Source: Oopsacas minuta (lineage: Eukaryota; Animalia; Porifera). From it: a DNA stretch of 64,000 nucleotides. The notes beneath the pieces were generated by a model, which was not told where the DNA came from, did not search any database, and saw nothing but the letters and a program-made list of their open reading frames with translations. Within the stretch, counting starts at the first letter, position 1, and each line of letters starts with the position of its first letter. The stretch lies in NCBI GenBank assembly GCA_024704765.1, contig JAKMXF010000233.1, forward strand, positions 186,001-250,000, written 5' to 3'. The translations under genes and the position numbers were made by a program. Shown in pieces: positions 1-64,000 of this stretch.

Positions 1-2
1 CA

Positions 3-2015
3 CCAACATTGCTAGCTGGAGAAAATGGTAAACACGGTGTAATACATATTCTAGCTGGGGCTGGTGCTGATTTGGATAAACGTGATCTTAATGGTAATGT
101 AGCGCTAATCGCTGCGGCTAAAAACGGACACTCGATCACTTTGAAGGAATTAATGTTAAACGGAGCTTCCCTTGAAGTAACAGATCATGAAAGGTACAAC
201 TGTCTAGAGCGTGCTATACAAAATAGGAAAGATCTCTGTGCTGCTATGTACATTCGCTTAGAACCGAATGAAGACTTCCTTGACTGTTATCTTAACAGCA
301 TTGAAATACATATATTTCGTTTAGTTAACCTAAGATTAACTGAGACGTTAGAAGCATTGCTGGATAGGATGGTTATACAAAATGATAAGTCTCATACTAA
401 TAGTGGGGTTGTGTATACGAAATATTTAGATATCGATACTGAGAATAATATTCCAGAAGATAAGGGCTATGCGTCGAATAGGACATTCTTTCTCCAACGC
501 TTGTCTGAAATGGGCGATGAACAGATGGCATATCATGGGACCATTCGTTTGTTGGTTGATAAAAAAATGTCAAAGTTTGGGAATATTCTGTTGGGTGTAC
601 GATTGTTTTTCTATTGTGTATTCCTCATAGCTCTAGCCTATTCGCTTCTACAAGCTTCCGATGTACAAAATCCAGTGTTAGACACATATCTTCATGAACC
701 AGTGAATACTGTAAGATTAGTGACAGACGTGTTTGTCTTGATATTCGTGTTGGTGAATGTATTCACTGAATCAGTCGAATTCTTTCGGATTCTGTTACTA
801 ACGTTTAGTTATCTTAGTGGGAAAAAGAAAGAAAGGAGAAAGTTACAACTGCGAGATAAAACTTTTGAGAATATTTCAGAATTTGTGAATGAAGAAGATT
901 TCTATGAATTGTCTTCCATGAGTGAGGAAGAGAAACGAATACGAAAGTTGACGAGTCGTTTAAACGATTTCTTCTGTATTCGTGTATTCACAGATTATTT
1001 CACAGATAAATTCAACATTCTTGATTTACTCGGCTTGACAGCTTTACTTATTCTAATCGTGTTACGCGCTACAGGACATCCTGTACAATGGGTATTCGCT
1101 ACTGTTGCTTTTCTAATCAATACACTACGTGTATTCAAGTTTATTGTATTGATTCCACATCTTGGTCCATATGCTACTACTATATACAAGATCCTAGTTA
1201 GAGACGTCCCGCTATTCTCTAGTCTATTCTGTTTGACATTACTAATGTTCACTGGGAGTTATTACATATCATTACGAGCTCCGTACACGGTTGAAGGTTT
1301 CCAAAATGCGTCACTTATGCAGGAAACGCAACGTACAGCTGGTGTTGACGATACTCTATATTGGGTACTGCTATCTGGACTTAGAGTTCTCCTTGAGGGG
1401 AATATATACCAGGATGAGTATATGTATAATCAGTTAAATTGGCTAGCTGCTGGCATATACGCTGGCTTTCTATTTATGACAGTTGTTGTACTGCTGAATG
1501 TGTTCATTGCCCAATTGTCTGATACTTACGGAGATGTTAAACGCAATGCAAATAGGACGTATGCTTGGCAAAGGCTTAATTTCATAGTTCAAGTACAACG
1601 AACTTCACTTCTATCACTTTGTATTGATTTCAGGAAAATTTTCTATATCGGGGAAGTTTATATTGACAAGTACGATTTGTTTAAGTACTATGCTGTTCAT
1701 CATATCAGGGATTTGAATATTAAGAATTTCACTGATGATATCGATGTTAAAACTATGCTAACTATGATTCAAACTCAACAAACTGTAGCTAGGAAAACTC
1801 AAGAAGTTGCCAGACTCGTTGCTCCTACCCAGGCCAGTCAGAAGATATCTGATTCGACGAAATTCGAGCATGGAATTGCGTCACATGATATAGGTGTGCT
1901 GAATGCTAGGGTTTCACAGATATTGCAGTTATTAAGGGAGAAAGATACCCGTTTGGAACAGAAGATATCTCGTATCCTTGATGATAAACTAGCTAAACTA
2001 ACTAAACGTATTTAG
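3..2015 (+). CDS. Ankyrin-repeat TRP channel (TRPA/TRPV-like), paralog 1; 5' end lies outside the window
   Basis: Frame is open to the window edge (listed start at 9 is TTG). Ankyrin repeats (GNVALIAAAKNGH), pre-S1 YHGTIRLLVDKKM, six hydrophobic segments, pore GLRVLLEGNIY, S6 LLNVFIAQLSDTY, TRP-box-like AWQRLNFIVQVQRT, C-terminal coiled coil. Colinear with ORF 2722-5559. Confidence 0.9.
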   Translation, partial: PTLLAGENGKHGVIHILAGAGADLDKRDLNGNVALIAAAKNGHSITLKELMLNGASLEVTDHERYNCLERAIQNRKDLCAAMYIRLEPNEDFLDCYLNSIEIHIFRLVNLRLTETLEALLDRMVIQNDKSHTNSGVVYTKYLDIDTENNIPEDKGYASNRTFFLQRLSEMGDEQMAYHGTIRLLVDKKMSKFGNILLGVRLFFYCVFLIALAYSLLQASDVQNPVLDTYLHEPVNTVRLVTDVFVLIFVLVNVFTESVEFFRILLLTFSYLSGKKKERRKLQLRDKTFENISEFVNEEDFYELSSMSEEEKRIRKLTSRLNDFFCIRVFTDYFTDKFNILDLLGLTALLILIVLRATGHPVQWVFATVAFLINTLRVFKFIVLIPHLGPYATTIYKILVRDVPLFSSLFCLTLLMFTGSYYISLRAPYTVEGFQNASLMQETQRTAGVDDTLYWVLLSGLRVLLEGNIYQDEYMYNQLNWLAAGIYAGFLFMTVVVLLNVFIAQLSDTYGDVKRNANRTYAWQRLNFIVQVQRTSLLSLCIDFRKIFYIGEVYIDKYDLFKYYAVHHIRDLNIKNFTDDIDVKTMLTMIQTQQTVARKTQEVARLVAPTQASQKISDSTKFEHGIASHDIGVLNARVSQILQLLREKDTRLEQKISRILDDKLAKLTKRI

Positions 2016-2721
2016 TAGTACGAAATTGCATGAAAACGAATAGTAACATTTATTATTATTATTGACTCACAACGAACACTCAAATATTTTTGATATCTTT
2101 TCCGTATTTCACTTTCATATTTTCCATTTTATATCCTCATCATTTATTATTTTGCTCAACTATTTATTGATATTTATAATATAATGACATATTCTTGAGA
2201 GGGAGGAATATATTGTTGGCGGGCAAATATTTCTTTAATTAGTTCCTTGCTATAATCGTCTTATACAACCTTCAATAACTGTCGTTAACCAGCTGAACAT
2301 AACGACATTTTTAGGTCTGCAATTCCTTGGCAAAACTTCACAAATCTTTGTGTAATTCCCCTGTCTACGCGTAGATTTTCTTTGAAAGTAAATTATTGAA
2401 TATTTAAAATTCTACTAAGTATGATTGACTGTATAGCTATAAGATAATGAGAAAATAATCGTTCTATTAGAACCTGCTATTACTTACATTGACTAGCTGA
2501 ACATATAAACACTCCACAGTTACTTGTAAATATATAATTATTATTACCACTCCTGAATATATATACATTTACATACTAACAGTTCTCTATACTACAAAAT
2601 ATCACAAAATGTTATAGGATACTAAAAATAGCCCAGAGTTAAGTCAACGAGCTGAGTAGCGAACTATTGGATACAAACGCAATAAAATATCAAAATATGT
2701 AAATATGGACATTCGTTGAAC

Positions 2722-5559
2722 CTATTTCAGATCTTTCAACTTTTCTTCGATCTTTTCTAACAGAGCTCTGTTCGATTTCTCAAGTTTCTCATCCAATAGG
2801 ACATCTTTCTGTCTAATTTCTGTCATCAGCTGATCGATCGTCTCCCTTAATTCTCTTATTTCTTCGTATTCCTGTTTTTGTGGTTGTTCTTGTGCCTGTG
2901 GTTGTTGTTGGGGTGGTGGCGATAAGCAGCTAGCATCACCCCCAGTTGTATTAAGCTTGGCAATTTCCTGAGTTCTTCTTGCCACAACCTGTTGATTCTG
3001 AATAGAAGAAAGCATTCCTTTCACTTCTACATCCTCAGTAAAACTCTTAACATTCATATTCTTAATACTGTATACACCATAATGCTCAAACAATTCTTCT
3101 TTTTCTATTTCTATTTTTTTGGTGAAATATTTCTTTCTGTAGTCAATGCAAATTGATAGCAAAGAAGTTCTCTCAACTTGTACGATAAAATTCATTCTCT
3201 GCCATGCAAATGTCTTTTCAGCATTCTGTTTAACTATTCCATATGTGTCTGATAGCTGAGCAATGAACACATTTAAATACACAACAACCGTGAGGAATAG
3301 GAATCCCAGATAGAGTGAGGCAGCAAGCCAGTTAAGCTGTCTAAACAAATACTGACCCTCGTATACGTTCCCCTCTAGCAGTACTCTAAGTCCTGATAGG
3401 AAGACCCACTGTACTTCATTGTCTACACCCCTTGTACGTTCTGTGTTTTCCATTAAGGAGGCATTAGCAAACCCAGCTGCTGTGTATGGAGTCCTCAGAG
3501 ATACGAAATATCCTCCAGTGAAGATTAGAAGTGTGATTAGGAAAAGACTAGAAAATAGTGGAACATCATTCACCAGGATTTTATATATGATATTAGTATA
3601 AGGCCCAATTCGTGGTAGCAATGCTACTAGTTTGAATAGTCTGAATCCGTTGATTAGGAATGTTAACGTAGCAAATACCCATTGAGTTGGTTGTGTGGAT
3701 AAACGAAGTAGGATTAGAATGAATAGTGTTAGTAGTCCTAAAACATCCAAATAGTTTGATTTATCACTGAAGTAGTCAGTGAAAATACGGATACAGATTA
3801 GGTCATTGAGTCTACTTGTGATTGATCGTTTTTTCATTGCTTTCGCTGGCGAGGCTGCGGGGGGACCGATCACGTCATCATCATCATCATCATCATCATC
3901 ATCGTCACCATTTTTACTGATATCTTCTTCTTCGACTGTTTCCGCCCGTAATAACTCTTTCTTTCTATCTTTTTTCTTGTCTTTTATATACCGTATTGTT
4001 AGCCTAGTTACCCGGAAGAACTCTACCCCCTCTGTAACCAAATTAAAGACAAAGTAGACTAGCACAAATAATTCTGCGAGTATTCTGATAATGTTTAGTG
4101 CACCATTTGTGTACTCGTTCAAATCGATCGGTCTAAAGGCTGCTAGTATTATAAGGGAGTATGCAAGAGCCAGGAGGAATAGGATATAGAAAAATATTTT
4201 TATCCCCAAGACACGGTTACCAAATTGTTTCATTTTCTTGTCAACCAGGAGACGTATTGTTCCATGGTATGCGAGATCTTCATCATCCAATCCTGCGATA
4301 CGTTGTAAGAGAAATGTAGTATTTTTCTCATACTCATTTTCATTATCTGGCATTTTTCCTGCGGTGTCTATATCGAGATATTTTGTTTGTACCGTGCCTT
4401 TAGTTGCATTCAGAGGATCTTCTTGCACAACCATTCTATCTAAGAGAGCTTTAATAGTTTCTTTGAGTTGATAGCGGACAATCTTAAACAGGCTAATTTC
4501 TATAGTGTTCAGATAGTACTCAACGTAGTCGTTCTGTGGTGAGAGACGAATAAACATGGCTGCCGCTCCATCTTTTTTGTTATGAATCGCCCTTTCAAGT
4601 GCGTTGTAGCGTTCATTATCAGTTACGTCAAAGGAAGCTCCATTGAGGATCAGTTCTTTCACTGTATTCGTGTGACCTAGACTTGCTGCCACGATCAGTG
4701 GGGCGTCACCTTGTTTGTCTCTTTGATCTAGATTGGCCCCTGCTGCAGCTAGGATATGGATACAACCTTCTTTCCCATTCTCAGCTGCAATCAGAGCTGG
4801 TGATTTACCTATATTCTCTCTTGCATTCACATCTGCATTTCTTGTCGTGAGAAGATAGAGAACACTCTCATCAGCATATTGACATGCCATGTGTACAGTA
4901 TTGTATCCATCATTATTCACTGCATTAGGGTTAGCATTCTTATTGAGAAGATACTGCACTGTGTGAGTGTGCTTGTTTTCAACAGCCTTATGCAATGGAG
5001 TGTTACCATTACTATCCTTAGGGTTGACATCCATTCTAGGGAAGAATGTTAAAATTTCATTTAGTACAGCAGTACTGCCTGTAGCGGCTGCCTCATTCAG
5101 ATGTGCTTGTGGGATTACAGGCGTATCGACATTTAGAAGTGCACATGCTATGTCTCCACAGTTCGTTGAACAGATTGTGTAGAGTGCTAGACAAGTTTGG
5201 TGTTGAAATTCGTCCTCATCATCTGGGGTTTTTTCGTTTCTATGTCTCTCTAGGATAATCTCCATAATATCTGTACGTGAGTAGAATGCTGTATGTGTCA
5301 TAGCATAATTATTATCATCTTTCTTGTATAGGTAAGGCGCACCTCCCAATAACATCCTCTTCAACTTGTCCATTTTGTAATTTCCTAATACGTCATTGAG
5401 TTCTGCGTAATCTTCATCATTACCTTCCCATTTCTTTATGCCAATGATTGATTTTGATTTGATGAATTTCTTAAGATAGGGCTTTGTAAAGAATATATCA
5501 TCTTCATCAGTTTTGTTTTCTGTTAGAGATAACAATGGGACTGCTGGATCGGATGCCAT
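2722..5559 (-). CDS. Ankyrin-repeat TRP channel (TRPA/TRPV-like), paralog 2, intact, intronless, 945 aa
   Basis: About 8 ankyrin repeats (e.g. NGNTPLHKAVENKH), six TM segments, S6 YLNVFIAQLSDTY, pore GLRVLLEGNVY, C-terminal coiled coil. Convergent with paralog 1. Confidence 0.92.
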   Translation of the reverse strand: MASDPAVPLLSLTENKTDEDDIFFTKPYLKKFIKSKSIIGIKKWEGNDEDYAELNDVLGNYKMDKLKRMLLGGAPYLYKKDDNNYAMTHTAFYSRTDIMEIILERHRNEKTPDDEDEFQHQTCLALYTICSTNCGDIACALLNVDTPVIPQAHLNEAAATGSTAVLNEILTFFPRMDVNPKDSNGNTPLHKAVENKHTHTVQYLLNKNANPNAVNNDGYNTVHMACQYADESVLYLLTTRNADVNARENIGKSPALIAAENGKEGCIHILAAAGANLDQRDKQGDAPLIVAASLGHTNTVKELILNGASFDVTDNERYNALERAIHNKKDGAAAMFIRLSPQNDYVEYYLNTIEISLFKIVRYQLKETIKALLDRMVVQEDPLNATKGTVQTKYLDIDTAGKMPDNENEYEKNTTFLLQRIAGLDDEDLAYHGTIRLLVDKKMKQFGNRVLGIKIFFYILFLLALAYSLIILAAFRPIDLNEYTNGALNIIRILAELFVLVYFVFNLVTEGVEFFRVTRLTIRYIKDKKKDRKKELLRAETVEEEDISKNGDDDDDDDDDDDVIGPPAASPAKAMKKRSITSRLNDLICIRIFTDYFSDKSNYLDVLGLLTLFILILLRLSTQPTQWVFATLTFLINGFRLFKLVALLPRIGPYTNIIYKILVNDVPLFSSLFLITLLIFTGGYFVSLRTPYTAAGFANASLMENTERTRGVDNEVQWVFLSGLRVLLEGNVYEGQYLFRQLNWLAASLYLGFLFLTVVVYLNVFIAQLSDTYGIVKQNAEKTFAWQRMNFIVQVERTSLLSICIDYRKKYFTKKIEIEKEELFEHYGVYSIKNMNVKSFTEDVEVKGMLSSIQNQQVVARRTQEIAKLNTTGGDASCLSPPPQQQPQAQEQPQKQEYEEIRELRETIDQLMTEIRQKDVLLDEKLEKSNRALLEKIEEKLKDLK
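3875..3905 (-). repeat. (GAT)n microsatellite encoding a poly-Asp tract in the TRP S2-S3 region
   Basis: TCATCATCA... run on the + strand; shorter and interrupted in the duplicate at ~9127-9155. Confidence 0.8.
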
Positions 5560-7293
5560 TGTTGTTTCTATAGAAATTTTGTAAAACGTATCTAAAATTC
5601 AAACTTGTGCCGACAACTTAGGGTGGCACTATGCGTATTGAGCCGACGGATAAAATATTGTTAAAATTAAATCTGTGCCGATAACATTGAATTTAAATTG
5701 AATTTATTCAAAGGGAACTATATTGGTGGCATTTTGTATATTTGAGTAAAATGTAACTCTTTACATTGCCTCCAATTACTAGGTACACTGGATAAATCCA
5801 ATTGACATACTGTGCTGTCTGTATAGATTGTAATATTAGAAATCTTGCTCGCTACGCTTGCAGTGTGTTTTAAAATTATAAAATTACAATCTGTGTCGAC
5901 AGCATAATTAGAATAATATAAAAGTGCATTTATTTATAGTGGCATTATAATTTTGTAGGCACTATAAAGATTAATATTTTCCTCTAATACACTTAGTGCC
6001 TCCAATTAATAGTTCGACTTTTGAGTAACTAAATTCAATTGATATAATATTCGGTCGCTTTATCTAAAAAGAATACACAAAATTTCCGAATACGTACATA
6101 TTGATTTGCATCACAAAAATGAATTCAATTTATGGAAATCAACAAATTTCAGATTTGAAATACAATTGACATCTGAGACAGCAGACTCAGGCTAATCCTA
6201 ACAGCTCGATACTTAGGAAATATACTATATCGTTTAGATTAGCGAATAGCATTGATGAGACCTAGGATTACATATTTAGGGGTGTGTACACACGATCAAA
6301 ACCACCAGTGTGAATTATCTATATATGTAGTAATAATTATATATTAATTCGCATTAAAATTAGGTACAATTCCGTCTTTTTGAGTATTTAATGCACAATT
6401 TCTAAATATTGTATCAGAATTATTCCCTGTTCGGATTAGCGAGGGTCTATTGTATGTATATTTCAGTTGGTTCACTCTAAGCACAAGTGCGCAACTCTGA
6501 AGTAACAGTTACCTGATTTCTGGCCTTTTGAAGAATTGGTGTTTAGCGTAATTGTTGAGTTATTTGGAATATCAGTCTTCTTAAATACTTATGAGGATAC
6601 AGATTAGTCCTATTTTTGTCAAGAAAATAAATCTATAATTAGCTCATGACTTCACTCTACTATGTCATGTGTTGCATGATATAGTTACATGTTAATCTTA
6701 TTTATTCAGGATTATCATTAGCAATATTTAGCAATATCTGTTTTCTTACTGTTGTAGGCAGTGAGATTCTGTAATCAGTCTATGAACCTCTTGGAATTTT
6801 AGTTTTTCTAATTTTTGTATTATCGTTAGCAATAAGAGATGATATGTTATGATGACTTTATAATTAAAGTTCAAATTCTGCCACTAATCTACCATTTCTA
6901 CTTACTCACCATATCCAGCATATAGTATGTACCAGTAGTGTAGCACTGGCTCAATCCCTAACGAATTGTGACGTAATATCTGCCATTTGTTTGCGTTTGC
7001 TATATTTAAAAGATGTGAAATGTGAGAATGCTCATATGTGTAAGTTCGATTCTTAATTCCCTTACGGTAGATATATAATACCCACTATCTCGAACCAGGG
7101 CGATCGTCTTATACAACTTGATATAACTGTCGTTAACCAGCTGAATATACCCGTTACCAGTTACGATGGTAACTGCAATTCCTCGACATTTTTGTCTGCA
7201 ATTCCTCGGCTATGTATTCCCCGATCTACGCGTAGATTTTCTTTGAAAAGAAATTATTGAATATTTATATTCTACTTAGTATGAATGACCTAT

Positions 7294-7744
7294 GAGTGTT
7301 TGGAAAAAACCGCCCTTTTCTAGAAAAGACCGGGCAGGTGGAAAAACCGGTCTTTTCTGCCTTTTTCTGCTGATTAGGTAAAATTTACTTATAATTACTA
7401 TGTTTCAATAAATATCGGATGCTATTTCTTTACTTTCTAAAATCAATTCATGGAATGCTTGATACGATTTATTAGTAATTAGTGATATTCTCTTTCATAA
7501 TATCTTATCTAAAGAAACATATCAGTTCATTAAGTTGATATTCCACAAACCTCTATCTAACATTAGGAACCCATGATAAAAGGGTTATAGTCCGAAATTT
7601 CAACAACAAGATGTAATGAAAGAGTAAAATCTCTTTAGAAAATCAGTCTCTTACATGTTACAAAATGTGCTAGGAATAAAGTCACACATGGCGATTATCG
7701 TCATAAGTGTTTTTTTCTGGGGTAGCCTTTTCTGACAAACACTG
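7294..7744. mobile_element. hAT-like non-autonomous insertion present only in duplication unit 2
   Basis: Ends GAGTGTTTG...CAAACACTG form an imperfect TIR; subterminal AAAAACCG/AAAAGACCG repeats; absent at the equivalent site in unit 1 (~2430-2472). Only 4 of 8 bp of a TSD (CTAT) match. Confidence 0.55.
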
Positions 7745-7991
7745 CCTGCTATTACTGAAATTGACTAGCTGAACATATAAACACTACCCCATTACTTGTA
7801 CACATAATTATTATTACCACTCCTGAATATATATACATTTACATACTATCAGTTCTCTATACTACAAAATATCACAAAATGTTATAGGATACTAAAAATA
7901 GCCCAGAGTTAAGTCAACGAGCTGAGTAGCGAACTATTGGATACAAACGCAATAAAATATCGAAATATGTAAATATGGACGTCCGTAGAAC

Positions 7992-10775
7992 CTATTTCAG
8001 ATCTTTCAACTTTTCTTCGATCTTTTCTAACAGAGCTCTTTTCGATTCAAGTTTCTCATCCAATAGGACATCTTTCTGTCTAATTTCTGTCATCAGCTGA
8101 TCGATCATCTCCCTTAATTCTCTTATTTCTTCGTATTCCTGCTTTTGTTTTTGTTGGGGTGGTGGCGATAAGCAGCTAGCATCACCCCCAGTTGTATTAA
8201 GCTTGGCAATTTCCTGAGTTCTTGTTGCCACAAGTTGATCCTGAATAGAAGAAAGCATTCCCTTCACTTCTACATCCTCAGTAAAACTCTTAACATTCAT
8301 ATTCTTAATACTGTTTACACCATAGTATTCAAACAATTCTTCTTTTCCTATTTTAATTTTTTTGGTGTAATATTTCTTTCTGTAGTCAATGCAAATGATA
8401 GTAGAGAAGTTGTCTCAACTTGTACGATAAAATTCATCCTCTGCCATGCAAATGTCTTTTCAGCATTCTGTTTAACTATTCTGTATGTGTTTGTTAGCTG
8501 AGCAGTAAACACATGTAAATACACAACGACCGTGAGGAATAGGAATCCCAGATAGAGTGAGGCAGCCAGCCAGTTAAGCTGTCTAAACAAATACTGACCC
8601 TCATATACGTTCCCCTCTAGCAGTACTCTAAGTCCTGATAGGAAGACCCATTGTACTTCATTGTCTACACCCCTTGTACGTTCTGTGTTTTCCATTAAGG
8701 AGGCGTTAACAAACCCGGCGGCTGTGTATGGAGTCCTCAGAGATACGAAATATCCTCCAGTGAAGATTAGAAGTGTGATTAGGAAAAGTTTCGAAAATTT
8801 TGGAACATCATTGACGAAGATTTGGTATATGATATTTGCATATGGCCCAAATTCGGGTAACAATGCAGCTAGCTTGAATAGTCTGAATCCGTTGATTAGG
8901 AATGTTAACGTAGCAAATACCCATTGAGTTGGTTGTGTGGATGCACGAAGCAGGATTAGAATGAATAGTGTTAGTAGCCCCGAAAAATCAAAAGAGTTTG
9001 ATTTATCACTGAAGTAGTCCTTAAAAATACGGATACAGATTAGGTCATTGATTAGGTCATGGAGTCTACTTGTGATTGATCGTTTTTTCGTTTTTTTCGC
9101 TTGCAAGGCTGCGGGGGACCGATCACGCCATCATCATCATCGTCGTTATCGTCACCATTTATACTAATATATGCTTTTTCGACTGTTTCCTCCCGTAATA
9201 ACTCATTATTTTTATCATTTTTCTCTTCTTTTATATACCGTATTGTTAGCCTAGTTACCTGGAACAACCCTACCTCCTCTGTAACCAAATCGAAGATAAA
9301 GTAGACTAGTACAAATAATTCTGCGAGTATTCTGATAATGTTTAGTGCACCATTTGTGTACTCGTTCAAATCGATCGGTCTAAAGGCTGCTAGTATTATA
9401 AGGGAGTATGCAAGAGCCAGGAGGAATAGGATATAGAAAAATATTTTTATCCCCAAGACACGGTTACCAAATTGTTTCATTTTCTTGTCAACCAGGAGAC
9501 GTATTGTTCCATGGTATGCGAGATCTTCATCATCCAATCCTGCGATACGTTGTAAGAGAAATGTAGTATTTTGCTCATACTTTTTTTCATTATCTTGCAT
9601 TTTTCCTGCGGTCTCTGTATCGAGATATTTTGTTTTTACTGTGCCTTTAGTTGCATTCAGACGATCTTTTTGGACAACCATTCTATCTAAGAGAGCTTTA
9701 ATAGTTTCTGTGAGTTTATAGCTGACAATCTTAATCAGGCTTTTTTCTACAGTGTCCAGATAGTGTTTGACGTAGTCGTTCTGTGGATGGAGACGAATAA
9801 ACATGGCTGCCGCTCCATCTTTTTTGTTATGAATCGCCCTTTCAAGTGCGTTGAAGCGTTCATTATCAGTTACGTCAAAGGAAGCTCCATTGAGGATCAG
9901 TTCTTTCACTGTATTCGTGTGACCTAGACCAGCTGCCACGATCAGTGGGGTGCTACCTTGTTTGTCTCTCTGATCTAGATTTGCCCCTGCTGAAGCTAGG
10001 ATATGGATACAACCTTCTTTCCCATTCTCAGCTGCAATCAGAGCTGGTGATTTACCTCTATTCTCTCTTGCATTCACATCTGCATTTCTTGTCGTGAGAA
10101 GATAGAGAACACTCTCATCAGCATATTGACATGCCATGTGTACAGTATTGTAGCCATCTTTATTCACTACATTGGGGTTAGCATTCTTATTGAGAAGATA
10201 CTGCACTGTGTGAGTGTGCTTGTTTTCAACAGCTTTATGCAATGGAGTGTTACCATCACCATCCTTAGGGTTGACATCCATTCTGGGGAAAATGTTAGAA
10301 TTTCATTTAGTACAGCAGTACTGCCTGTAGCGGCTGCCTCATTCAAATGTTTTTGTGGGATTACAGGCGTATCGACATTTGGAAGTGCACGTGCTATGTC
10401 TCCACAGTTCGTTGAACAGATTGTGTAGAGTGCTAGACAAGTTTGATGTTGAAATTCATCCTCATCATCTAGGGTTTTTTCGTTTTTATGTCTCTCTCGG
10501 ATAATCTCTATGATATCTGTACGTGAGTAGAATGCTGTATGTGTCATAGCATAATTATCATCATCTTTCTTGTGTAGGTAAGGCGCACCTCTCAATAACA
10601 AACTCTTTAATTTGTCCATTTTGTAATGTTCCAATACTTCATTGAGTTCTGTGTAATCCTAGTCAGTACCCTGCCACCTTAATATATTGGTTTCTGTTCT
10701 GCGATTGTCATCACCACCATCTCTATCATTCTTCGAACACTTCCTTATCAATGGCACTGCTTCATTATCCGCCAT
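7992..10775 (-). pseudogene. Disrupted duplicate of TRP channel paralog 2
   Basis: ATG at 10775, in-frame TAG at 10661-10659 (codon 39, where paralog 2 has Glu), and three 1-nt deletions relative to paralog 2 at ~10285-10292, 9113-9117 and ~8395. These split it into ORFs 10167-10634, 9052-10281, 8348-9106 and 7992-8336. Confidence 0.85.
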
Positions 10776-11920
10776 CTTTTACTAATTTATAGTCTAAGAT
10801 AGTAAAGGTCTAGCAACAGTGCGGGTGAGCTAGTATCTAACAGCCAACACACAGACACTACTGTGTGAATTTTATATCCGCAAATTATGATATAGCTAGC
10901 ATCTCGAAATTTGTGGTCTATAATTTTGTTCAAATTATATGCCTAAAGAAGCTAATTTCAGTAAAAACATCTAAAATTTTAACCTGTTCCGACAGCTTAG
11001 GGTGCACTATGTGTATTAGGCCGACGGAGAAATATATATTGGTGGCATTTTGTCTATTTGAGTATAATGTAATACTTTACATGCCTCCAATTACTAGGTA
11101 CACTGGATAAATCCAATTGACATACTGTGCTGTTGGCATAGATTGTAATAGTTGAAATCTTGCTCGCTACGCTTGCAGTGTGTTTTAAAATTATAAATTA
11201 CAATCTGTGTCGACAGCATAATGAGAATAATATATAAAGTGCATTTATTTATAGTGGCATTATAATTTTGTAGGCACTATAAAGATTAATATTTTCCTCT
11301 AATACACTTAGTGCCTCCAATTAATTTTTTCGGATTGTCATTAGCAATATTTAGCTATCTGTTTTCTTACTGTGTAGACAGTGAGGTTGTGTAATCATTC
11401 TATGAACCTCTTGGAATTTTAGTTTTGCTAATTTTTGTATTTTCGTTAGCAATAAGTGATGATATGATGGTCTTATAATTTAAAGTTCAAATTCTGCCAA
11501 TAATCTACCATTTCTACTTACTCGCCATTTCCAGCATATAGTATGTATGAATATAGCTGCAATACGATAAATTGGATGTCGGCCGACTTGACAGGCCAGT
11601 AGTGTAGCACTGGCTCGATCCAATTACCCCGAACGAATTGTGATGTATATCTGCAATTTGTTTCCTATATTTAACAGATGTGAAATGTGAGAATGCTCAT
11701 ATGTGTAAGTTCGAATCTTAGTTCCCTTACAGTTGATATCTAATACCCACTATCTCGAACCAGGGGCTTCATTTAAAGGGACATTTGTCCCCCTAGGCCG
11801 GGCCCTTGCCAATATGTCTCGATGAAACACAGCCAACATATTATAGTTTTCATATGGGACTATGGTTTGTCAATTGTATATAATATAGTGTATTTCTTGC
11901 TTACGATAGTCACGAATTAG

Positions 11921-12478
11921 ATGTCAAAAGAGGTTTTAATACCAATAGCAAACGGTTCAGAAGATATTGAGACTGTAACCTTGATAGATGTCCTACGTAG
12001 AGCTCAGGCAAATGTCACAGTAGCGAGTATAGGAGAAGAGCTACTTGTAGTTGCTGCTAGAGGTACGAAAATAATCGCAGATGTTAAAATTTCGGATTGT
12101 AAAATGAAAGAATGGGATTTGATTGCTTTACCTGGTGGAATGCCTGGAGCAAAGAATTTATCAGAAAACAGTGTCTTAGTTGAATTGTTGAAAAGCCAAA
12201 ATGAGAAAGGCAAGCTTTATGCTGCTATTTGCGCTAGTCCAGCTATTGTATTACAACCACATGGATTGTTAATTGAAAAGAATGCCTGTTGCTATCCTGC
12301 CTTCAGAGAGAATATTCCACCAGAACAACTCGCTCCTGCACACAATAGAGTTGTTGTTGATCAAAATTGTATTACGTCACTGGGCCCAGCAACAGCAATA
12401 GAGTTTGCATTGAAATTGGTTGAGCTGTTGTTTGGTAAGGATCTGTCTGATACAATTGGTAAAGCTATGCTATGTTAG
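11921..12478 (+). CDS. DJ-1/PfpI family protein, YajL/ThiJ-like, intronless
   Basis: GSEDIE (Glu17), LPGGMPGA, ICASP nucleophile Cys104, TSLGPATAIEFAL. Confidence 0.92.
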   Translation: MSKEVLIPIANGSEDIETVTLIDVLRRAQANVTVASIGEELLVVAARGTKIIADVKISDCKMKEWDLIALPGGMPGAKNLSENSVLVELLKSQNEKGKLYAAICASPAIVLQPHGLLIEKNACCYPAFRENIPPEQLAPAHNRVVVDQNCITSLGPATAIEFALKLVELLFGKDLSDTIGKAMLC

Positions 12479-12528
12479 AAATATCAATTGATGTTGATGT
12501 TATTGTAGTAATTTTCCAAATTCTCATT

Positions 12529-12600
12529 CAGGGCCAGTCCTACTGCTAGGCAACTAGGCGATTTCCTAGGGCATCAAATTTACCTCTAGGACTGACTCTG
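12529..12600. mobile_element. 72-bp hAT-like MITE
   Basis: TIR CAGGGCCAGTCCTA vs CAGAGTCAGTCCTA (12/14). No TSD seen. Confidence 0.5.
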
Positions 12601-12754
12601 GTATTTAGTATTACGAGGGCTTCAGGTCGGGGATCTTACGAAGGCAGCACTTCGCAGCCTTATTATATTTAATATATTTACTAAGGTGTTGCCCACTTTA
12701 TGTTATTTATATGTAAATTCTTATTAATGTATCAGATTTACAAATTCACTCAAG

Positions 12755-13375
12755 ATGGCCACAAATCAGCCTGATCCTCAACAAAAAATCGTTGAGACCC
12801 CTGAAGCTGAAGAACCTAAGATAATCGATCCCAAGAAAGATGAGGCTCCAAAGAGCGAGGAAAACACTGGAGATGCCTCACAGACAGGCGAGAAGAAAGA
12901 AGTAACTGGAACTGAGAAAGGGACTTCCGAACCGCCTCAACCGCCAGAACCTTTTGACGCTTATGTCCAAAAAGTAATCGACTCTGTAACAGATAAGATC
13001 AAAGCAAAGACAGGCATTGACCGAGACCAATTTGAAGGTGTTAGTTTTTGCCAGTATGTTAGTGAGGAAATGGCTTATTACGTCAAATTCCATCAAGAAA
13101 ATGATATGTTTATGCATGTTAAGATAACTAAACCTTTCATACCAACGCTGCAAGAGACTTGGGAAGTTCCCTTTGAGGTTGAAGAAGTTAGGATGGATCA
13201 AAAGGATGAAGAAAAAGTTCGTGTTTGGGATAAACCAGGTACAACTCTAGACAGAGATAGAAAAGATGAATTCTATAGCGAAAAGTGGATCGAGGAAGAC
13301 AAAAAGTTAGGAGTTAACAAACCTAAGATTAATTATCATCAATATGAATTGGAGGCTGCTTTAAAGCCTGTTTGA
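12755..13375 (+). CDS. Stefin/type-1 cystatin-like domain with an acidic, Pro/Glu-rich N-terminal extension
   Basis: FEGVSFCQYVSEEMAYYVKFHQENDMFMHVKI aligns without gaps to stefin B [32 protein letters not shown] (from memory). Confidence 0.7.
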   Translation: MATNQPDPQQKIVETPEAEEPKIIDPKKDEAPKSEENTGDASQTGEKKEVTGTEKGTSEPPQPPEPFDAYVQKVIDSVTDKIKAKTGIDRDQFEGVSFCQYVSEEMAYYVKFHQENDMFMHVKITKPFIPTLQETWEVPFEVEEVRMDQKDEEKVRVWDKPGTTLDRDRKDEFYSEKWIEEDKKLGVNKPKINYHQYELEAALKPV

Positions 13376-14548
13376 CCTCAATTTCCTTCTTTCTCTCTAT
13401 CAAATTTTACCATTTTGTATTATGTATATTCGTAGTTGCTGTGTTTTTATAGTGCATATACTTGGTATAACTTTCGCAATTTTTGCAATTTTGAACAACT
13501 CATACGGCAGGGGTTTATCCAGGAATTTCTAGTCCGAAACTTTTCTTGCACTGTCTCTCCTGGGATTACATTTTTTTGGAAGGAAACATATTGATATCTC
13601 ACCTTAAATTTTCTGGGGAATGAAGTTATTAGAGTGATTCATAACAAAATAAACACTTTTGCGTCATTATAGTGGGTAAATATCCTACTAGCTATTCATC
13701 CTACTAGCTATCCATTTCATTTCATAATCCGAGATAATTTCAACTGATCTTGAATATATCACACGGATAGAACGTTGGCAATGATGCATGTACATTTGTC
13801 TTCTAATGTCCTAATTATATCCAATTCTACTGTCGACGAATTATTTTGATGGGACAATGCTCTTCAGATTAGTGAGGGTGTACTATACTATACTATACCT
13901 TGCAATTCAATTGCATTAGAACCTGTAGTCTTGGAAATTGTTTATTATCTCAATGCAATAAGCCTTCAATAACCTGAAAATATGATAACGCGTCAAATGA
14001 CTTCGCATTTATATATTTGTAATTGTTGTCAGATGGTTGGTTACTTAGAAATTGAATGACATTTTAAATTTTGGCTCAAAAATAACTCTCCAATACTTTG
14101 TGTAGCTTTCACTACAAAATATTTGGTTTCAAATAAATCAAAGATTTTCTTTAGGAAATCTGGTTTGCTCATCATATAAAGTTTTACAATGTTTGAAATA
14201 CATTAATATGTCTAGTAAATTACAAACTATTGAGTTAGAATTGCTTATCTCCAAAATAAATTTATATACCTTTCATATATATGATAATTAAATTGTCCAA
14301 AAGTTAATTAGTAACCTAATAACCTCTATGTTATAAATTATAATAATATGAAACCACAAATTTCCAATTGGTTCTAATAAATTTATTGCAAGAAATTACA
14401 TTAAGCTAAAGCTATACACCATGAATAATAGATTGCAGGAATCTTCTTGCGGGTGTATTTAATGTCGCAGCGCTGATAAATACTTTCCTTTGCCTTTAGA
14501 TTTCATGTATTTCCTTCATCAGATTCTCGAAATTCTCAATCTCTTTAA

Positions 14549-14878
14549 TCAATCGCCTTTTATCTTCGAATCTTTTTTTACATTCTTCAGAAATTCCAAC
14601 TCTGTTTCGTCAATTGCATAAAACAGATTTTTCCTGAATTTTTTCTTGATTGAAATCACTCCACTATTTCCCCAGATTTTAGTATTATGTTTCCTTACAC
14701 TGTATTTTGCGTATATTACCATGATGTTAGGACAGTCTCTTGCTTGGTATTTCTCTGCGATACTGATATTCTCTAAGGGAGGGGGAGATGTGCCGTATAT
14801 CAAAAAACAACTATTCTTTTCACTTTGATCTTGTTTAGGATAAATACTGTACCTCCTCAAGATATCAATTAATTCCAT
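14549..14878 (-). CDS. Unrecognised ORF family member 1 (short, possibly truncated or decayed)
   Basis: RYSIYPKQDQSEKNSCFLIYG matches RYGINIHILQKEKNRRFFVKG of 16250-16927; IWGNSGVISIKKKFRK matches NWKDCESVLSIGRNFDK. Confidence 0.45.
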   Translation of the reverse strand: MELIDILRRYSIYPKQDQSEKNSCFLIYGTSPPPLENISIAEKYQARDCPNIMVIYAKYSVRKHNTKIWGNSGVISIKKKFRKNLFYAIDETELEFLKNVKKDSKIKGD

Positions 14879-16249
14879 TTTATTCCGATTATTGCTTGGT
14901 TATATTTTCATTATTTTCAACTCTTTATATAGCGAAATTTCTATTTTTTCGGATGTTAATATGCCACTGACTCGTAGTAATATTCTGCTTTAAATTTCAT
15001 GTTTCTGATAGTATTATTTAATGATATGAAATCTGATATTTGCCCTCGTAGATATTTCTATTATTAGTTATTCAAGAGAAATGTATATTTCCGCTCTTCG
15101 TGAAAGGTAGATTACTTGATCTATGTATAAATAGAAGTTCTCTGTATTGTTAGAATTATTCATGATGACACTTTCTGTAGTAAATCATTGTATTTCTATG
15201 CTGGAATTGGGCCAGACATTCCATTTATTCTTTTAAAACTACAAAAGTCTCAGTGGCTCTCCGGCCTTGGCGGACACTAGCATACATGTAACACATTGTC
15301 ACTACTGGAGCACTTTGTATCTGACGCAACGCAATACCTGACGTAACGTACGTTCTACACTAGGGATTATTCTTAGAAAATATGCTTATTCTTATTTGTT
15401 CACTGCTTTCGGGAAATTTGAAGCAGATTTGGAATCGGTTCAATTTCAGAACCTGATCCGAGCCGAACCTAAAACCGAATTTGAGGTCTCTAAATTTGGG
15501 AAAGATCAGAAATGAACCCAAACCCGAACCCGATACCAACTCTGATTTGAAGATATTCTTTAGGTTCGAAGCTGGACATATACAAAATGAAAATCATTAA
15601 AATGGTAATCACAAGCTTAACTTACATTGCCCCTTAGATTTCTGGGAATTCTTATTAGCTAGATATTCAAATATTTCTGATTACAATGATTCATATCTTA
15701 TCATAATCATACATCATCGATAATTATTACAATTGAAATTCTCATATAAAAGCAAATTCTTGAATTTGTCAGTAAATAAGGCCCCAGTTTTGTATAATAG
15801 GTAAAATGCCACAAGCATCGTAATTATAGATTTTACAATATTTACCATGGATTACTTCAAGTCTATTAAATATAAGTTACAATAGTATTCTTTCGATAAT
15901 ATCTAATTGTGTTATTGATAAATGATAATCAACACAAGCCAGGTCATACAACTATCCCAATTTGAAATGATGCCATCTGTTTGGTTAAAAGGGCATTATG
16001 TTGTTAAAAATGCCGACATGAACAGATGACCACGGACAACCACTACATGTACATCTAAGTCTAGTATATTGAAAGATAAATATAATTATCTGGACAGATT
16101 TCTAAAATTATAAGAAATTACTTTGGTTTATATACATTGAATCTATTCATTGATTATAATACAAAAAATAATTAAATATAATTATTGAGTACAGGGAATA
16201 ATTAAATTATTAACTTTATCAGTTGTAATAAGCAATACACAAACTTTAC

Positions 16250-16927
16250 TCATGGCTCCAATGGACAGTAGTTATTCCTCATCATAAAATGGTAAGTTCC
16301 AATTTCTACTAGCAATATTCTCTTCTCTTCTAAGAGTGTCTTCCGGGTTCTTTCTAATAAGTCAATTTCTTGTAGATTTGTTTTATCTTCTTGTGAGAAT
16401 TTCTCTTTTCCCCTGTAGTAGACATCGCGATACTTTTGCTGTTTCATCGAAAGTAATTTATTGCAATTTTCTACATATAGAGAAGGCATTGACCGAGAGC
16501 CTTGACAGTCACTTGTGCATATACAGTCAATATTATCATAAATATCCTGTAAATCAAATATCCCCAGATTCCATAAGGGCTGAAGTAAATTTAGTTGAAA
16601 TCTATTCTCTCCCTCATTATTTTCAAAATTTTTATTTTGTGATATTTTCGCCCCGAAAATATATTCGTATTCACTCTTGTCAAAATTTCTACCTATACTC
16701 AGGACTGATTCGCAATCTTTCCAGTTACCTTCATTCGATGCTTTCATTCTGTTTATCTTATACACGATGTAACAGTCTATTTCTTTCCTGTGTTTGTACA
16801 CATGTAAGTCTTGCTTTTTATCTAAAATGTATCTGCCTTTCACAAAGAACCTTCTATTTTTTTCTTTTTGTAGAATGTGTATATTAATTCCATATCTCTT
16901 TTCCATTAGTTCAGTATATCTTATCAT
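16250..16927 (-). CDS. Unrecognised ORF family member 2, 225 aa
   Basis: Single-exon ORF with three blocks clearly homologous to 19363-19932; no known domain recognised. Confidence 0.6.
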   Translation of the reverse strand: MIRYTELMEKRYGINIHILQKEKNRRFFVKGRYILDKKQDLHVYKHRKEIDCYIVYKINRMKASNEGNWKDCESVLSIGRNFDKSEYEYIFGAKISQNKNFENNEGENRFQLNLLQPLWNLGIFDLQDIYDNIDCICTSDCQGSRSMPSLYVENCNKLLSMKQQKYRDVYYRGKEKFSQEDKTNLQEIDLLERTRKTLLEEKRILLVEIGTYHFMMRNNYCPLEP

Positions 16928-17924
16928 TGTTGTATAAAATTAAACAAGAAAACACGCTTTTTATATTTACGATTTGATGTTTAACTTTATGGCCCAAATT
17001 GTTTACGTTAGTTCAATCATGTGTCTGCTTACACATTGCATTCAAATGATTTGTTAGATAGATAATACTTGCCTCCACTCGTTGACCAGAATAGGCTACA
17101 CATCGGGGTATCATAGTTCTCCTCTATTTATAGATGGAGTTATTGAATGTAAATTTTATGTGGTAAACTTTTAAACTATTTTACCTAAATCAACTGTAAC
17201 AAAATTCCTGGATTTTATGGTATTTTAGGTATATCCTTTGATGGCGTACGTATCTGTAATATTACAAATTAAATAAAGATAATACGTACTTTACAGTAAC
17301 CCATTTCTAGTAAGTTATTTTGATATTTACCATGAGAGTATGATCGTATTAATTATGCTAAGGTCACGTACAGTAAATTACTCATTTCACAGCCATGATT
17401 TTCTAGGAAATGAAACGGAATTTTATTTAAGATTTTTTAATTATTTATTAACCTGATAGATATTGTACAAGTATTGATGGTGTATGTATTTGTCATCTAA
17501 TTATTCCATTATTGTAATCATCATATAAAATTTTTTTGTGATAATGTTCTCTGAAATATTTGTCAGTGTAGGAGGACAGTAATATCACCATGTGTCAGGA
17601 TATTAATATGGGGATTTTCCAGTTACTTTGTTAACTTTTTCTAATTTCTTACATTATAAGTGTTATCCTTTTGATGGTTATGGTATAAAATCCCCTAAAA
17701 ATTAATAATATTTTTCAGCTAATTGTATCATCAATTCGATTATTTGAAGTACTTTATTGTGTAAAATTGATTACAGCCATTTGTCATATAATCATTATCA
17801 GCTTTAAGAATTGGTACGATACGAACTCCGCTTTCAATAAGAAATTCCATTGAATCCTTATGCGTATTATAATTGTATCAATCATCATATATTCCATGTC
17901 TATATTTATTAGCCTTATTAATCT

Positions 17925-18575
17925 ATGATGTCAATCCTTTTAAAATGGAATGGATTATCTACGAGGAAGAAATGTATATTCACTACAGCAACATTTGCAC
18001 TTTTAGCTGTCGGGATTAATTATATGTTTAATTCTAAGCAGTTTTCTCGTACAGATAATTTACTACAACATTTTAACAGAATTACTCTAATGGCACTAGA
18101 TAACACGAATAGAGAATTCAAAGCTTATGAATTATGGAAAGACAATCCGGTTATGATAATGGCAATCCGTAGACCTGGATGATTCTTGTGTATATCAGAA
18201 GCAAACAGAATTGCTTCTATTTCACCTCTTTTGGAAGAGAAAGGGGTTAAACTATACGGTGTTGTCCATGAAGAGATGGGAGGTAAGGAATTTGAAAAGT
18301 TCCTACACGCTGAAGTTTATTTGGATTCGGCTAGAGGATTTTTTGGTCCAGAAGAAAAATGGATTGGATTTGGCGAGTTTTTTAAACCAGTGAATTGGAT
18401 CAGTTCATATTATGCTTGGAAAAATGGCGCCAGTGGTAATTCCAATGGAGAAGGACGGTTGTTAGGTGCATTGTATATTATTAGCAACGATAGGGTTGAA
18501 TTGGAATTTAGGCCAAATGCAGTTGGTGATTTCTGTTCTCTAGAATTGATTAAAGATGTGATAAGGAAATTATAG
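17925..18575 (+). CDS. SELENOU: Selenoprotein U (PRXL2A/FAM213A-type AhpC/TSA-like redoxin), 216 aa with Sec86
   Basis: ORFs 17925-18182 and 18186-18575 are in one frame, separated only by TGA (18180-18182) plus TTC. Reading is RRPG-U-FLC, exactly at the first Cys of the PRXL2A RRPGCFLC motif. N-terminal TM helix, GEGRLLG motif, downstream SECIS. Confidence 0.93.
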
Positions 18576-18600
18576 ATTTGGTAATACAAATTTAGTAATT

Positions 18601-18657
18601 TACATATGATGGTGTTGAGTTAAATTCTATGATTCAATATCTGATCTTTTTTGTGTA
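18601..18657 (+). promoter_or_regulatory. Eukaryotic SECIS element (3' UTR of the SelU gene)
   Basis: ATGAT core (18606-18610); helix II GGTGTTGAGT (18611-18620) pairs at all 10 positions (3 G-U) with ATTCAATATC (18632-18641); apical AAA (18622-18624); 3' core TGAT (18642-18645); helix I TACAT/GTGTA. Confidence 0.9.
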
Positions 18658-19362
18658 TTACAAAATTTCAATATTGTGTCCTTATATTTACAGGATTAGC
18701 GTTAATACCAAATATCCTGCAATACCTATATTGTAGGCAATTAATACAAATTTGTGTTTGCAAACTGTAATATTCTCATATACAATTGTGTTGAGATGTT
18801 GCTATATCTCAAATAGATTGAAAGTCTTTTTGTGACGGTTTGAGATTTTTAAAATATTTATTCTCGTTAATTTGTGAATTTTTGTAATGCTTTGCTGCAA
18901 ATCTCGTTAATTCATTTAAGTGAACAAACTGCGAGCGGAGGGAGAAAAATATCTCAAATATGATCTGTGCCGACAGCACGTTAATTCCAAATAATAAGGT
19001 AAAATACTTTTCCAAGGCTCATTATATGTTGTAGTCGTGCAAAATTGCATTTTACTAAAGCAATTCGTATTTTGCTCTTTTTTACAAATGATTTTACAGT
19101 TATAATCAGCTAATATTATCAAAAGTTTTAATTAATCTCAGTTTAAACAGATTTACATAAATTTACTTTGAATAAATATACTAGAATGTACACATAATCA
19201 CATTGCAATTACTGAAAATAAAATATGTATCTTTATCATTGAGGTTATTTTAGGAAGATACTTTGAATTTGGACAATTATTTAACCTTTTAGAAATCTGA
19301 TCTCACTCTGACAATCCTGCAAAGTATAAATTACAAATATTTGTTTGAATTCTTATTTTATT

Positions 19363-19932
19363 TCATGTAATTGCTTTGCAATTACACTCTGATTTCCAAT
19401 TATTATCTTTTGCGCATATATTTTCACCATTTTCGAGTAACTCCCATAAATTCATTATCCCAATGTTTCGTAATGGGTATAATAGGTTTTTCTTTGGATC
19501 TGTTATTTCATAACTTTCTGGTGAAAATGGTTCGTATTTTATTGGTGGTTCATAATAATCATCAGAGCCTCCTAGCATCATTTGGAAGGAATATTTGCTT
19601 CGAGTCGAGCTTTCTATGCTAGCTGTGTGTATTTTGATACTTGTGGATCTATTTTCATCGTCTCTTCCTCCCCATATACGTGTGTAGCAACTTTTATTAA
19701 ATGAGCTAATTGGTTGTCTTTTAGGAGCTTCTACGCCCCAATTTTTGTCATTACTTGCCTTTACTCTGTTGTATTTATTCACCACATAATAATCATCTAA
19801 TTCATTGTGTTGATAGATTTCTCTGTCTTGCTTAAGATTAGCGCAATACTTACCTTCTACGAGGAATAATCGTTGCTTCTCTGTAGTATCTTTAGTGATA
19901 GTGTTTGAAAACTGTGTTTGTTTACTACTCAT
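19363..19932 (-). CDS. Unrecognised ORF family member 3, 189 aa
   Basis: EKQRLFLVEGKY...KQD...NRVKASNDKNW, FNKSCYTRIWG and NLLYPLRNIGIMNL match member 2. Confidence 0.6.
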   Translation of the reverse strand: MSSKQTQFSNTITKDTTEKQRLFLVEGKYCANLKQDREIYQHNELDDYYVVNKYNRVKASNDKNWGVEAPKRQPISSFNKSCYTRIWGGRDDENRSTSIKIHTASIESSTRSKYSFQMMLGGSDDYYEPPIKYEPFSPESYEITDPKKNLLYPLRNIGIMNLWELLENGENICAKDNNWKSECNCKAIT

Positions 19933-20982
19933 TTTGAATTGAGGCTTAATTGGTTGTCTTCTCTTTCTTTAGATTATATTAATTGCCACGAATTTATATG
20001 TGTTGCTCTGATAGCCTAGCCCATAATTATCGTTTTGAGATATCTAAGGATCTTGACTCTTCTACCGTTATAGTACTCCCATACTTTTAATATAGCATAT
20101 TCTTAGAATATTTTCAGTTTTACTATGCAGACTTTATCCCCTGTAGTGTAATCGATAAATTATACTGCATGATCATGTGAATTAAAGAAACTGCAATAAA
20201 TGCAATTATATGGTAATGTTAAAATTATTTTATGTTAGAGATAGCATAAATATTAATTTGTTGATATATTTGAATATATTCAGTGTATATGAGTAATACT
20301 ACACTGATAAGTCTCAAGAAATATCGACTCAAAATTTGAGGAGATTTTATTCGATATCGATACTTTCAAAACCATTATTTGTAAATTATCACATACAAAT
20401 ATTGATTTTATCTGGAATAAACCCGAGAGTATCTATTACTAAAAGGAGTGTTAATCAAGGTAATACGATATACGTAATTTTATTCCATAATCAGCTCAGG
20501 ATGGTTTATTTTCTACAAATTATGTAATTGTATTGACTTGATAAATTATACTGAATTATTTGGTCAATTGCAACAACGCCTTCCTATATATGAAATTTAG
20601 CATCTAACCATACAATTTTGCTTAAAATACACATGTTTAACCTTGGGTTACAGATCAATACAATATATTGGATTACTAAATTATGTAAAAAATGCACTAA
20701 TATGCTGACGTTATCACATGCAATATTATAAATTTCTGATTTGATACAATAATATCTTGTTAACCTCAACACGACCATAACACTACAATTATTTTGCGTG
20801 AATGAACCAATATTTGAACCTCTGGCCATGTTCCATTATAGTATTTGCCTCGTTACACCACGTGTCGACTGACCTATTTGGTCTTTATACCAAAAATTGT
20901 GTATACAAATCTCAATAATCACTTGATAGAACTTTACACCAATATTTTACAATTATCAAATAAATACACACACAAATATCTG

Positions 20983-23900
20983 CTACATCTCATCGTAATC
21001 CTCATAATCATTGAGTATAAGGTCTACTATGTCATCAGTACCCAATTCTGCTTTCTTCTTCACAATGCCGATAAAATCACTGAATGATACTTTGTCTGGA
21101 TCTGATGATACTTTTCTTATCATTTCTGCTATGTCCTTTTCATCTATTTCTCCACCTTCCATGCATGATACTACCTACATTATTATTTTATTAATTTGCA
21201 TATACCAATGTAAACTAATGAATCTAACCACCTAGGTTAGAGTCTGCAGATTAATTTTGTATTTTTGATTATAAGGCAATTTAATAGTAATTACTAATGC
21301 CTGTATTCCTTTGTGTATCTATTACATTATCTCTATCTTTATACATATATGGATTAGATATTTCCCAGAATTTTGATTCGTTTGATCAAAATTAGATCTA
21401 TCGTCAATTCATCATTATACCTTTATGACAACTTGCATTTCCTGGAGTAATTTATTACTATTTTTTGTGAAAACAAAATGTGATTTCCTGTCTAATAGCT
21501 ATAATGTATATACAATAGTATTCTTGTGGTTACATCAATCATGAAAGAGAATTATCAGTCACAAGTTTTTATTAACTTTTATGGTAAACATGAAACTTTA
21601 TCAAAAGTGAAGCAAATTTTAAATTTTAATTATTGAATTAAGCCCCAGATAAACGTATAAACTACTATATTTCTATGTATATGTTGCAGTGTAAATGCGA
21701 GTTTGGTGTAAGTGCGAGCTTTGAATAGATTCCAACCAGCAGAAGTGGGCGATAACGTTAGTCTGCCAATTCCACACCCAGATAAATTATGTGCAATTGG
21801 TCCTCGAAATATCTTAAGCAGTATTCAGAACAAACGGGACAATGTCTATACTGTGGCAACTTCTAAAGGCATAATCTCAGGTGGTTATTCACGTAACCAA
21901 TTTGAAATTCAGCCTTCCAATTTGATTAGCACATCATTTAGTTCAAAGATTGTCTCACAAACAAAGTTGATGCAAAACGCTTCGCTTGGTGCTGGAGTAG
22001 GGGTATGTAGATGTTTGAAGTACAACAACAGAAAGTGTCCATGTAGAAGTTCTGGAAAAACTTGCTCTACGAAATGCCATAAAGGAAGAATGTGTTCTAA
22101 CAAAGAACAATAGTAAGTATCGCATCACTTTAGAATTTTTGTAGTTACATTATGCATAGTAATATGCGTAGGGTGATTGTTAGCATATTGTTAGTACCTT
22201 AGCCTAATTATCCCAACTTAGGATTACTCATATTCCATATAGCAGAGATCAGTAATTAAAATTTACCCAATATTGATTCTATTCAAAGCTCGCACTTACA
22301 CCAATAGGTTGGCGTGATTGCGAGTACACCAGTGCGATTGCAAGTACACTAGGTAGTTGGTGTGATTGCAATCACACCAAACTCGCATTTACACTGCAAC
22401 ATATATACTATTTTAATTATTAACTTACTGTTTCTAGATCTTTCTTACCAATAAAATCATCTTTATCTGTATCAAACATATCAAATACTTCTCGCATTTG
22501 CTTCGTCACTAAATCTACTCCTTCTATTTCCTCATTTCTGTTGCCTCTATCTACAAATGATTTGAATTCTTCATGTGTTAGTCTACCGTCTAGATCAGTG
22601 TCAAATTCTGACATCATCATCTGTGTATAAATATTATTTTAATCTCTACAAATCGAGTATTTTAATCTCTTTTAAATTCAAGATTTATAATTATATAATT
22701 ATCACTTGATTGCCACATGCTGATATTCAATTAAATTTGGTGTAGTAATGTTTCTGTTGGAAAATCTTGTAATCTGGTTTTTGCTCTAGCTTACATAACT
22801 AGGCTAAAACTATTTATAATATGTAATAATCATTGATTGAGTACACAGTTAATCTTATCAGTAGTTTATGAAAGATTACCACTGCGCATTACACTGTATT
22901 GTACTTTTACCCACGCATACATACAAAATCACCTGATAGAATTACTTTATAGCTCAATTCATAAGTCATAAGATTTGCATTTTTAATATTTCTTAGTAAA
23001 GTGGAGCCTCGTTAAATACGAACATGGTTAATGTGAATTTTCGGATAAGACGAACAATTATTTACACAAAATCATGTCCCTACAATGGTTATTCAATCTG
23101 TAATACTCCTGAAGTCCAACATATTTTACTGTCCGTTGGTGTTCGTATTAACGAGGTTCCACTGTTTATTGTTTCTGTAGTATTTAGTAGGGATTATTGA
23201 GTATAAACATCCCTCTAAATTCTACATATAAAACAAAATAATTCCCTCCACAATTAATTTATATATTACATGTTTACGCTTTTAATTTAGCTTTGCTAAT
23301 ATTATGCGAATAATTATATAACACGTAGACCACAAATTTACATAATGCCGACAAATTCACTTAACCGATCGCGGCTGAAGTTTACGTTCGTAATGAAAGG
23401 TAAGCTAAAATCTTACTTCGTTTCAACTAATTCCCGCAACAAGAACGACATTTTAGCACCTTTTTGACGTCATAAAATTACACATTTTCCCGGCCGTATT
23501 CGGTTAATGAAAACCCTTATGACCATAGCTTTAAGGTTAATATATGTATAGACATTTGGTCATTACAGTGGAAACCGCCTATTAGAACTTTTCCATGGAA
23601 TTATTAGAGTGTATTTGTGTATGGTAATTAGTAATATCAAAAATTTAAATATCAGAAAGGAATTCTGGTGGTTTCCACTCTAATATAAGAATTGTAACTA
23701 CATTTGGATTCCAAGATGTTAAATACGTATGTATACTAATTTAAGGAATCATACGTATGAACTTTTAGTTTGTGCAACTAACTAATTAGATAATATCAGA
23801 TTTAGCGGACAGAAAGTATATTCATTGTTACTTTACTAGACCTATACCTTATACTCCAGCGTGACCACTCCAGAAAATATGCATTGGATATATCCACTAG

Positions 23901-24528
23901 CAATTGCACTGCACTGACCTCTACTGTCCTCTAGTCATTTTCTAGACATATCATATTATTTAATAAGAAGTGTAAAATACTACTTTCCTGGGTTTTCATG
24001 TAACTATTTTGTGGTATTGGAGTTTGCATTAGGGCTGTACATATACATGTACTCTAACTCTGAGTCTAGTCATGTATGTTTGGCGCCATAAAACCTGATA
24101 AATCGCAACTCTTCCAGTGACCATTATAAAGTTTAATCCAGTAGAACTCGGTTAGTATGGACTCAGCTTAAGACGTACTTTACTCAAACGGATTCTCAAT
24201 TTTTGTACACTACAGTAGAACTTGGATAAGACGTATCCCCTCAAAAACAAAAATTAGTACGTACTAACCGAAGTACGTCTTATCCGAGTTATATTGCCTC
24301 TATGGGTATTTAAAATTAAGCGTGTAATCTATAACTCGCCTCTAAATCAACTTTCCACTCTCCACCCTCTTGCAATGACTGTAGTGGCGACACAGGCAAA
24401 CGTGTACGTGCTTTCTGTATAGCATTAATGACGTCATCTGGGGATACGCTACCCATTCCTTGTTGGTCAAAGAACTGGAAACTTTCTGTTTCCCCTGAAG
24501 TCAATATTTTAGTATCTTCACTAGCCAT
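20983..24528 (-). CDS. Calmodulin-like EF-hand protein (spliced)
   Basis: Exon from ~24528 (ESFQFFDQQGMGSVSPDDV; its donor is uncertain), exon 22620-22429 (EFDTDLDGRLTHEEF, MFDTDKDDFIGKKDLET; AG/GTAAGT, phase 0), last exon 21174-20983 (VVSCMEGGEIDEKDIAEMIRKV...SFSDFI, phase 0, ends TAG). Confidence 0.8.
21682..22401 (+). mobile_element. Internally deleted Ginger2/TDD-type DNA transposon in an intron of the EF-hand gene
   Basis: Perfect 28-bp TIR TGTTGCAGTGTAAATGCGAGTTTGGTGT, 4-bp TATA on both flanks. Internal ORF 21712-22113 is the C-terminal part of a KRBA2/SCAND3-like integrase (VGDNV, RNIL, YSRNQF, Cys-rich C-terminus ending CHxxxxCxNK). Confidence 0.85.
22997..23165. mobile_element. Tc1/mariner (pogo-like) MITE, family C
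   Basis: TIR AGTGGAGCCTCGTTAAATACGAAC vs CAGTGGAACCTCGTTAATACGAAC. A second copy lies at ~27966-28250. Confidence 0.75.
23365..23503. mobile_element. piggyBac-like MITE
   Basis: TTAA on both sides (23361-23364, 23504-23507); TIR CCGATCGCGGC vs CCGAATACGGC (8/11). Confidence 0.6.
24138..24296. mobile_element. Tc1/mariner MITE, family B (CAGTAGAACTCGGATAAGACGT-type TIR)
   Basis: Inner element 24211-24296 has paired TIRs. A related TA-flanked copy lies at 27673-27824. Confidence 0.65.
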
Positions 24529-25152
24529 CACTTACTTTAGTCAATTTGCTTGTAATCTATTTCCATGTATTTTATGGCTAGCTGCTATAAGCCTAAGGGA
24601 AAGGCTTCATTTACATTCTATCGTGAATAACTTGATACTCTCTCTCATATTTTCCTATTATTATGGTTGTCAATTGTAAACACAGTTAGGTTAATATTTA
24701 CTGTGAATTGGAATTGTTTTGTTCAAATTTCACCAGGATACAATAAACCTGTTTTGGCCGTTTTGATAATTAAACTGGGAAGAAAATTTCTGCGAAAACT
24801 TATACGATAGAAATTATTATTCCACTGTGTAATTTCCTAAAATAATTTTAATATTATTTCCCTGAAGGAAGAAGGACTTGCTAAGTACTGAGGAATAAAT
24901 CACTCACTAACCTTGTCTTACATAAATATTCACATAATTTCCAATAAAGGTAGTACATAATCGCTAATACCGGGAATTTCCCCATAGACGGTAATATCAT
25001 CTCATGTTTATTATTTCATGCATTTTATATGAGTAGTGACTGGTTTTCCAATATTTTCAGAATATCATAGGTTGTTCCATTGCTCTTTACAACCTTTTTG
25101 GCAGTTTAGAAACTTCTTCGATACACCCATGACAATATATTATCAAAACAGC

Positions 25153-25232
25153 TACAGTACACCCTCGCTAATCCGAACAGCATTGTTCCAATTGCAAAAT
25201 AATTCGTTGAGATTAGTGAGATGCATTGAAAC
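25153..25232. mobile_element. Tc1/mariner MITE, family D (TACAGTAGACCCTCGCTAATCCGAAC)
   Basis: Inverted sister copy at 26781-26858; copy with both TIRs at 34745-34967; single TIRs at ~6430-6455 and ~13865-13888. Confidence 0.7.
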
Positions 25233-25548
25233 ATTACTATAGGATCTAAGAGTACATATTTTCGAAAGTTGTACAAACACTAATATTACAGCCAAAATGT
25301 GTAATATACAATTATGTATTTGTCCACAGTGATTTGTTCTTGAAAAGTTTCAGATCATTTTCCAAAGTAGTATATCTAATTTACTAAAAATGAGTAAATT
25401 TATTGGTTAGCTCGTTAACAAAACGATATAGAAATAATTAAGTATTTTCTAACAAATACAAGTATCATCAGTACAGTAGAATCAAGTGCTATAGGTGAGT
25501 ATTACATTGTATAAGAGAAAGTTTGGGTAATAAATATTGTCTGTTCTA

Positions 25549-27570
25549 TCAGTTTTTTAGTTTAACTTCAATATGCAGTTCCATTCGATCTTTCTTCACG
25601 TAGAGCCTATTTTCCTTTGGGTTTGTTAGCGTCGCGACTGTAATGAATTTCGTTAGACCGAACATATTCAGGTTTTTACCTTTCAACGGCATTTGGAAAG
25701 CTATATTTCCTGAGTCAGTAAATTTCTCAACAAGACATTTGTCATTATTGTTGTAGTTAAGCAGAATGACCCTGAAGTCAGCTCTAAATGGCCATTTCAA
25801 TTTCTTATCATTGTTTCCGGGTAACATTGTGACGTAGAATCCAATTGAGGGCTGGTGACTTGATTTTGCCATGCTGAAGTCAAGCAGGGCTCCAATTTTA
25901 TGACCAGAATTATCTGAGATAAAAGGCTGACAATAAACTAACCCTTCTTTCTCAATTTGCTTCGATACAGAGTCTACAAGCCATACGTAGGGTGTACGGG
26001 GAGTTTCCTGTTTTCTACGCATCGCAGTTGATTGTATTCTTGCTATTTTAGTTATAAAATCATGCTTGTCTTTATCAATACTATCTGCTATGGATTGTAT
26101 GTGTGCTAGCTTGTCTATATGAGCTTGTAGTTTAAGTTTTGCGTCTTGAGCTTGTTTGCTTTGAGAGAAAATAGGTTTTGGGAGAACTATTGATTCTACA
26201 GACGGTCCTTCTTCATCCGAACTATATTCTATGATTTCTTCGTCTGTCTCGGGATCAATCTAAAATGTACAGTTTTGAGAAAACATTTGTGACTGGAATT
26301 TTTTATTCAAATATTTTCAGGAAAAGACCTGCCTCTTACAACGAAAACTATTTATGGAATGAACTATTAAGCAATGGGTCTTCTATATGAATTCGAAAAA
26401 TTCAATTATTAATCATATCAATGTTATTGGAGTTCAGAGCATTGTGTAATCGATAATCTGTACTATGTTTAAATTACTTTCGAATAATCCAATCAAAGAA
26501 TATAGAATTAAATAATGAACACGCTAGTACATTTATCTCATTTAAACTTTCATTAGACACAATGAACTCTGTTACTTTAATTAGAAATCACAATAATACT
26601 TGTATGTTGCAAAATGGAAGCATAAATTTCTACTTGTGCTTATAACATATTTTTTCTGACGAAATATGAGAAAGGTTGTTTACAAAAATTAATATCTAGA
26701 ATTTTAATTTAATATTAGTTTGCAAGGTAATTATACTAAGATATAAATCGGAAGTTTTCCACTAGTTTCTCTTCTCCATCGTTTCAATGCATTTCACTAA
26801 TCCGAACAATTATTTTTGTCAGTAGTAGAGGGTGTTGGATTAGCGAGGGTATGCTGTATAATAAACTGTACGTATGATTACGTATTAACGTATATAATAC
26901 AAACCTTATTTTCTCTGAGTTGTTTATTCTCAAATTGCAGCTGATCTATCTTCTCCAACAATTTCACATTTTCATTCTCGAGATTTGAGACCTGAAGATC
27001 GCTTTTGGTTTCAGTCTCGTCCCCCAGATCACTGGTGGGACTGAACCTATACGGGCTAGGTGTGTTTGACAACTGGGTCTCCAACATTTTAACTCTGTCT
27101 TGTAAAGTCTGAATTAGCTCGCTTTGGTTTCGCTGAATAGCATCGTTCTTCTCTTGTTGATCTGTCGACTCGCGTGTCAAATCATCGTACTTATCACTCA
27201 CTACCGTTAACTAAAAATCTCCATTGTAAATACATGTAAAACCTATTCTATACTATATCTTGCCTATCTATGTGTATTTCTATCCAACCTATAGCAGCAA
27301 ATTTACTTTTCTTTATTAGATAAATGTATTAAGAGGTAATTGCCTGTAATTTGATGCATTAATATTTCCTATGAATCCCGTGATATAGCACTTTACATAC
27401 GGGATTATTTCTTACTGACCTTTGCAGATAACTTTGAGTTCATATTGTTAGCAACTTCTAATTTAGTTTTGACTTCATCCAATTCAGCAGAATGCTCCTC
27501 GTGTTTCAGTAAACTTTCCTCCAATAAACCCAGGTTCTGTTTATTAGCTAATTCCTGTTGAGATATGTTG
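25549..27570 (-). CDS. Coiled-coil plus C-terminal TRAF/MATH domain protein (last three exons)
   Basis: Exons 27570-27420 (phase 2 in, phase 0 out), 27210-26905 (phase 0/0) and 26259-25549, all GT-AG and open. MATH motifs YVWLV, PF, GHKIG, KWPF, FITV, LYVKKD. Confidence 0.82.
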
Positions 27571-27672
27571 CTACAGATTAGATTGAATTATTATCAAATA
27601 TGAAAAATCACCAAATTAGTATGATTATAATAAATATATGATAGGTATTGATTAAGTCAATGTTTTCCAACC

Positions 27673-27824
27673 TACAGTAGAACTCAGCTAGCAAGTGCTT
27701 TTCTCCAAAAACGGATATTTTATTACTAATTGCATTGGAAAGATATTCAGATAAGACGTACTCCGGTTATTACGAACTGATTTTTGTTTCCCGAGGGTGT
27801 ACGTCTTATCAGAGTTATACTGTA
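27673..27824. mobile_element. Tc1/mariner MITE, family B
   Basis: TA-CAGTAGAACTCAG ... CAGAGTTATACTG-TA. Confidence 0.7.
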
Positions 27825-28078
27825 CTTGTACCTTGGACGATGCCTTATCGATTTCCCTACATATACCACAATAATGTCTGTGGACACTTGTGTTTCATGA
27901 AATATTCAGTCCGTCGTCGTTTTTCGGAATGATAATTTTCAATGGATATTATTTCAATTCTTCCACACTGAGAAACCTCGTTAATACGTACACGGTTTAC
28001 AAATTTTCGTTAATAAAAACTCCGGAGAAAGCGAACAAATTTAACCCTTCAATGGTGTTCGTATAATAGAGGTTCCAC

Positions 28079-28240
28079 CAGGGTGTTATCTAAGCGTATG
28101 CGGCGCGCCTAGAGGCGCATAAATCTGGGCAAATATATCTCTAGGCGCATGAAAATCTCTCTCCTGGGGCAGAAACTCTTATATCATAATGCAAATGTAT
28201 AGTCTAGGCGTATGGCCTTGAGAACCTGGATGAAACCCTG
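28079..28240. mobile_element. hAT MITE with perfect 8-bp TSD, nested in the right TIR of a family C mariner MITE
   Basis: GGTTCCAC at 28071-28078 and again at 28241-28248; TIR CAGGGTGTTATCTA vs CAGGGTTTCATCCA. Confidence 0.9.
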
Positions 28241-28357
28241 GGTTCCACTAACTATGGATAAGTTAGTTGGCCGCTTTAGTACAGAGTATTTCTGAGTTAT
28301 ATATATATTACCGAACATTGTATCAGTCGTGATCTAGATTATCTGGTAGTCTACCTC

Positions 28358-30316
28358 ATGTCAAACAGTCAAACCCTTCTAGAAGGGTTTTTCCATGCAA
28401 ACGGGCGTAAGAGACAGAATACTGGCTCTATCCCAATATCAAAGAGAAGCAAGGAACTAACTCCAGCAAAATCTATACTAAGCCTGGATTATATAAGTTT
28501 ACAAAAAGAGCAAATAAAACAACAACCAGTTCCTCAACCCATCATTAGAAAAGCTAAGCTAGCACCTGCCAGGAAACCAAGAGCATGTAAGAAGCTAATG
28601 CAAGCAACTGCTCCTCCCCCAACAACCAGATCGAGCAAGAGGAATGCAAAACTCGCGCCTAAAGAAACATTCTTAAAACTTGGCAAGGCACTGTCTCATA
28701 ATAAATCACCACTCAAATCTTCTACCCCTCTCAATTCCGGATTTAAGGCTTTATCAGCTACGAAACAAGACACTCAACAGCTTGTGGAGCCTAAAATAAC
28801 TTCTCCTATATCATCTCCTACCATATTGAAGATACCTACTCCAGGTGGATCTACGATGGAACAAATAAAGAGAGTAAGGAATAAACTTCTCCAGCAAAGT
28901 AGTAAAAATTACAATATCCCTCCTCTACCAAATCAAACTGATAAACCATCTCTAGCACAAAGACTAGCTGAACCAACTATTGTTGAGCTATCGAGGAATA
29001 GTAACGAGACTTTAAAACCGATTGAAACCCCATCAGAAGCTAGTTGTATGTCTCCAAGCAAGAAGGATTGTATAATTAGAAAACTAGCTCTGTTGAAAAC
29101 TCCAGAAAAATCACCGAAAATGAAAGAATTCAAAGAATTACAATTCACAAGTCCAACCAAGAAATCAATAAACACAACTCCATTGAAATCACCTCAATAC
29201 AAAAATAGTTACCATCTAGCTGCCGATTCACAAACGCCTATTTCATATACACAATCTATTCTATTGGAACATTTCCGCTGTATAGATGTAGTGTTATCCA
29301 TGGTAGAAAGGAGAAAGGAATCTTGTAGCTTTGAGAAGTTACAGAGAGCTGTCACTACCATGTGTGGGAAACAAATGACACTAAGGAACCTCGCACAAAT
29401 CATGCATCTGTATCCTACAGCATTTTCACTTTCTTACCAACCCATACGTACCTCAATACATTCACCCAGACGCGGGCAGTTTCAATTGATAATAGTTGCT
29501 AATAATGATTTCCATTCCGAATCACCGACTGATAGTTCTGAAGGGAAAACCTTGACTAATCAGGGTATGCTAGCAAGGAAAAATCAATTTCTGACTTATA
29601 TCATAGAATATCTTAAAGGTTATCATAATAGATTTCTACGAGCACTGGTCCCGCCGATTATATTGCCAAATGATAAGATAAAACGTTGGCATCCTGAGTT
29701 CAATCTTGAAACAGTCCCGAGCATTCCTGAGGGTAATATGCCTCAAAAACCACAGACAAACACCCCACAAACTGCGAAACAAATCCTCGCTTCTTCTCAA
29801 GAATTATTACCAACACGAATAAGTAGAGTTATGTTGAAATTCACCGAGGAAAACTCCACACAAGATTCGACGATAGATTCTAATTCAAAAGTTAGTTATA
29901 ACGATTCGAATGAATTGAAAGGAATCTCAAAGAATTTAATTGAACGTATCCGTATTCGTGAACAAGAGAAAGCTAAACTTAATATGATCAGAGATGATAC
30001 CGTACTACACAAGTTAGACATGTTAGAAAGGATACCAGAAATATGTAGTATTGTACGGAATATGTATTTAGCTGAGCAAAGAGGTACACTACCTTGGGCA
30101 GATGTTTTGTATAAATTAAGAGATAGCCATCACTCCAAAATGGAACAAAAATATTTAGAAGAACATTTACAACTGTTACTTGAAATTCTACCACAATGGA
30201 TATCTGTTGTTAATCCTAAGGGGACGAAATTTCTAAAAGTCAAACGCAACACCCCTCTGAACACCTTACTATCTGATTTGGAGCGTGAAAAAGCGCGATT
30301 AGACACAGAACAATAG
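28358..30316 (+). CDS. CDT1: DNA replication licensing factor Cdt1, intronless
   Basis: N-terminal PIP box QTLLEGFF, geminin-binding middle domain (SFEKLQRAV...LAQIMHLYP, RWHPEFNL), LKGISKNLIERIR, C-terminal MCM-binding winged helix. Confidence 0.93.
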   Translation: MSNSQTLLEGFFHANGRKRQNTGSIPISKRSKELTPAKSILSLDYISLQKEQIKQQPVPQPIIRKAKLAPARKPRACKKLMQATAPPPTTRSSKRNAKLAPKETFLKLGKALSHNKSPLKSSTPLNSGFKALSATKQDTQQLVEPKITSPISSPTILKIPTPGGSTMEQIKRVRNKLLQQSSKNYNIPPLPNQTDKPSLAQRLAEPTIVELSRNSNETLKPIETPSEASCMSPSKKDCIIRKLALLKTPEKSPKMKEFKELQFTSPTKKSINTTPLKSPQYKNSYHLAADSQTPISYTQSILLEHFRCIDVVLSMVERRKESCSFEKLQRAVTTMCGKQMTLRNLAQIMHLYPTAFSLSYQPIRTSIHSPRRGQFQLIIVANNDFHSESPTDSSEGKTLTNQGMLARKNQFLTYIIEYLKGYHNRFLRALVPPIILPNDKIKRWHPEFNLETVPSIPEGNMPQKPQTNTPQTAKQILASSQELLPTRISRVMLKFTEENSTQDSTIDSNSKVSYNDSNELKGISKNLIERIRIREQEKAKLNMIRDDTVLHKLDMLERIPEICSIVRNMYLAEQRGTLPWADVLYKLRDSHHSKMEQKYLEEHLQLLLEILPQWISVVNPKGTKFLKVKRNTPLNTLLSDLEREKARLDTEQ

Positions 30317-30830
30317 CAAACTAATCTACTCTTTTACTCATTTATTTTCACTTCTATAGTATATTACGGGTCTCACAGCACTTATTAGTTAAAGCACCTT
30401 CATAAATCTATGTTTTCAAATGTCAATCACTAATCAATTATTCTATCTTTTCTCATTTTAGTAGTTAGGAAAAGTTATTATTTCTTTAAAGTAGTGTACT
30501 GTACTGATTATTTCTAGTTATTTCACAATATTCGCTAGATTTTAACAGGGCGATAGCTAAATTTGGCTACTATTAGTTGGAAACTTGTTTCAACTCCACC
30601 GCCCACATCAGTTTACCTGCCACATGAATATGGCATTATTTCACCACCGACAATCACATCATGTGGAGCTGAAACAAGTTTCTCATTAACAAGGATCTTC
30701 TATGAAGAAACAGAATAACAGATCCATACAATTATTTCGGTTAGCTGCAATGCATTTTATGTAGCCAAGCATTCGAAGTTGATTGTAATTTTCAGATAAA
30801 TATAAATAAAAACAAGTGCATGTTACATAC

Positions 30831-31641
30831 CTGGTACTCATCTTGTCCATGTCTTCAACCCTCTCCATGATACCTCTACTCTCTATATTAAGTGATTCTA
30901 ACATATCTCTCATCTCTGTGACATCATTTCTCTCTATCTCTCTGATACTTCTGTTATCTTCCTGTAATACATCAATACTCTCTGATAGTCTGTTTAGTTT
31001 CTCTAGCACATCTTCAACTGTTCCAGCCTGAAAATGGTTACAGTAGAACTCAGATATGATTTATCATATGTACATTTATTCGTTGTTCTTATGAAAATAA
31101 TGAAATGTAGTGTAAATACATGATTGAAATCCCATAATATCCATAGAAACCTGCTATAAATGGTATTATACGGTAACTACATATGCTGAATTTTAATGGT
31201 AAAATATAAATAATGCATATACTGACTGATCTGCAAACATGATAGTCTCCAATATTTATATAAATTTTCCTAATTATATGATTCAATAACACTAAGGAGC
31301 TGTAAATTTAATTTCCAACTCATATACATACACTCAACTCTCGTTATATTGAAGCTCAGGGGCCGCGAGACCATATTTGTACACTTATAGACTTAGATAT
31401 ATATTCGTGTTAGATATAATGCGGGCTAAATGTTAATAATATTAAATATTGTAAAAGTGTAAATTACCTGATCTTCACATTTAGAAACTCTGACAACAAT
31501 ATCCGCGACCTGTTCCTCAAGAGACTCCATTTTATACTTTATCTTCTCAATGCTAGAATCCTCCTTCGTTAGTAATTGTATATTATCCACGAGTTTCTGT
31601 AGAGATGTATCTCCATTTACAAGAGGAACATTTACATTCAA
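30831..31641 (-). CDS. Coiled-coil coding exons (31641-31468, 31027-30831), probably upstream exons of the TRAF/MATH gene
   Basis: GT-AG boundaries, open and phase-compatible with each other; heptad-rich. The last donor AG|GTATGT is phase 2, matching the acceptor at 27570. The 5' start was not identified. Confidence 0.55.
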
Positions 31642-33282
31642 CTGAATCATTTTTACAATAATTTATGTACAAAATTCTGTTTTTTGATATAAATCTTTCT
31701 ATTTATACTGCCCCAATCCTTACTACTCTCAGGATTCGCCTGAAGGTTCAAAGCAATGGCTTACATACTGCTATGGGATTGCATTGATTTAGTTGGGCTC
31801 TGATGGTTTAATGAGTAAGCTAAATGATTAATGTATTGTGCATAAGACTTCTGTGTGTATAAGCTGTAGGGATTAGAATTATTATAGACATAATCTTGGA
31901 ATATTTCATACAAATATGCTCAGTACTGTATGTGGGAAACGTGGAAATTTCACCGTTGGAGATTGGATAAATTGAATTTCCAGAGATAGTTTTGCAGGAA
32001 GGATTCAGATCCAGCCCATAAGGACGATACAAATTATCACAAACGTCCTCTAGGCATATGATTTTTGACGATATTATATTTAGGAGCGTAAAAATTGTCA
32101 ATCTTTCCCTATGCCATGATCACGCTATTTACTGCACTGATTTAGGTATATAAGAATTTGAGAGGAGGACGTCTCCGTGTTATATTTATATTAAATGAGA
32201 TGTCTCGAACCACTCCCAGAAATTTCAATATTTTGGTAATTTAATAATTTTTAATATAATGGCGAATTATAACTTAATTCATTAAACTACAAATTTCCAA
32301 ATTGTCAATATTCCAAAAATCTAGAAAATGTAAAATTATTTATGAAGATACGTACATAGAAATTAATACAGTAGAACCTCCTACAATGGACAAATTTTGG
32401 ACAGGACTGTTGTCCTTTGCTTTGTAAAGAGGTTGTTCGCATATCGGTAATTGCTTACTTATTACTTTAATGATAAAATCAAAAGAGTGCGAATCAAGTC
32501 TCTTGTGTCCATTTTGGGAGCTTACACTGTAATTATTAATATTTATACCTGTTTAGCTGGTTCAGAAGTATCAATAAACAAACAAACAAACAAATAAACA
32601 AAATATACGGCATATCATTTTATAGCCGAATGAGTTTTGTTATTGCATATATTATGGTGAATCAATAATATGTAAATTGAGTACCCAAACAAATAAACAT
32701 TGTGATTAGCATGTATCATGTTTGAGTTTGGATGAATACTGATTCCTGAATTTAGTGATTTCCTCCTTTTAAAGCTAACAATACAATTTTTGTCGTGTTT
32801 CTGAAAATTGCAAATTGGTATATTTAGCATAATTAAAATATTTACTGCTTTCTGGTGCATCCTAACAAGCTTCTTACATAACTTAATTTAGAGAGGCTGT
32901 ATAGCAATTTTTCTTTCCTATTCAAATAATTAGGAAACTTCCTCTATACTGTAATGATTAAAAACTAGATGGATTGCTCAAAACACTTTCCATAATTGAT
33001 ACTAGAGTGGGACCTGTAAAATCTGGAAGACCTCTATAATCAGACTCAATTTTCATATCCCAACGAGTGTCGGTTTATGCAGGTTCTACTGTACTAACAA
33101 CATACTTGCTGTATGGCCCCGAGCCTAGCTGGTATCCTTATGGGAAAATATAGCCAACAGGTAACTGGTAGCGTTCCAAACTGCTTAGCCTAATTTAGAC
33201 GCTACCGCTGCAATACTTAATAGTGAATAAAGAATAAAATACGATTAAATAATTAGACATAGCAATTCAACTCCTAATTATA

Positions 33283-34125
33283 TCACTTATTCTTCCCGCT
33301 TACTCTCTCATACCTCTCATGAGCAGATTCAGTCGACAGAAGTACCCTGTGGTTTTGAAACTGTTGAGAAGACAAAAAGCGTGCATCAGTCCCTAATAAT
33401 CTGTCTAGAATCTCAAAATTACCGAAATTCCCCACAAAGCTATAATGATGGAAATCATGCCACTCATTCGAGAAAACAAATGGTAAATGGTATCCCGTAT
33501 GGTGTATAATACTAATATACTGCGCTAGCAATACCCATAAGATTATCACAAATATATGTCCGCCGAGTATAAGTGGTCCAAGAATTGTACTCAAGGAATT
33601 GCACAGTAAGTGTTCTAATGGATGTGAATGTAAACTGGCAGCTGTACAAGGAGAAGTCCATTCGTGATGTATTTTGTGTATGTGCTTGTATAAGAAAGGA
33701 GTGTGTAGTAGACGATGTGAAATGTGAAACCAGATTTCCTGGAATGCTATGTACCCGAGGACAAGTAAAGAACTTTCTAGAAAACCTGGCAAAACTGGGC
33801 TAGCCGAAATACCTCGCATAGCGGCAAGCGTGGAGAATTGAATTGATGCACATAGAGTAACTACTAATTGGTTGAAAAGGCCGTAAGCTATTGCACGCTT
33901 AAATTTATCCACATCAATAGGCAGTTTCTTGTTTCGTTGTATCTTGTGTTTGGCGATAAAATGAGGCTGGCCTGTTAAGTCGACGTAACTGAAAAATGCG
34001 ACAAACAACCAGTAAAAGCAATTAATACATATCCATGGGAAGATGGAGAATATTATGAAATTGTTGTGATTGCATAGGTCTAGGATTAGCGTCCAGAGAC
34101 GAGAAGTGTAAGACAATGATTCCAT
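33283..34125 (-). CDS. FAXDC2: Fatty acid hydroxylase/sterol desaturase superfamily protein, intronless
   Basis: His boxes HRLLH, HKIHH, IHHTGY, HDFHH; HPLEH; terminal LDRLLGTD. Confidence 0.85.
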
Positions 34126-34567
34126 TCACTCTGTATAATAAGTATAATAACTACATCACTTGTCTATATCTACTATTAATACTAGGACAAGAAAGCTATC
34201 CTCTAAGCATATCCTCGTAACACTAAGATCAACTTACCACTAACAATGAACACATTCATATATATGGACAGAATGGGCAGAACATCATTTGAAATAGTGA
34301 TACGACTTGACTTTTGTAGATTTTTTATCGCTCTAATATGCGTAAATACTAAACAATTTGCCAACAGTCCCTATTTAAAAATAATTTTTGAAGGTCAATA
34401 CGTCATATTTTGCTAAGTGTTGCAAAATATTATTCGCGTTTTTAGCTATTATAACCGATAATTATGAACTCCTGATATTCTCTAACTAATTCAGTATTCA
34501 TACATTCAAAATCACAGATTTCTTGTATTAATCACGAAATTTATATCAATTAACATACAAATCTAAA

Positions 34568-37500
34568 ATGTCAATATCTCTAGCTGCGCCTCTATCCTCT
34601 CCCTCCTCTGCTATAATTGAGAAGTCATCCGCCAGTGGAGAGGGATATGACAAGATTGAGGACAGTGTTAATCTCCAGCACCTCATGAAGCTTATGTCGA
34701 TATTTCAGGTAAAATGTTTATTGTATTCTCTCCTTAAATTCAACTATAGTAGACCCTCACTAATTCGAACAGGGACAAACATTGGAAAATGTTCTAAAAT
34801 CCAATTCTACTACGGTCAAACACATAATATTATATTACACATCTTGGCAGCCATTTATCATTTGTACAACTTTCGGAAAAATGTACTCTTTGAATCTTTC
34901 ACTTATCCAAACGAATTATTTTGCAATAATTGGAACAGTGCTGTTCAGATTAGTGAGGCGTATTGTATTTCCTCTCAGGTATAATCGATAATTAGCATCC
35001 CATTGCCCGAGTGCTTCTGTATCGCCGGTACTTTTCTATAGGAAGCTATACAGTTTCCAACCATAGAGACAACTAATTTTTTGTTGATGTTTACTTTATT
35101 ATCTTTGTACCAACAAACCAACACATTCTGCGATAAATTACCTCTAAAATGGTTTCGTATATGAAAGAATCCTTGTTTATGTTTGTTGTTAATAAAAATG
35201 CATATGTTGTAATTATATTTGTGTCGGGTAATTAAGAGATAATTTATACGAGAGAATCCATATGTTTATTCGATTTGTCTGCTTCATAGAGTGCGGATGA
35301 GAATGGAAGTGATGGATTGGACTTAGGAGAGTTTCAACACGCGTTTAAAGAGATTCTTGGTACAAACAAGTCAGATAAACAGGTATATATCGGGTGATAT
35401 GTCGAGTTTACTGTCGTCAATTACCGTTGTATCGAAAGCTCAAGGGATCGTGATAATTACTTCCATATAAGTGTAGTTTGATATGACCGATAAAATATAT
35501 GATACTTTGACGGTTTGGAACCATATTTGTACAACTTCAGACTTTGATCAGCTGGTTTCGATATATTCGTGTTTGACATGAGCTTATATTAATTCATAAA
35601 TTCTATTTACTAAAATAGTGTCATTTTTGTTAAATATCTAATACACTGGCTTTAATAATAATTTTTATATTTCAATAATTCATGTTTTTCATTATTTATT
35701 GGAAATTATTTACCACTTCTGATCATTATTCCATATTATTAATTTTCTCCAGCTTAAGTCTATGTTCATGAAAGTTGATACTAATAGTGATGGAACAGTT
35801 GATTGGGTTAGAATGAATTGATTATCATATACTAATAGTTTAACATATTTTAAGAATATTTTCTATTTCTCGTATAGGACGAGTTCTGTACTTACATGTT
35901 GTTAGAATACCAAGAGAAGGATAGCATGAATAACTCTGAAGGAGAAGTGAGATATATTCTTATATACAGTGGAGTTCGCATATTAGCAAGTCGTACAGTG
36001 CAACATCTATAAGCGGGGAGTGGTGAATGGGGCATACTTTAGAGATACTTTCCCTCACATCATTGAAATTTACCTCTATAATTGGGGAATTCTACGGAAT
36101 CTTTTCTTGAATAATCAATTTTTGTGCTAAATTTGGAAAAACCGGGTATTTTGGGTTTCTCAGAAGAAAATTTCTTACAAATTTGTATATTCAACCAAAA
36201 ACCTTAGGGCATTATGGAGGTTTATCAGGAGATTCGCCGGCGCGACTTCCCCCACCTATAAATGTTCTACTGTATATTGCACGAATTTCCCTTGCTATTA
36301 GAGGAATTATTTCCAATACAAAATGGCGAACACCACTGTACTTGCATAGTAACTACGTAGTAATTTCACTGATATATATCTATTTAGTTAACATTTGTAT
36401 TATGTAGATGCCATTTATGAACACAATTAGAAAGGTATCGCACAGGCAAGTGTCCTAGCTCAACTATCAGTCTTCTATAAGCTGTTACAATAGAATTTGT
36501 AAGGTTAACTTATAAATAACAACAAAAGGTATAGGAAATGCTGTATCCTAGAATTGTAGCTTTATGACCCTGATAGTGGCTGGGATTACGTCATTTATAG
36601 CGTAACCTCCACAGACGCCGAAATTTTACCTCGTTTCTGCCAAATTCGCAGTTTGTGGAGGTTGATTTGTATGGGGTTAGGAATTCGCTCTATAATTATT
36701 TTTCAGTCCGTTTCCATTTGTGAAGATTTTACTTTATATGTATTTTAGTCCACACAGAGACATTCTAAGTAGAATAAGCTTCTACCATCACGAGACCCCG
36801 AGGTATCAAGATTCAAGTACAAGTGTATGTAATGCTTCTCCTTGTGATGGTAGATTCATAACTTACTCTAAGGAAGGAGCTGTAGCATTATGGGATACGA
36901 AAATGAGTTTACTCAAATCATACCACGTGAGTTAGTTCAGATAATCGCAAAAATACATACTATTAACACTTCCATTATTTTCCCTGCAAAAATCACCAAA
37001 TTTCTTTGAGACTTCAATCACTCTAAATTTATAAGCTCTATTTACACAGATAGATACATCTCGGTTGAAACAGCTTTGGGTATTAGATGCTATATACATG
37101 CAGAATACTGGAAAGGTTATAACAGCTACTACAGACGGAGAAATAAGTAATGTAAACCAGAATTATTTTGCTATTAGAATTATTTTTTATCTTTTTAGAT
37201 TTCTATGAACTCGGTTCACCTTCTTGCGAGAGACATATTCGTATTTCTGGTCTACCCTTTAATCCAATCACTATTGATTATTGGTTAGTTACTTGTATTA
37301 CAGCCAACTCCAGTTATATTGAACACGAATATATAGAAATACCCGCTTATATCGAGGTATAAGATTGTACAAATATGAAAATAGGGAATTTTAAGTTTAA
37401 TCTATATTATTAAGTCTCAATTGTTGTTTGTCCGTTGAATACCTCGAGGCGCAATGTGACGAGCCAAAGGCTCGTAAACTTGTGTAATGGCATTGTTTGA

Positions 37501-40500
37501 CTGATTACTCTTTCGGTAAATTAGGTGCGATGCTCCATCCGGTAACACTGGTGTACTTATATTTGGAGATGCTGATGGAGGTGTAGGGACGATATGTTTC
37601 AGTAATTTACAGAGTAGTATATTCGGTCTACAAACTGGAAATAAGCAAGGTTTGTCAATTTTACTTTAAACTAAGAGCTCGGCTATGCAATATATTTTAT
37701 TATATTTTTGTAGTTTGCTATCATAAACTGAATTGGTATGACTTGTTGATGTGCAAGTATGATGATTGTGTAGTGCAGTACTCTGAAAAGGTATTATTTG
37801 TTAACTTCTGGAAACAAATTAGAAATTTACAGCGAAACTGGCCAGACAATGGCCGTACCAATTATCCTGGAGTCTACATTGAATGTATGGAATTTATCGG
37901 ATCACTCATGGCGTATCTATGGAAATGCCGTAACACTATCATTTTGCATCACCGCACCGTGCCTGTATTACCCTCTTTCTATTTTTCCCATACTATAAAA
38001 TATTTTGAAGTCCAACAATTGCATAATTGAGCAGCAAATTCTCGAGAAAATTTACATTTTGACGTTTCATTTTGGGTTGAATCTTTCGCTCTGAATAAAT
38101 CGCTAAAACCATGGAATCAAGTGATCATCTGGTTATTTATTATTTTAATTGCTTTAGCTTCACAGAGAGTGGACAAGGAAAGTCCAATACTGTGCTAATC
38201 TTAACTGTTTTGTATCTTGCAGTACAAACACGAATACAGCCTTAATTCTATGTGACGTAGACAGACGTCGTAAGACTAATGTATTCAAGGTTAATAAAGG
38301 AGTTAATTCGTTTGAATATTCATCACAATGGAATGTTATAGTTACCGGAGGATTAGATAGACTGCTGAGAATGTGGAATCCTTACGTCACGACTACACCA
38401 ACTGCTGTAATACTTTATTTCATAATTATATAATTTCGTCAGCTGTAATCAAAAAATATACAAAAGGCGAGACAATTAAGGTTTTTCACAAGTCTTGGCG
38501 GGACAGTTGGCAAGTATGGAACACTTCGTATCAGCCTAAAAATCATTGAGTCTTAATACAGTAGAATTTGCTTATTAGCAACTGTTATAGAAGCAAAACC
38601 CAGTTGCTAATAAGCCATCTCCATGGTATAAGAATTTGGTTGAAACAGCAAATTTGCACCAATTTGTACTACTTTTTTGGTTGAAGAATTTTGAATTATA
38701 ATCTGCTAATCAGCTGGTGTGAGACATTTATTTATCCGCTATTCCATATGAATTCCTTTGTTTAATTTCCAGTTTCTACGTGGACACGAATCTGCAATTC
38801 TCCACCTTGTCATAAACAATACAGACGGTCAGATAGTGAGTTTATCTAAAGACAGTTTAATCAAAGTATGGGATATACAGAATCATGGCTGTATACAGAC
38901 AATAAACTGTCAGAAGGGTGCCGATCCAGCACTACACCCCCCTACAGCTCTATGTCTACACGACAAGAAACATGTCTTATTGCTTGGAGCTTACCAGTTA
39001 CTTAAGCTTGAAAATGAAGAGAAATCTCCTAACGCATTTTCTGAGGCTGTTACTCATCATAGTCCATTATGTACTGCTCTGTATAATGAGAATTTTAATC
39101 AGGTTGTTAATAAGAGTATGTTATAGAGAACAAGTATAAGTAGTTGAGGCAAATATCGAATCGTTAGACGTTTTATGAATGTTTACTGACAGTTTTAGAT
39201 CAAATTATAGTTAATTCGATAGCTCAAGGACCCGTGATGATTACTTCGATATAATTGATGAAGTTATGTGACTTTAACTCCATATTTGTACAATTTCAAA
39301 CTTCTATAAAGCGGCTATTTAGATATATCCGAGCGTGTTTGATATAACGGGGAGTTGACTATACTCTCCCTCTTCCAGCTATAATTACGTTGCAGAACTT
39401 GTACTGTCTCTGCTTAGATTTCGGGTCATATACACGTCTGGGTCTCGAAATTGTATTCTTTATTTGAAGTGGGTATTAAGCGAATTGTTGTTCATTGAAA
39501 AATATACCGATATACAGTCATATCAGCTCCCATTATATAACACATATATTTCGGAATACCTGGTTTAATTGAATAAATTTCTGCAGTACCTTGAGTTTTA
39601 ACATGGATCGCGGGAGTTGATAGTAGTAGACAATTCGTACTCCTTCGTATTATTAACAATATTCTACTGTTTACAGATAGTTTGTGGATGTATGGGGTCA
39701 GTGATTAGTGTCTGGGATGTAGAGACTGGAGAAAAGGTAATCCAATACTCTAAAGTACATGGAGATAGAGAGATAACTTCTATGACGTTTGATCCTTCTG
39801 GTAGAAGGCTGTTAACTGGGGGAAGAGATGGAAAAGTTAAGATTTGGAACTTCAATAATGGAGCTTGTCTCTCTGAAATTGATATGGGGGATACTTCGGA
39901 GGTATCTAAGGTTATATGTAATTTTTTTGTTTTCTGATTTGTAATTTTACAACAAAGCAGTAGCACTACATGCATCGAATACTGAAAATTTTCAAAGAAT
40001 ATTTTATATTTTTAGATAACTTCTCTCTTAATGATTGGAGACAAAATAGTGACTGCTGGTTGGAACAGAAAGTTGGGATGTATCAGGTTAGGATTATTAT
40101 ATATATATCAACTCCCCGTTATATCGAGCACGGACATATCGAGATCCCCGGTTACATCATTGTCTGACATTGTTCAAATATGGTCCCAAACCGTCAGAGT
40201 TACATATATTCATCGGTTATATCGAACTCCGATTCTATCGATGTAATTATCACGGTCTCTTGAGCTTTGATATAACTGAGGTTGACTGTATTTTCTACTG
40301 AGATATTTCTCTATAGAGATAATAAAGTAACAAAGAAGACAATAGAACAATTCTTCGGTGTAGGAGTACATCAAGAAGATATTCTATGTTCTGCTCTACT
40401 ACCTCCTAATATAATTGCATCAGGTAGTTATAAAGGAGAGATATTCTTGTGGAATTTAGATGTACAAAAGTTATTGAAAAAACTCTACTCTTCTGCGGGA

Positions 40501-42562
40501 GAAGTTATTGAAGATATGGAAGGTAGGTATGTATTTGAAATACGTGTGAGAACTTCAATATATCATTCAATTGTTAAAATTTGGAAAAAACATGCAAAAA
40601 TATTTAAATTATTTCTTAAAGGTGTTGATGACGCAGCATATGTAAAATTCCTTGAGATTTTTGGAATTTTTTTGTAAATAATGTGAGGACACAATTTTTC
40701 ACTAATTTACAAATGAAAAATTCTTTGAAAATCTCAACTATTCTCGAAAATAGTGACCACAAATACCATACATTACCGTTAAACTACATTTCTAAATCAA
40801 TTCTAGATTCCACAAACACCTCAACTCAGCCCTATCCTACAGACTCCAATATAGATCTTGGAGAGCTATATCAGAGGAAGAAGGAAAGGATCTCTAAATG
40901 GGATGTATTCTCTACTGGTACTGCTTCATTAGGTTATCTCAATGCTGACTATACATACTCTGTAGAAAACGTAAGAAATATAATTAGAGGAATACTAAAC
41001 GTGTGTATAATACCTGAAATTCGCATTTATTAGTCGGAAATAAATGCGAATTTCGGGTATCATATAACGTTTAGAACATCGTACGAATATATTACTCTTG
41101 TATTATTATGTCAAATTCCTACTGCATAGTTGCTATTCCTGACAGCAAGGTCACACACTGACAATAACACCGGTAGTCTGGTATCAGCTGGTGCTAGAGG
41201 GAGGATACAATTCTGGAATATTCCAAATGGAGAACTAATCTCTCAATTTTCTGCTTTCTCAGATGATAACACACAAGAAACAGTCTACGGTCTCACAACT
41301 AATAAGAACAATACAGTATTATATACAGGAGATTCCAGAGGGTATATGAGAGCTTGGAATATAGAAGAATATGGTATTAGGAAGTCTAAGAGCAGGAAGC
41401 AGCCAGTTTGTTTGTTTTCTATTCGTTGTCATTTGGAAGCTATAGTTTCTATTGAGTATATGAGAGATAAGGGATTACTGCTTACTGCTTCTACTGATAG
41501 GAGAGTTAGATTGTGGACAAGTGTAGGAAGATACATAGGTAAGTCGTCATCAACAACATTTGCTGTTTGAAATTTTCACATCGAAGCTCAAGGGGTAATT
41601 CTGTTATAACTAGGAACATGTGGAGAGGAGACTCCATGGAGAATTAACCCCTCTACTGACCTATCAACTCTTCCTAAGAAGATACCTGTAGAGATACAGA
41701 AATGTGGTTCTACTAACACTATAGATACCATGACAGGACCTGTACGGACTAAGTGGAGGTTAGTGGATTCATTGGAGAATATATACAGTGGTGATTGCTT
41801 ATTTGTAGTTCGCATAATATCAAATTCGTGTATTAGGAAGGAAATTTATGCAAAATACGATTTTCTAATATGCGTACTTCACTGTATACGAACGCAGTCT
41901 ATAACGGACAATTAGACGTTATGAAATTACATCCAACTTCCGTTACATCGAAGCTCAAGGGACCGTGATAATTACGCGATATATGCGGAGTCCGATATAA
42001 CCGATGCATTATATGTTGCTTTGACGGTTTGGGACCATATTTGTACATTTTCAGAATCGGTTTAAACGGGTATTTTGATATAATGAGAGTTGACTGTAAG
42101 GTCAAAAATTATATTCTAACCTCTAACAGAATATATAAAAATCTAATGAAAGCTTATATATTCATGGCTGTATCAGGAAGAAAGAAAACAGATCGATTCC
42201 AAGGATTACTAAGCAAGCTAGCTAGTGACAATATAAACGAAGAAGATATGATTCCTATAGAAGAAGACCTTAGCAAACTTCTAGCCAAATTCCTACAGCC
42301 TAAACTACACCGTCCTAGACACAAACAAGGGGTAGTAGTCAAGGCTCAGGATATAGAGCTATCTTCTATATACAGTAAGCTGTATACTCCAGGACTAGAT
42401 GAGAGTGTGTTTCAACCTGTACAATTTGTTGTGAAGAATAAAAGTAAATACAAACAGAGTAATGTTAGTATGAATGAGGATAAGAAACAAACTCAAAATG
42501 ATGTTAAAGATGTTTTTGGAGTTGTTTCTGAGTTGAAACAGCAACTCGATTTATCTGGCTGA
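34568..42562 (+). CDS. WDR49: EF-hand plus WD40 cilia-associated protein (WDR49/CFAP337-like), ~19 exons
   Basis: Phase-consistent exons: 34568-34708, 35290-35382, 35753-35806, 35878-35946, 36408-36445, 36749-36926, ~37049-37147, ~37199-37283, ~37524-37650, ~37713-37790, 38158-38406, ~38773-39102, ~39677-39902, ~40016-40086, ~40316-40522, ~40806-40970, 41130-41538, ~41612-41757, ~42129-42562. Motifs MFMKVDTNSDGTVDWDEFCTYM, MWNPYV, LRGH, LLTGGRDGKVKIWNFNNGAC. The exact family label among WDR49/WDR64/WDR95-like genes is tentative. Confidence 0.78.
35965..36340. mobile_element. Mariner-type MITE (TIR TACAGTGG[A/T]GTTCGC) carrying a nested fragment of another MITE family
   Basis: Paired TIRs at 35965 and 36340. 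The inner segment 35994-36140 is the reverse complement, with mismatches, of 42757-42895. Confidence 0.6.
40105..40290. mobile_element. Tc1/mariner (Tigger/pogo-like) MITE, family A, representative copy
   Basis: TIR ~TACAGTCAACTCCCGTTATATCGAA; internal GACGGTTTGGGACCATATTTGTACA. Other copies or fragments at ~31329-31385, 35390-35580, 37306-37380, 39210-39363, 41928-42098, 47197-47295, 49086-49112. Confidence 0.8.
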
Positions 42563-42981
42563 TAGATCCGTGTTATTATTGTAATCGTATGGTGTATGCA
42601 TTATTGCTATGTACTTGTGAAGATGTATTACATTCTTATTAATTCGATTGTATAATAACACAGTATATAGCAAAATGCAGGTTTATTACACGCTTCCTTA
42701 TATAGCAATGATTTCCAACCTTATCTATAAGTAATTATGGGATATATTATTCCATTTTTTCCAAATTTAGCACAAAAATTGATTATTCAAGAAATTCATC
42801 GTAGAATTCCCCAATTATAGAGGTACATTTCAATGGTGTGAGGCATAAATATCTCTAATGTATGCCCATTCCCCATTTAAATAGGCTGCACTGTACATAC
42901 TATATATATATATCACACACTTATACACAATCTAAGTACGTATTATACAATATTTTTAGACACAAAAAATAAATAAATAAT

Positions 42982-44145
42982 TCAGAATATATTGAATACT
43001 CCCTGGGAACATCCACTTACACAACATATTCTACCATTCTTATCAATAACTACTGCCATAATATCTTTCAATACCTCCAACAGTTCTCCAATTCTATGTA
43101 TCAACACGCCAGTATTAGAGAATATATAAATACACTGATTTGCTGCATCGCTTATTATAATATTATTTTCTCGGTCCAAATCGAAAAAGTATGGATTTGA
43201 GATTTGACTTTTTAGAGATATAATACTTCGAATTAGTTGATAATCCGTTAGGTTATATATATGCATGCAGGGATTATGCGCGTCAAGCACATACACTTCA
43301 TTTGATGTTACTTTGACGTCACGCGGGTCTTTTAACTCTCCCTCGCCTAGAAACGATTTGAATCCTAGGTTTTCAGTTAGAACCTGTACTCGATCATTCT
43401 CTCTCTCACAAACGAATAAATCACCACAACTAGCAGCTATACCCCATGGGGAATTGAACTCTAACTTGCCAACCCCCTTCTTACCTACTTTCTTTAAAAC
43501 TTCTCCAGTTAGACTATGCGCTGTTATATAATTCTTACCCCATTGACAAACCAATACTCTGTTATGAGAGAAGCATATACCAACTGGTCCACCCATTTCC
43601 TGTGAGAATTTGTATAAAAACTTTGTATCAGGATTGAAAACTTGGACACAATAATGACTTCTATCGGATATGTAAATATTCCCGGAATTCGGTTCAATCG
43701 CTAGCCCCCAAGGACTCTTGAATTCACCTAATACAGGGCTGTTCGTTTCGTTTTTCTTGAAACAGCTGATGACCGGATTAGTTTTAGTTTGATAATCAGG
43801 AATAACTGGTTCACGAAGTGCATAATCTGACAACACAGTTGTGTTGGTTACGAACTGACCTATGTTTTGTAGATTGTCATAAACATCTTGGTTTAATTGA
43901 AAACGTATTGTAGTTAATTCAGTCCTTCCATCCTTGTTAACTCCACGTATAGAAATCTCGTTAGATTGATTGGTATTATCTGTAACTTTATATTCTGTTA
44001 ATTGAGAAAGATATTCAGTTTCTAATCGATTGATTAGTTTGGTTTGTTTCTCTATCAAAGAATCTATAGCTGATTCTATTTGCTCACGGATATTAGCACG
44101 AACTGACTCTAATTGTGTGTAGAAGTGGTCAATTGCTGTTGCCAT
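42982..44145 (-). CDS. NHL-repeat beta-propeller protein with N-terminal coiled coil (TRIM71/Brat-like tail, no RING or B-box)
   Basis: Repeats FKSPWGLAI..IYISD, GPVGIC, FNSPWGIA..LFVCERENDRVQV, LKDPRDV, NPYFFDLD..IIISD. Confidence 0.88.
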   Translation of the reverse strand: MATAIDHFYTQLESVRANIREQIESAIDSLIEKQTKLINRLETEYLSQLTEYKVTDNTNQSNEISIRGVNKDGRTELTTIRFQLNQDVYDNLQNIGQFVTNTTVLSDYALREPVIPDYQTKTNPVISCFKKNETNSPVLGEFKSPWGLAIEPNSGNIYISDRSHYCVQVFNPDTKFLYKFSQEMGGPVGICFSHNRVLVCQWGKNYITAHSLTGEVLKKVGKKGVGKLEFNSPWGIAASCGDLFVCERENDRVQVLTENLGFKSFLGEGELKDPRDVKVTSNEVYVLDAHNPCMHIYNLTDYQLIRSIISLKSQISNPYFFDLDRENNIIISDAANQCIYIFSNTGVLIHRIGELLEVLKDIMAVVIDKNGRICCVSGCSQGVFNIF

Positions 44146-44571
44146 GGTGTAATGGTGTGTGCTTTATATTCTATACAAAGAAATATTTTGTTAGTACGTA
44201 TACAAAGATTAAATGGAATTTGAGTATATTTTACAACATATAAATTAGCCTAGAGAACTCTCGTTATATTAGAAACGGATAACAATCGCTAAATTTATAA
44301 ATATCTTATTCTTAGGCTAACAAATGTGGACTTTTGTTCACATGAAGATAGGGGAGAGTAAGCTGTAAGCTAGCACAACCAAAATTTGGTAATTATTATG
44401 AAGATCTATACGGCCTATACGTATATACAGTGGAACCTGCGGATACAAATTCTACTGTACATTCTCAAACAATTTGAAGTGTCCGTTTAGGTTCTATTTG
44501 AGATCACAGATGGAATTTTGCTTTTATATTTTCGCTAGAATTTAATCTCAATTACAAAATTTCATTAAATA

Positions 44572-46783
44572 TTAATCTTCTATTTTCAAAACAGTTTTTT
44601 TCCTTTCTGGTACTATATCAATACTCGCTGGTTTAGAATGTATAATTCTATTCTGTTGTTTCCTCTGTTCCTTCTCTGTCATTCCTCTCTTCTCTTCTCG
44701 TGCATGATACAGCTGTCTGGGTATATGTCTGTGTTTTGCTATCCTTTTAATCTGTGGATGATGTTTGTACTTCTCACAGAGCTTTGCTTTATATTCTAGT
44801 GATTTCTTTTCTCTATAGTTTGTTACTAGCAGTTTTTCAGAAGCATTAGCTTTCCATAAACGTATGTTAGTCTCATCACTGCATGATATAATATAGTGCG
44901 CATCGAGTGACCATTTTACACCGAAAACACGTTGCATTCGTTTTGTATGGTATATTTCTCGGCTATGGCCTGAGCCTTTGGATGGAAAAATTCGTATAGT
45001 TTTATCATAGCTAGCTGCTACGAATTCTCTACCAGTAGGAGAGTAGTCTACGTCCATAACAGCACCTATATATTAGAGATAGTATAATAGTCAGGCTTAT
45101 GTTGTATGCTGAAGTTTTAAAGTATAATTATTCAGGGCAATGAAAGTGCTAATTACGGTGGAGTTAAGTTCTTATCAACTTGGTGTTTGGTTCTTAAACA
45201 GTTGATTTGCATAAATCTACACTTGGGGTCTGAGAATAGATTCATTGCTCTTTATTGCTATTATTATAAGCGAGCTGCTAACAAGAGAACTCCACTATAT
45301 AGATGAGTAGTGGAAGTTCATAAATTTCCTTGAGGAATATCCGGCAATTTGATACCAAAATTTATCATCACACTACTCAGTTTGGTTGTATATGAATTTT
45401 TCTCCGATTAATATTTCGTATGTAAATTAAAGATAAGATTTGTCCAGAACATATATACAGTGATCCCGTATAGCTATTCTACATAACTCACCTAAATGAT
45501 CTTGATGTACATTAGCAGCTATATCCAGATTCCTCATATCAAATGTGTAGAGATTAGAGTCCTCACAAGCTACTGTGAAGTGATAAGCTTCCATAGGATT
45601 CCAACAAACCTGATTAGAACGAGATTTCAACGTTAATTTCTTTAATAGAGTGGATTGTCTGATATCATAGAGCATTACAGACCTAATATAATGTATGATA
45701 AGTTTATTAGTACTATAGCAATGCATTAGGATTTAACAACGGTATGAAACATGAACTTCTCAGTTATCAGACCAGTGGTTCCCAACCTAGAGTTCACATG
45801 CAGGGGTTGATTGGGCCCTGGGTCCATGACTCCTTGGTTGTCCACGGATGACAGCAAATGGTCCACAGATGTTGGGAACCGCCATATTTTAGGTCATTAC
45901 CTGTCAGAAGCAGTGCTAGCTAACACATAGGATTCTACTGGGTTATACTTAACACTATTGACGGTATCAGTAAAACTATTAGAAGGAGTATCCCATCTAA
46001 ATGTATTGACAGGTTCAGCTCTTTCTTCATCCCATAAATCTACTTGACTACTACCACATGTAGCAAATGTACTATCTGTATAGCTATGGTCACATCCCAT
46101 CAATACCTGTATATTGCAATTAATAGGATAGGGAAGTAAGAGATAGCTATAGACTCAGTCTTATAGTAATTTTGTTTCGACCATTCTATCATCCCTAATA
46201 CCTGTGTAGTTAAGATGGTGGAAACTGGATCAGTACAGTCTCTGCTTATATTTATTCTGCTGGGATCTTTCCATATTTTGATTACTTTATCATCTCCCAC
46301 TGTAATGTATTTATCAGCACTGCCTCCAATACAAATACCACGTACAAATCCTGATTAGAACATAAGGGTAAAAAATAACTGAAAATACAAATGAATTTCC
46401 ACAAACGGGGAAACGAGTAGCAATTGTATTCAGACAATTAACTCTCCTGTATGTGCTTGTACACTGTAAATACACGTGTTTCGTTGTAAATTCCATATCT
46501 TTAGCTCTCCATCACATGCTCCTGACAATAATATAGACAGCTGTTTAGGATGCTTTGCTAGACAATACACACCATCTCTATGACCATCTAGTGAACACAT
46601 GAAAGGCTTAGCGAACACTCGGTCAAGTTTGGTAGCGTTTAACGCACGCGTGTACTCTCTACTAGCTGGGTATGGATGTAGACTGGGGCTGTAATTTCTT
46701 GAGATTTTATGGATATCATTTTTTGTTGCACGCATGTAGTTGAGTGGGTTACGAGAAAGAACTTTTATTTGTGGTTTCTCCAT
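44572..46783 (-). CDS. DCAF13: DDB1- and CUL4-associated factor 13 (Sof1), 5 exons
   Basis: Exons 46783-46447, 46350-46202, 46106-45901, 45682-45492, 45065-44572. Motifs EYTRALNATKLDRVFAKPF, YHTKRMQRVF, NIRLWKANASEKL, RIAKHRHIP. Confidence 0.95.
45773..45883. mobile_element. hAT-like MITE in a DCAF13 intron
   Basis: TIR CAGTGGTTCCCAAC vs GGCGGTTCCCAAC. No TSD seen. Confidence 0.55.
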
Positions 46784-47003
46784 TAAACTGTTTGTTGTTG
46801 TTATTCACAAACAATTTTCTTGCTAATTAAATATACAGTATTTTTGTAAATAAATAATAACTAAAATTTTATGTGTGAAAACATTTAAACACATCACGAG
46901 TCCAATTCGGACCAAGGGACAAGCATTGAGGCCCAAAAATTGGTCAGAACAAAAATATTACATCATAATCGCATAATTATTATTAATATTTATACAAAAT
47001 GAA

Positions 47004-48624
47004 CTATGGATATTCATAAGTAATATTATGGTGCTTTATAATAACCAAAATATTGTAAACATTAACTGAGAAGAATAGAAGACCAGCTAGCCAGAGGAGA
47101 GGATAGGTAGAGTATCCTTCAAACTCGTATAAATACGCTGGAAATAACCATAGCAGCTAAACACAAGAAAATATAAGTATTATCTTTGATAAAATTATAG
47201 TCAAGAGTCAACTCCAGTTATGTCGAAGTATGAAATTGTACAAATTTGGTCCCAAACCGTCAAAGTGAGTTTCGATATAACTGGAGTTGACTGTACAAAG
47301 CTTAAGTCGCGAAACTTCAGTGGTTAATACATATTTACGAGAGTATGTATAGAATTATACCTGAGCTATTATCCACATAGAGAACATCTTCGTAGCTGTT
47401 TTGAATGAGAGAGTTGAATATGGTATTATAAGAGGTAGAATACTCAGATACCATAGAAAGTACTAGAAAATAAGTCATTATAGATCACATATGGTAATTC
47501 TATTTATGAATATAAGAACCATGGATGTAAAATATTGAATAAAGGAATGATACGAATATAATCTTAATCATATTGTTGTAGATATACGAACCTGAGAGGT
47601 GACAACTTTATTGTATGTAGCGAATACAGCTGTTTGTAAGAATACAGCTAGCTCTAATTGTCTACAGAATGAGTATCCAGTGAATATTATAAGAACGAAT
47701 TGTGGTATGAACACCAGAGCTCCGATAAGAGGTAGTAGTGATGAGTGCTGAGATAAGTGTAGCATGTAGAAGTATGGAGAGAAATTATGCTTCGTATCGG
47801 TACGTGTAATATGATAGAAATAGGTTTCTGATAGAAATTCATCGCCATAACTAATCCATACAAAAGTTAAATGGATAAAAAGGTGAAATCTTGTAAACTT
47901 TTACATCAAATAGAATCCAAAGCCAAACTTACATTAAATAGAATCCAAATGCTAATGTCAAGAAAACCGATCCAGAAATAATTCCAAACTTGATTCCTTT
48001 CAAATTAAACCAAACAACTCCTGTATTCTTCTTACCAATATACCCACAATACAAATATAACGGGAGAGCATATACAATAGGATATACCTTAAAATGTACA
48101 GCGAGTCCATATACGATAGCAGATAACTTAATCCAACCTGATTTCAAACAGGCTAATACCAGCAGTACTAGAATACACACGATAGATTCTGCATTACCAC
48201 GAGTACACACAACTATGTTTAGAGGGTTGAACAACCAAAAGCAAGTAGCGAGTTTTCTAGAATATTCTCCGTGTTTTTTACCATCAATACTGACATATAT
48301 CAAATAGCCAGCAAGTATATCAAGGATTGAGAAAAGGATCTTACCATATATGGCGAAATAACAGTTTGGTATTAAAATCCATGCCAGTAAAGGCGTGTAA
48401 CGATAAGTCTCACGTTCATACGGGGAAGCCCCATCACATACATGCTGTGCTGCTTCTGAGAATACAGTATAGTCTATATCTGTGTATTTCACTCTGAAGA
48501 TAGTATCATGGAGGCGTCCATATAGAATCAGTGCTGCTCGGATAATAACTGAGATTGTTAGTAAATTCCTAATTGATGAACTGTTTATTTGTTGTTTTGT
48601 TGTGTGATAAAGTGTTTCTAACAT
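47004..48624 (-). CDS. PIGM: GPI mannosyltransferase 1, 4 exons
   Basis: Exons 48624-47933, 47850-47592, 47462-47361, 47156-47004. Motifs YTDIDY, SPYERETYRYTPLLAW, RGNAES, HFKVYPI, HNFSPYFY, SQYFLWY. Confidence 0.95.
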
Positions 48625-48652
48625 ATTTTGGCTCTATAATAGAGTATAGTAA

Positions 48653-48852
48653 CCTCCACAAACGTGCAAACGGGGTAGCATTATAGGGGTTTACCCAGGA
48701 ATTTCTCGGACGGCACTTTTCTTGCAGGTACTCACATTGGATCAGTGGCGGCGCTAGCCAGTATTGTGTCCTTGAAGGCTGCTGGAGTGTCATTTTCTAG
48801 TGCCCGCCAAGTACCCAGATAAACTCCTGGCTGATACCCTATTTGTGGAGAT
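48653..48852. mobile_element. Small fold-back element (TIR AACCTCCACAAA) with a hAT-like MITE (48684-48829) in its centre
   Basis: Outer TIR is shared with a ~60-bp element at ~36604-36663. Inner TIR TAGGGGTTTACCCAGG / CAGGAGTTTATCTGGG resembles ~13508 and 28079. Confidence 0.55.
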
Positions 48853-49356
48853 CTCACTCAAATTCCTTCCCCGAATTATTCAGGAATCAGGAAACTCCTT
48901 TTATTTAAGAATCCAATTACAAGTTGAGAATACAAATAAGAGAAATTGTTAAAATTTGTCAAAACTAACTTCACCGTTTTTCATTAATGTAAATTTCAGC
49001 TTCATCTTCAAGATCAAAGCACTTACTATCTTTTGAAATTATAATGAAAGAGATAAGCTACTCAAAAGTACAGTCCATTTTTCCGTGTTCGATTTAACGG
49101 TGAGTTGACTGAATTAGCATAGTATTATACAGACAATGGAGCAAATTTCGTGATTCATCTCTAACTGACAGAGCATATATATAATTGAATGCCATTTTCA
49201 AAGAATCGTGAAGTTACCTAATGTCTACCCAATTTAAACTTTGTATATTTATGCGTATTAGATGAGATATTAAAGAAATATAAAATCGGTGTAATACTCA
49301 AAATACCTAAATTCTAATCAATTATTCACCTAAAATATAGCTAATATTAATATGAT

Positions 49357-52300
49357 CTATTGTGGTTCATTTGAAGCTACAAATTCGAACCATTGTCTCA
49401 GTGCATTACTAACCGTCTCAGGTAGAGTTTGTATATCTCTCAGGACTATGTAGAAGGGGAATGGAAATATTTCTAGGTAGGATTTGAACTGTGGAAGTGT
49501 GTTTGTTTGACTGAATACTGGGACTTTGATGTCAACTATTGAATCTTTGTTATCTGGACTATCTAGTATTATAAAAATTACAAAAATTCCATTGTCCATC
49601 GTCTGTCTCACAGCTTTTTCAACAATATCTTTGCCTTCAAGAAATATTCCCCTTCCATCTGAAATGATTATCATTAGTTGGTTAATGCTCCCTGAAAAAG
49701 GTGTGTGTACATATGTACGATTTTGCACCATCAAAGGTGTGATCTTTCGCAGCATTTGCGCGATTTTAGTTTTCATTTGCTCCATGCTAAGTTGTTGCAA
49801 AGCTTGATATGCCCTTTCTTGAGTAAACGGAATTCCTAGGGGTAAAATTACGTCTGTTGTTTTGCCGAACTTACAAACACCCAGCTGTCCAACATCTAGC
49901 CAGGTAAGTGCATTGCCGAGCAACGCGAAAGTTTGAAAAGCAATAGTTTTAGACTTGTAAATAGCCATACTCTTGGAATCATCGATAGCTAACATAATTT
50001 GATATTGACGTTTATTTGGTTGTGTTCTTCGTAGCCAAATCTTATCATTACGAAACTGGCTTGCAATGTAAGGGATTATTTTCCGCATGTTTAGACGTTT
50101 TCCTGTCCTGTAGTCGCCCTTTAGTTTTGAAGCTTGTTGTGGTTGTAAGATTAATCGTAACTGCTCGCAGAGATCGCGAGATAAATGAGATACCTCGCGG
50201 TCTGTTTCAAGCCATAACTTCTGTGTTTCACTTGCAATTTGTAACTGCTCAATATTTTCCAATTCCACTATAGGAAGTTCGGTTTGCATTGTATGTACTG
50301 TTGGATGAATATATTGCTCGTTTGTAGCGAATAAAGACACTAGATTTCTTGTTGTATTATCCTCATCCATAATCTCGGATGTATAGCTATCATCTTTACT
50401 TTCTCTGTCATCATCTTGTGTTATGAACTTATTCTCACTAGTTACACGTGTATCCATTGATAGCTCTGCATCTCTTTCAAGTTGCACTTTATTTGAATCT
50501 AGATTATCATTACTTTCTTCGTTAGAATCTAAATCGTAGCTCTCTGAGGTTCCTGTTTGGGGCTGCGTCTTTGCTTGTTCATTAGTTGCACTATCAAGTG
50601 CTGTAGTGTCAGATTGATGTCTATCAGAGTCTTTAGTTTTGTGTTTGTAGAGATTAGAGATTTGTTCATTATCTTGTGGTTTGTTTTGCTTGTTGTTATT
50701 GTTATCTAGCATATCTTCGTTTAGGATTTTTTGCTTTTTCAACTGCGGTTTTTCACCTTCTTCTGCTAATTGTCTGTTTTCATTAGAGCGAGATAGTTTT
50801 GATTTTAACTTATTTTCATCGCTTGTGCCCGATTCGTTTCGATTCGATTCACCACCATCATGTGTTTCTGTGACTTCTCTGTCATTTATACTCCCAAAAT
50901 TATCGAAAGCCTCTTCATTCTGTGTATTTTCATCCATCTGTCCGTTCGTACCAGTACCGTATTTGCTGCTTGATTGTACAGCAGTTTGAGGGTCACCTGT
51001 GTGTTCTGTTGTGTCAAAGGGGCGTGGGTCATTTTGGTTTGTATCAGGCTCGCTTTCATTATTAGACTCATTACCTTCTAACTTATCCATGGTTTTTAAA
51101 TCGAAGTCTTGTTCACTTTCATTATCCATAGTCTCCAGAGGATCTTGAATAGAATCATCCACTTCCATATCATCTCCTGAATCTTGATCAGAACTTTCAA
51201 TGCATTGCTCAATGGAATCTTCACGCTCGATTCCATCTAAATTTAAGTCATCTGAGATATCTAATGGTTCTGGTAGTTGACCTTGTTGTTCATTATCAGT
51301 AGTCTCACCGGGTAATTGCTCATCCAAATCTAAATTATCATTTAACTTGTCTTGCAATTGATCAACAGCTGTATCTTCAATCCCATCCTTTCTATTTTCC
51401 TTTTGAGAATCGCTGTTTTTAACACTTTCACCTTTCGCAACTATCTTTTCATCCTTTGATTGATTCCCTCCTTCTTGATTTCCTTTTACTTCTCCTTCAT
51501 CGTCGCTCGATTCTCCCCACATTTCTTCATTCATTTGTCCCTGTTTATCATCTACCTCTCCTATCCGTTTATCCAAATCATCAACATTAGATCCCTCACT
51601 GTTCCCTTCATCATCCTGTCCACTCGCTTTATCACCCATTCCACCTTCAAAATCCTCACTCATTTCAACTCCCTTTTCTTCCTTGATTTCTCCCTCGTTT
51701 TCATTCTTCGATTCTTCATTCTGTAATCCTTCAACCTGTTCTTGATTGTCTATCTGTTCACTGACATTGGTAGCTCCCTCTCCATCGCCGAAGCCTCCCC
51801 CTTCGAATTCTTGTAATATAGTCTCTCCCTCTTTCGCCATTTCCTCAATAACAGCTTCTGGTGCGCAAAATCCTTTGGCTGACACAAGATTAAAAATGGA
51901 GAGGATTGTTTGAAGCAACTCATTTGAATTGTATTGTATTTCAACATGTTTGAGGAATACAGTCTCACACAAAAGCAAATAACTTCTGAGTACTGATTGC
52001 AATTGCAGGAATGACAGTGTTTGCATTTGTAACTTTTCTCCTGTACAGGAGCCTAATTCGTCTAAATTTGATTTTAGATTTAAGACTGTCTTATCCAAAA
52101 GGCGAAAGATTCTTCCTTGTTTGCATATTTCGAATTCAACATTGTCTAAAAGGAGGTTTTTCAGGCATAGATCCGGATTTCTTGATGAATTCGTTAATCC
52201 CAACTTTTCTAATGATACAGTTTGGTCTGATGTATTGATGTTTGTTAACGTTTGAACAGAAGTTAATATTATCTGGAAAATCCTTGAAGTAAAGAGCATT

Positions 52301-55300
52301 TTAATTGGATGTTCACTAACCGTTGTTTCAACACGAATATTTTCAAGTTGATGTTGAATGGATAAGAATTGTTCCAACGTTTGTTCAAACTTTGAATGTA
52401 TTTTGAACAATCCATGGAAAAACCCATATTCAATATTTCCGGTTGCTTTACTGGTTAGGGCTTTGGTTAATTCACATGTAAGTATTTTTAATAAGTTTGA
52501 AAGTATATTATACTTGTGTTTCAGAACAGTGAAATCATTCCATTGAAATAGTATACAGGTTTGTAAAGTTGCAAGATCATGCAATAATATATCCACATCG
52601 TTATAAGTATTGTCTAAAAGTTCTCTAATATTTACAGCTACCATTGAATCAGCAATTATTCTAGGCAGTAGAGAATCTTCGAGGGGAAATGTTCCATTTT
52701 GCGTTTTGTTAATTCTGGTTAATAGGTAAGAACACTCTCTTAATTGTTCTAACAGGCCCTGAATAATACACCTTAGTTTCCCTACGAAACAATACACTTG
52801 AGTGGGTAGCAGTAAATGGGATTGAGGAGTTGAAATGTTTGTGTGATCAGAGGAACGCACTAGCATATTGCTGATATCATTTATAGACTGAGCTAACTGG
52901 AGAATGTGTTGTCTATGGGTGATTATACAATGCAACATGTCGATTGAGTAGGCACGGAGGGATTCCACTAAGTATGGCGTAAGCTGTTTATGTGGTTTAT
53001 GTAGGGACATATCTAGAGAAGTAATCAGTTTAAGATTATCGAAGAATACTCTATCAATATGCTGGACACATGTATTGGTAGATATAAGGAGATTTGGTGA
53101 TGGTAGTAGTGTGTGAATTGACGCAAAATCGATCGTATCGAGTAAAGTTTTACCTCCTGTAGAAGCGAATCTGTTTGAAAAACCAAATGACCTCAGAAGT
53201 TTGAATAATTCAGAAAGAAGTCTCTGTTTCTTCATACAAAGGAATTTTTGTTGTTTCATTTCTTCTTTTTCAGCTGGTGATAAACTCTCTTTGGTTTCAG
53301 AAATAATTTCATTCATATTATCTCGGATTTCTGTAGTTAAATTTCGAATTTCTTCCATTTCTTGGAGTTGTTTGTCGTCTCTTGAATACTTTAACATGTA
53401 TTTTAGGAGCTTTGCACCTATTTTGTCAGTTCTTTTCGGTAGGACAACGTTTGATTGTTGACATTCCTTCAAAATATGGGAAATATCGACTGGTGAATTT
53501 TCGCGTAGAGTTTGTACTATTTTAACTTTCATTTCTTTCAAACAATTATTTGGTGGTAAAACGGGAAATTTCTGAAGATTAAATGTGCTAATAGTTAATA
53601 GCTCGTGAATCGGTTGGTTTAGTACTTCTTCATATTTTCTTATATGTTTGTGAATTGTTCTATGTGATTTCTCAACAGTTTCCTTTAATCGCCAATAATT
53701 AATATCGTTCCATTTAGAAATGGACACAAATTCCTTCAATTCCTTTACTACTGGGGTACATTGAGTTTCCAAACGATTCTTTACGCTTTGAAGAAATTGT
53801 GAATAAAATGAGTGTAAACTTGTTAGTGTGTGGAATATTGCATTTGCAGATTTGAAGGAAAACTTGAAGTTTCCAAGCAAATTTAGTTTCATTTCAAAAT
53901 TCCCTAAAGTGCTCGATTCAATAAATTGTTTGAGCAAATTTGCGATATTTTCAATGTTTTCGAAATTTTCAATTTTTTCTACAGAAAAATAAGCATTTAT
54001 AATTTGGTAAATGTGCATGAACAATTTGGTAGATTTCATCTCATATTTTCTTTTTGAAGCTTCAAGGACTTTAGGCCATCCTACTAATTCCATTTTTCTA
54101 TATCTAATTACGAGTTCAGAAATATGTCCCAATTCTTCCTGTATAGATACATGTTTGGCAGCATATGCTTCCCAATCCTGTGCTTTTGTAATCAAGATCT
54201 GTAATCCAGTCAAAATCTGCATAATAGGACTTGTAATAGATAATGATAGTATTCTATCTGCTACAACTATTAATTGATTCAGTACAGAGTGATCTGGCCA
54301 TTCTTCTAACAACTGATATATTCTAGTTTTGAATGTAATCAGTGCTGGTTTGACTTGTTGTAACTCGCTTGGATTGGGATCTATGTAAAAATCATATATT
54401 TCTGTCGTCAAATTTTGGGTGAAAGATTTCAAGCAAATGTCAGCTATTGCAATATGAAGATTATAATCGCCTTTCAAATTCGTTGACATACCATGTGTAG
54501 TATTATATTGCTGCAGAATACGTTCTTGTAGAAATATACCTGAAATTTGGGATTGGTTATTGAATTTCGAATTTTGAATTAGGAAATTTCCTGTATGAAA
54601 ATAGGAATGACTATTTGTTAGTATTGTGTAAGTTTCTTCAGTAAAACTCCAAATATTTTCATCCAAATTCGGTTTCAAACTTTTCGACGTGTCCGCTGAA
54701 ATGTTCGTTTCTGTATTTTCTACGTCACTAAATCTGTCATAGTAATCTGGAAATTTCTCCTTAAAATCTTTCTCAATAATTTCTTCAGAAGAGTCTGAAC
54801 AATGCTCTACTTCTTTATACTTGTAAAGAGAATCCTTTTCTATTGCTTTCTGCTTCTCTCGTTCTATGTATTTATTCCATTCTTCGCTGTATAAATCAAG
54901 TATTTTGTAAAATAACCTTTCTAATATGTCCAGAGAATAAGGCTTTAATGATTTTAACTCTAAAATCCAAAGTAACACTAGCCTACATATTTTCTCTCGA
55001 AAATTTGAGGATATTTTGAGAAATATTTCTGAATTAAGAATGTTTGTAATTCTATCGATATTTGTTGGAGAGAGCTCATCATAATTTGAGAAAGTTATCA
55101 ATTTCCGTTGAATAAAGTCTATTGGAATAGAAATAATATTTTTCTGAATTCTGCTATGAAGACCATAGAGTAAAATTGATAGAGAGAATGCAAATGGCGT
55201 TATCACGTCAGGATATGCTAAATATTTTCTTTGTAAGTTAATAATCGTTCTCGAAATTGAGTTGATATGTGTTGATAAGCGTTGAATGATGTTTTGTGGT

Positions 55301-58300
55301 GGTTCACCTTCGAGTTGTTGAATTAAATCACGTATTTTTGTAGCATCGCATAAAGTTTGTTGTATTTTCCTACAAGTATAGTATATTTCTTGATATTGAC
55401 TGTGTGTAGGTCGTATTGCTAATCTCTTCTTTATATTATCAATCTCATTATTCAGGTTCAAAATTCTTCTTTCCAAACGCTCGATAGGCAAAGGCGTTTG
55501 TTTTCGCAACCCGACCTCAGTTATGCCAAAACAAACTCTATAATATAGATTATTTGCTCTCAAGTTAGAATTCAAGTTATTCAACTCTCTATTTAGACAT
55601 TCCAATTCTCTTTGATTAATAACTACGGGATCTAGTGGAGTATGAGGAGCGAGAATATTAACCATTGTAATTCCAAGAAATATCATTGAATTGTATTGAT
55701 GTGTTATGTCATTCGTTTCAATCCAATTATCGAATGATAAAATAGATTGTTTGAAATTTGAGATAAATGTTTGATAATTTTCCTTGTTTTCTTGTTCATT
55801 AATCAATATTTCTGAAATATTTGATAGTAATCTCTTTGCTAGTGTTAGTATTTCATTTTTATCTTCAATATTGAAAAGTTGTATGTGATTTTTAGGGAGA
55901 ATTATTGCATTAAATGCCTTGCAGATTTCTATCAATGCAGCCAAGAAAATATTCTCAAAGTTGCTAGGGTCTCCGATAAAATGGGTGAAGGAAACACAAG
56001 CAAAATGATCGATCATTTCCCGTAATTCTTCACCCTTATCCTCAAAATTATTCAATTTTATTCCTATTTTGTTGTTTTGTTGTTCTGTCACTGATTTGGA
56101 ATTATTACCAAAACTTTCAACTATATTAAAGAGGAATGAGAAAATTTCTGCATTCGGAGTAGTTTCTGAGAGCAATAGTTGAATGTTATGAGTTACAGAA
56201 GTTATGAATAATTCCTGAAAAAATATCAAATTTTCTCTCATTCTGCCTCCTTGTGAACAAATGGTAGGTGACAGCAATGAGAGGACATTTATATCAACAA
56301 CTGTGTAGGAATTTGCATGCTCAAATAGCCGAGTTAGTGAGTTGTTTATTATCGCCTCTTCCAAGTTATAATACTTACAAATAGAACAAATGTATACTAT
56401 AGAACTGTAGAAGTATTCTTGTTGAGCTTTACGTAAAGGACTTTCATTCGAGATTTTGTCATTCGGCAGTCTAATTTTCTGATTTAATTCAGAAATAGTT
56501 TGTTGAACATTTCTATACTCTACAGTCTGAGAGTTTGATAGATCTAATGAACAAGAAAATAAATTTGATCTAATTTGAGAAATTTGGCGAATAATATCTT
56601 TAGAAATATCAGGAATGTGTACTATTACTTCTAATAGAGATTGCAAGCTTACAGCACAATTAACTGCTTCGACTGTGCTTAGTGGTAATGGCCTTGGAAA
56701 TGCCTCCAACACACGAACCAGTGGTGAATCTATCATGGATGTATTTAGATCTTCCTCAATTTGGTTTATCAATGGGTATATTTTGGGTATTTTCTCCCAA
56801 TGAATGCCTTTTTGTCCTAGAAATTGTAGAAAGTTTTTCGATAGCAAATACCATACAATTGTTGTATTTTCTTTACTTCTTTCATTTCCGGAGATGATGT
56901 ATTCGATAAAATTCTGTAACCAAATAATTGATCGGTTGATAGCATCCCAGTTAGAGTGATGATGAATATTCCAAAAGAATTCTTCAACTAAGAGGGTTAA
57001 TATTTTGGAAACGAAGGGGTAAAAATACTTGATGCTTTTTATTTCCATATTCTCTGAAGAGTGTTTATTCTCTACAAAATCTTGCGATTGTTCATATAAT
57101 GATTCACCAGTTCCTTGAAAATTCTTAACATAAAGTTGTATAATGTGAACATTAATCCTCAAATATATTTTTTCAACCTCGTTCATAACTCTATATAGCA
57201 TTTTTTGATTGAGACTCCTGCAAAACATATCTCGATACGATATATCCAATGGTAAGTGCTGTGGATCAATTTGTGTAATCGCAAATTTATCAGTTATAAG
57301 CTCGTGTAACCTATTCTTACTGATAAATTGTATAATGTTATGAGTATAAGGGTAGATTAGTACAAATTGGTTTATGATATCTTCTCTGTGACTAATATCA
57401 GACTGTGTAGATAGAAGTACAAACAGGATTGAAAGATTTTTCTGGAAATCTTCAGTATTTTCGGTTGTACTTTGATTGAATATTTCACTTTCGCTTAGTA
57501 CATTCGACAAAATAGGATTATTTGTTAGAAAGTTCACATTTCTCCATTTATTCCTCTCGATAGTTGAAGTGCATGCATCAGTTTGCATTATTTCCTCGTG
57601 TTCAAGGATATCCCCTTGATAATGGCTTATACCTAATATTTTTCCTAGATTATCCCTCTTTTCAGCATATTTCATATCTAAGAGTCCATATTTTAGATCG
57701 GTAACCGGACTACAATCTTGATGTTTAGAAATTTCTGAAATACAAATCTCTATTCCTCTATTCCTCATAGCACGAGACAATTCTCCAAGTTTCTGATCCA
57801 TACAGAAGAATATTCTAAAATCTTTATGTGGAGTTATTTCTTCACAAATATCATTAATTATTCCTTTTTCGTGTAAAACTAAAGTACCATTTGGTTCTAA
57901 TAGAGCATTTAGTCTATCCAGTACTGATGGGGAACAGAGATTCACATTGTCTATCAATAACCAATGCCCTCGTTTAGCTGCTAATACTAAGGGACTGTCG
58001 ATCCAGGCGAATTGATTCGTAGTTTGAGAGTTTGTTTGTAAACTATCTTGAATTGATTGTAGTTTGCTTGTAACATGACGTAATGAAGAACGTATTTTAG
58101 CAGGGATCGAGTAATAGTGCAGCAAACTTGTAATTTTTCTGAGAATTATTTCGATTGAGTCTTGCAGTTTATTCTCGTTTTGCAGGCTATAATTCGATAA
58201 AAAATGATAATGTAAGTAGATTTCTTTAGCCAATATGTGGTTAAAATTCGTTGTGAGATACCCAGCTAGTTCATTCTGAAGTTTATCAAGGCAAACTTTA

Positions 58301-61300
58301 ACCTGTCTTGATAATCCAACTTGATGAAAGCCACCAACAAGCTCGTACGAATCCATAGCGCTGTTTACAGAGAATTCATTTAATGTATTCCCAGTCAGTT
58401 TAGCAAGCAATCTTACTAAAGAACTTTTGCCAGTACCAACGCCACCGACTAGAATAGGCAACCAGGATTGCTTTACACAGAACATTACACTCTCTAAGTA
58501 AGGTAATTGGTAGGGAAGAATACTTAAATCATGTTGATTGATGTCAATTTTATGCTCACATTTTCTATCTAAAACTACATGGCCAATTTGTATAGATTTA
58601 GCAGTTGCAACAATGTCATATACGAATGCATTGGTTTTGGTCATTTCAGGGAATTCTTGGAAAACATATTTGAAAATCTGGAAAACCCTTTCCTTATCAG
58701 ATGCTGTTCGCAATCTGTCTGAATAAATAACTCGTATAAACATACTAGGCTGATTGAAATACGGTAGAACTCCATTTGATTTTGTAACCATTAGCTTACA
58801 CCATCTGAACAAGTCCCTTAAGTTGAACTCAAACGGTGAACCTAAGTTACCGAATAGTCTATCCTGATTTACACTAGCATCTATAACTTGATTGAATGTT
58901 ATCATTAGTTTTAATATGTGTTGGTCAATTTCACTAAAAGCTTGTCGACAAATAAACAGAAAATCTGTTGCGTGCAAAGATTGCATGTAAACTTTAGTAA
59001 ATCGATTTAGGAATGATTTTGGTAATCCTTTTCTACCACCGCCTTGGCTCATAGGATTCTGTGTTGCGAATATGCGAGTTGAATCTGTTTGTATTCTAAA
59101 GGTCCTATCTAATTCTGAAATATATATTTCATGTCTGTGATCAAAACATGAATTGAGACCTTCAAGCACAGATTGCGAGGCTAAATTCAACTCATCTAAT
59201 AGGACCCATACGCCATCTTTTAATGCATGCAGCAGAGGACCATCTCTCCATTCAAATTCTCCAGCATTCCCACTGTCGCTAGGCAGGTCTGCACCAAAGA
59301 GATCACTGATATCGGTTTGTTCTGAGAGGTTAATACGAACTAGCTCGTAGCCATAATATCGCGCTAATGCCATTACTATGCTTGATTTCCCAACGCCAGG
59401 AATGCCCTCTAACAGGATAGGTTTAGGTAGCTGAAGTGCACGTAGAATTCTATACGCATTCCTACTAACAGTTGGTGTTGTTAGGGAATACGTTGGGTCA
59501 GAAATTTGTTGATTTGGTCCCATTTTTATTGCAAATTGACACTGCGATATATCATTTCCATTCAGACCTTGTGTGTGATTAATTTCCTCTGGAATCAATG
59601 AATGCAGATACTCAATTGATACACTTTCACTAGAAGCATCTAATACAGTACTCAGACCAACTCCAAGTCCATCCAAAAGCACCAAATGAGCACCCTCAAT
59701 GAAAGACAGCCATGGGGAAGTATTTGAAGTCTTACTTTCCTCATTTAGACATATATTCATGAATTCGACCCAGCATAAAATGTCTCGTTTGCTAAGCGGA
59801 AAGTTACTCGAATTGGGTTGAGTGTGAAACCATTGCACAAAAGTAACCATTTTCAAAGATATTTCCTTTGCCAAGGTTTTTTCCAAATGTAAATTATGAT
59901 TTAACAACGAAATTGTGTCTTCAATTGTATCAGTATCTGGACACCAAATTTCTGTGAAACGATTTCTAAGCGCGGGGGACAACTCCTTTTTTCCAAAGTC
60001 CCCTCCGGGATTCATTGTCCCAAACAAAATGAAACCCTGACTCGCGATTAACTCCACAGAATCGCCTCCCTTCTCAGCAATAACCAGACTTCTCTCTGGT
60101 TCTAGTAGGGAATTCATTCTCTCCAATACCGCATCATCTGCTAATGATATTTCATCCAACAACATGTATTCACCGTTCTTCACCGCTTGTACTAACGGGC
60201 CATCCATCCATTCAAACAGCCTACCAGCTTGTATGGCCTCAGGAGTACGGACTGGCCGTAGACTACCAATGAAATCTGCTGTCTCTGTATGCATATGGCA
60301 GTTTATATATTGTAATTTCTTCTGATGAAGAATAGAGATTAATTGACATGCAGTAGTTTTACCTGATCCAGTTGGTCCTACTAAGAGGATTGGCTCATTG
60401 AAATGCAAGGCTCTTGAAATATGAATCAAAAGCCGGCTGAATGCTCTGGTAGGGTAAATATGCTCCATTCCAATCACTCCGCCCTGTAATATAGCCTGTG
60501 AATACTGAAGAATATTGTTTACAGGGTTTGGTAAGTTTAAGTAGAACAGTTGTTCTTCGTTGATAGTTCGACGAAAGTGCTTTTCCAAAACTTGTGCAAC
60601 AATACTTATTTCTTCAGGATGTCTTAATTTCCCAGCTAACAGTAAATATCCATCTTCTATTAGCAACTGATCCCAGTCACGGAATTTCGCGGGAATAGCT
60701 TCAGTGCCTCTGTATCTCTCCGCCCATTTGAAAAGATCTCGTAGCGTGATGTAGCCATGTTTCCCAGCGAATAATCCAGTAAGTTTGCGTTGTAATTGTA
60801 GCTCTTTCATAACGTCAATCATCTTCTTGCAATAAGATCTAGGTATAGCGCATCTTTGGTGTAGAATATCAATAAGTTCTGGTGTGGGAATCTCAACGAA
60901 ATGCAACTCAATAAATCGGTTGCGGAATGCCCTTGATAACAGTTTTCTACCTCCATATAACCCGGGTGGATTTTGTGTAGCGAATAAGATAAAATTTGAA
61001 TGTGCCCTTATTGTTGTTTGTGTTTCAGTGATAAACAACTCGCGATTGTCGTCAAGAACTCTATTCAGAGCTTCAAGTACATCAGAAGGAGCGAGATTCA
61101 ATTCATCAAGTATAACCCAATCACCATTTCGCATTGCACGTGGGAGCAACCCCTCTTGGAAGCATAGTTTACCATCCTTATCAGGGATATACGATCCTAT
61201 ATATTCCTGCAAATCCGTGTGTTCATGGTTGTTTATACGATACACTTTATTTCCAGTGTTTGTAGCTAACCATTGAATCAGGCTAGTTTTTCCAGATGAT

Positions 61301-63999
61301 GTAGGACCCTGTAGTAAAATTGGATACTGTCTAGCTGATGCAATTCTTGCTATGTCTTTTAAGTTCTTAGCAATTGCAGGTGTAATTACGTAACTTTCTA
61401 GCGACTTTATCTCCAAATTACCTTTTCTTATCCAATAGCCAAGAATATTCGTGTAATTATGATCATCTTTAGGTTTTGGTATTTTCTGTTTCAAAATTGA
61501 CAGGGAATCTTTGATAATCAATTTTTGTGCTAATTTTTCGACTAAAGTATATGATTCTCGATTGAGTTGTGTTAGAAAACTTAAACATATGCCTTCATAA
61601 ATCGAGTGGTTAAAATGACGACATGGATTAGTAGCGGAGTATTTTAACGCTCTGCAAAGAGTTCTCAAGCTAAAATGTGGTTTATGACCTGATCCATCTA
61701 CCAGTTTATCATTTGCTAATGCCAGAACTTGAAGATAGAAATCTACTATGCTATTCACCAATTCTCCACTGATTGTCATTGTTTGGAGATAATCAAATAC
61801 TAACAATCTTAAATCTTGTGTTTGTGTTAATTCGTGTAAGAATATTTCAGTGAATCTGTTTTCTATACCCTGTGGTAATCTCTTCTTACCGATATCTAAT
61901 GCTGGGTTCATGCACGCGAAAATATGGAAATCGCCATTCTTTGTTATGGGAACGTTCGTATACGTATCAGCAAGTAGGATTGAATCAGTAGATTGGTCTA
62001 GGATACCATTCAAACATTCAAGTACTTCGGGACAAGCCAGGTTAATTTCATCAAGCAACACCCACCAACCATTTCTGATTGCTTTCACCAAGGCACCTTC
62101 CATAAAACGAAATGTAAATGAGCTTTTCATTTTGTTCAAATTTTCACTTGCAGATGTCAACTCTTTACCAAATATTTTCCAACTTTCAGAGCTCTTAGTA
62201 GACAAATTTTCTTTGATACTCGCGGATTTTCGCACATGCTCCATCATCGAGATTAAAGTATCCCATTTCTTTTGACTACATATCGTCTCAATGTGTCCAA
62301 TGAAAACTTTATTTTTAGACTTTGAGAAGGAATTTTCAAAACAGTCCAAGAACATTTTTTTCAATGGTAACATTATATAGTCAACACCAATAGGTTTATA
62401 TCCGCCTAATAGATCTATCGTATCACTCTGTCTGCTCATATTGATGACAACAAGTTTGTTGTTTGTTTGATTGGCTAGGTGTTGAACTGTTGATGTTTTT
62501 CCAGTCCCGGTCTCACCAACTAGTAGAATTGGTTCTTTGTATTGAACACATACAGCTAGTCGTTCCAATAACATTGATGTTTGTTGCGTATATGCGAACG
62601 GCATAGTCGTTATTGGTGCCTCGATAAGACCTGTGAATTGATTTAATGGTATCAATGCTCTGCCAATAGAAAAGTTAGCAACTGAAAACGAGATACTTGG
62701 TTTGTAATTTGTTAAGTAGTACTCTATTTTCGTTTGGTTCAGGCCAAGTTGGTTGCCAAGTTGATTTGCTAAGGAATGTTGTATATTTTTGGATAGGAAG
62801 GCAACTACGAAGCAGTCTAGAGCTTCCAAGAAAATTCCTTCTAAATTTATAGCTTCCAGGCCATCCACAAAGTTTTCAGTACGTTTACACCATTTCATTA
62901 AATCGCGTAATGTAATCTTTCTTTTCAGAAATTCCGTTTGAGTGTTTTCGACTGAAGTACTTTGGAAAATTTGGATGAGTTTCGAAGCTGTGCTGGACAA
63001 ATTTGGGTATTTTTTGCTTATTATTGTCTCTAATTCCTCAACAGTTGGATAGTTAACTTGGACAACGTTCCAGTATTTCTCAAGTAAACTAGCTTCTGAT
63101 GAAAACAGTGGTTGGCCGTTTGCATTCGTGCGTTGCGTAGCGAATATTTGGAAACCAATATTAGCAGTTACCGTCTCACTCATCCCTGGTATTGGTAATA
63201 TATTATTCTCCAGTATAGGTAACAGTGTAGAAATCACGTCTTTCCCAGCATAATCAATATCCTCCAGAAGAAGCCATTTTCCAGTTTGCATCGCATGTAC
63301 CAGCACGCCAGGCTTCCATACAAACTCGCCTGGTTTTTCTGTAGATGTGTAGCTTCCTATTAATGATTTACTATCTGTTTGATCACTCAATTGTACAGTG
63401 ACTAAATCAGTATTATTTCCTATTACATTTGAAAGATGTGATATTAACATTGTCTTTCCTACTCCAATTTCACCTCTGATAAGTATCGGTGTAGTTTGTG
63501 CTATTGAAAATGCAATGGATTTGAGAGCTAGCTGTGTTGTTGGAACCATAATGAGGTTTGTTGGAGGGAAATAGTGTGAACTTTTCGTGCGTATCTTCGG
63601 TAATATAACACCCTGGACTTCAACCCAATGGGAAAAAGAAGCTGTGAATTTTTTGAGGAAATTCATTTGTTGCGGGCTTATTTCGACTTGTCCATATTCG
63701 GTACATGCTTCATTTATATCAGGCAATGCAGCTTTCAAGCCTTTTTCATTGTAAAATTTTGTGGACTGCTCAATATCGAGTTGAAAAATGATTGAGAACA
63801 GTTTTATTACTCTCCATTTTATCTCAGAATATCTGAGAGTGCCGAGTGATAGGAAACAAGATAGATTCAACTTCTTGAACATCCTAGGCTCTTTTGTAAC
63901 TAATTCTGTAAGGACGTTTAATATTAAGATGAGTGTGTTTTTCAGCGAATCTTCACCCACAAGTGTTTCATATTGCGATAAATATTGAAAAACTGTCGT
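49357..63999 (-). CDS. MDN1: Midasin (Rea1) AAA ATPase; frame open to the window end, 5' part outside
   Basis: Six Walker A motifs (GEIGVGKT, GETGTGKT, GPTSSGKT, GPTGSGKT, GIPGVGKS, GGVGTGKS), long linker, acidic tail, C-terminal MIDAS/VWA (IDDSKSM, IISDGRG), YKGDYRTGKRLNM-like motif. Confidence 0.98.
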   Translation of the reverse strand, partial: TTVFQYLSQYETLVGEDSLKNTLILILNVLTELVTKEPRMFKKLNLSCFLSLGTLRYSEIKWRVIKLFSIIFQLDIEQSTKFYNEKGLKAALPDINEACTEYGQVEISPQQMNFLKKFTASFSHWVEVQGVILPKIRTKSSHYFPPTNLIMVPTTQLALKSIAFSIAQTTPILIRGEIGVGKTMLISHLSNVIGNNTDLVTVQLSDQTDSKSLIGSYTSTEKPGEFVWKPGVLVHAMQTGKWLLLEDIDYAGKDVISTLLPILENNILPIPGMSETVTANIGFQIFATQRTNANGQPLFSSEASLLEKYWNVVQVNYPTVEELETIISKKYPNLSSTASKLIQIFQSTSVENTQTEFLKRKITLRDLMKWCKRTENFVDGLEAINLEGIFLEALDCFVVAFLSKNIQHSLANQLGNQLGLNQTKIEYYLTNYKPSISFSVANFSIGRALIPLNQFTGLIEAPITTMPFAYTQQTSMLLERLAVCVQYKEPILLVGETGTGKTSTVQHLANQTNNKLVVINMSRQSDTIDLLGGYKPIGVDYIMLPLKKMFLDCFENSFSKSKNKVFIGHIETICSQKKWDTLISMMEHVRKSASIKENLSTKSSESWKIFGKELTSASENLNKMKSSFTFRFMEGALVKAIRNGWWVLLDEINLACPEVLECLNGILDQSTDSILLADTYTNVPITKNGDFHIFACMNPALDIGKKRLPQGIENRFTEIFLHELTQTQDLRLLVFDYLQTMTISGELVNSIVDFYLQVLALANDKLVDGSGHKPHFSLRTLCRALKYSATNPCRHFNHSIYEGICLSFLTQLNRESYTLVEKLAQKLIIKDSLSILKQKIPKPKDDHNYTNILGYWIRKGNLEIKSLESYVITPAIAKNLKDIARIASARQYPILLQGPTSSGKTSLIQWLATNTGNKVYRINNHEHTDLQEYIGSYIPDKDGKLCFQEGLLPRAMRNGDWVILDELNLAPSDVLEALNRVLDDNRELFITETQTTIRAHSNFILFATQNPPGLYGGRKLLSRAFRNRFIELHFVEIPTPELIDILHQRCAIPRSYCKKMIDVMKELQLQRKLTGLFAGKHGYITLRDLFKWAERYRGTEAIPAKFRDWDQLLIEDGYLLLAGKLRHPEEISIVAQVLEKHFRRTINEEQLFYLNLPNPVNNILQYSQAILQGGVIGMEHIYPTRAFSRLLIHISRALHFNEPILLVGPTGSGKTTACQLISILHQKKLQYINCHMHTETADFIGSLRPVRTPEAIQAGRLFEWMDGPLVQAVKNGEYMLLDEISLADDAVLERMNSLLEPERSLVIAEKGGDSVELIASQGFILFGTMNPGGDFGKKELSPALRNRFTEIWCPDTDTIEDTISLLNHNLHLEKTLAKEISLKMVTFVQWFHTQPNSSNFPLSKRDILCWVEFMNICLNEESKTSNTSPWLSFIEGAHLVLLDGLGVGLSTVLDASSESVSIEYLHSLIPEEINHTQGLNGNDISQCQFAIKMGPNQQISDPTYSLTTPTVSRNAYRILRALQLPKPILLEGIPGVGKSSIVMALARYYGYELVRINLSEQTDISDLFGADLPSDSGNAGEFEWRDGPLLHALKDGVWVLLDELNLASQSVLEGLNSCFDHRHEIYISELDRTFRIQTDSTRIFATQNPMSQGGGRKGLPKSFLNRFTKVYMQSLHATDFLFICRQAFSEIDQHILKLMITFNQVIDASVNQDRLFGNLGSPFEFNLRDLFRWCKLMVTKSNGVLPYFNQPSMFIRVIYSDRLRTASDKERVFQIFKYVFQEFPEMTKTNAFVYDIVATAKSIQIGHVVLDRKCEHKIDINQHDLSILPYQLPYLESVMFCVKQSWLPILVGGVGTGKSSLVRLLAKLTGNTLNEFSVNSAMDSYELVGGFHQVGLSRQVKVCLDKLQNELAGYLTTNFNHILAKEIYLHYHFLSNYSLQNENKLQDSIEIILRKITSLLHYYSIPAKIRSSLRHVTSKLQSIQDSLQTNSQTTNQFAWIDSPLVLAAKRGHWLLIDNVNLCSPSVLDRLNALLEPNGTLVLHEKGIINDICEEITPHKDFRIFFCMDQKLGELSRAMRNRGIEICISEISKHQDCSPVTDLKYGLLDMKYAEKRDNLGKILGISHYQGDILEHEEIMQTDACTSTIERNKWRNVNFLTNNPILSNVLSESEIFNQSTTENTEDFQKNLSILFVLLSTQSDISHREDIINQFVLIYPYTHNIIQFISKNRLHELITDKFAITQIDPQHLPLDISYRDMFCRSLNQKMLYRVMNEVEKIYLRINVHIIQLYVKNFQGTGESLYEQSQDFVENKHSSENMEIKSIKYFYPFVSKILTLLVEEFFWNIHHHSNWDAINRSIIWLQNFIEYIISGNERSKENTTIVWYLLSKNFLQFLGQKGIHWEKIPKIYPLINQIEEDLNTSMIDSPLVRVLEAFPRPLPLSTVEAVNCAVSLQSLLEVIVHIPDISKDIIRQISQIRSNLFSCSLDLSNSQTVEYRNVQQTISELNQKIRLPNDKISNESPLRKAQQEYFYSSIVYICSICKYYNLEEAIINNSLTRLFEHANSYTVVDINVLSLLSPTICSQGGRMRENLIFFQELFITSVTHNIQLLLSETTPNAEIFSFLFNIVESFGNNSKSVTEQQNNKIGIKLNNFEDKGEELREMIDHFACVSFTHFIGDPSNFENIFLAALIEICKAFNAIILPKNHIQLFNIEDKNEILTLAKRLLSNISEILINEQENKENYQTFISNFKQSILSFDNWIETNDITHQYNSMIFLGITMVNILAPHTPLDPVVINQRELECLNRELNNLNSNLRANNLYYRVCFGITEVGLRKQTPLPIERLERRILNLNNEIDNIKKRLAIRPTHSQYQEIYYTCRKIQQTLCDATKIRDLIQQLEGEPPQNIIQRLSTHINSISRTIINLQRKYLAYPDVITPFAFSLSILLYGLHSRIQKNIISIPIDFIQRKLITFSNYDELSPTNIDRITNILNSEIFLKISSNFREKICRLVLLWILELKSLKPYSLDILERLFYKILDLYSEEWNKYIEREKQKAIEKDSLYKYKEVEHCSDSSEEIIEKDFKEKFPDYYDRFSDVENTETNISADTSKSLKPNLDENIWSFTEETYTILTNSHSYFHTGNFLIQNSKFNNQSQISGIFLQERILQQYNTTHGMSTNLKGDYNLHIAIADICLKSFTQNLTTEIYDFYIDPNPSELQQVKPALITFKTRIYQLLEEWPDHSVLNQLIVVADRILSLSITSPIMQILTGLQILITKAQDWEAYAAKHVSIQEELGHISELVIRYRKMELVGWPKVLEASKRKYEMKSTKLFMHIYQIINAYFSVEKIENFENIENIANLLKQFIESSTLGNFEMKLNLLGNFKFSFKSANAIFHTLTSLHSFYSQFLQSVKNRLETQCTPVVKELKEFVSISKWNDINYWRLKETVEKSHRTIHKHIRKYEEVLNQPIHELLTISTFNLQKFPVLPPNNCLKEMKVKIVQTLRENSPVDISHILKECQQSNVVLPKRTDKIGAKLLKYMLKYSRDDKQLQEMEEIRNLTTEIRDNMNEIISETKESLSPAEKEEMKQQKFLCMKKQRLLSELFKLLRSFGFSNRFASTGGKTLLDTIDFASIHTLLPSPNLLISTNTCVQHIDRVFFDNLKLITSLDMSLHKPHKQLTPYLVESLRAYSIDMLHCIITHRQHILQLAQSINDISNMLVRSSDHTNISTPQSHLLLPTQVYCFVGKLRCIIQGLLEQLRECSYLLTRINKTQNGTFPLEDSLLPRIIADSMVAVNIRELLDNTYNDVDILLHDLATLQTCILFQWNDFTVLKHKYNILSNLLKILTCELTKALTSKATGNIEYGFFHGLFKIHSKFEQTLEQFLSIQHQLENIRVETTVSEHPIKMLFTSRIFQIILTSVQTLTNINTSDQTVSLEKLGLTNSSRNPDLCLKNLLLDNVEFEICKQGRIFRLLDKTVLNLKSNLDELGSCTGEKLQMQTLSFLQLQSVLRSYLLLCETVFLKHVEIQYNSNELLQTILSIFNLVSAKGFCAPEAVIEEMAKEGETILQEFEGGGFGDGEGATNVSEQIDNQEQVEGLQNEESKNENEGEIKEEKGVEMSEDFEGGMGDKASGQDDEGNSEGSNVDDLDKRIGEVDDKQGQMNEEMWGESSDDEGEVKGNQEGGNQSKDEKIVAKGESVKNSDSQKENRKDGIEDTAVDQLQDKLNDNLDLDEQLPGETTDNEQQGQLPEPLDISDDLNLDGIEREDSIEQCIESSDQDSGDDMEVDDSIQDPLETMDNESEQDFDLKTMDKLEGNESNNESEPDTNQNDPRPFDTTEHTGDPQTAVQSSSKYGTGTNGQMDENTQNEEAFDNFGSINDREVTETHDGGESNRNESGTSDENKLKSKLSRSNENRQLAEEGEKPQLKKQKILNEDMLDNNNNKQNKPQDNEQISNLYKHKTKDSDRHQSDTTALDSATNEQAKTQPQTGTSESYDLDSNEESNDNLDSNKVQLERDAELSMDTRVTSENKFITQDDDRESKDDSYTSEIMDEDNTTRNLVSLFATNEQYIHPTVHTMQTELPIVELENIEQLQIASETQKLWLETDREVSHLSRDLCEQLRLILQPQQASKLKGDYRTGKRLNMRKIIPYIASQFRNDKIWLRRTQPNKRQYQIMLAIDDSKSMAIYKSKTIAFQTFALLGNALTWLDVGQLGVCKFGKTTDVILPLGIPFTQERAYQALQQLSMEQMKTKIAQMLRKITPLMVQNRTYVHTPFSGSINQLMIIISDGRGIFLEGKDIVEKAVRQTMDNGIFVIFIILDSPDNKDSIVDIKVPVFSQTNTLPQFKSYLEIFPFPFYIVLRDIQTLPETVSNALRQWFEFVASNEPQ

Positions 64000-64000
64000 C

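What the first reader, a model, noticed from the sequence alone, without database searches (positions are those of the whole stretch)
17925..18657. Hidden selenoprotein U gene: in-frame TGA in a UxxC motif plus a canonical SECIS
Seen in sequence: two ORFs are one reading frame broken only by TGA at codon 86, giving RRPG-U-FLC, and 30 nt after the TAG there is ATGAT-[10-bp helix]-AAA loop-TGAT. Established: PRXL2A/C10orf58 has RRPGCFLC, and its Sec form (SelU) occurs patchily in eukaryotes, e.g. fish; eukaryotic UGA recoding requires a 3' UTR SECIS with the GA/GA quartet. Inference: this is an intronless, membrane-anchored Sec redoxin that standard annotation would split or truncate. If the host is an early-branching animal, it bears on whether Sec or Cys is ancestral in SelU.
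Basis: partly seen in the sequence, partly recalled or inferred. Interest (0 to 1): 0.85.

Follow-up and report, generated by a model that had tools for sequence, protein, structure and literature searches.

The report
Glass-sponge selenoprotein U gene
This glass-sponge gene encodes a small redox enzyme (selenoprotein U / PRXL2A) whose internal "stop" is almost certainly read as selenocysteine; the call is correct, but the family is well known and its selenium form was already reported in another sponge.

Summary
One frame (17925-18575, +) is broken only by TGA at codon 86, inside RRPG-[TGA]-FLC. A SECIS-shaped hairpin starts 30 nt after the TAG.

Three other assemblies carry the same gene between the same neighbours. 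All keep TGA at that column. The frame after it is under strong purifying selection (dN/dS 0.15-0.21, synonymous sites near saturation). The SECIS core is the only non-coding stretch that still aligns.

The TGA column aligns with the first Cys of RRPGCxxC in proteins named peroxiredoxin-like 2A. About 7,000 other codons in the window hold no in-frame TGA, so the genetic code is standard.

An RNA-like run of the same sample covers the coding part heavily, with no splice between TGA and SECIS and no listed variant at the TGA. A foreign 18-nt leader joins at an AG just before the ATG.

This is a real SelU1/PRXL2A selenoprotein gene that gene callers split. It is a new member of a known kind. Jiang et al. 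2012 already list Sec-SelU1 in the sponge Amphimedon and in Trichoplax, so the ancestry question is not newly opened. The scan also noted a second SelU candidate elsewhere in this genome.

The parts
17911..17912 (+). AG splice acceptor (ctatatttattAG|cc), 12 nt before the ATG. A foreign 18-nt leader is joined here in RNA-like contigs.
   Evidence: table 7: in X4, the loose letters TCTTCATAAAAAACTTAC lie before 17911. That sequence is absent from the window and from L001-L003.
17925..18179 (+). N-terminal coding part, codons 1-85, ending in RRPG.
   Evidence: It aligns to the N-terminal part of PRXL2A-named Cys homologues (ELWK..., RRPG). dN/dS is 0.20-0.39.
17973..18029 (+). Hydrophobic segment, residues 17-35 (CIFTTATFALLAVGINYMF). 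Putative signal anchor or transmembrane helix.
   Evidence: Kyte-Doolittle 19-residue mean of 1.67 here and 1.56-2.0 at the same place in the three orthologues. Inferred, not tested.
18180..18182 (+). In-frame TGA, codon 86: the proposed selenocysteine codon, first position of the UxxC redox motif.
   Evidence: TGA is at the same column in all four species and aligns to the Cys of RRPGCxxC. No listed variant in DNA or RNA-like contigs.
18183..18572 (+). C-terminal coding part, 130 codons. It starts FLC, with the resolving Cys at 18189-91, and carries the AhpC-TSA_2 domain.
   Evidence: Pfam PF13911 E = 1.4e-8. PDB prostamide/PGF synthase E = 8.7e-5. 62-68% identical in orthologues, with dN/dS 0.15-0.21.
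18573..18575 (+). TAG, the true stop codon.
   Evidence: The orthologues end at the same alignment column.
18595..18661 (+). SECIS element. Helix I pairs 18595-604 with 18652-61. The AUGA/UGAU quartet is at 18606-09 and 18642-45. Helix II pairs 18611-21 with 18631-41. Apical AAA is at 18622-24.
   Evidence: Fold. Conserved core in four species. Rfam SECIS_1 aligns full-length but below threshold (16.6 bits against 35; 16.3-22.4 bits in the orthologues). Pattern scan.

Best explanation
This is a functional single-exon selenoprotein gene of the SelU1 / peroxiredoxin-like 2A (PRXL2A) family in a glass sponge; earlier scan notes name the species as Oopsacas minuta. The mRNA receives a short leader at an acceptor 12 nt before the ATG. 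It runs unspliced through the coding part and carries a SECIS hairpin 30 nt after the TAG. During translation the SECIS, through SBP2, eEFSec and Sec-tRNA (inferred from the general eukaryotic mechanism), recodes UGA at codon 86 as selenocysteine. The product is a 216-residue thioredoxin-fold redoxin. Its active site is U-F-L-C, with Sec as the attacking residue and Cys89 as the resolving residue. A hydrophobic N-terminal segment probably tethers it to a membrane or directs it into the secretory pathway. Without Sec insertion, only an 85-residue fragment lacking the fold would be made.
For: Shown:
- One frame is broken only by TGA in RRPG-*-FLC.
- The C-terminal piece matches Pfam AhpC-TSA_2.
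- The best named relatives are peroxiredoxin-like 2A proteins from Helobdella, Sphenodon and Plectus.
- The TGA column aligns with the first Cys of RRPGCxxC.
- Orthologues in three other assemblies, with the same flanking genes, keep TGA at the same column and have no other stop.
- dN/dS after the TGA is 0.15-0.21, and dS is about 1 or more for every pair except the closest one (L001-L002, dS 0.40).
- The SECIS core and a 7-bp helix II are conserved with pair-preserving changes. The SECIS is the only non-coding blastn match between species.
- Rfam SECIS_1 aligns full-length at the homologous spot in all four species.
- Midasin (4867 codons), CDT1, a TRP-like channel and others in the window have no in-frame TGA, so the code is standard.
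- Run X4 shows depth near 0-4 upstream, above 1000 over the CDS, no joint between TGA and SECIS, and no listed variant at the TGA.
- Many database relatives begin exactly after the Sec position or have the Sec stretch cut out, the usual sign of Sec forms.
Against: - No direct evidence of selenium incorporation.
- Rfam SECIS_1 scores (16-22 bits) are below the gathering score of 35.
- No double compensatory change was seen in helix II, and L001's own minimum-energy fold prefers another structure.
- The kind of run X4 is not on record; that it is RNA is inferred from its depth profile, adapters and leader.
- The contigs covering the TGA itself were among the rows not shown.
- The Sec machinery was not searched in this genome. 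It rests on the conserved TGA plus SECIS and on unverified scan notes of other selenoprotein genes.
Confidence: 0.93

Rival explanations
1. A pseudogene or nonsense allele: a former Cys-PRXL2A gene inactivated by a TGY-to-TGA change.
For: One base change from TGT or TGC gives TGA. The public protein collection calls only fragments.
Against: TGA is kept at the same column in four taxa, although dS is about 1 or more for every pair except the closest one (dS 0.40). dN/dS downstream is 0.15-0.21 with no further stops or frameshifts. A conserved SECIS follows. The RNA-like run shows high depth over the coding part.
Confidence: 0.01
2. UGA is decoded by something other than the Sec pathway: a variant genetic code (UGA = Trp or Cys) or SECIS-independent read-through.
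For: Some database relatives are written with W at this position (RRPGW.LC in P0009, P0050, P0011). Cys is the residue found in the non-Sec homologues.
Against: About 7,000 codons of clearly coding ORFs in the window, including a 4867-codon midasin ORF, have no in-frame TGA. The one TGA sits at the redox-active position of a family known for Sec/Cys exchange. A SECIS is conserved in the 3' UTR. The W forms come from metagenome gene calls, most simply a translation-table artefact (inference).
Confidence: 0.03
3. Termination at UGA is the main outcome. The 85-residue anchored peptide is the product, and the C-terminal part is translated separately or rarely.
For: Sec insertion is usually inefficient (general knowledge). 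The X4 depth bins are higher before 18175 than after, though contig word depth is a poor measure.
Against: The thioredoxin fold and the UxxC motif span the TGA. The C-terminal part is more strongly constrained than the N-terminal part. No conserved start codon follows the TGA in the four species: the next residues are F-L-C in all of them.
Confidence: 0.03

Closest known systems
Selenoprotein U1 (Sec form of PRXL2A/C10orf58), including Aq.SelU1 of the demosponge Amphimedon queenslandica and Ta.SelU1 of Trichoplax (Jiang et al. 2012, PMC3473315)
   Same: Same domain (Prx-like2 / AhpC-TSA_2). Same RRPG-U-xx-C active site. One Sec codon. An AUGA-type SECIS in the 3' UTR. The host is a sponge.
   Different: A different sponge class (Hexactinellida). 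The gene is single-exon, compact and apparently leader-spliced. The SECIS lies only 30 nt after the stop. The glass-sponge proteins lack a short segment before the last strand and have VGD/IGD where relatives have FGD/WGD.
Human and other Cys-form PRXL2A (peroxiredoxin-like 2A), represented here by proteins so named from Helobdella, Plectus and Sphenodon
   Same: 31-40% identity over the C-terminal 130 residues. They share the ELWK...RRPG-C/U-xLC...GNxxGEGxxLGG motifs and a hydrophobic N-terminal segment in several members.
   Different: They have Cys where this gene has TGA, and Cys forms have no SECIS.
Prostamide/prostaglandin F synthase (PRXL2B, called SelU3 in Jiang 2012), PDB 9us9
   Same: Same Pfam family and thioredoxin-like fold.
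   Different: A much weaker match (26.5 bits, E = 8.7e-5) than to the PRXL2A-named proteins (60-89 bits). It is a different subfamily, so no prostaglandin synthase activity should be assumed.

Membership tests
SelU1 / PRXL2A selenoprotein | Prx-like2 (AhpC-TSA_2, PF13911) thioredoxin-fold domain | tested here: met
   E = 1.4e-8, 35.6 bits against a cut-off of 27, on the piece after the TGA. The orthologues' pieces also carry PF13911.
SelU1 / PRXL2A selenoprotein | Redox motif U/C-x-x-C, with the TGA aligned to the first Cys of the Cys homologues (RRPG-C-xx-C) | tested here: met
   alignment with PRXL2A-named proteins. About 30 hits carry RRPGCxxC.
SelU1 / PRXL2A selenoprotein | In-frame TGA conserved in orthologues, with purifying selection on the frame after it | tested here: met
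   TGA in 4 of 4 species, dN/dS 0.15-0.21 downstream. Synteny.
SelU1 / PRXL2A selenoprotein | Eukaryotic SECIS in the 3' UTR: AUGA/GA quartet, helix II, apical AAR, helix I | tested here: met
   Searches show all the elements, conserved in four species.
SelU1 / PRXL2A selenoprotein | SECIS reaches the Rfam SECIS_1 gathering score | tested here: not met
   16.6, 16.3, 22.4 and 20.6 bits against 35. The alignments are full-length (model 1-64) at the homologous place in each species. SECISearch3 was not available.
SelU1 / PRXL2A selenoprotein | Belongs to subfamily 1 (PRXL2A) rather than SelU2 or SelU3 | tested here: inconclusive
   Every named hit looked up is peroxiredoxin-like 2A (60-89 bits), and PRXL2B in the PDB scores only 26.5 bits. 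No tree with named SelU2 and SelU3 references was built.
SelU1 / PRXL2A selenoprotein | Selenocysteine actually incorporated at the UGA | not testable with these tools
   Needs 75Se labelling, mass spectrometry or ribosome profiling.
SelU1 / PRXL2A selenoprotein | Sec machinery (tRNA-Sec, SBP2, eEFSec, PSTK, SEPSECS, SEPHS2) present in the genome | not tested
   Only this 64-kb window could be read, and it has no tRNA gene. Scan notes list many other candidate selenoprotein genes in this genome; these are unverified by me.

The most novel reading that the evidence does not exclude
Glass sponges keep a membrane-tethered, leader-trans-spliced Sec-SelU1. If the second SelU candidate noted elsewhere in this genome is real, they carry at least two Sec-SelU paralogues. 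That would make Hexactinellida a second sponge class with the Sec form, and a compact, single-exon system for studying SelU1, whose biochemical function is still unclear.
Probability: 0.6. Interest if true: 0.3.

Novelty: new member of a known kind. Interest (0 to 1): 0.25.

Why it matters
The main value is correct annotation. The public protein collection holds this gene only as fragments (85 aa plus 99-123 aa). Gene counts and redox-enzyme inventories for glass sponges will therefore miss or mislabel it, as happens for selenoproteins in general.

It adds hexactinellids to the taxa with a Sec-form SelU1. This agrees with, and does not change, the published view that Sec is the ancestral state of SelU1 in animals (PMC3473315). 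It does not open a new question.

Tried and rejected
- **Variant genetic code (UGA = Trp or Cys):** rejected. Midasin (4867 codons), CDT1, a TRP-like channel, DJ-1 and other ORFs in the window have no in-frame TGA.
- **Pseudogene:** rejected on conservation and dN/dS.
- **Upstream 5' exon for the 18-nt loose leader:** not found in the window within 2 mismatches or in the three loci. It is therefore encoded elsewhere, which is consistent with a spliced leader.
- **Second SECIS-pattern hit at 47680-47711 (+):** it lies antisense to a minus-strand PIG-M-like coding region, has no suitable + strand ORF upstream, and the hit count is at chance level. Rejected.
- **Literature on Oopsacas selenoproteins:** none found. 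The Aphrocallistes genome paper does not mention selenoproteins.
- **Scan notes for SBP2, eEFSec, PSTK:** a words search returned nothing, which is uninformative.
- **Structure prediction of the whole protein:** not attempted, because the tools do not take a protein read through the stop.
- **X5 (a close relative, organism B):** its contig covers the TGA region, but not all of its differences were listed, so its codon 86 could not be read.

Full report
**Observation**

- An ATG at 17925, preceded by an in-frame TAA, opens a frame that runs to TAG at 18573-75.
- One TGA at 18180-82 (codon 86) interrupts it, in the context R-R-P-G-TGA-F-L-C.
- Thirty nucleotides after the TAG lies AUGA (18606-09).
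- A stem follows, pairing 18611-21/22 with 18630/31-41, with AAA (18622-24) at the top and UGAU (18642-45) on the 3' side.
- A lower stem pairs 18595-604 with 18652-61.

The minimum-energy fold of 18590-18665 is this hairpin: -17.2 kcal/mol, z = -3.3, and none of 200 shuffles folds as well. The upper helix is 11-12 bp here, four of them G-U pairs, rather than 10.

**What the protein is**

- The 130 residues after the TGA match Pfam AhpC-TSA_2 (PF13911, E = 1.4e-8). They also match, weakly, prostamide/prostaglandin F synthase in the PDB (E = 8.7e-5).
- An exhaustive profile search found 135 representatives. The ones that carry names are peroxiredoxin-like 2A proteins from Helobdella, Sphenodon and Plectus.
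- In a multiple alignment the TGA column falls on the first Cys of RRPGCxxC.
- Many other hits show the usual marks of mis-called Sec forms. Some begin exactly after that position (LCREEA..., MCREEA...). Some have the Sec stretch excised from the gene model (...GAVIMA|EA...). Some are written with W there.

**Comparative evidence**

Three proteins from other ENA assemblies (62-68% identical) led to loci L001, L002 and L003.
- Each locus has an 84-87-codon ORF ending in TGA directly in frame with the AhpC-TSA_2 ORF.
- Read as one frame, all four genes have TGA at the same column and no other stop.
- Both neighbouring minus-strand genes are conserved, so these are orthologous loci.
- By the Nei-Gojobori method, synonymous divergence is about 1 or more for every pair except the closest one (L001-L002, dS 0.40).
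- dN/dS is 0.20-0.39 before the TGA and 0.15-0.21 after it. The part after the 'stop' is therefore the better-conserved half of the protein.
- A chance open frame of 130 codons at this composition has probability about 9e-5.

**The SECIS**

- In the 3' UTR alignment the stretch UAUGAUG-R-U-R-UUG ... AA ... AUUCAAUAU-Y-UGAUCU is conserved in all four species.
- It is the only non-coding segment that blastn still aligns between the window and another locus.
- The consensus fold keeps the quartet region and a 7-bp helix II. Four pairs are invariant and three change on one side only (G-C/G-U, A-U/G-U). There is no double compensatory change.
- Helix I differs in sequence between species but forms in the window, L002 and L003. 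L001's own minimum-energy fold prefers another structure.
- Rfam SECIS_1 gives a full-length alignment at the homologous place in every species: 16.6, 16.3, 22.4 and 20.6 bits. All are under the gathering score of 35.
- My own loose SECIS pattern finds two sites in the 128 kb of both strands, against 0.87 expected from Markov shuffles. The site here has a 12-bp helix II. The other (47680) is antisense to a coding region and I take it as chance.

**Genetic code**

The window encodes ordinary animal genes as long uninterrupted ORFs:
- midasin (4867 codons)
- CDT1
- an ankyrin/ion-transport (TRP-like) protein
- DJ-1
- a PIG-M-like protein
- a fatty-acid hydroxylase

None contains an in-frame TGA. 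UGA is therefore a normal stop here, and this single TGA is a special case.

**Reads**

- X1 and X2 come from the same sample as the assembly and are probably its source, so they are not independent. They carry the stretch with TGA unchanged.
- X4's kind is not on record, but it behaves as RNA-seq:
  - depth is 0-4 upstream of 17840 and 1200-3300 over 17924-18511;
  - Illumina adapter tails are present;
  - a 2692-nt contig runs from 18482 through the SECIS and on to the convergent neighbour.
- No joint is reported inside the gene, and no variant is listed at 18180-82. The contigs covering that codon were among the rows not printed, so this is the absence of a listed difference, not a read-out.
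- One X4 contig has 18 foreign letters before 17911, at ...tttattAG|cc. They are not found in the window or in the loci.
- This fits the spliced-leader trans-splicing reported for glass sponges (PMC10282587) and noted by earlier agents for this genome. Those agents also name the species as Oopsacas minuta.
- X5, a close relative, carries the gene with scattered differences and small indels in the apical loop of the SECIS.

**Mechanism**

Shown: a conserved UGA in the redox position, a conserved SECIS, transcription, and standard code elsewhere.

Inferred from the established eukaryotic pathway:
- SBP2 binds the kink-turn quartet, and eEFSec delivers Sec-tRNA to UGA 426 nt upstream.
- The result is a 216-residue redoxin with a U-F-L-C centre.
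This is not tested.

**Comparison with what is known**

SelU is an established selenoprotein family. Jiang et al. 2012 (PMC3473315) list four SelU genes in the demosponge Amphimedon, including Aq.SelU1, and Ta.SelU1 in Trichoplax. They conclude that all three SelU subfamilies retained Sec in early animals.

The present gene is thus a hexactinellid orthologue of a known selenoprotein. I found no paper on Oopsacas or Aphrocallistes selenoproteins. The scan itself has noted a second SelU candidate and many other selenoprotein candidates in this genome; I did not verify those.

**Verdict**

Confidence that this is a genuine SelU1-type selenoprotein gene is 0.93. Novelty: a new member of a known kind. 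Interest is low to moderate (0.25), mainly as an annotation correction.

Noticed in passing
window 17911-17912 (acceptor) and the X4 loose end: An RNA-like contig carries 18 foreign letters (TCTTCATAAAAAACTTAC) joined at an AG 12 nt before the ATG. L001, L002 and L003 also have an AG within 0-13 nt of their ATGs. This looks like spliced-leader trans-splicing, which is known in glass sponges.
   Followed up: partly
window 16250-16927 (-) and 19363-19932 (-): The two minus-strand genes flanking SelU (225 and 189 aa, no Pfam match) are paralogues of each other (27-38% identity by tblastn cross-hits). Both are conserved around the SelU gene in L001 and L002; in L003 tblastn matched only the upstream copy. 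Function unknown.
   Followed up: partly
window 49357-63960 (-): A midasin (MDN1) homologue sits in one uninterrupted ORF of at least 4867 codons, with AAA_5 and midasin lid domains. It is a striking example of how intron-poor this genome is.
   Followed up: partly
P0009, P0050, P0011: These metagenome-derived PRXL2A relatives are written RRPG-W-xLC. They are probably Sec forms translated with a UGA = Trp table. P0013, P0017, P0023, P0040 and P0006 have the RRPGUxxC stretch cut out of their gene models.
   Followed up: no
window 47680-47711 (+): A GUGA-type SECIS-like pattern (helix II 8 bp), antisense to a PIG-M-like coding region, with no plausible + strand ORF upstream. Taken as a chance match.
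   Followed up: yes
window 11921-12478 (+), 28358-30316 (+), 2722-5559 (-), 33283-34125 (-): Single-ORF genes for DJ-1/PfpI, CDT1, an ankyrin plus ion-transport (TRP-like) channel, and a fatty-acid hydroxylase. This is ordinary animal gene content in a compact arrangement.
   Followed up: partly
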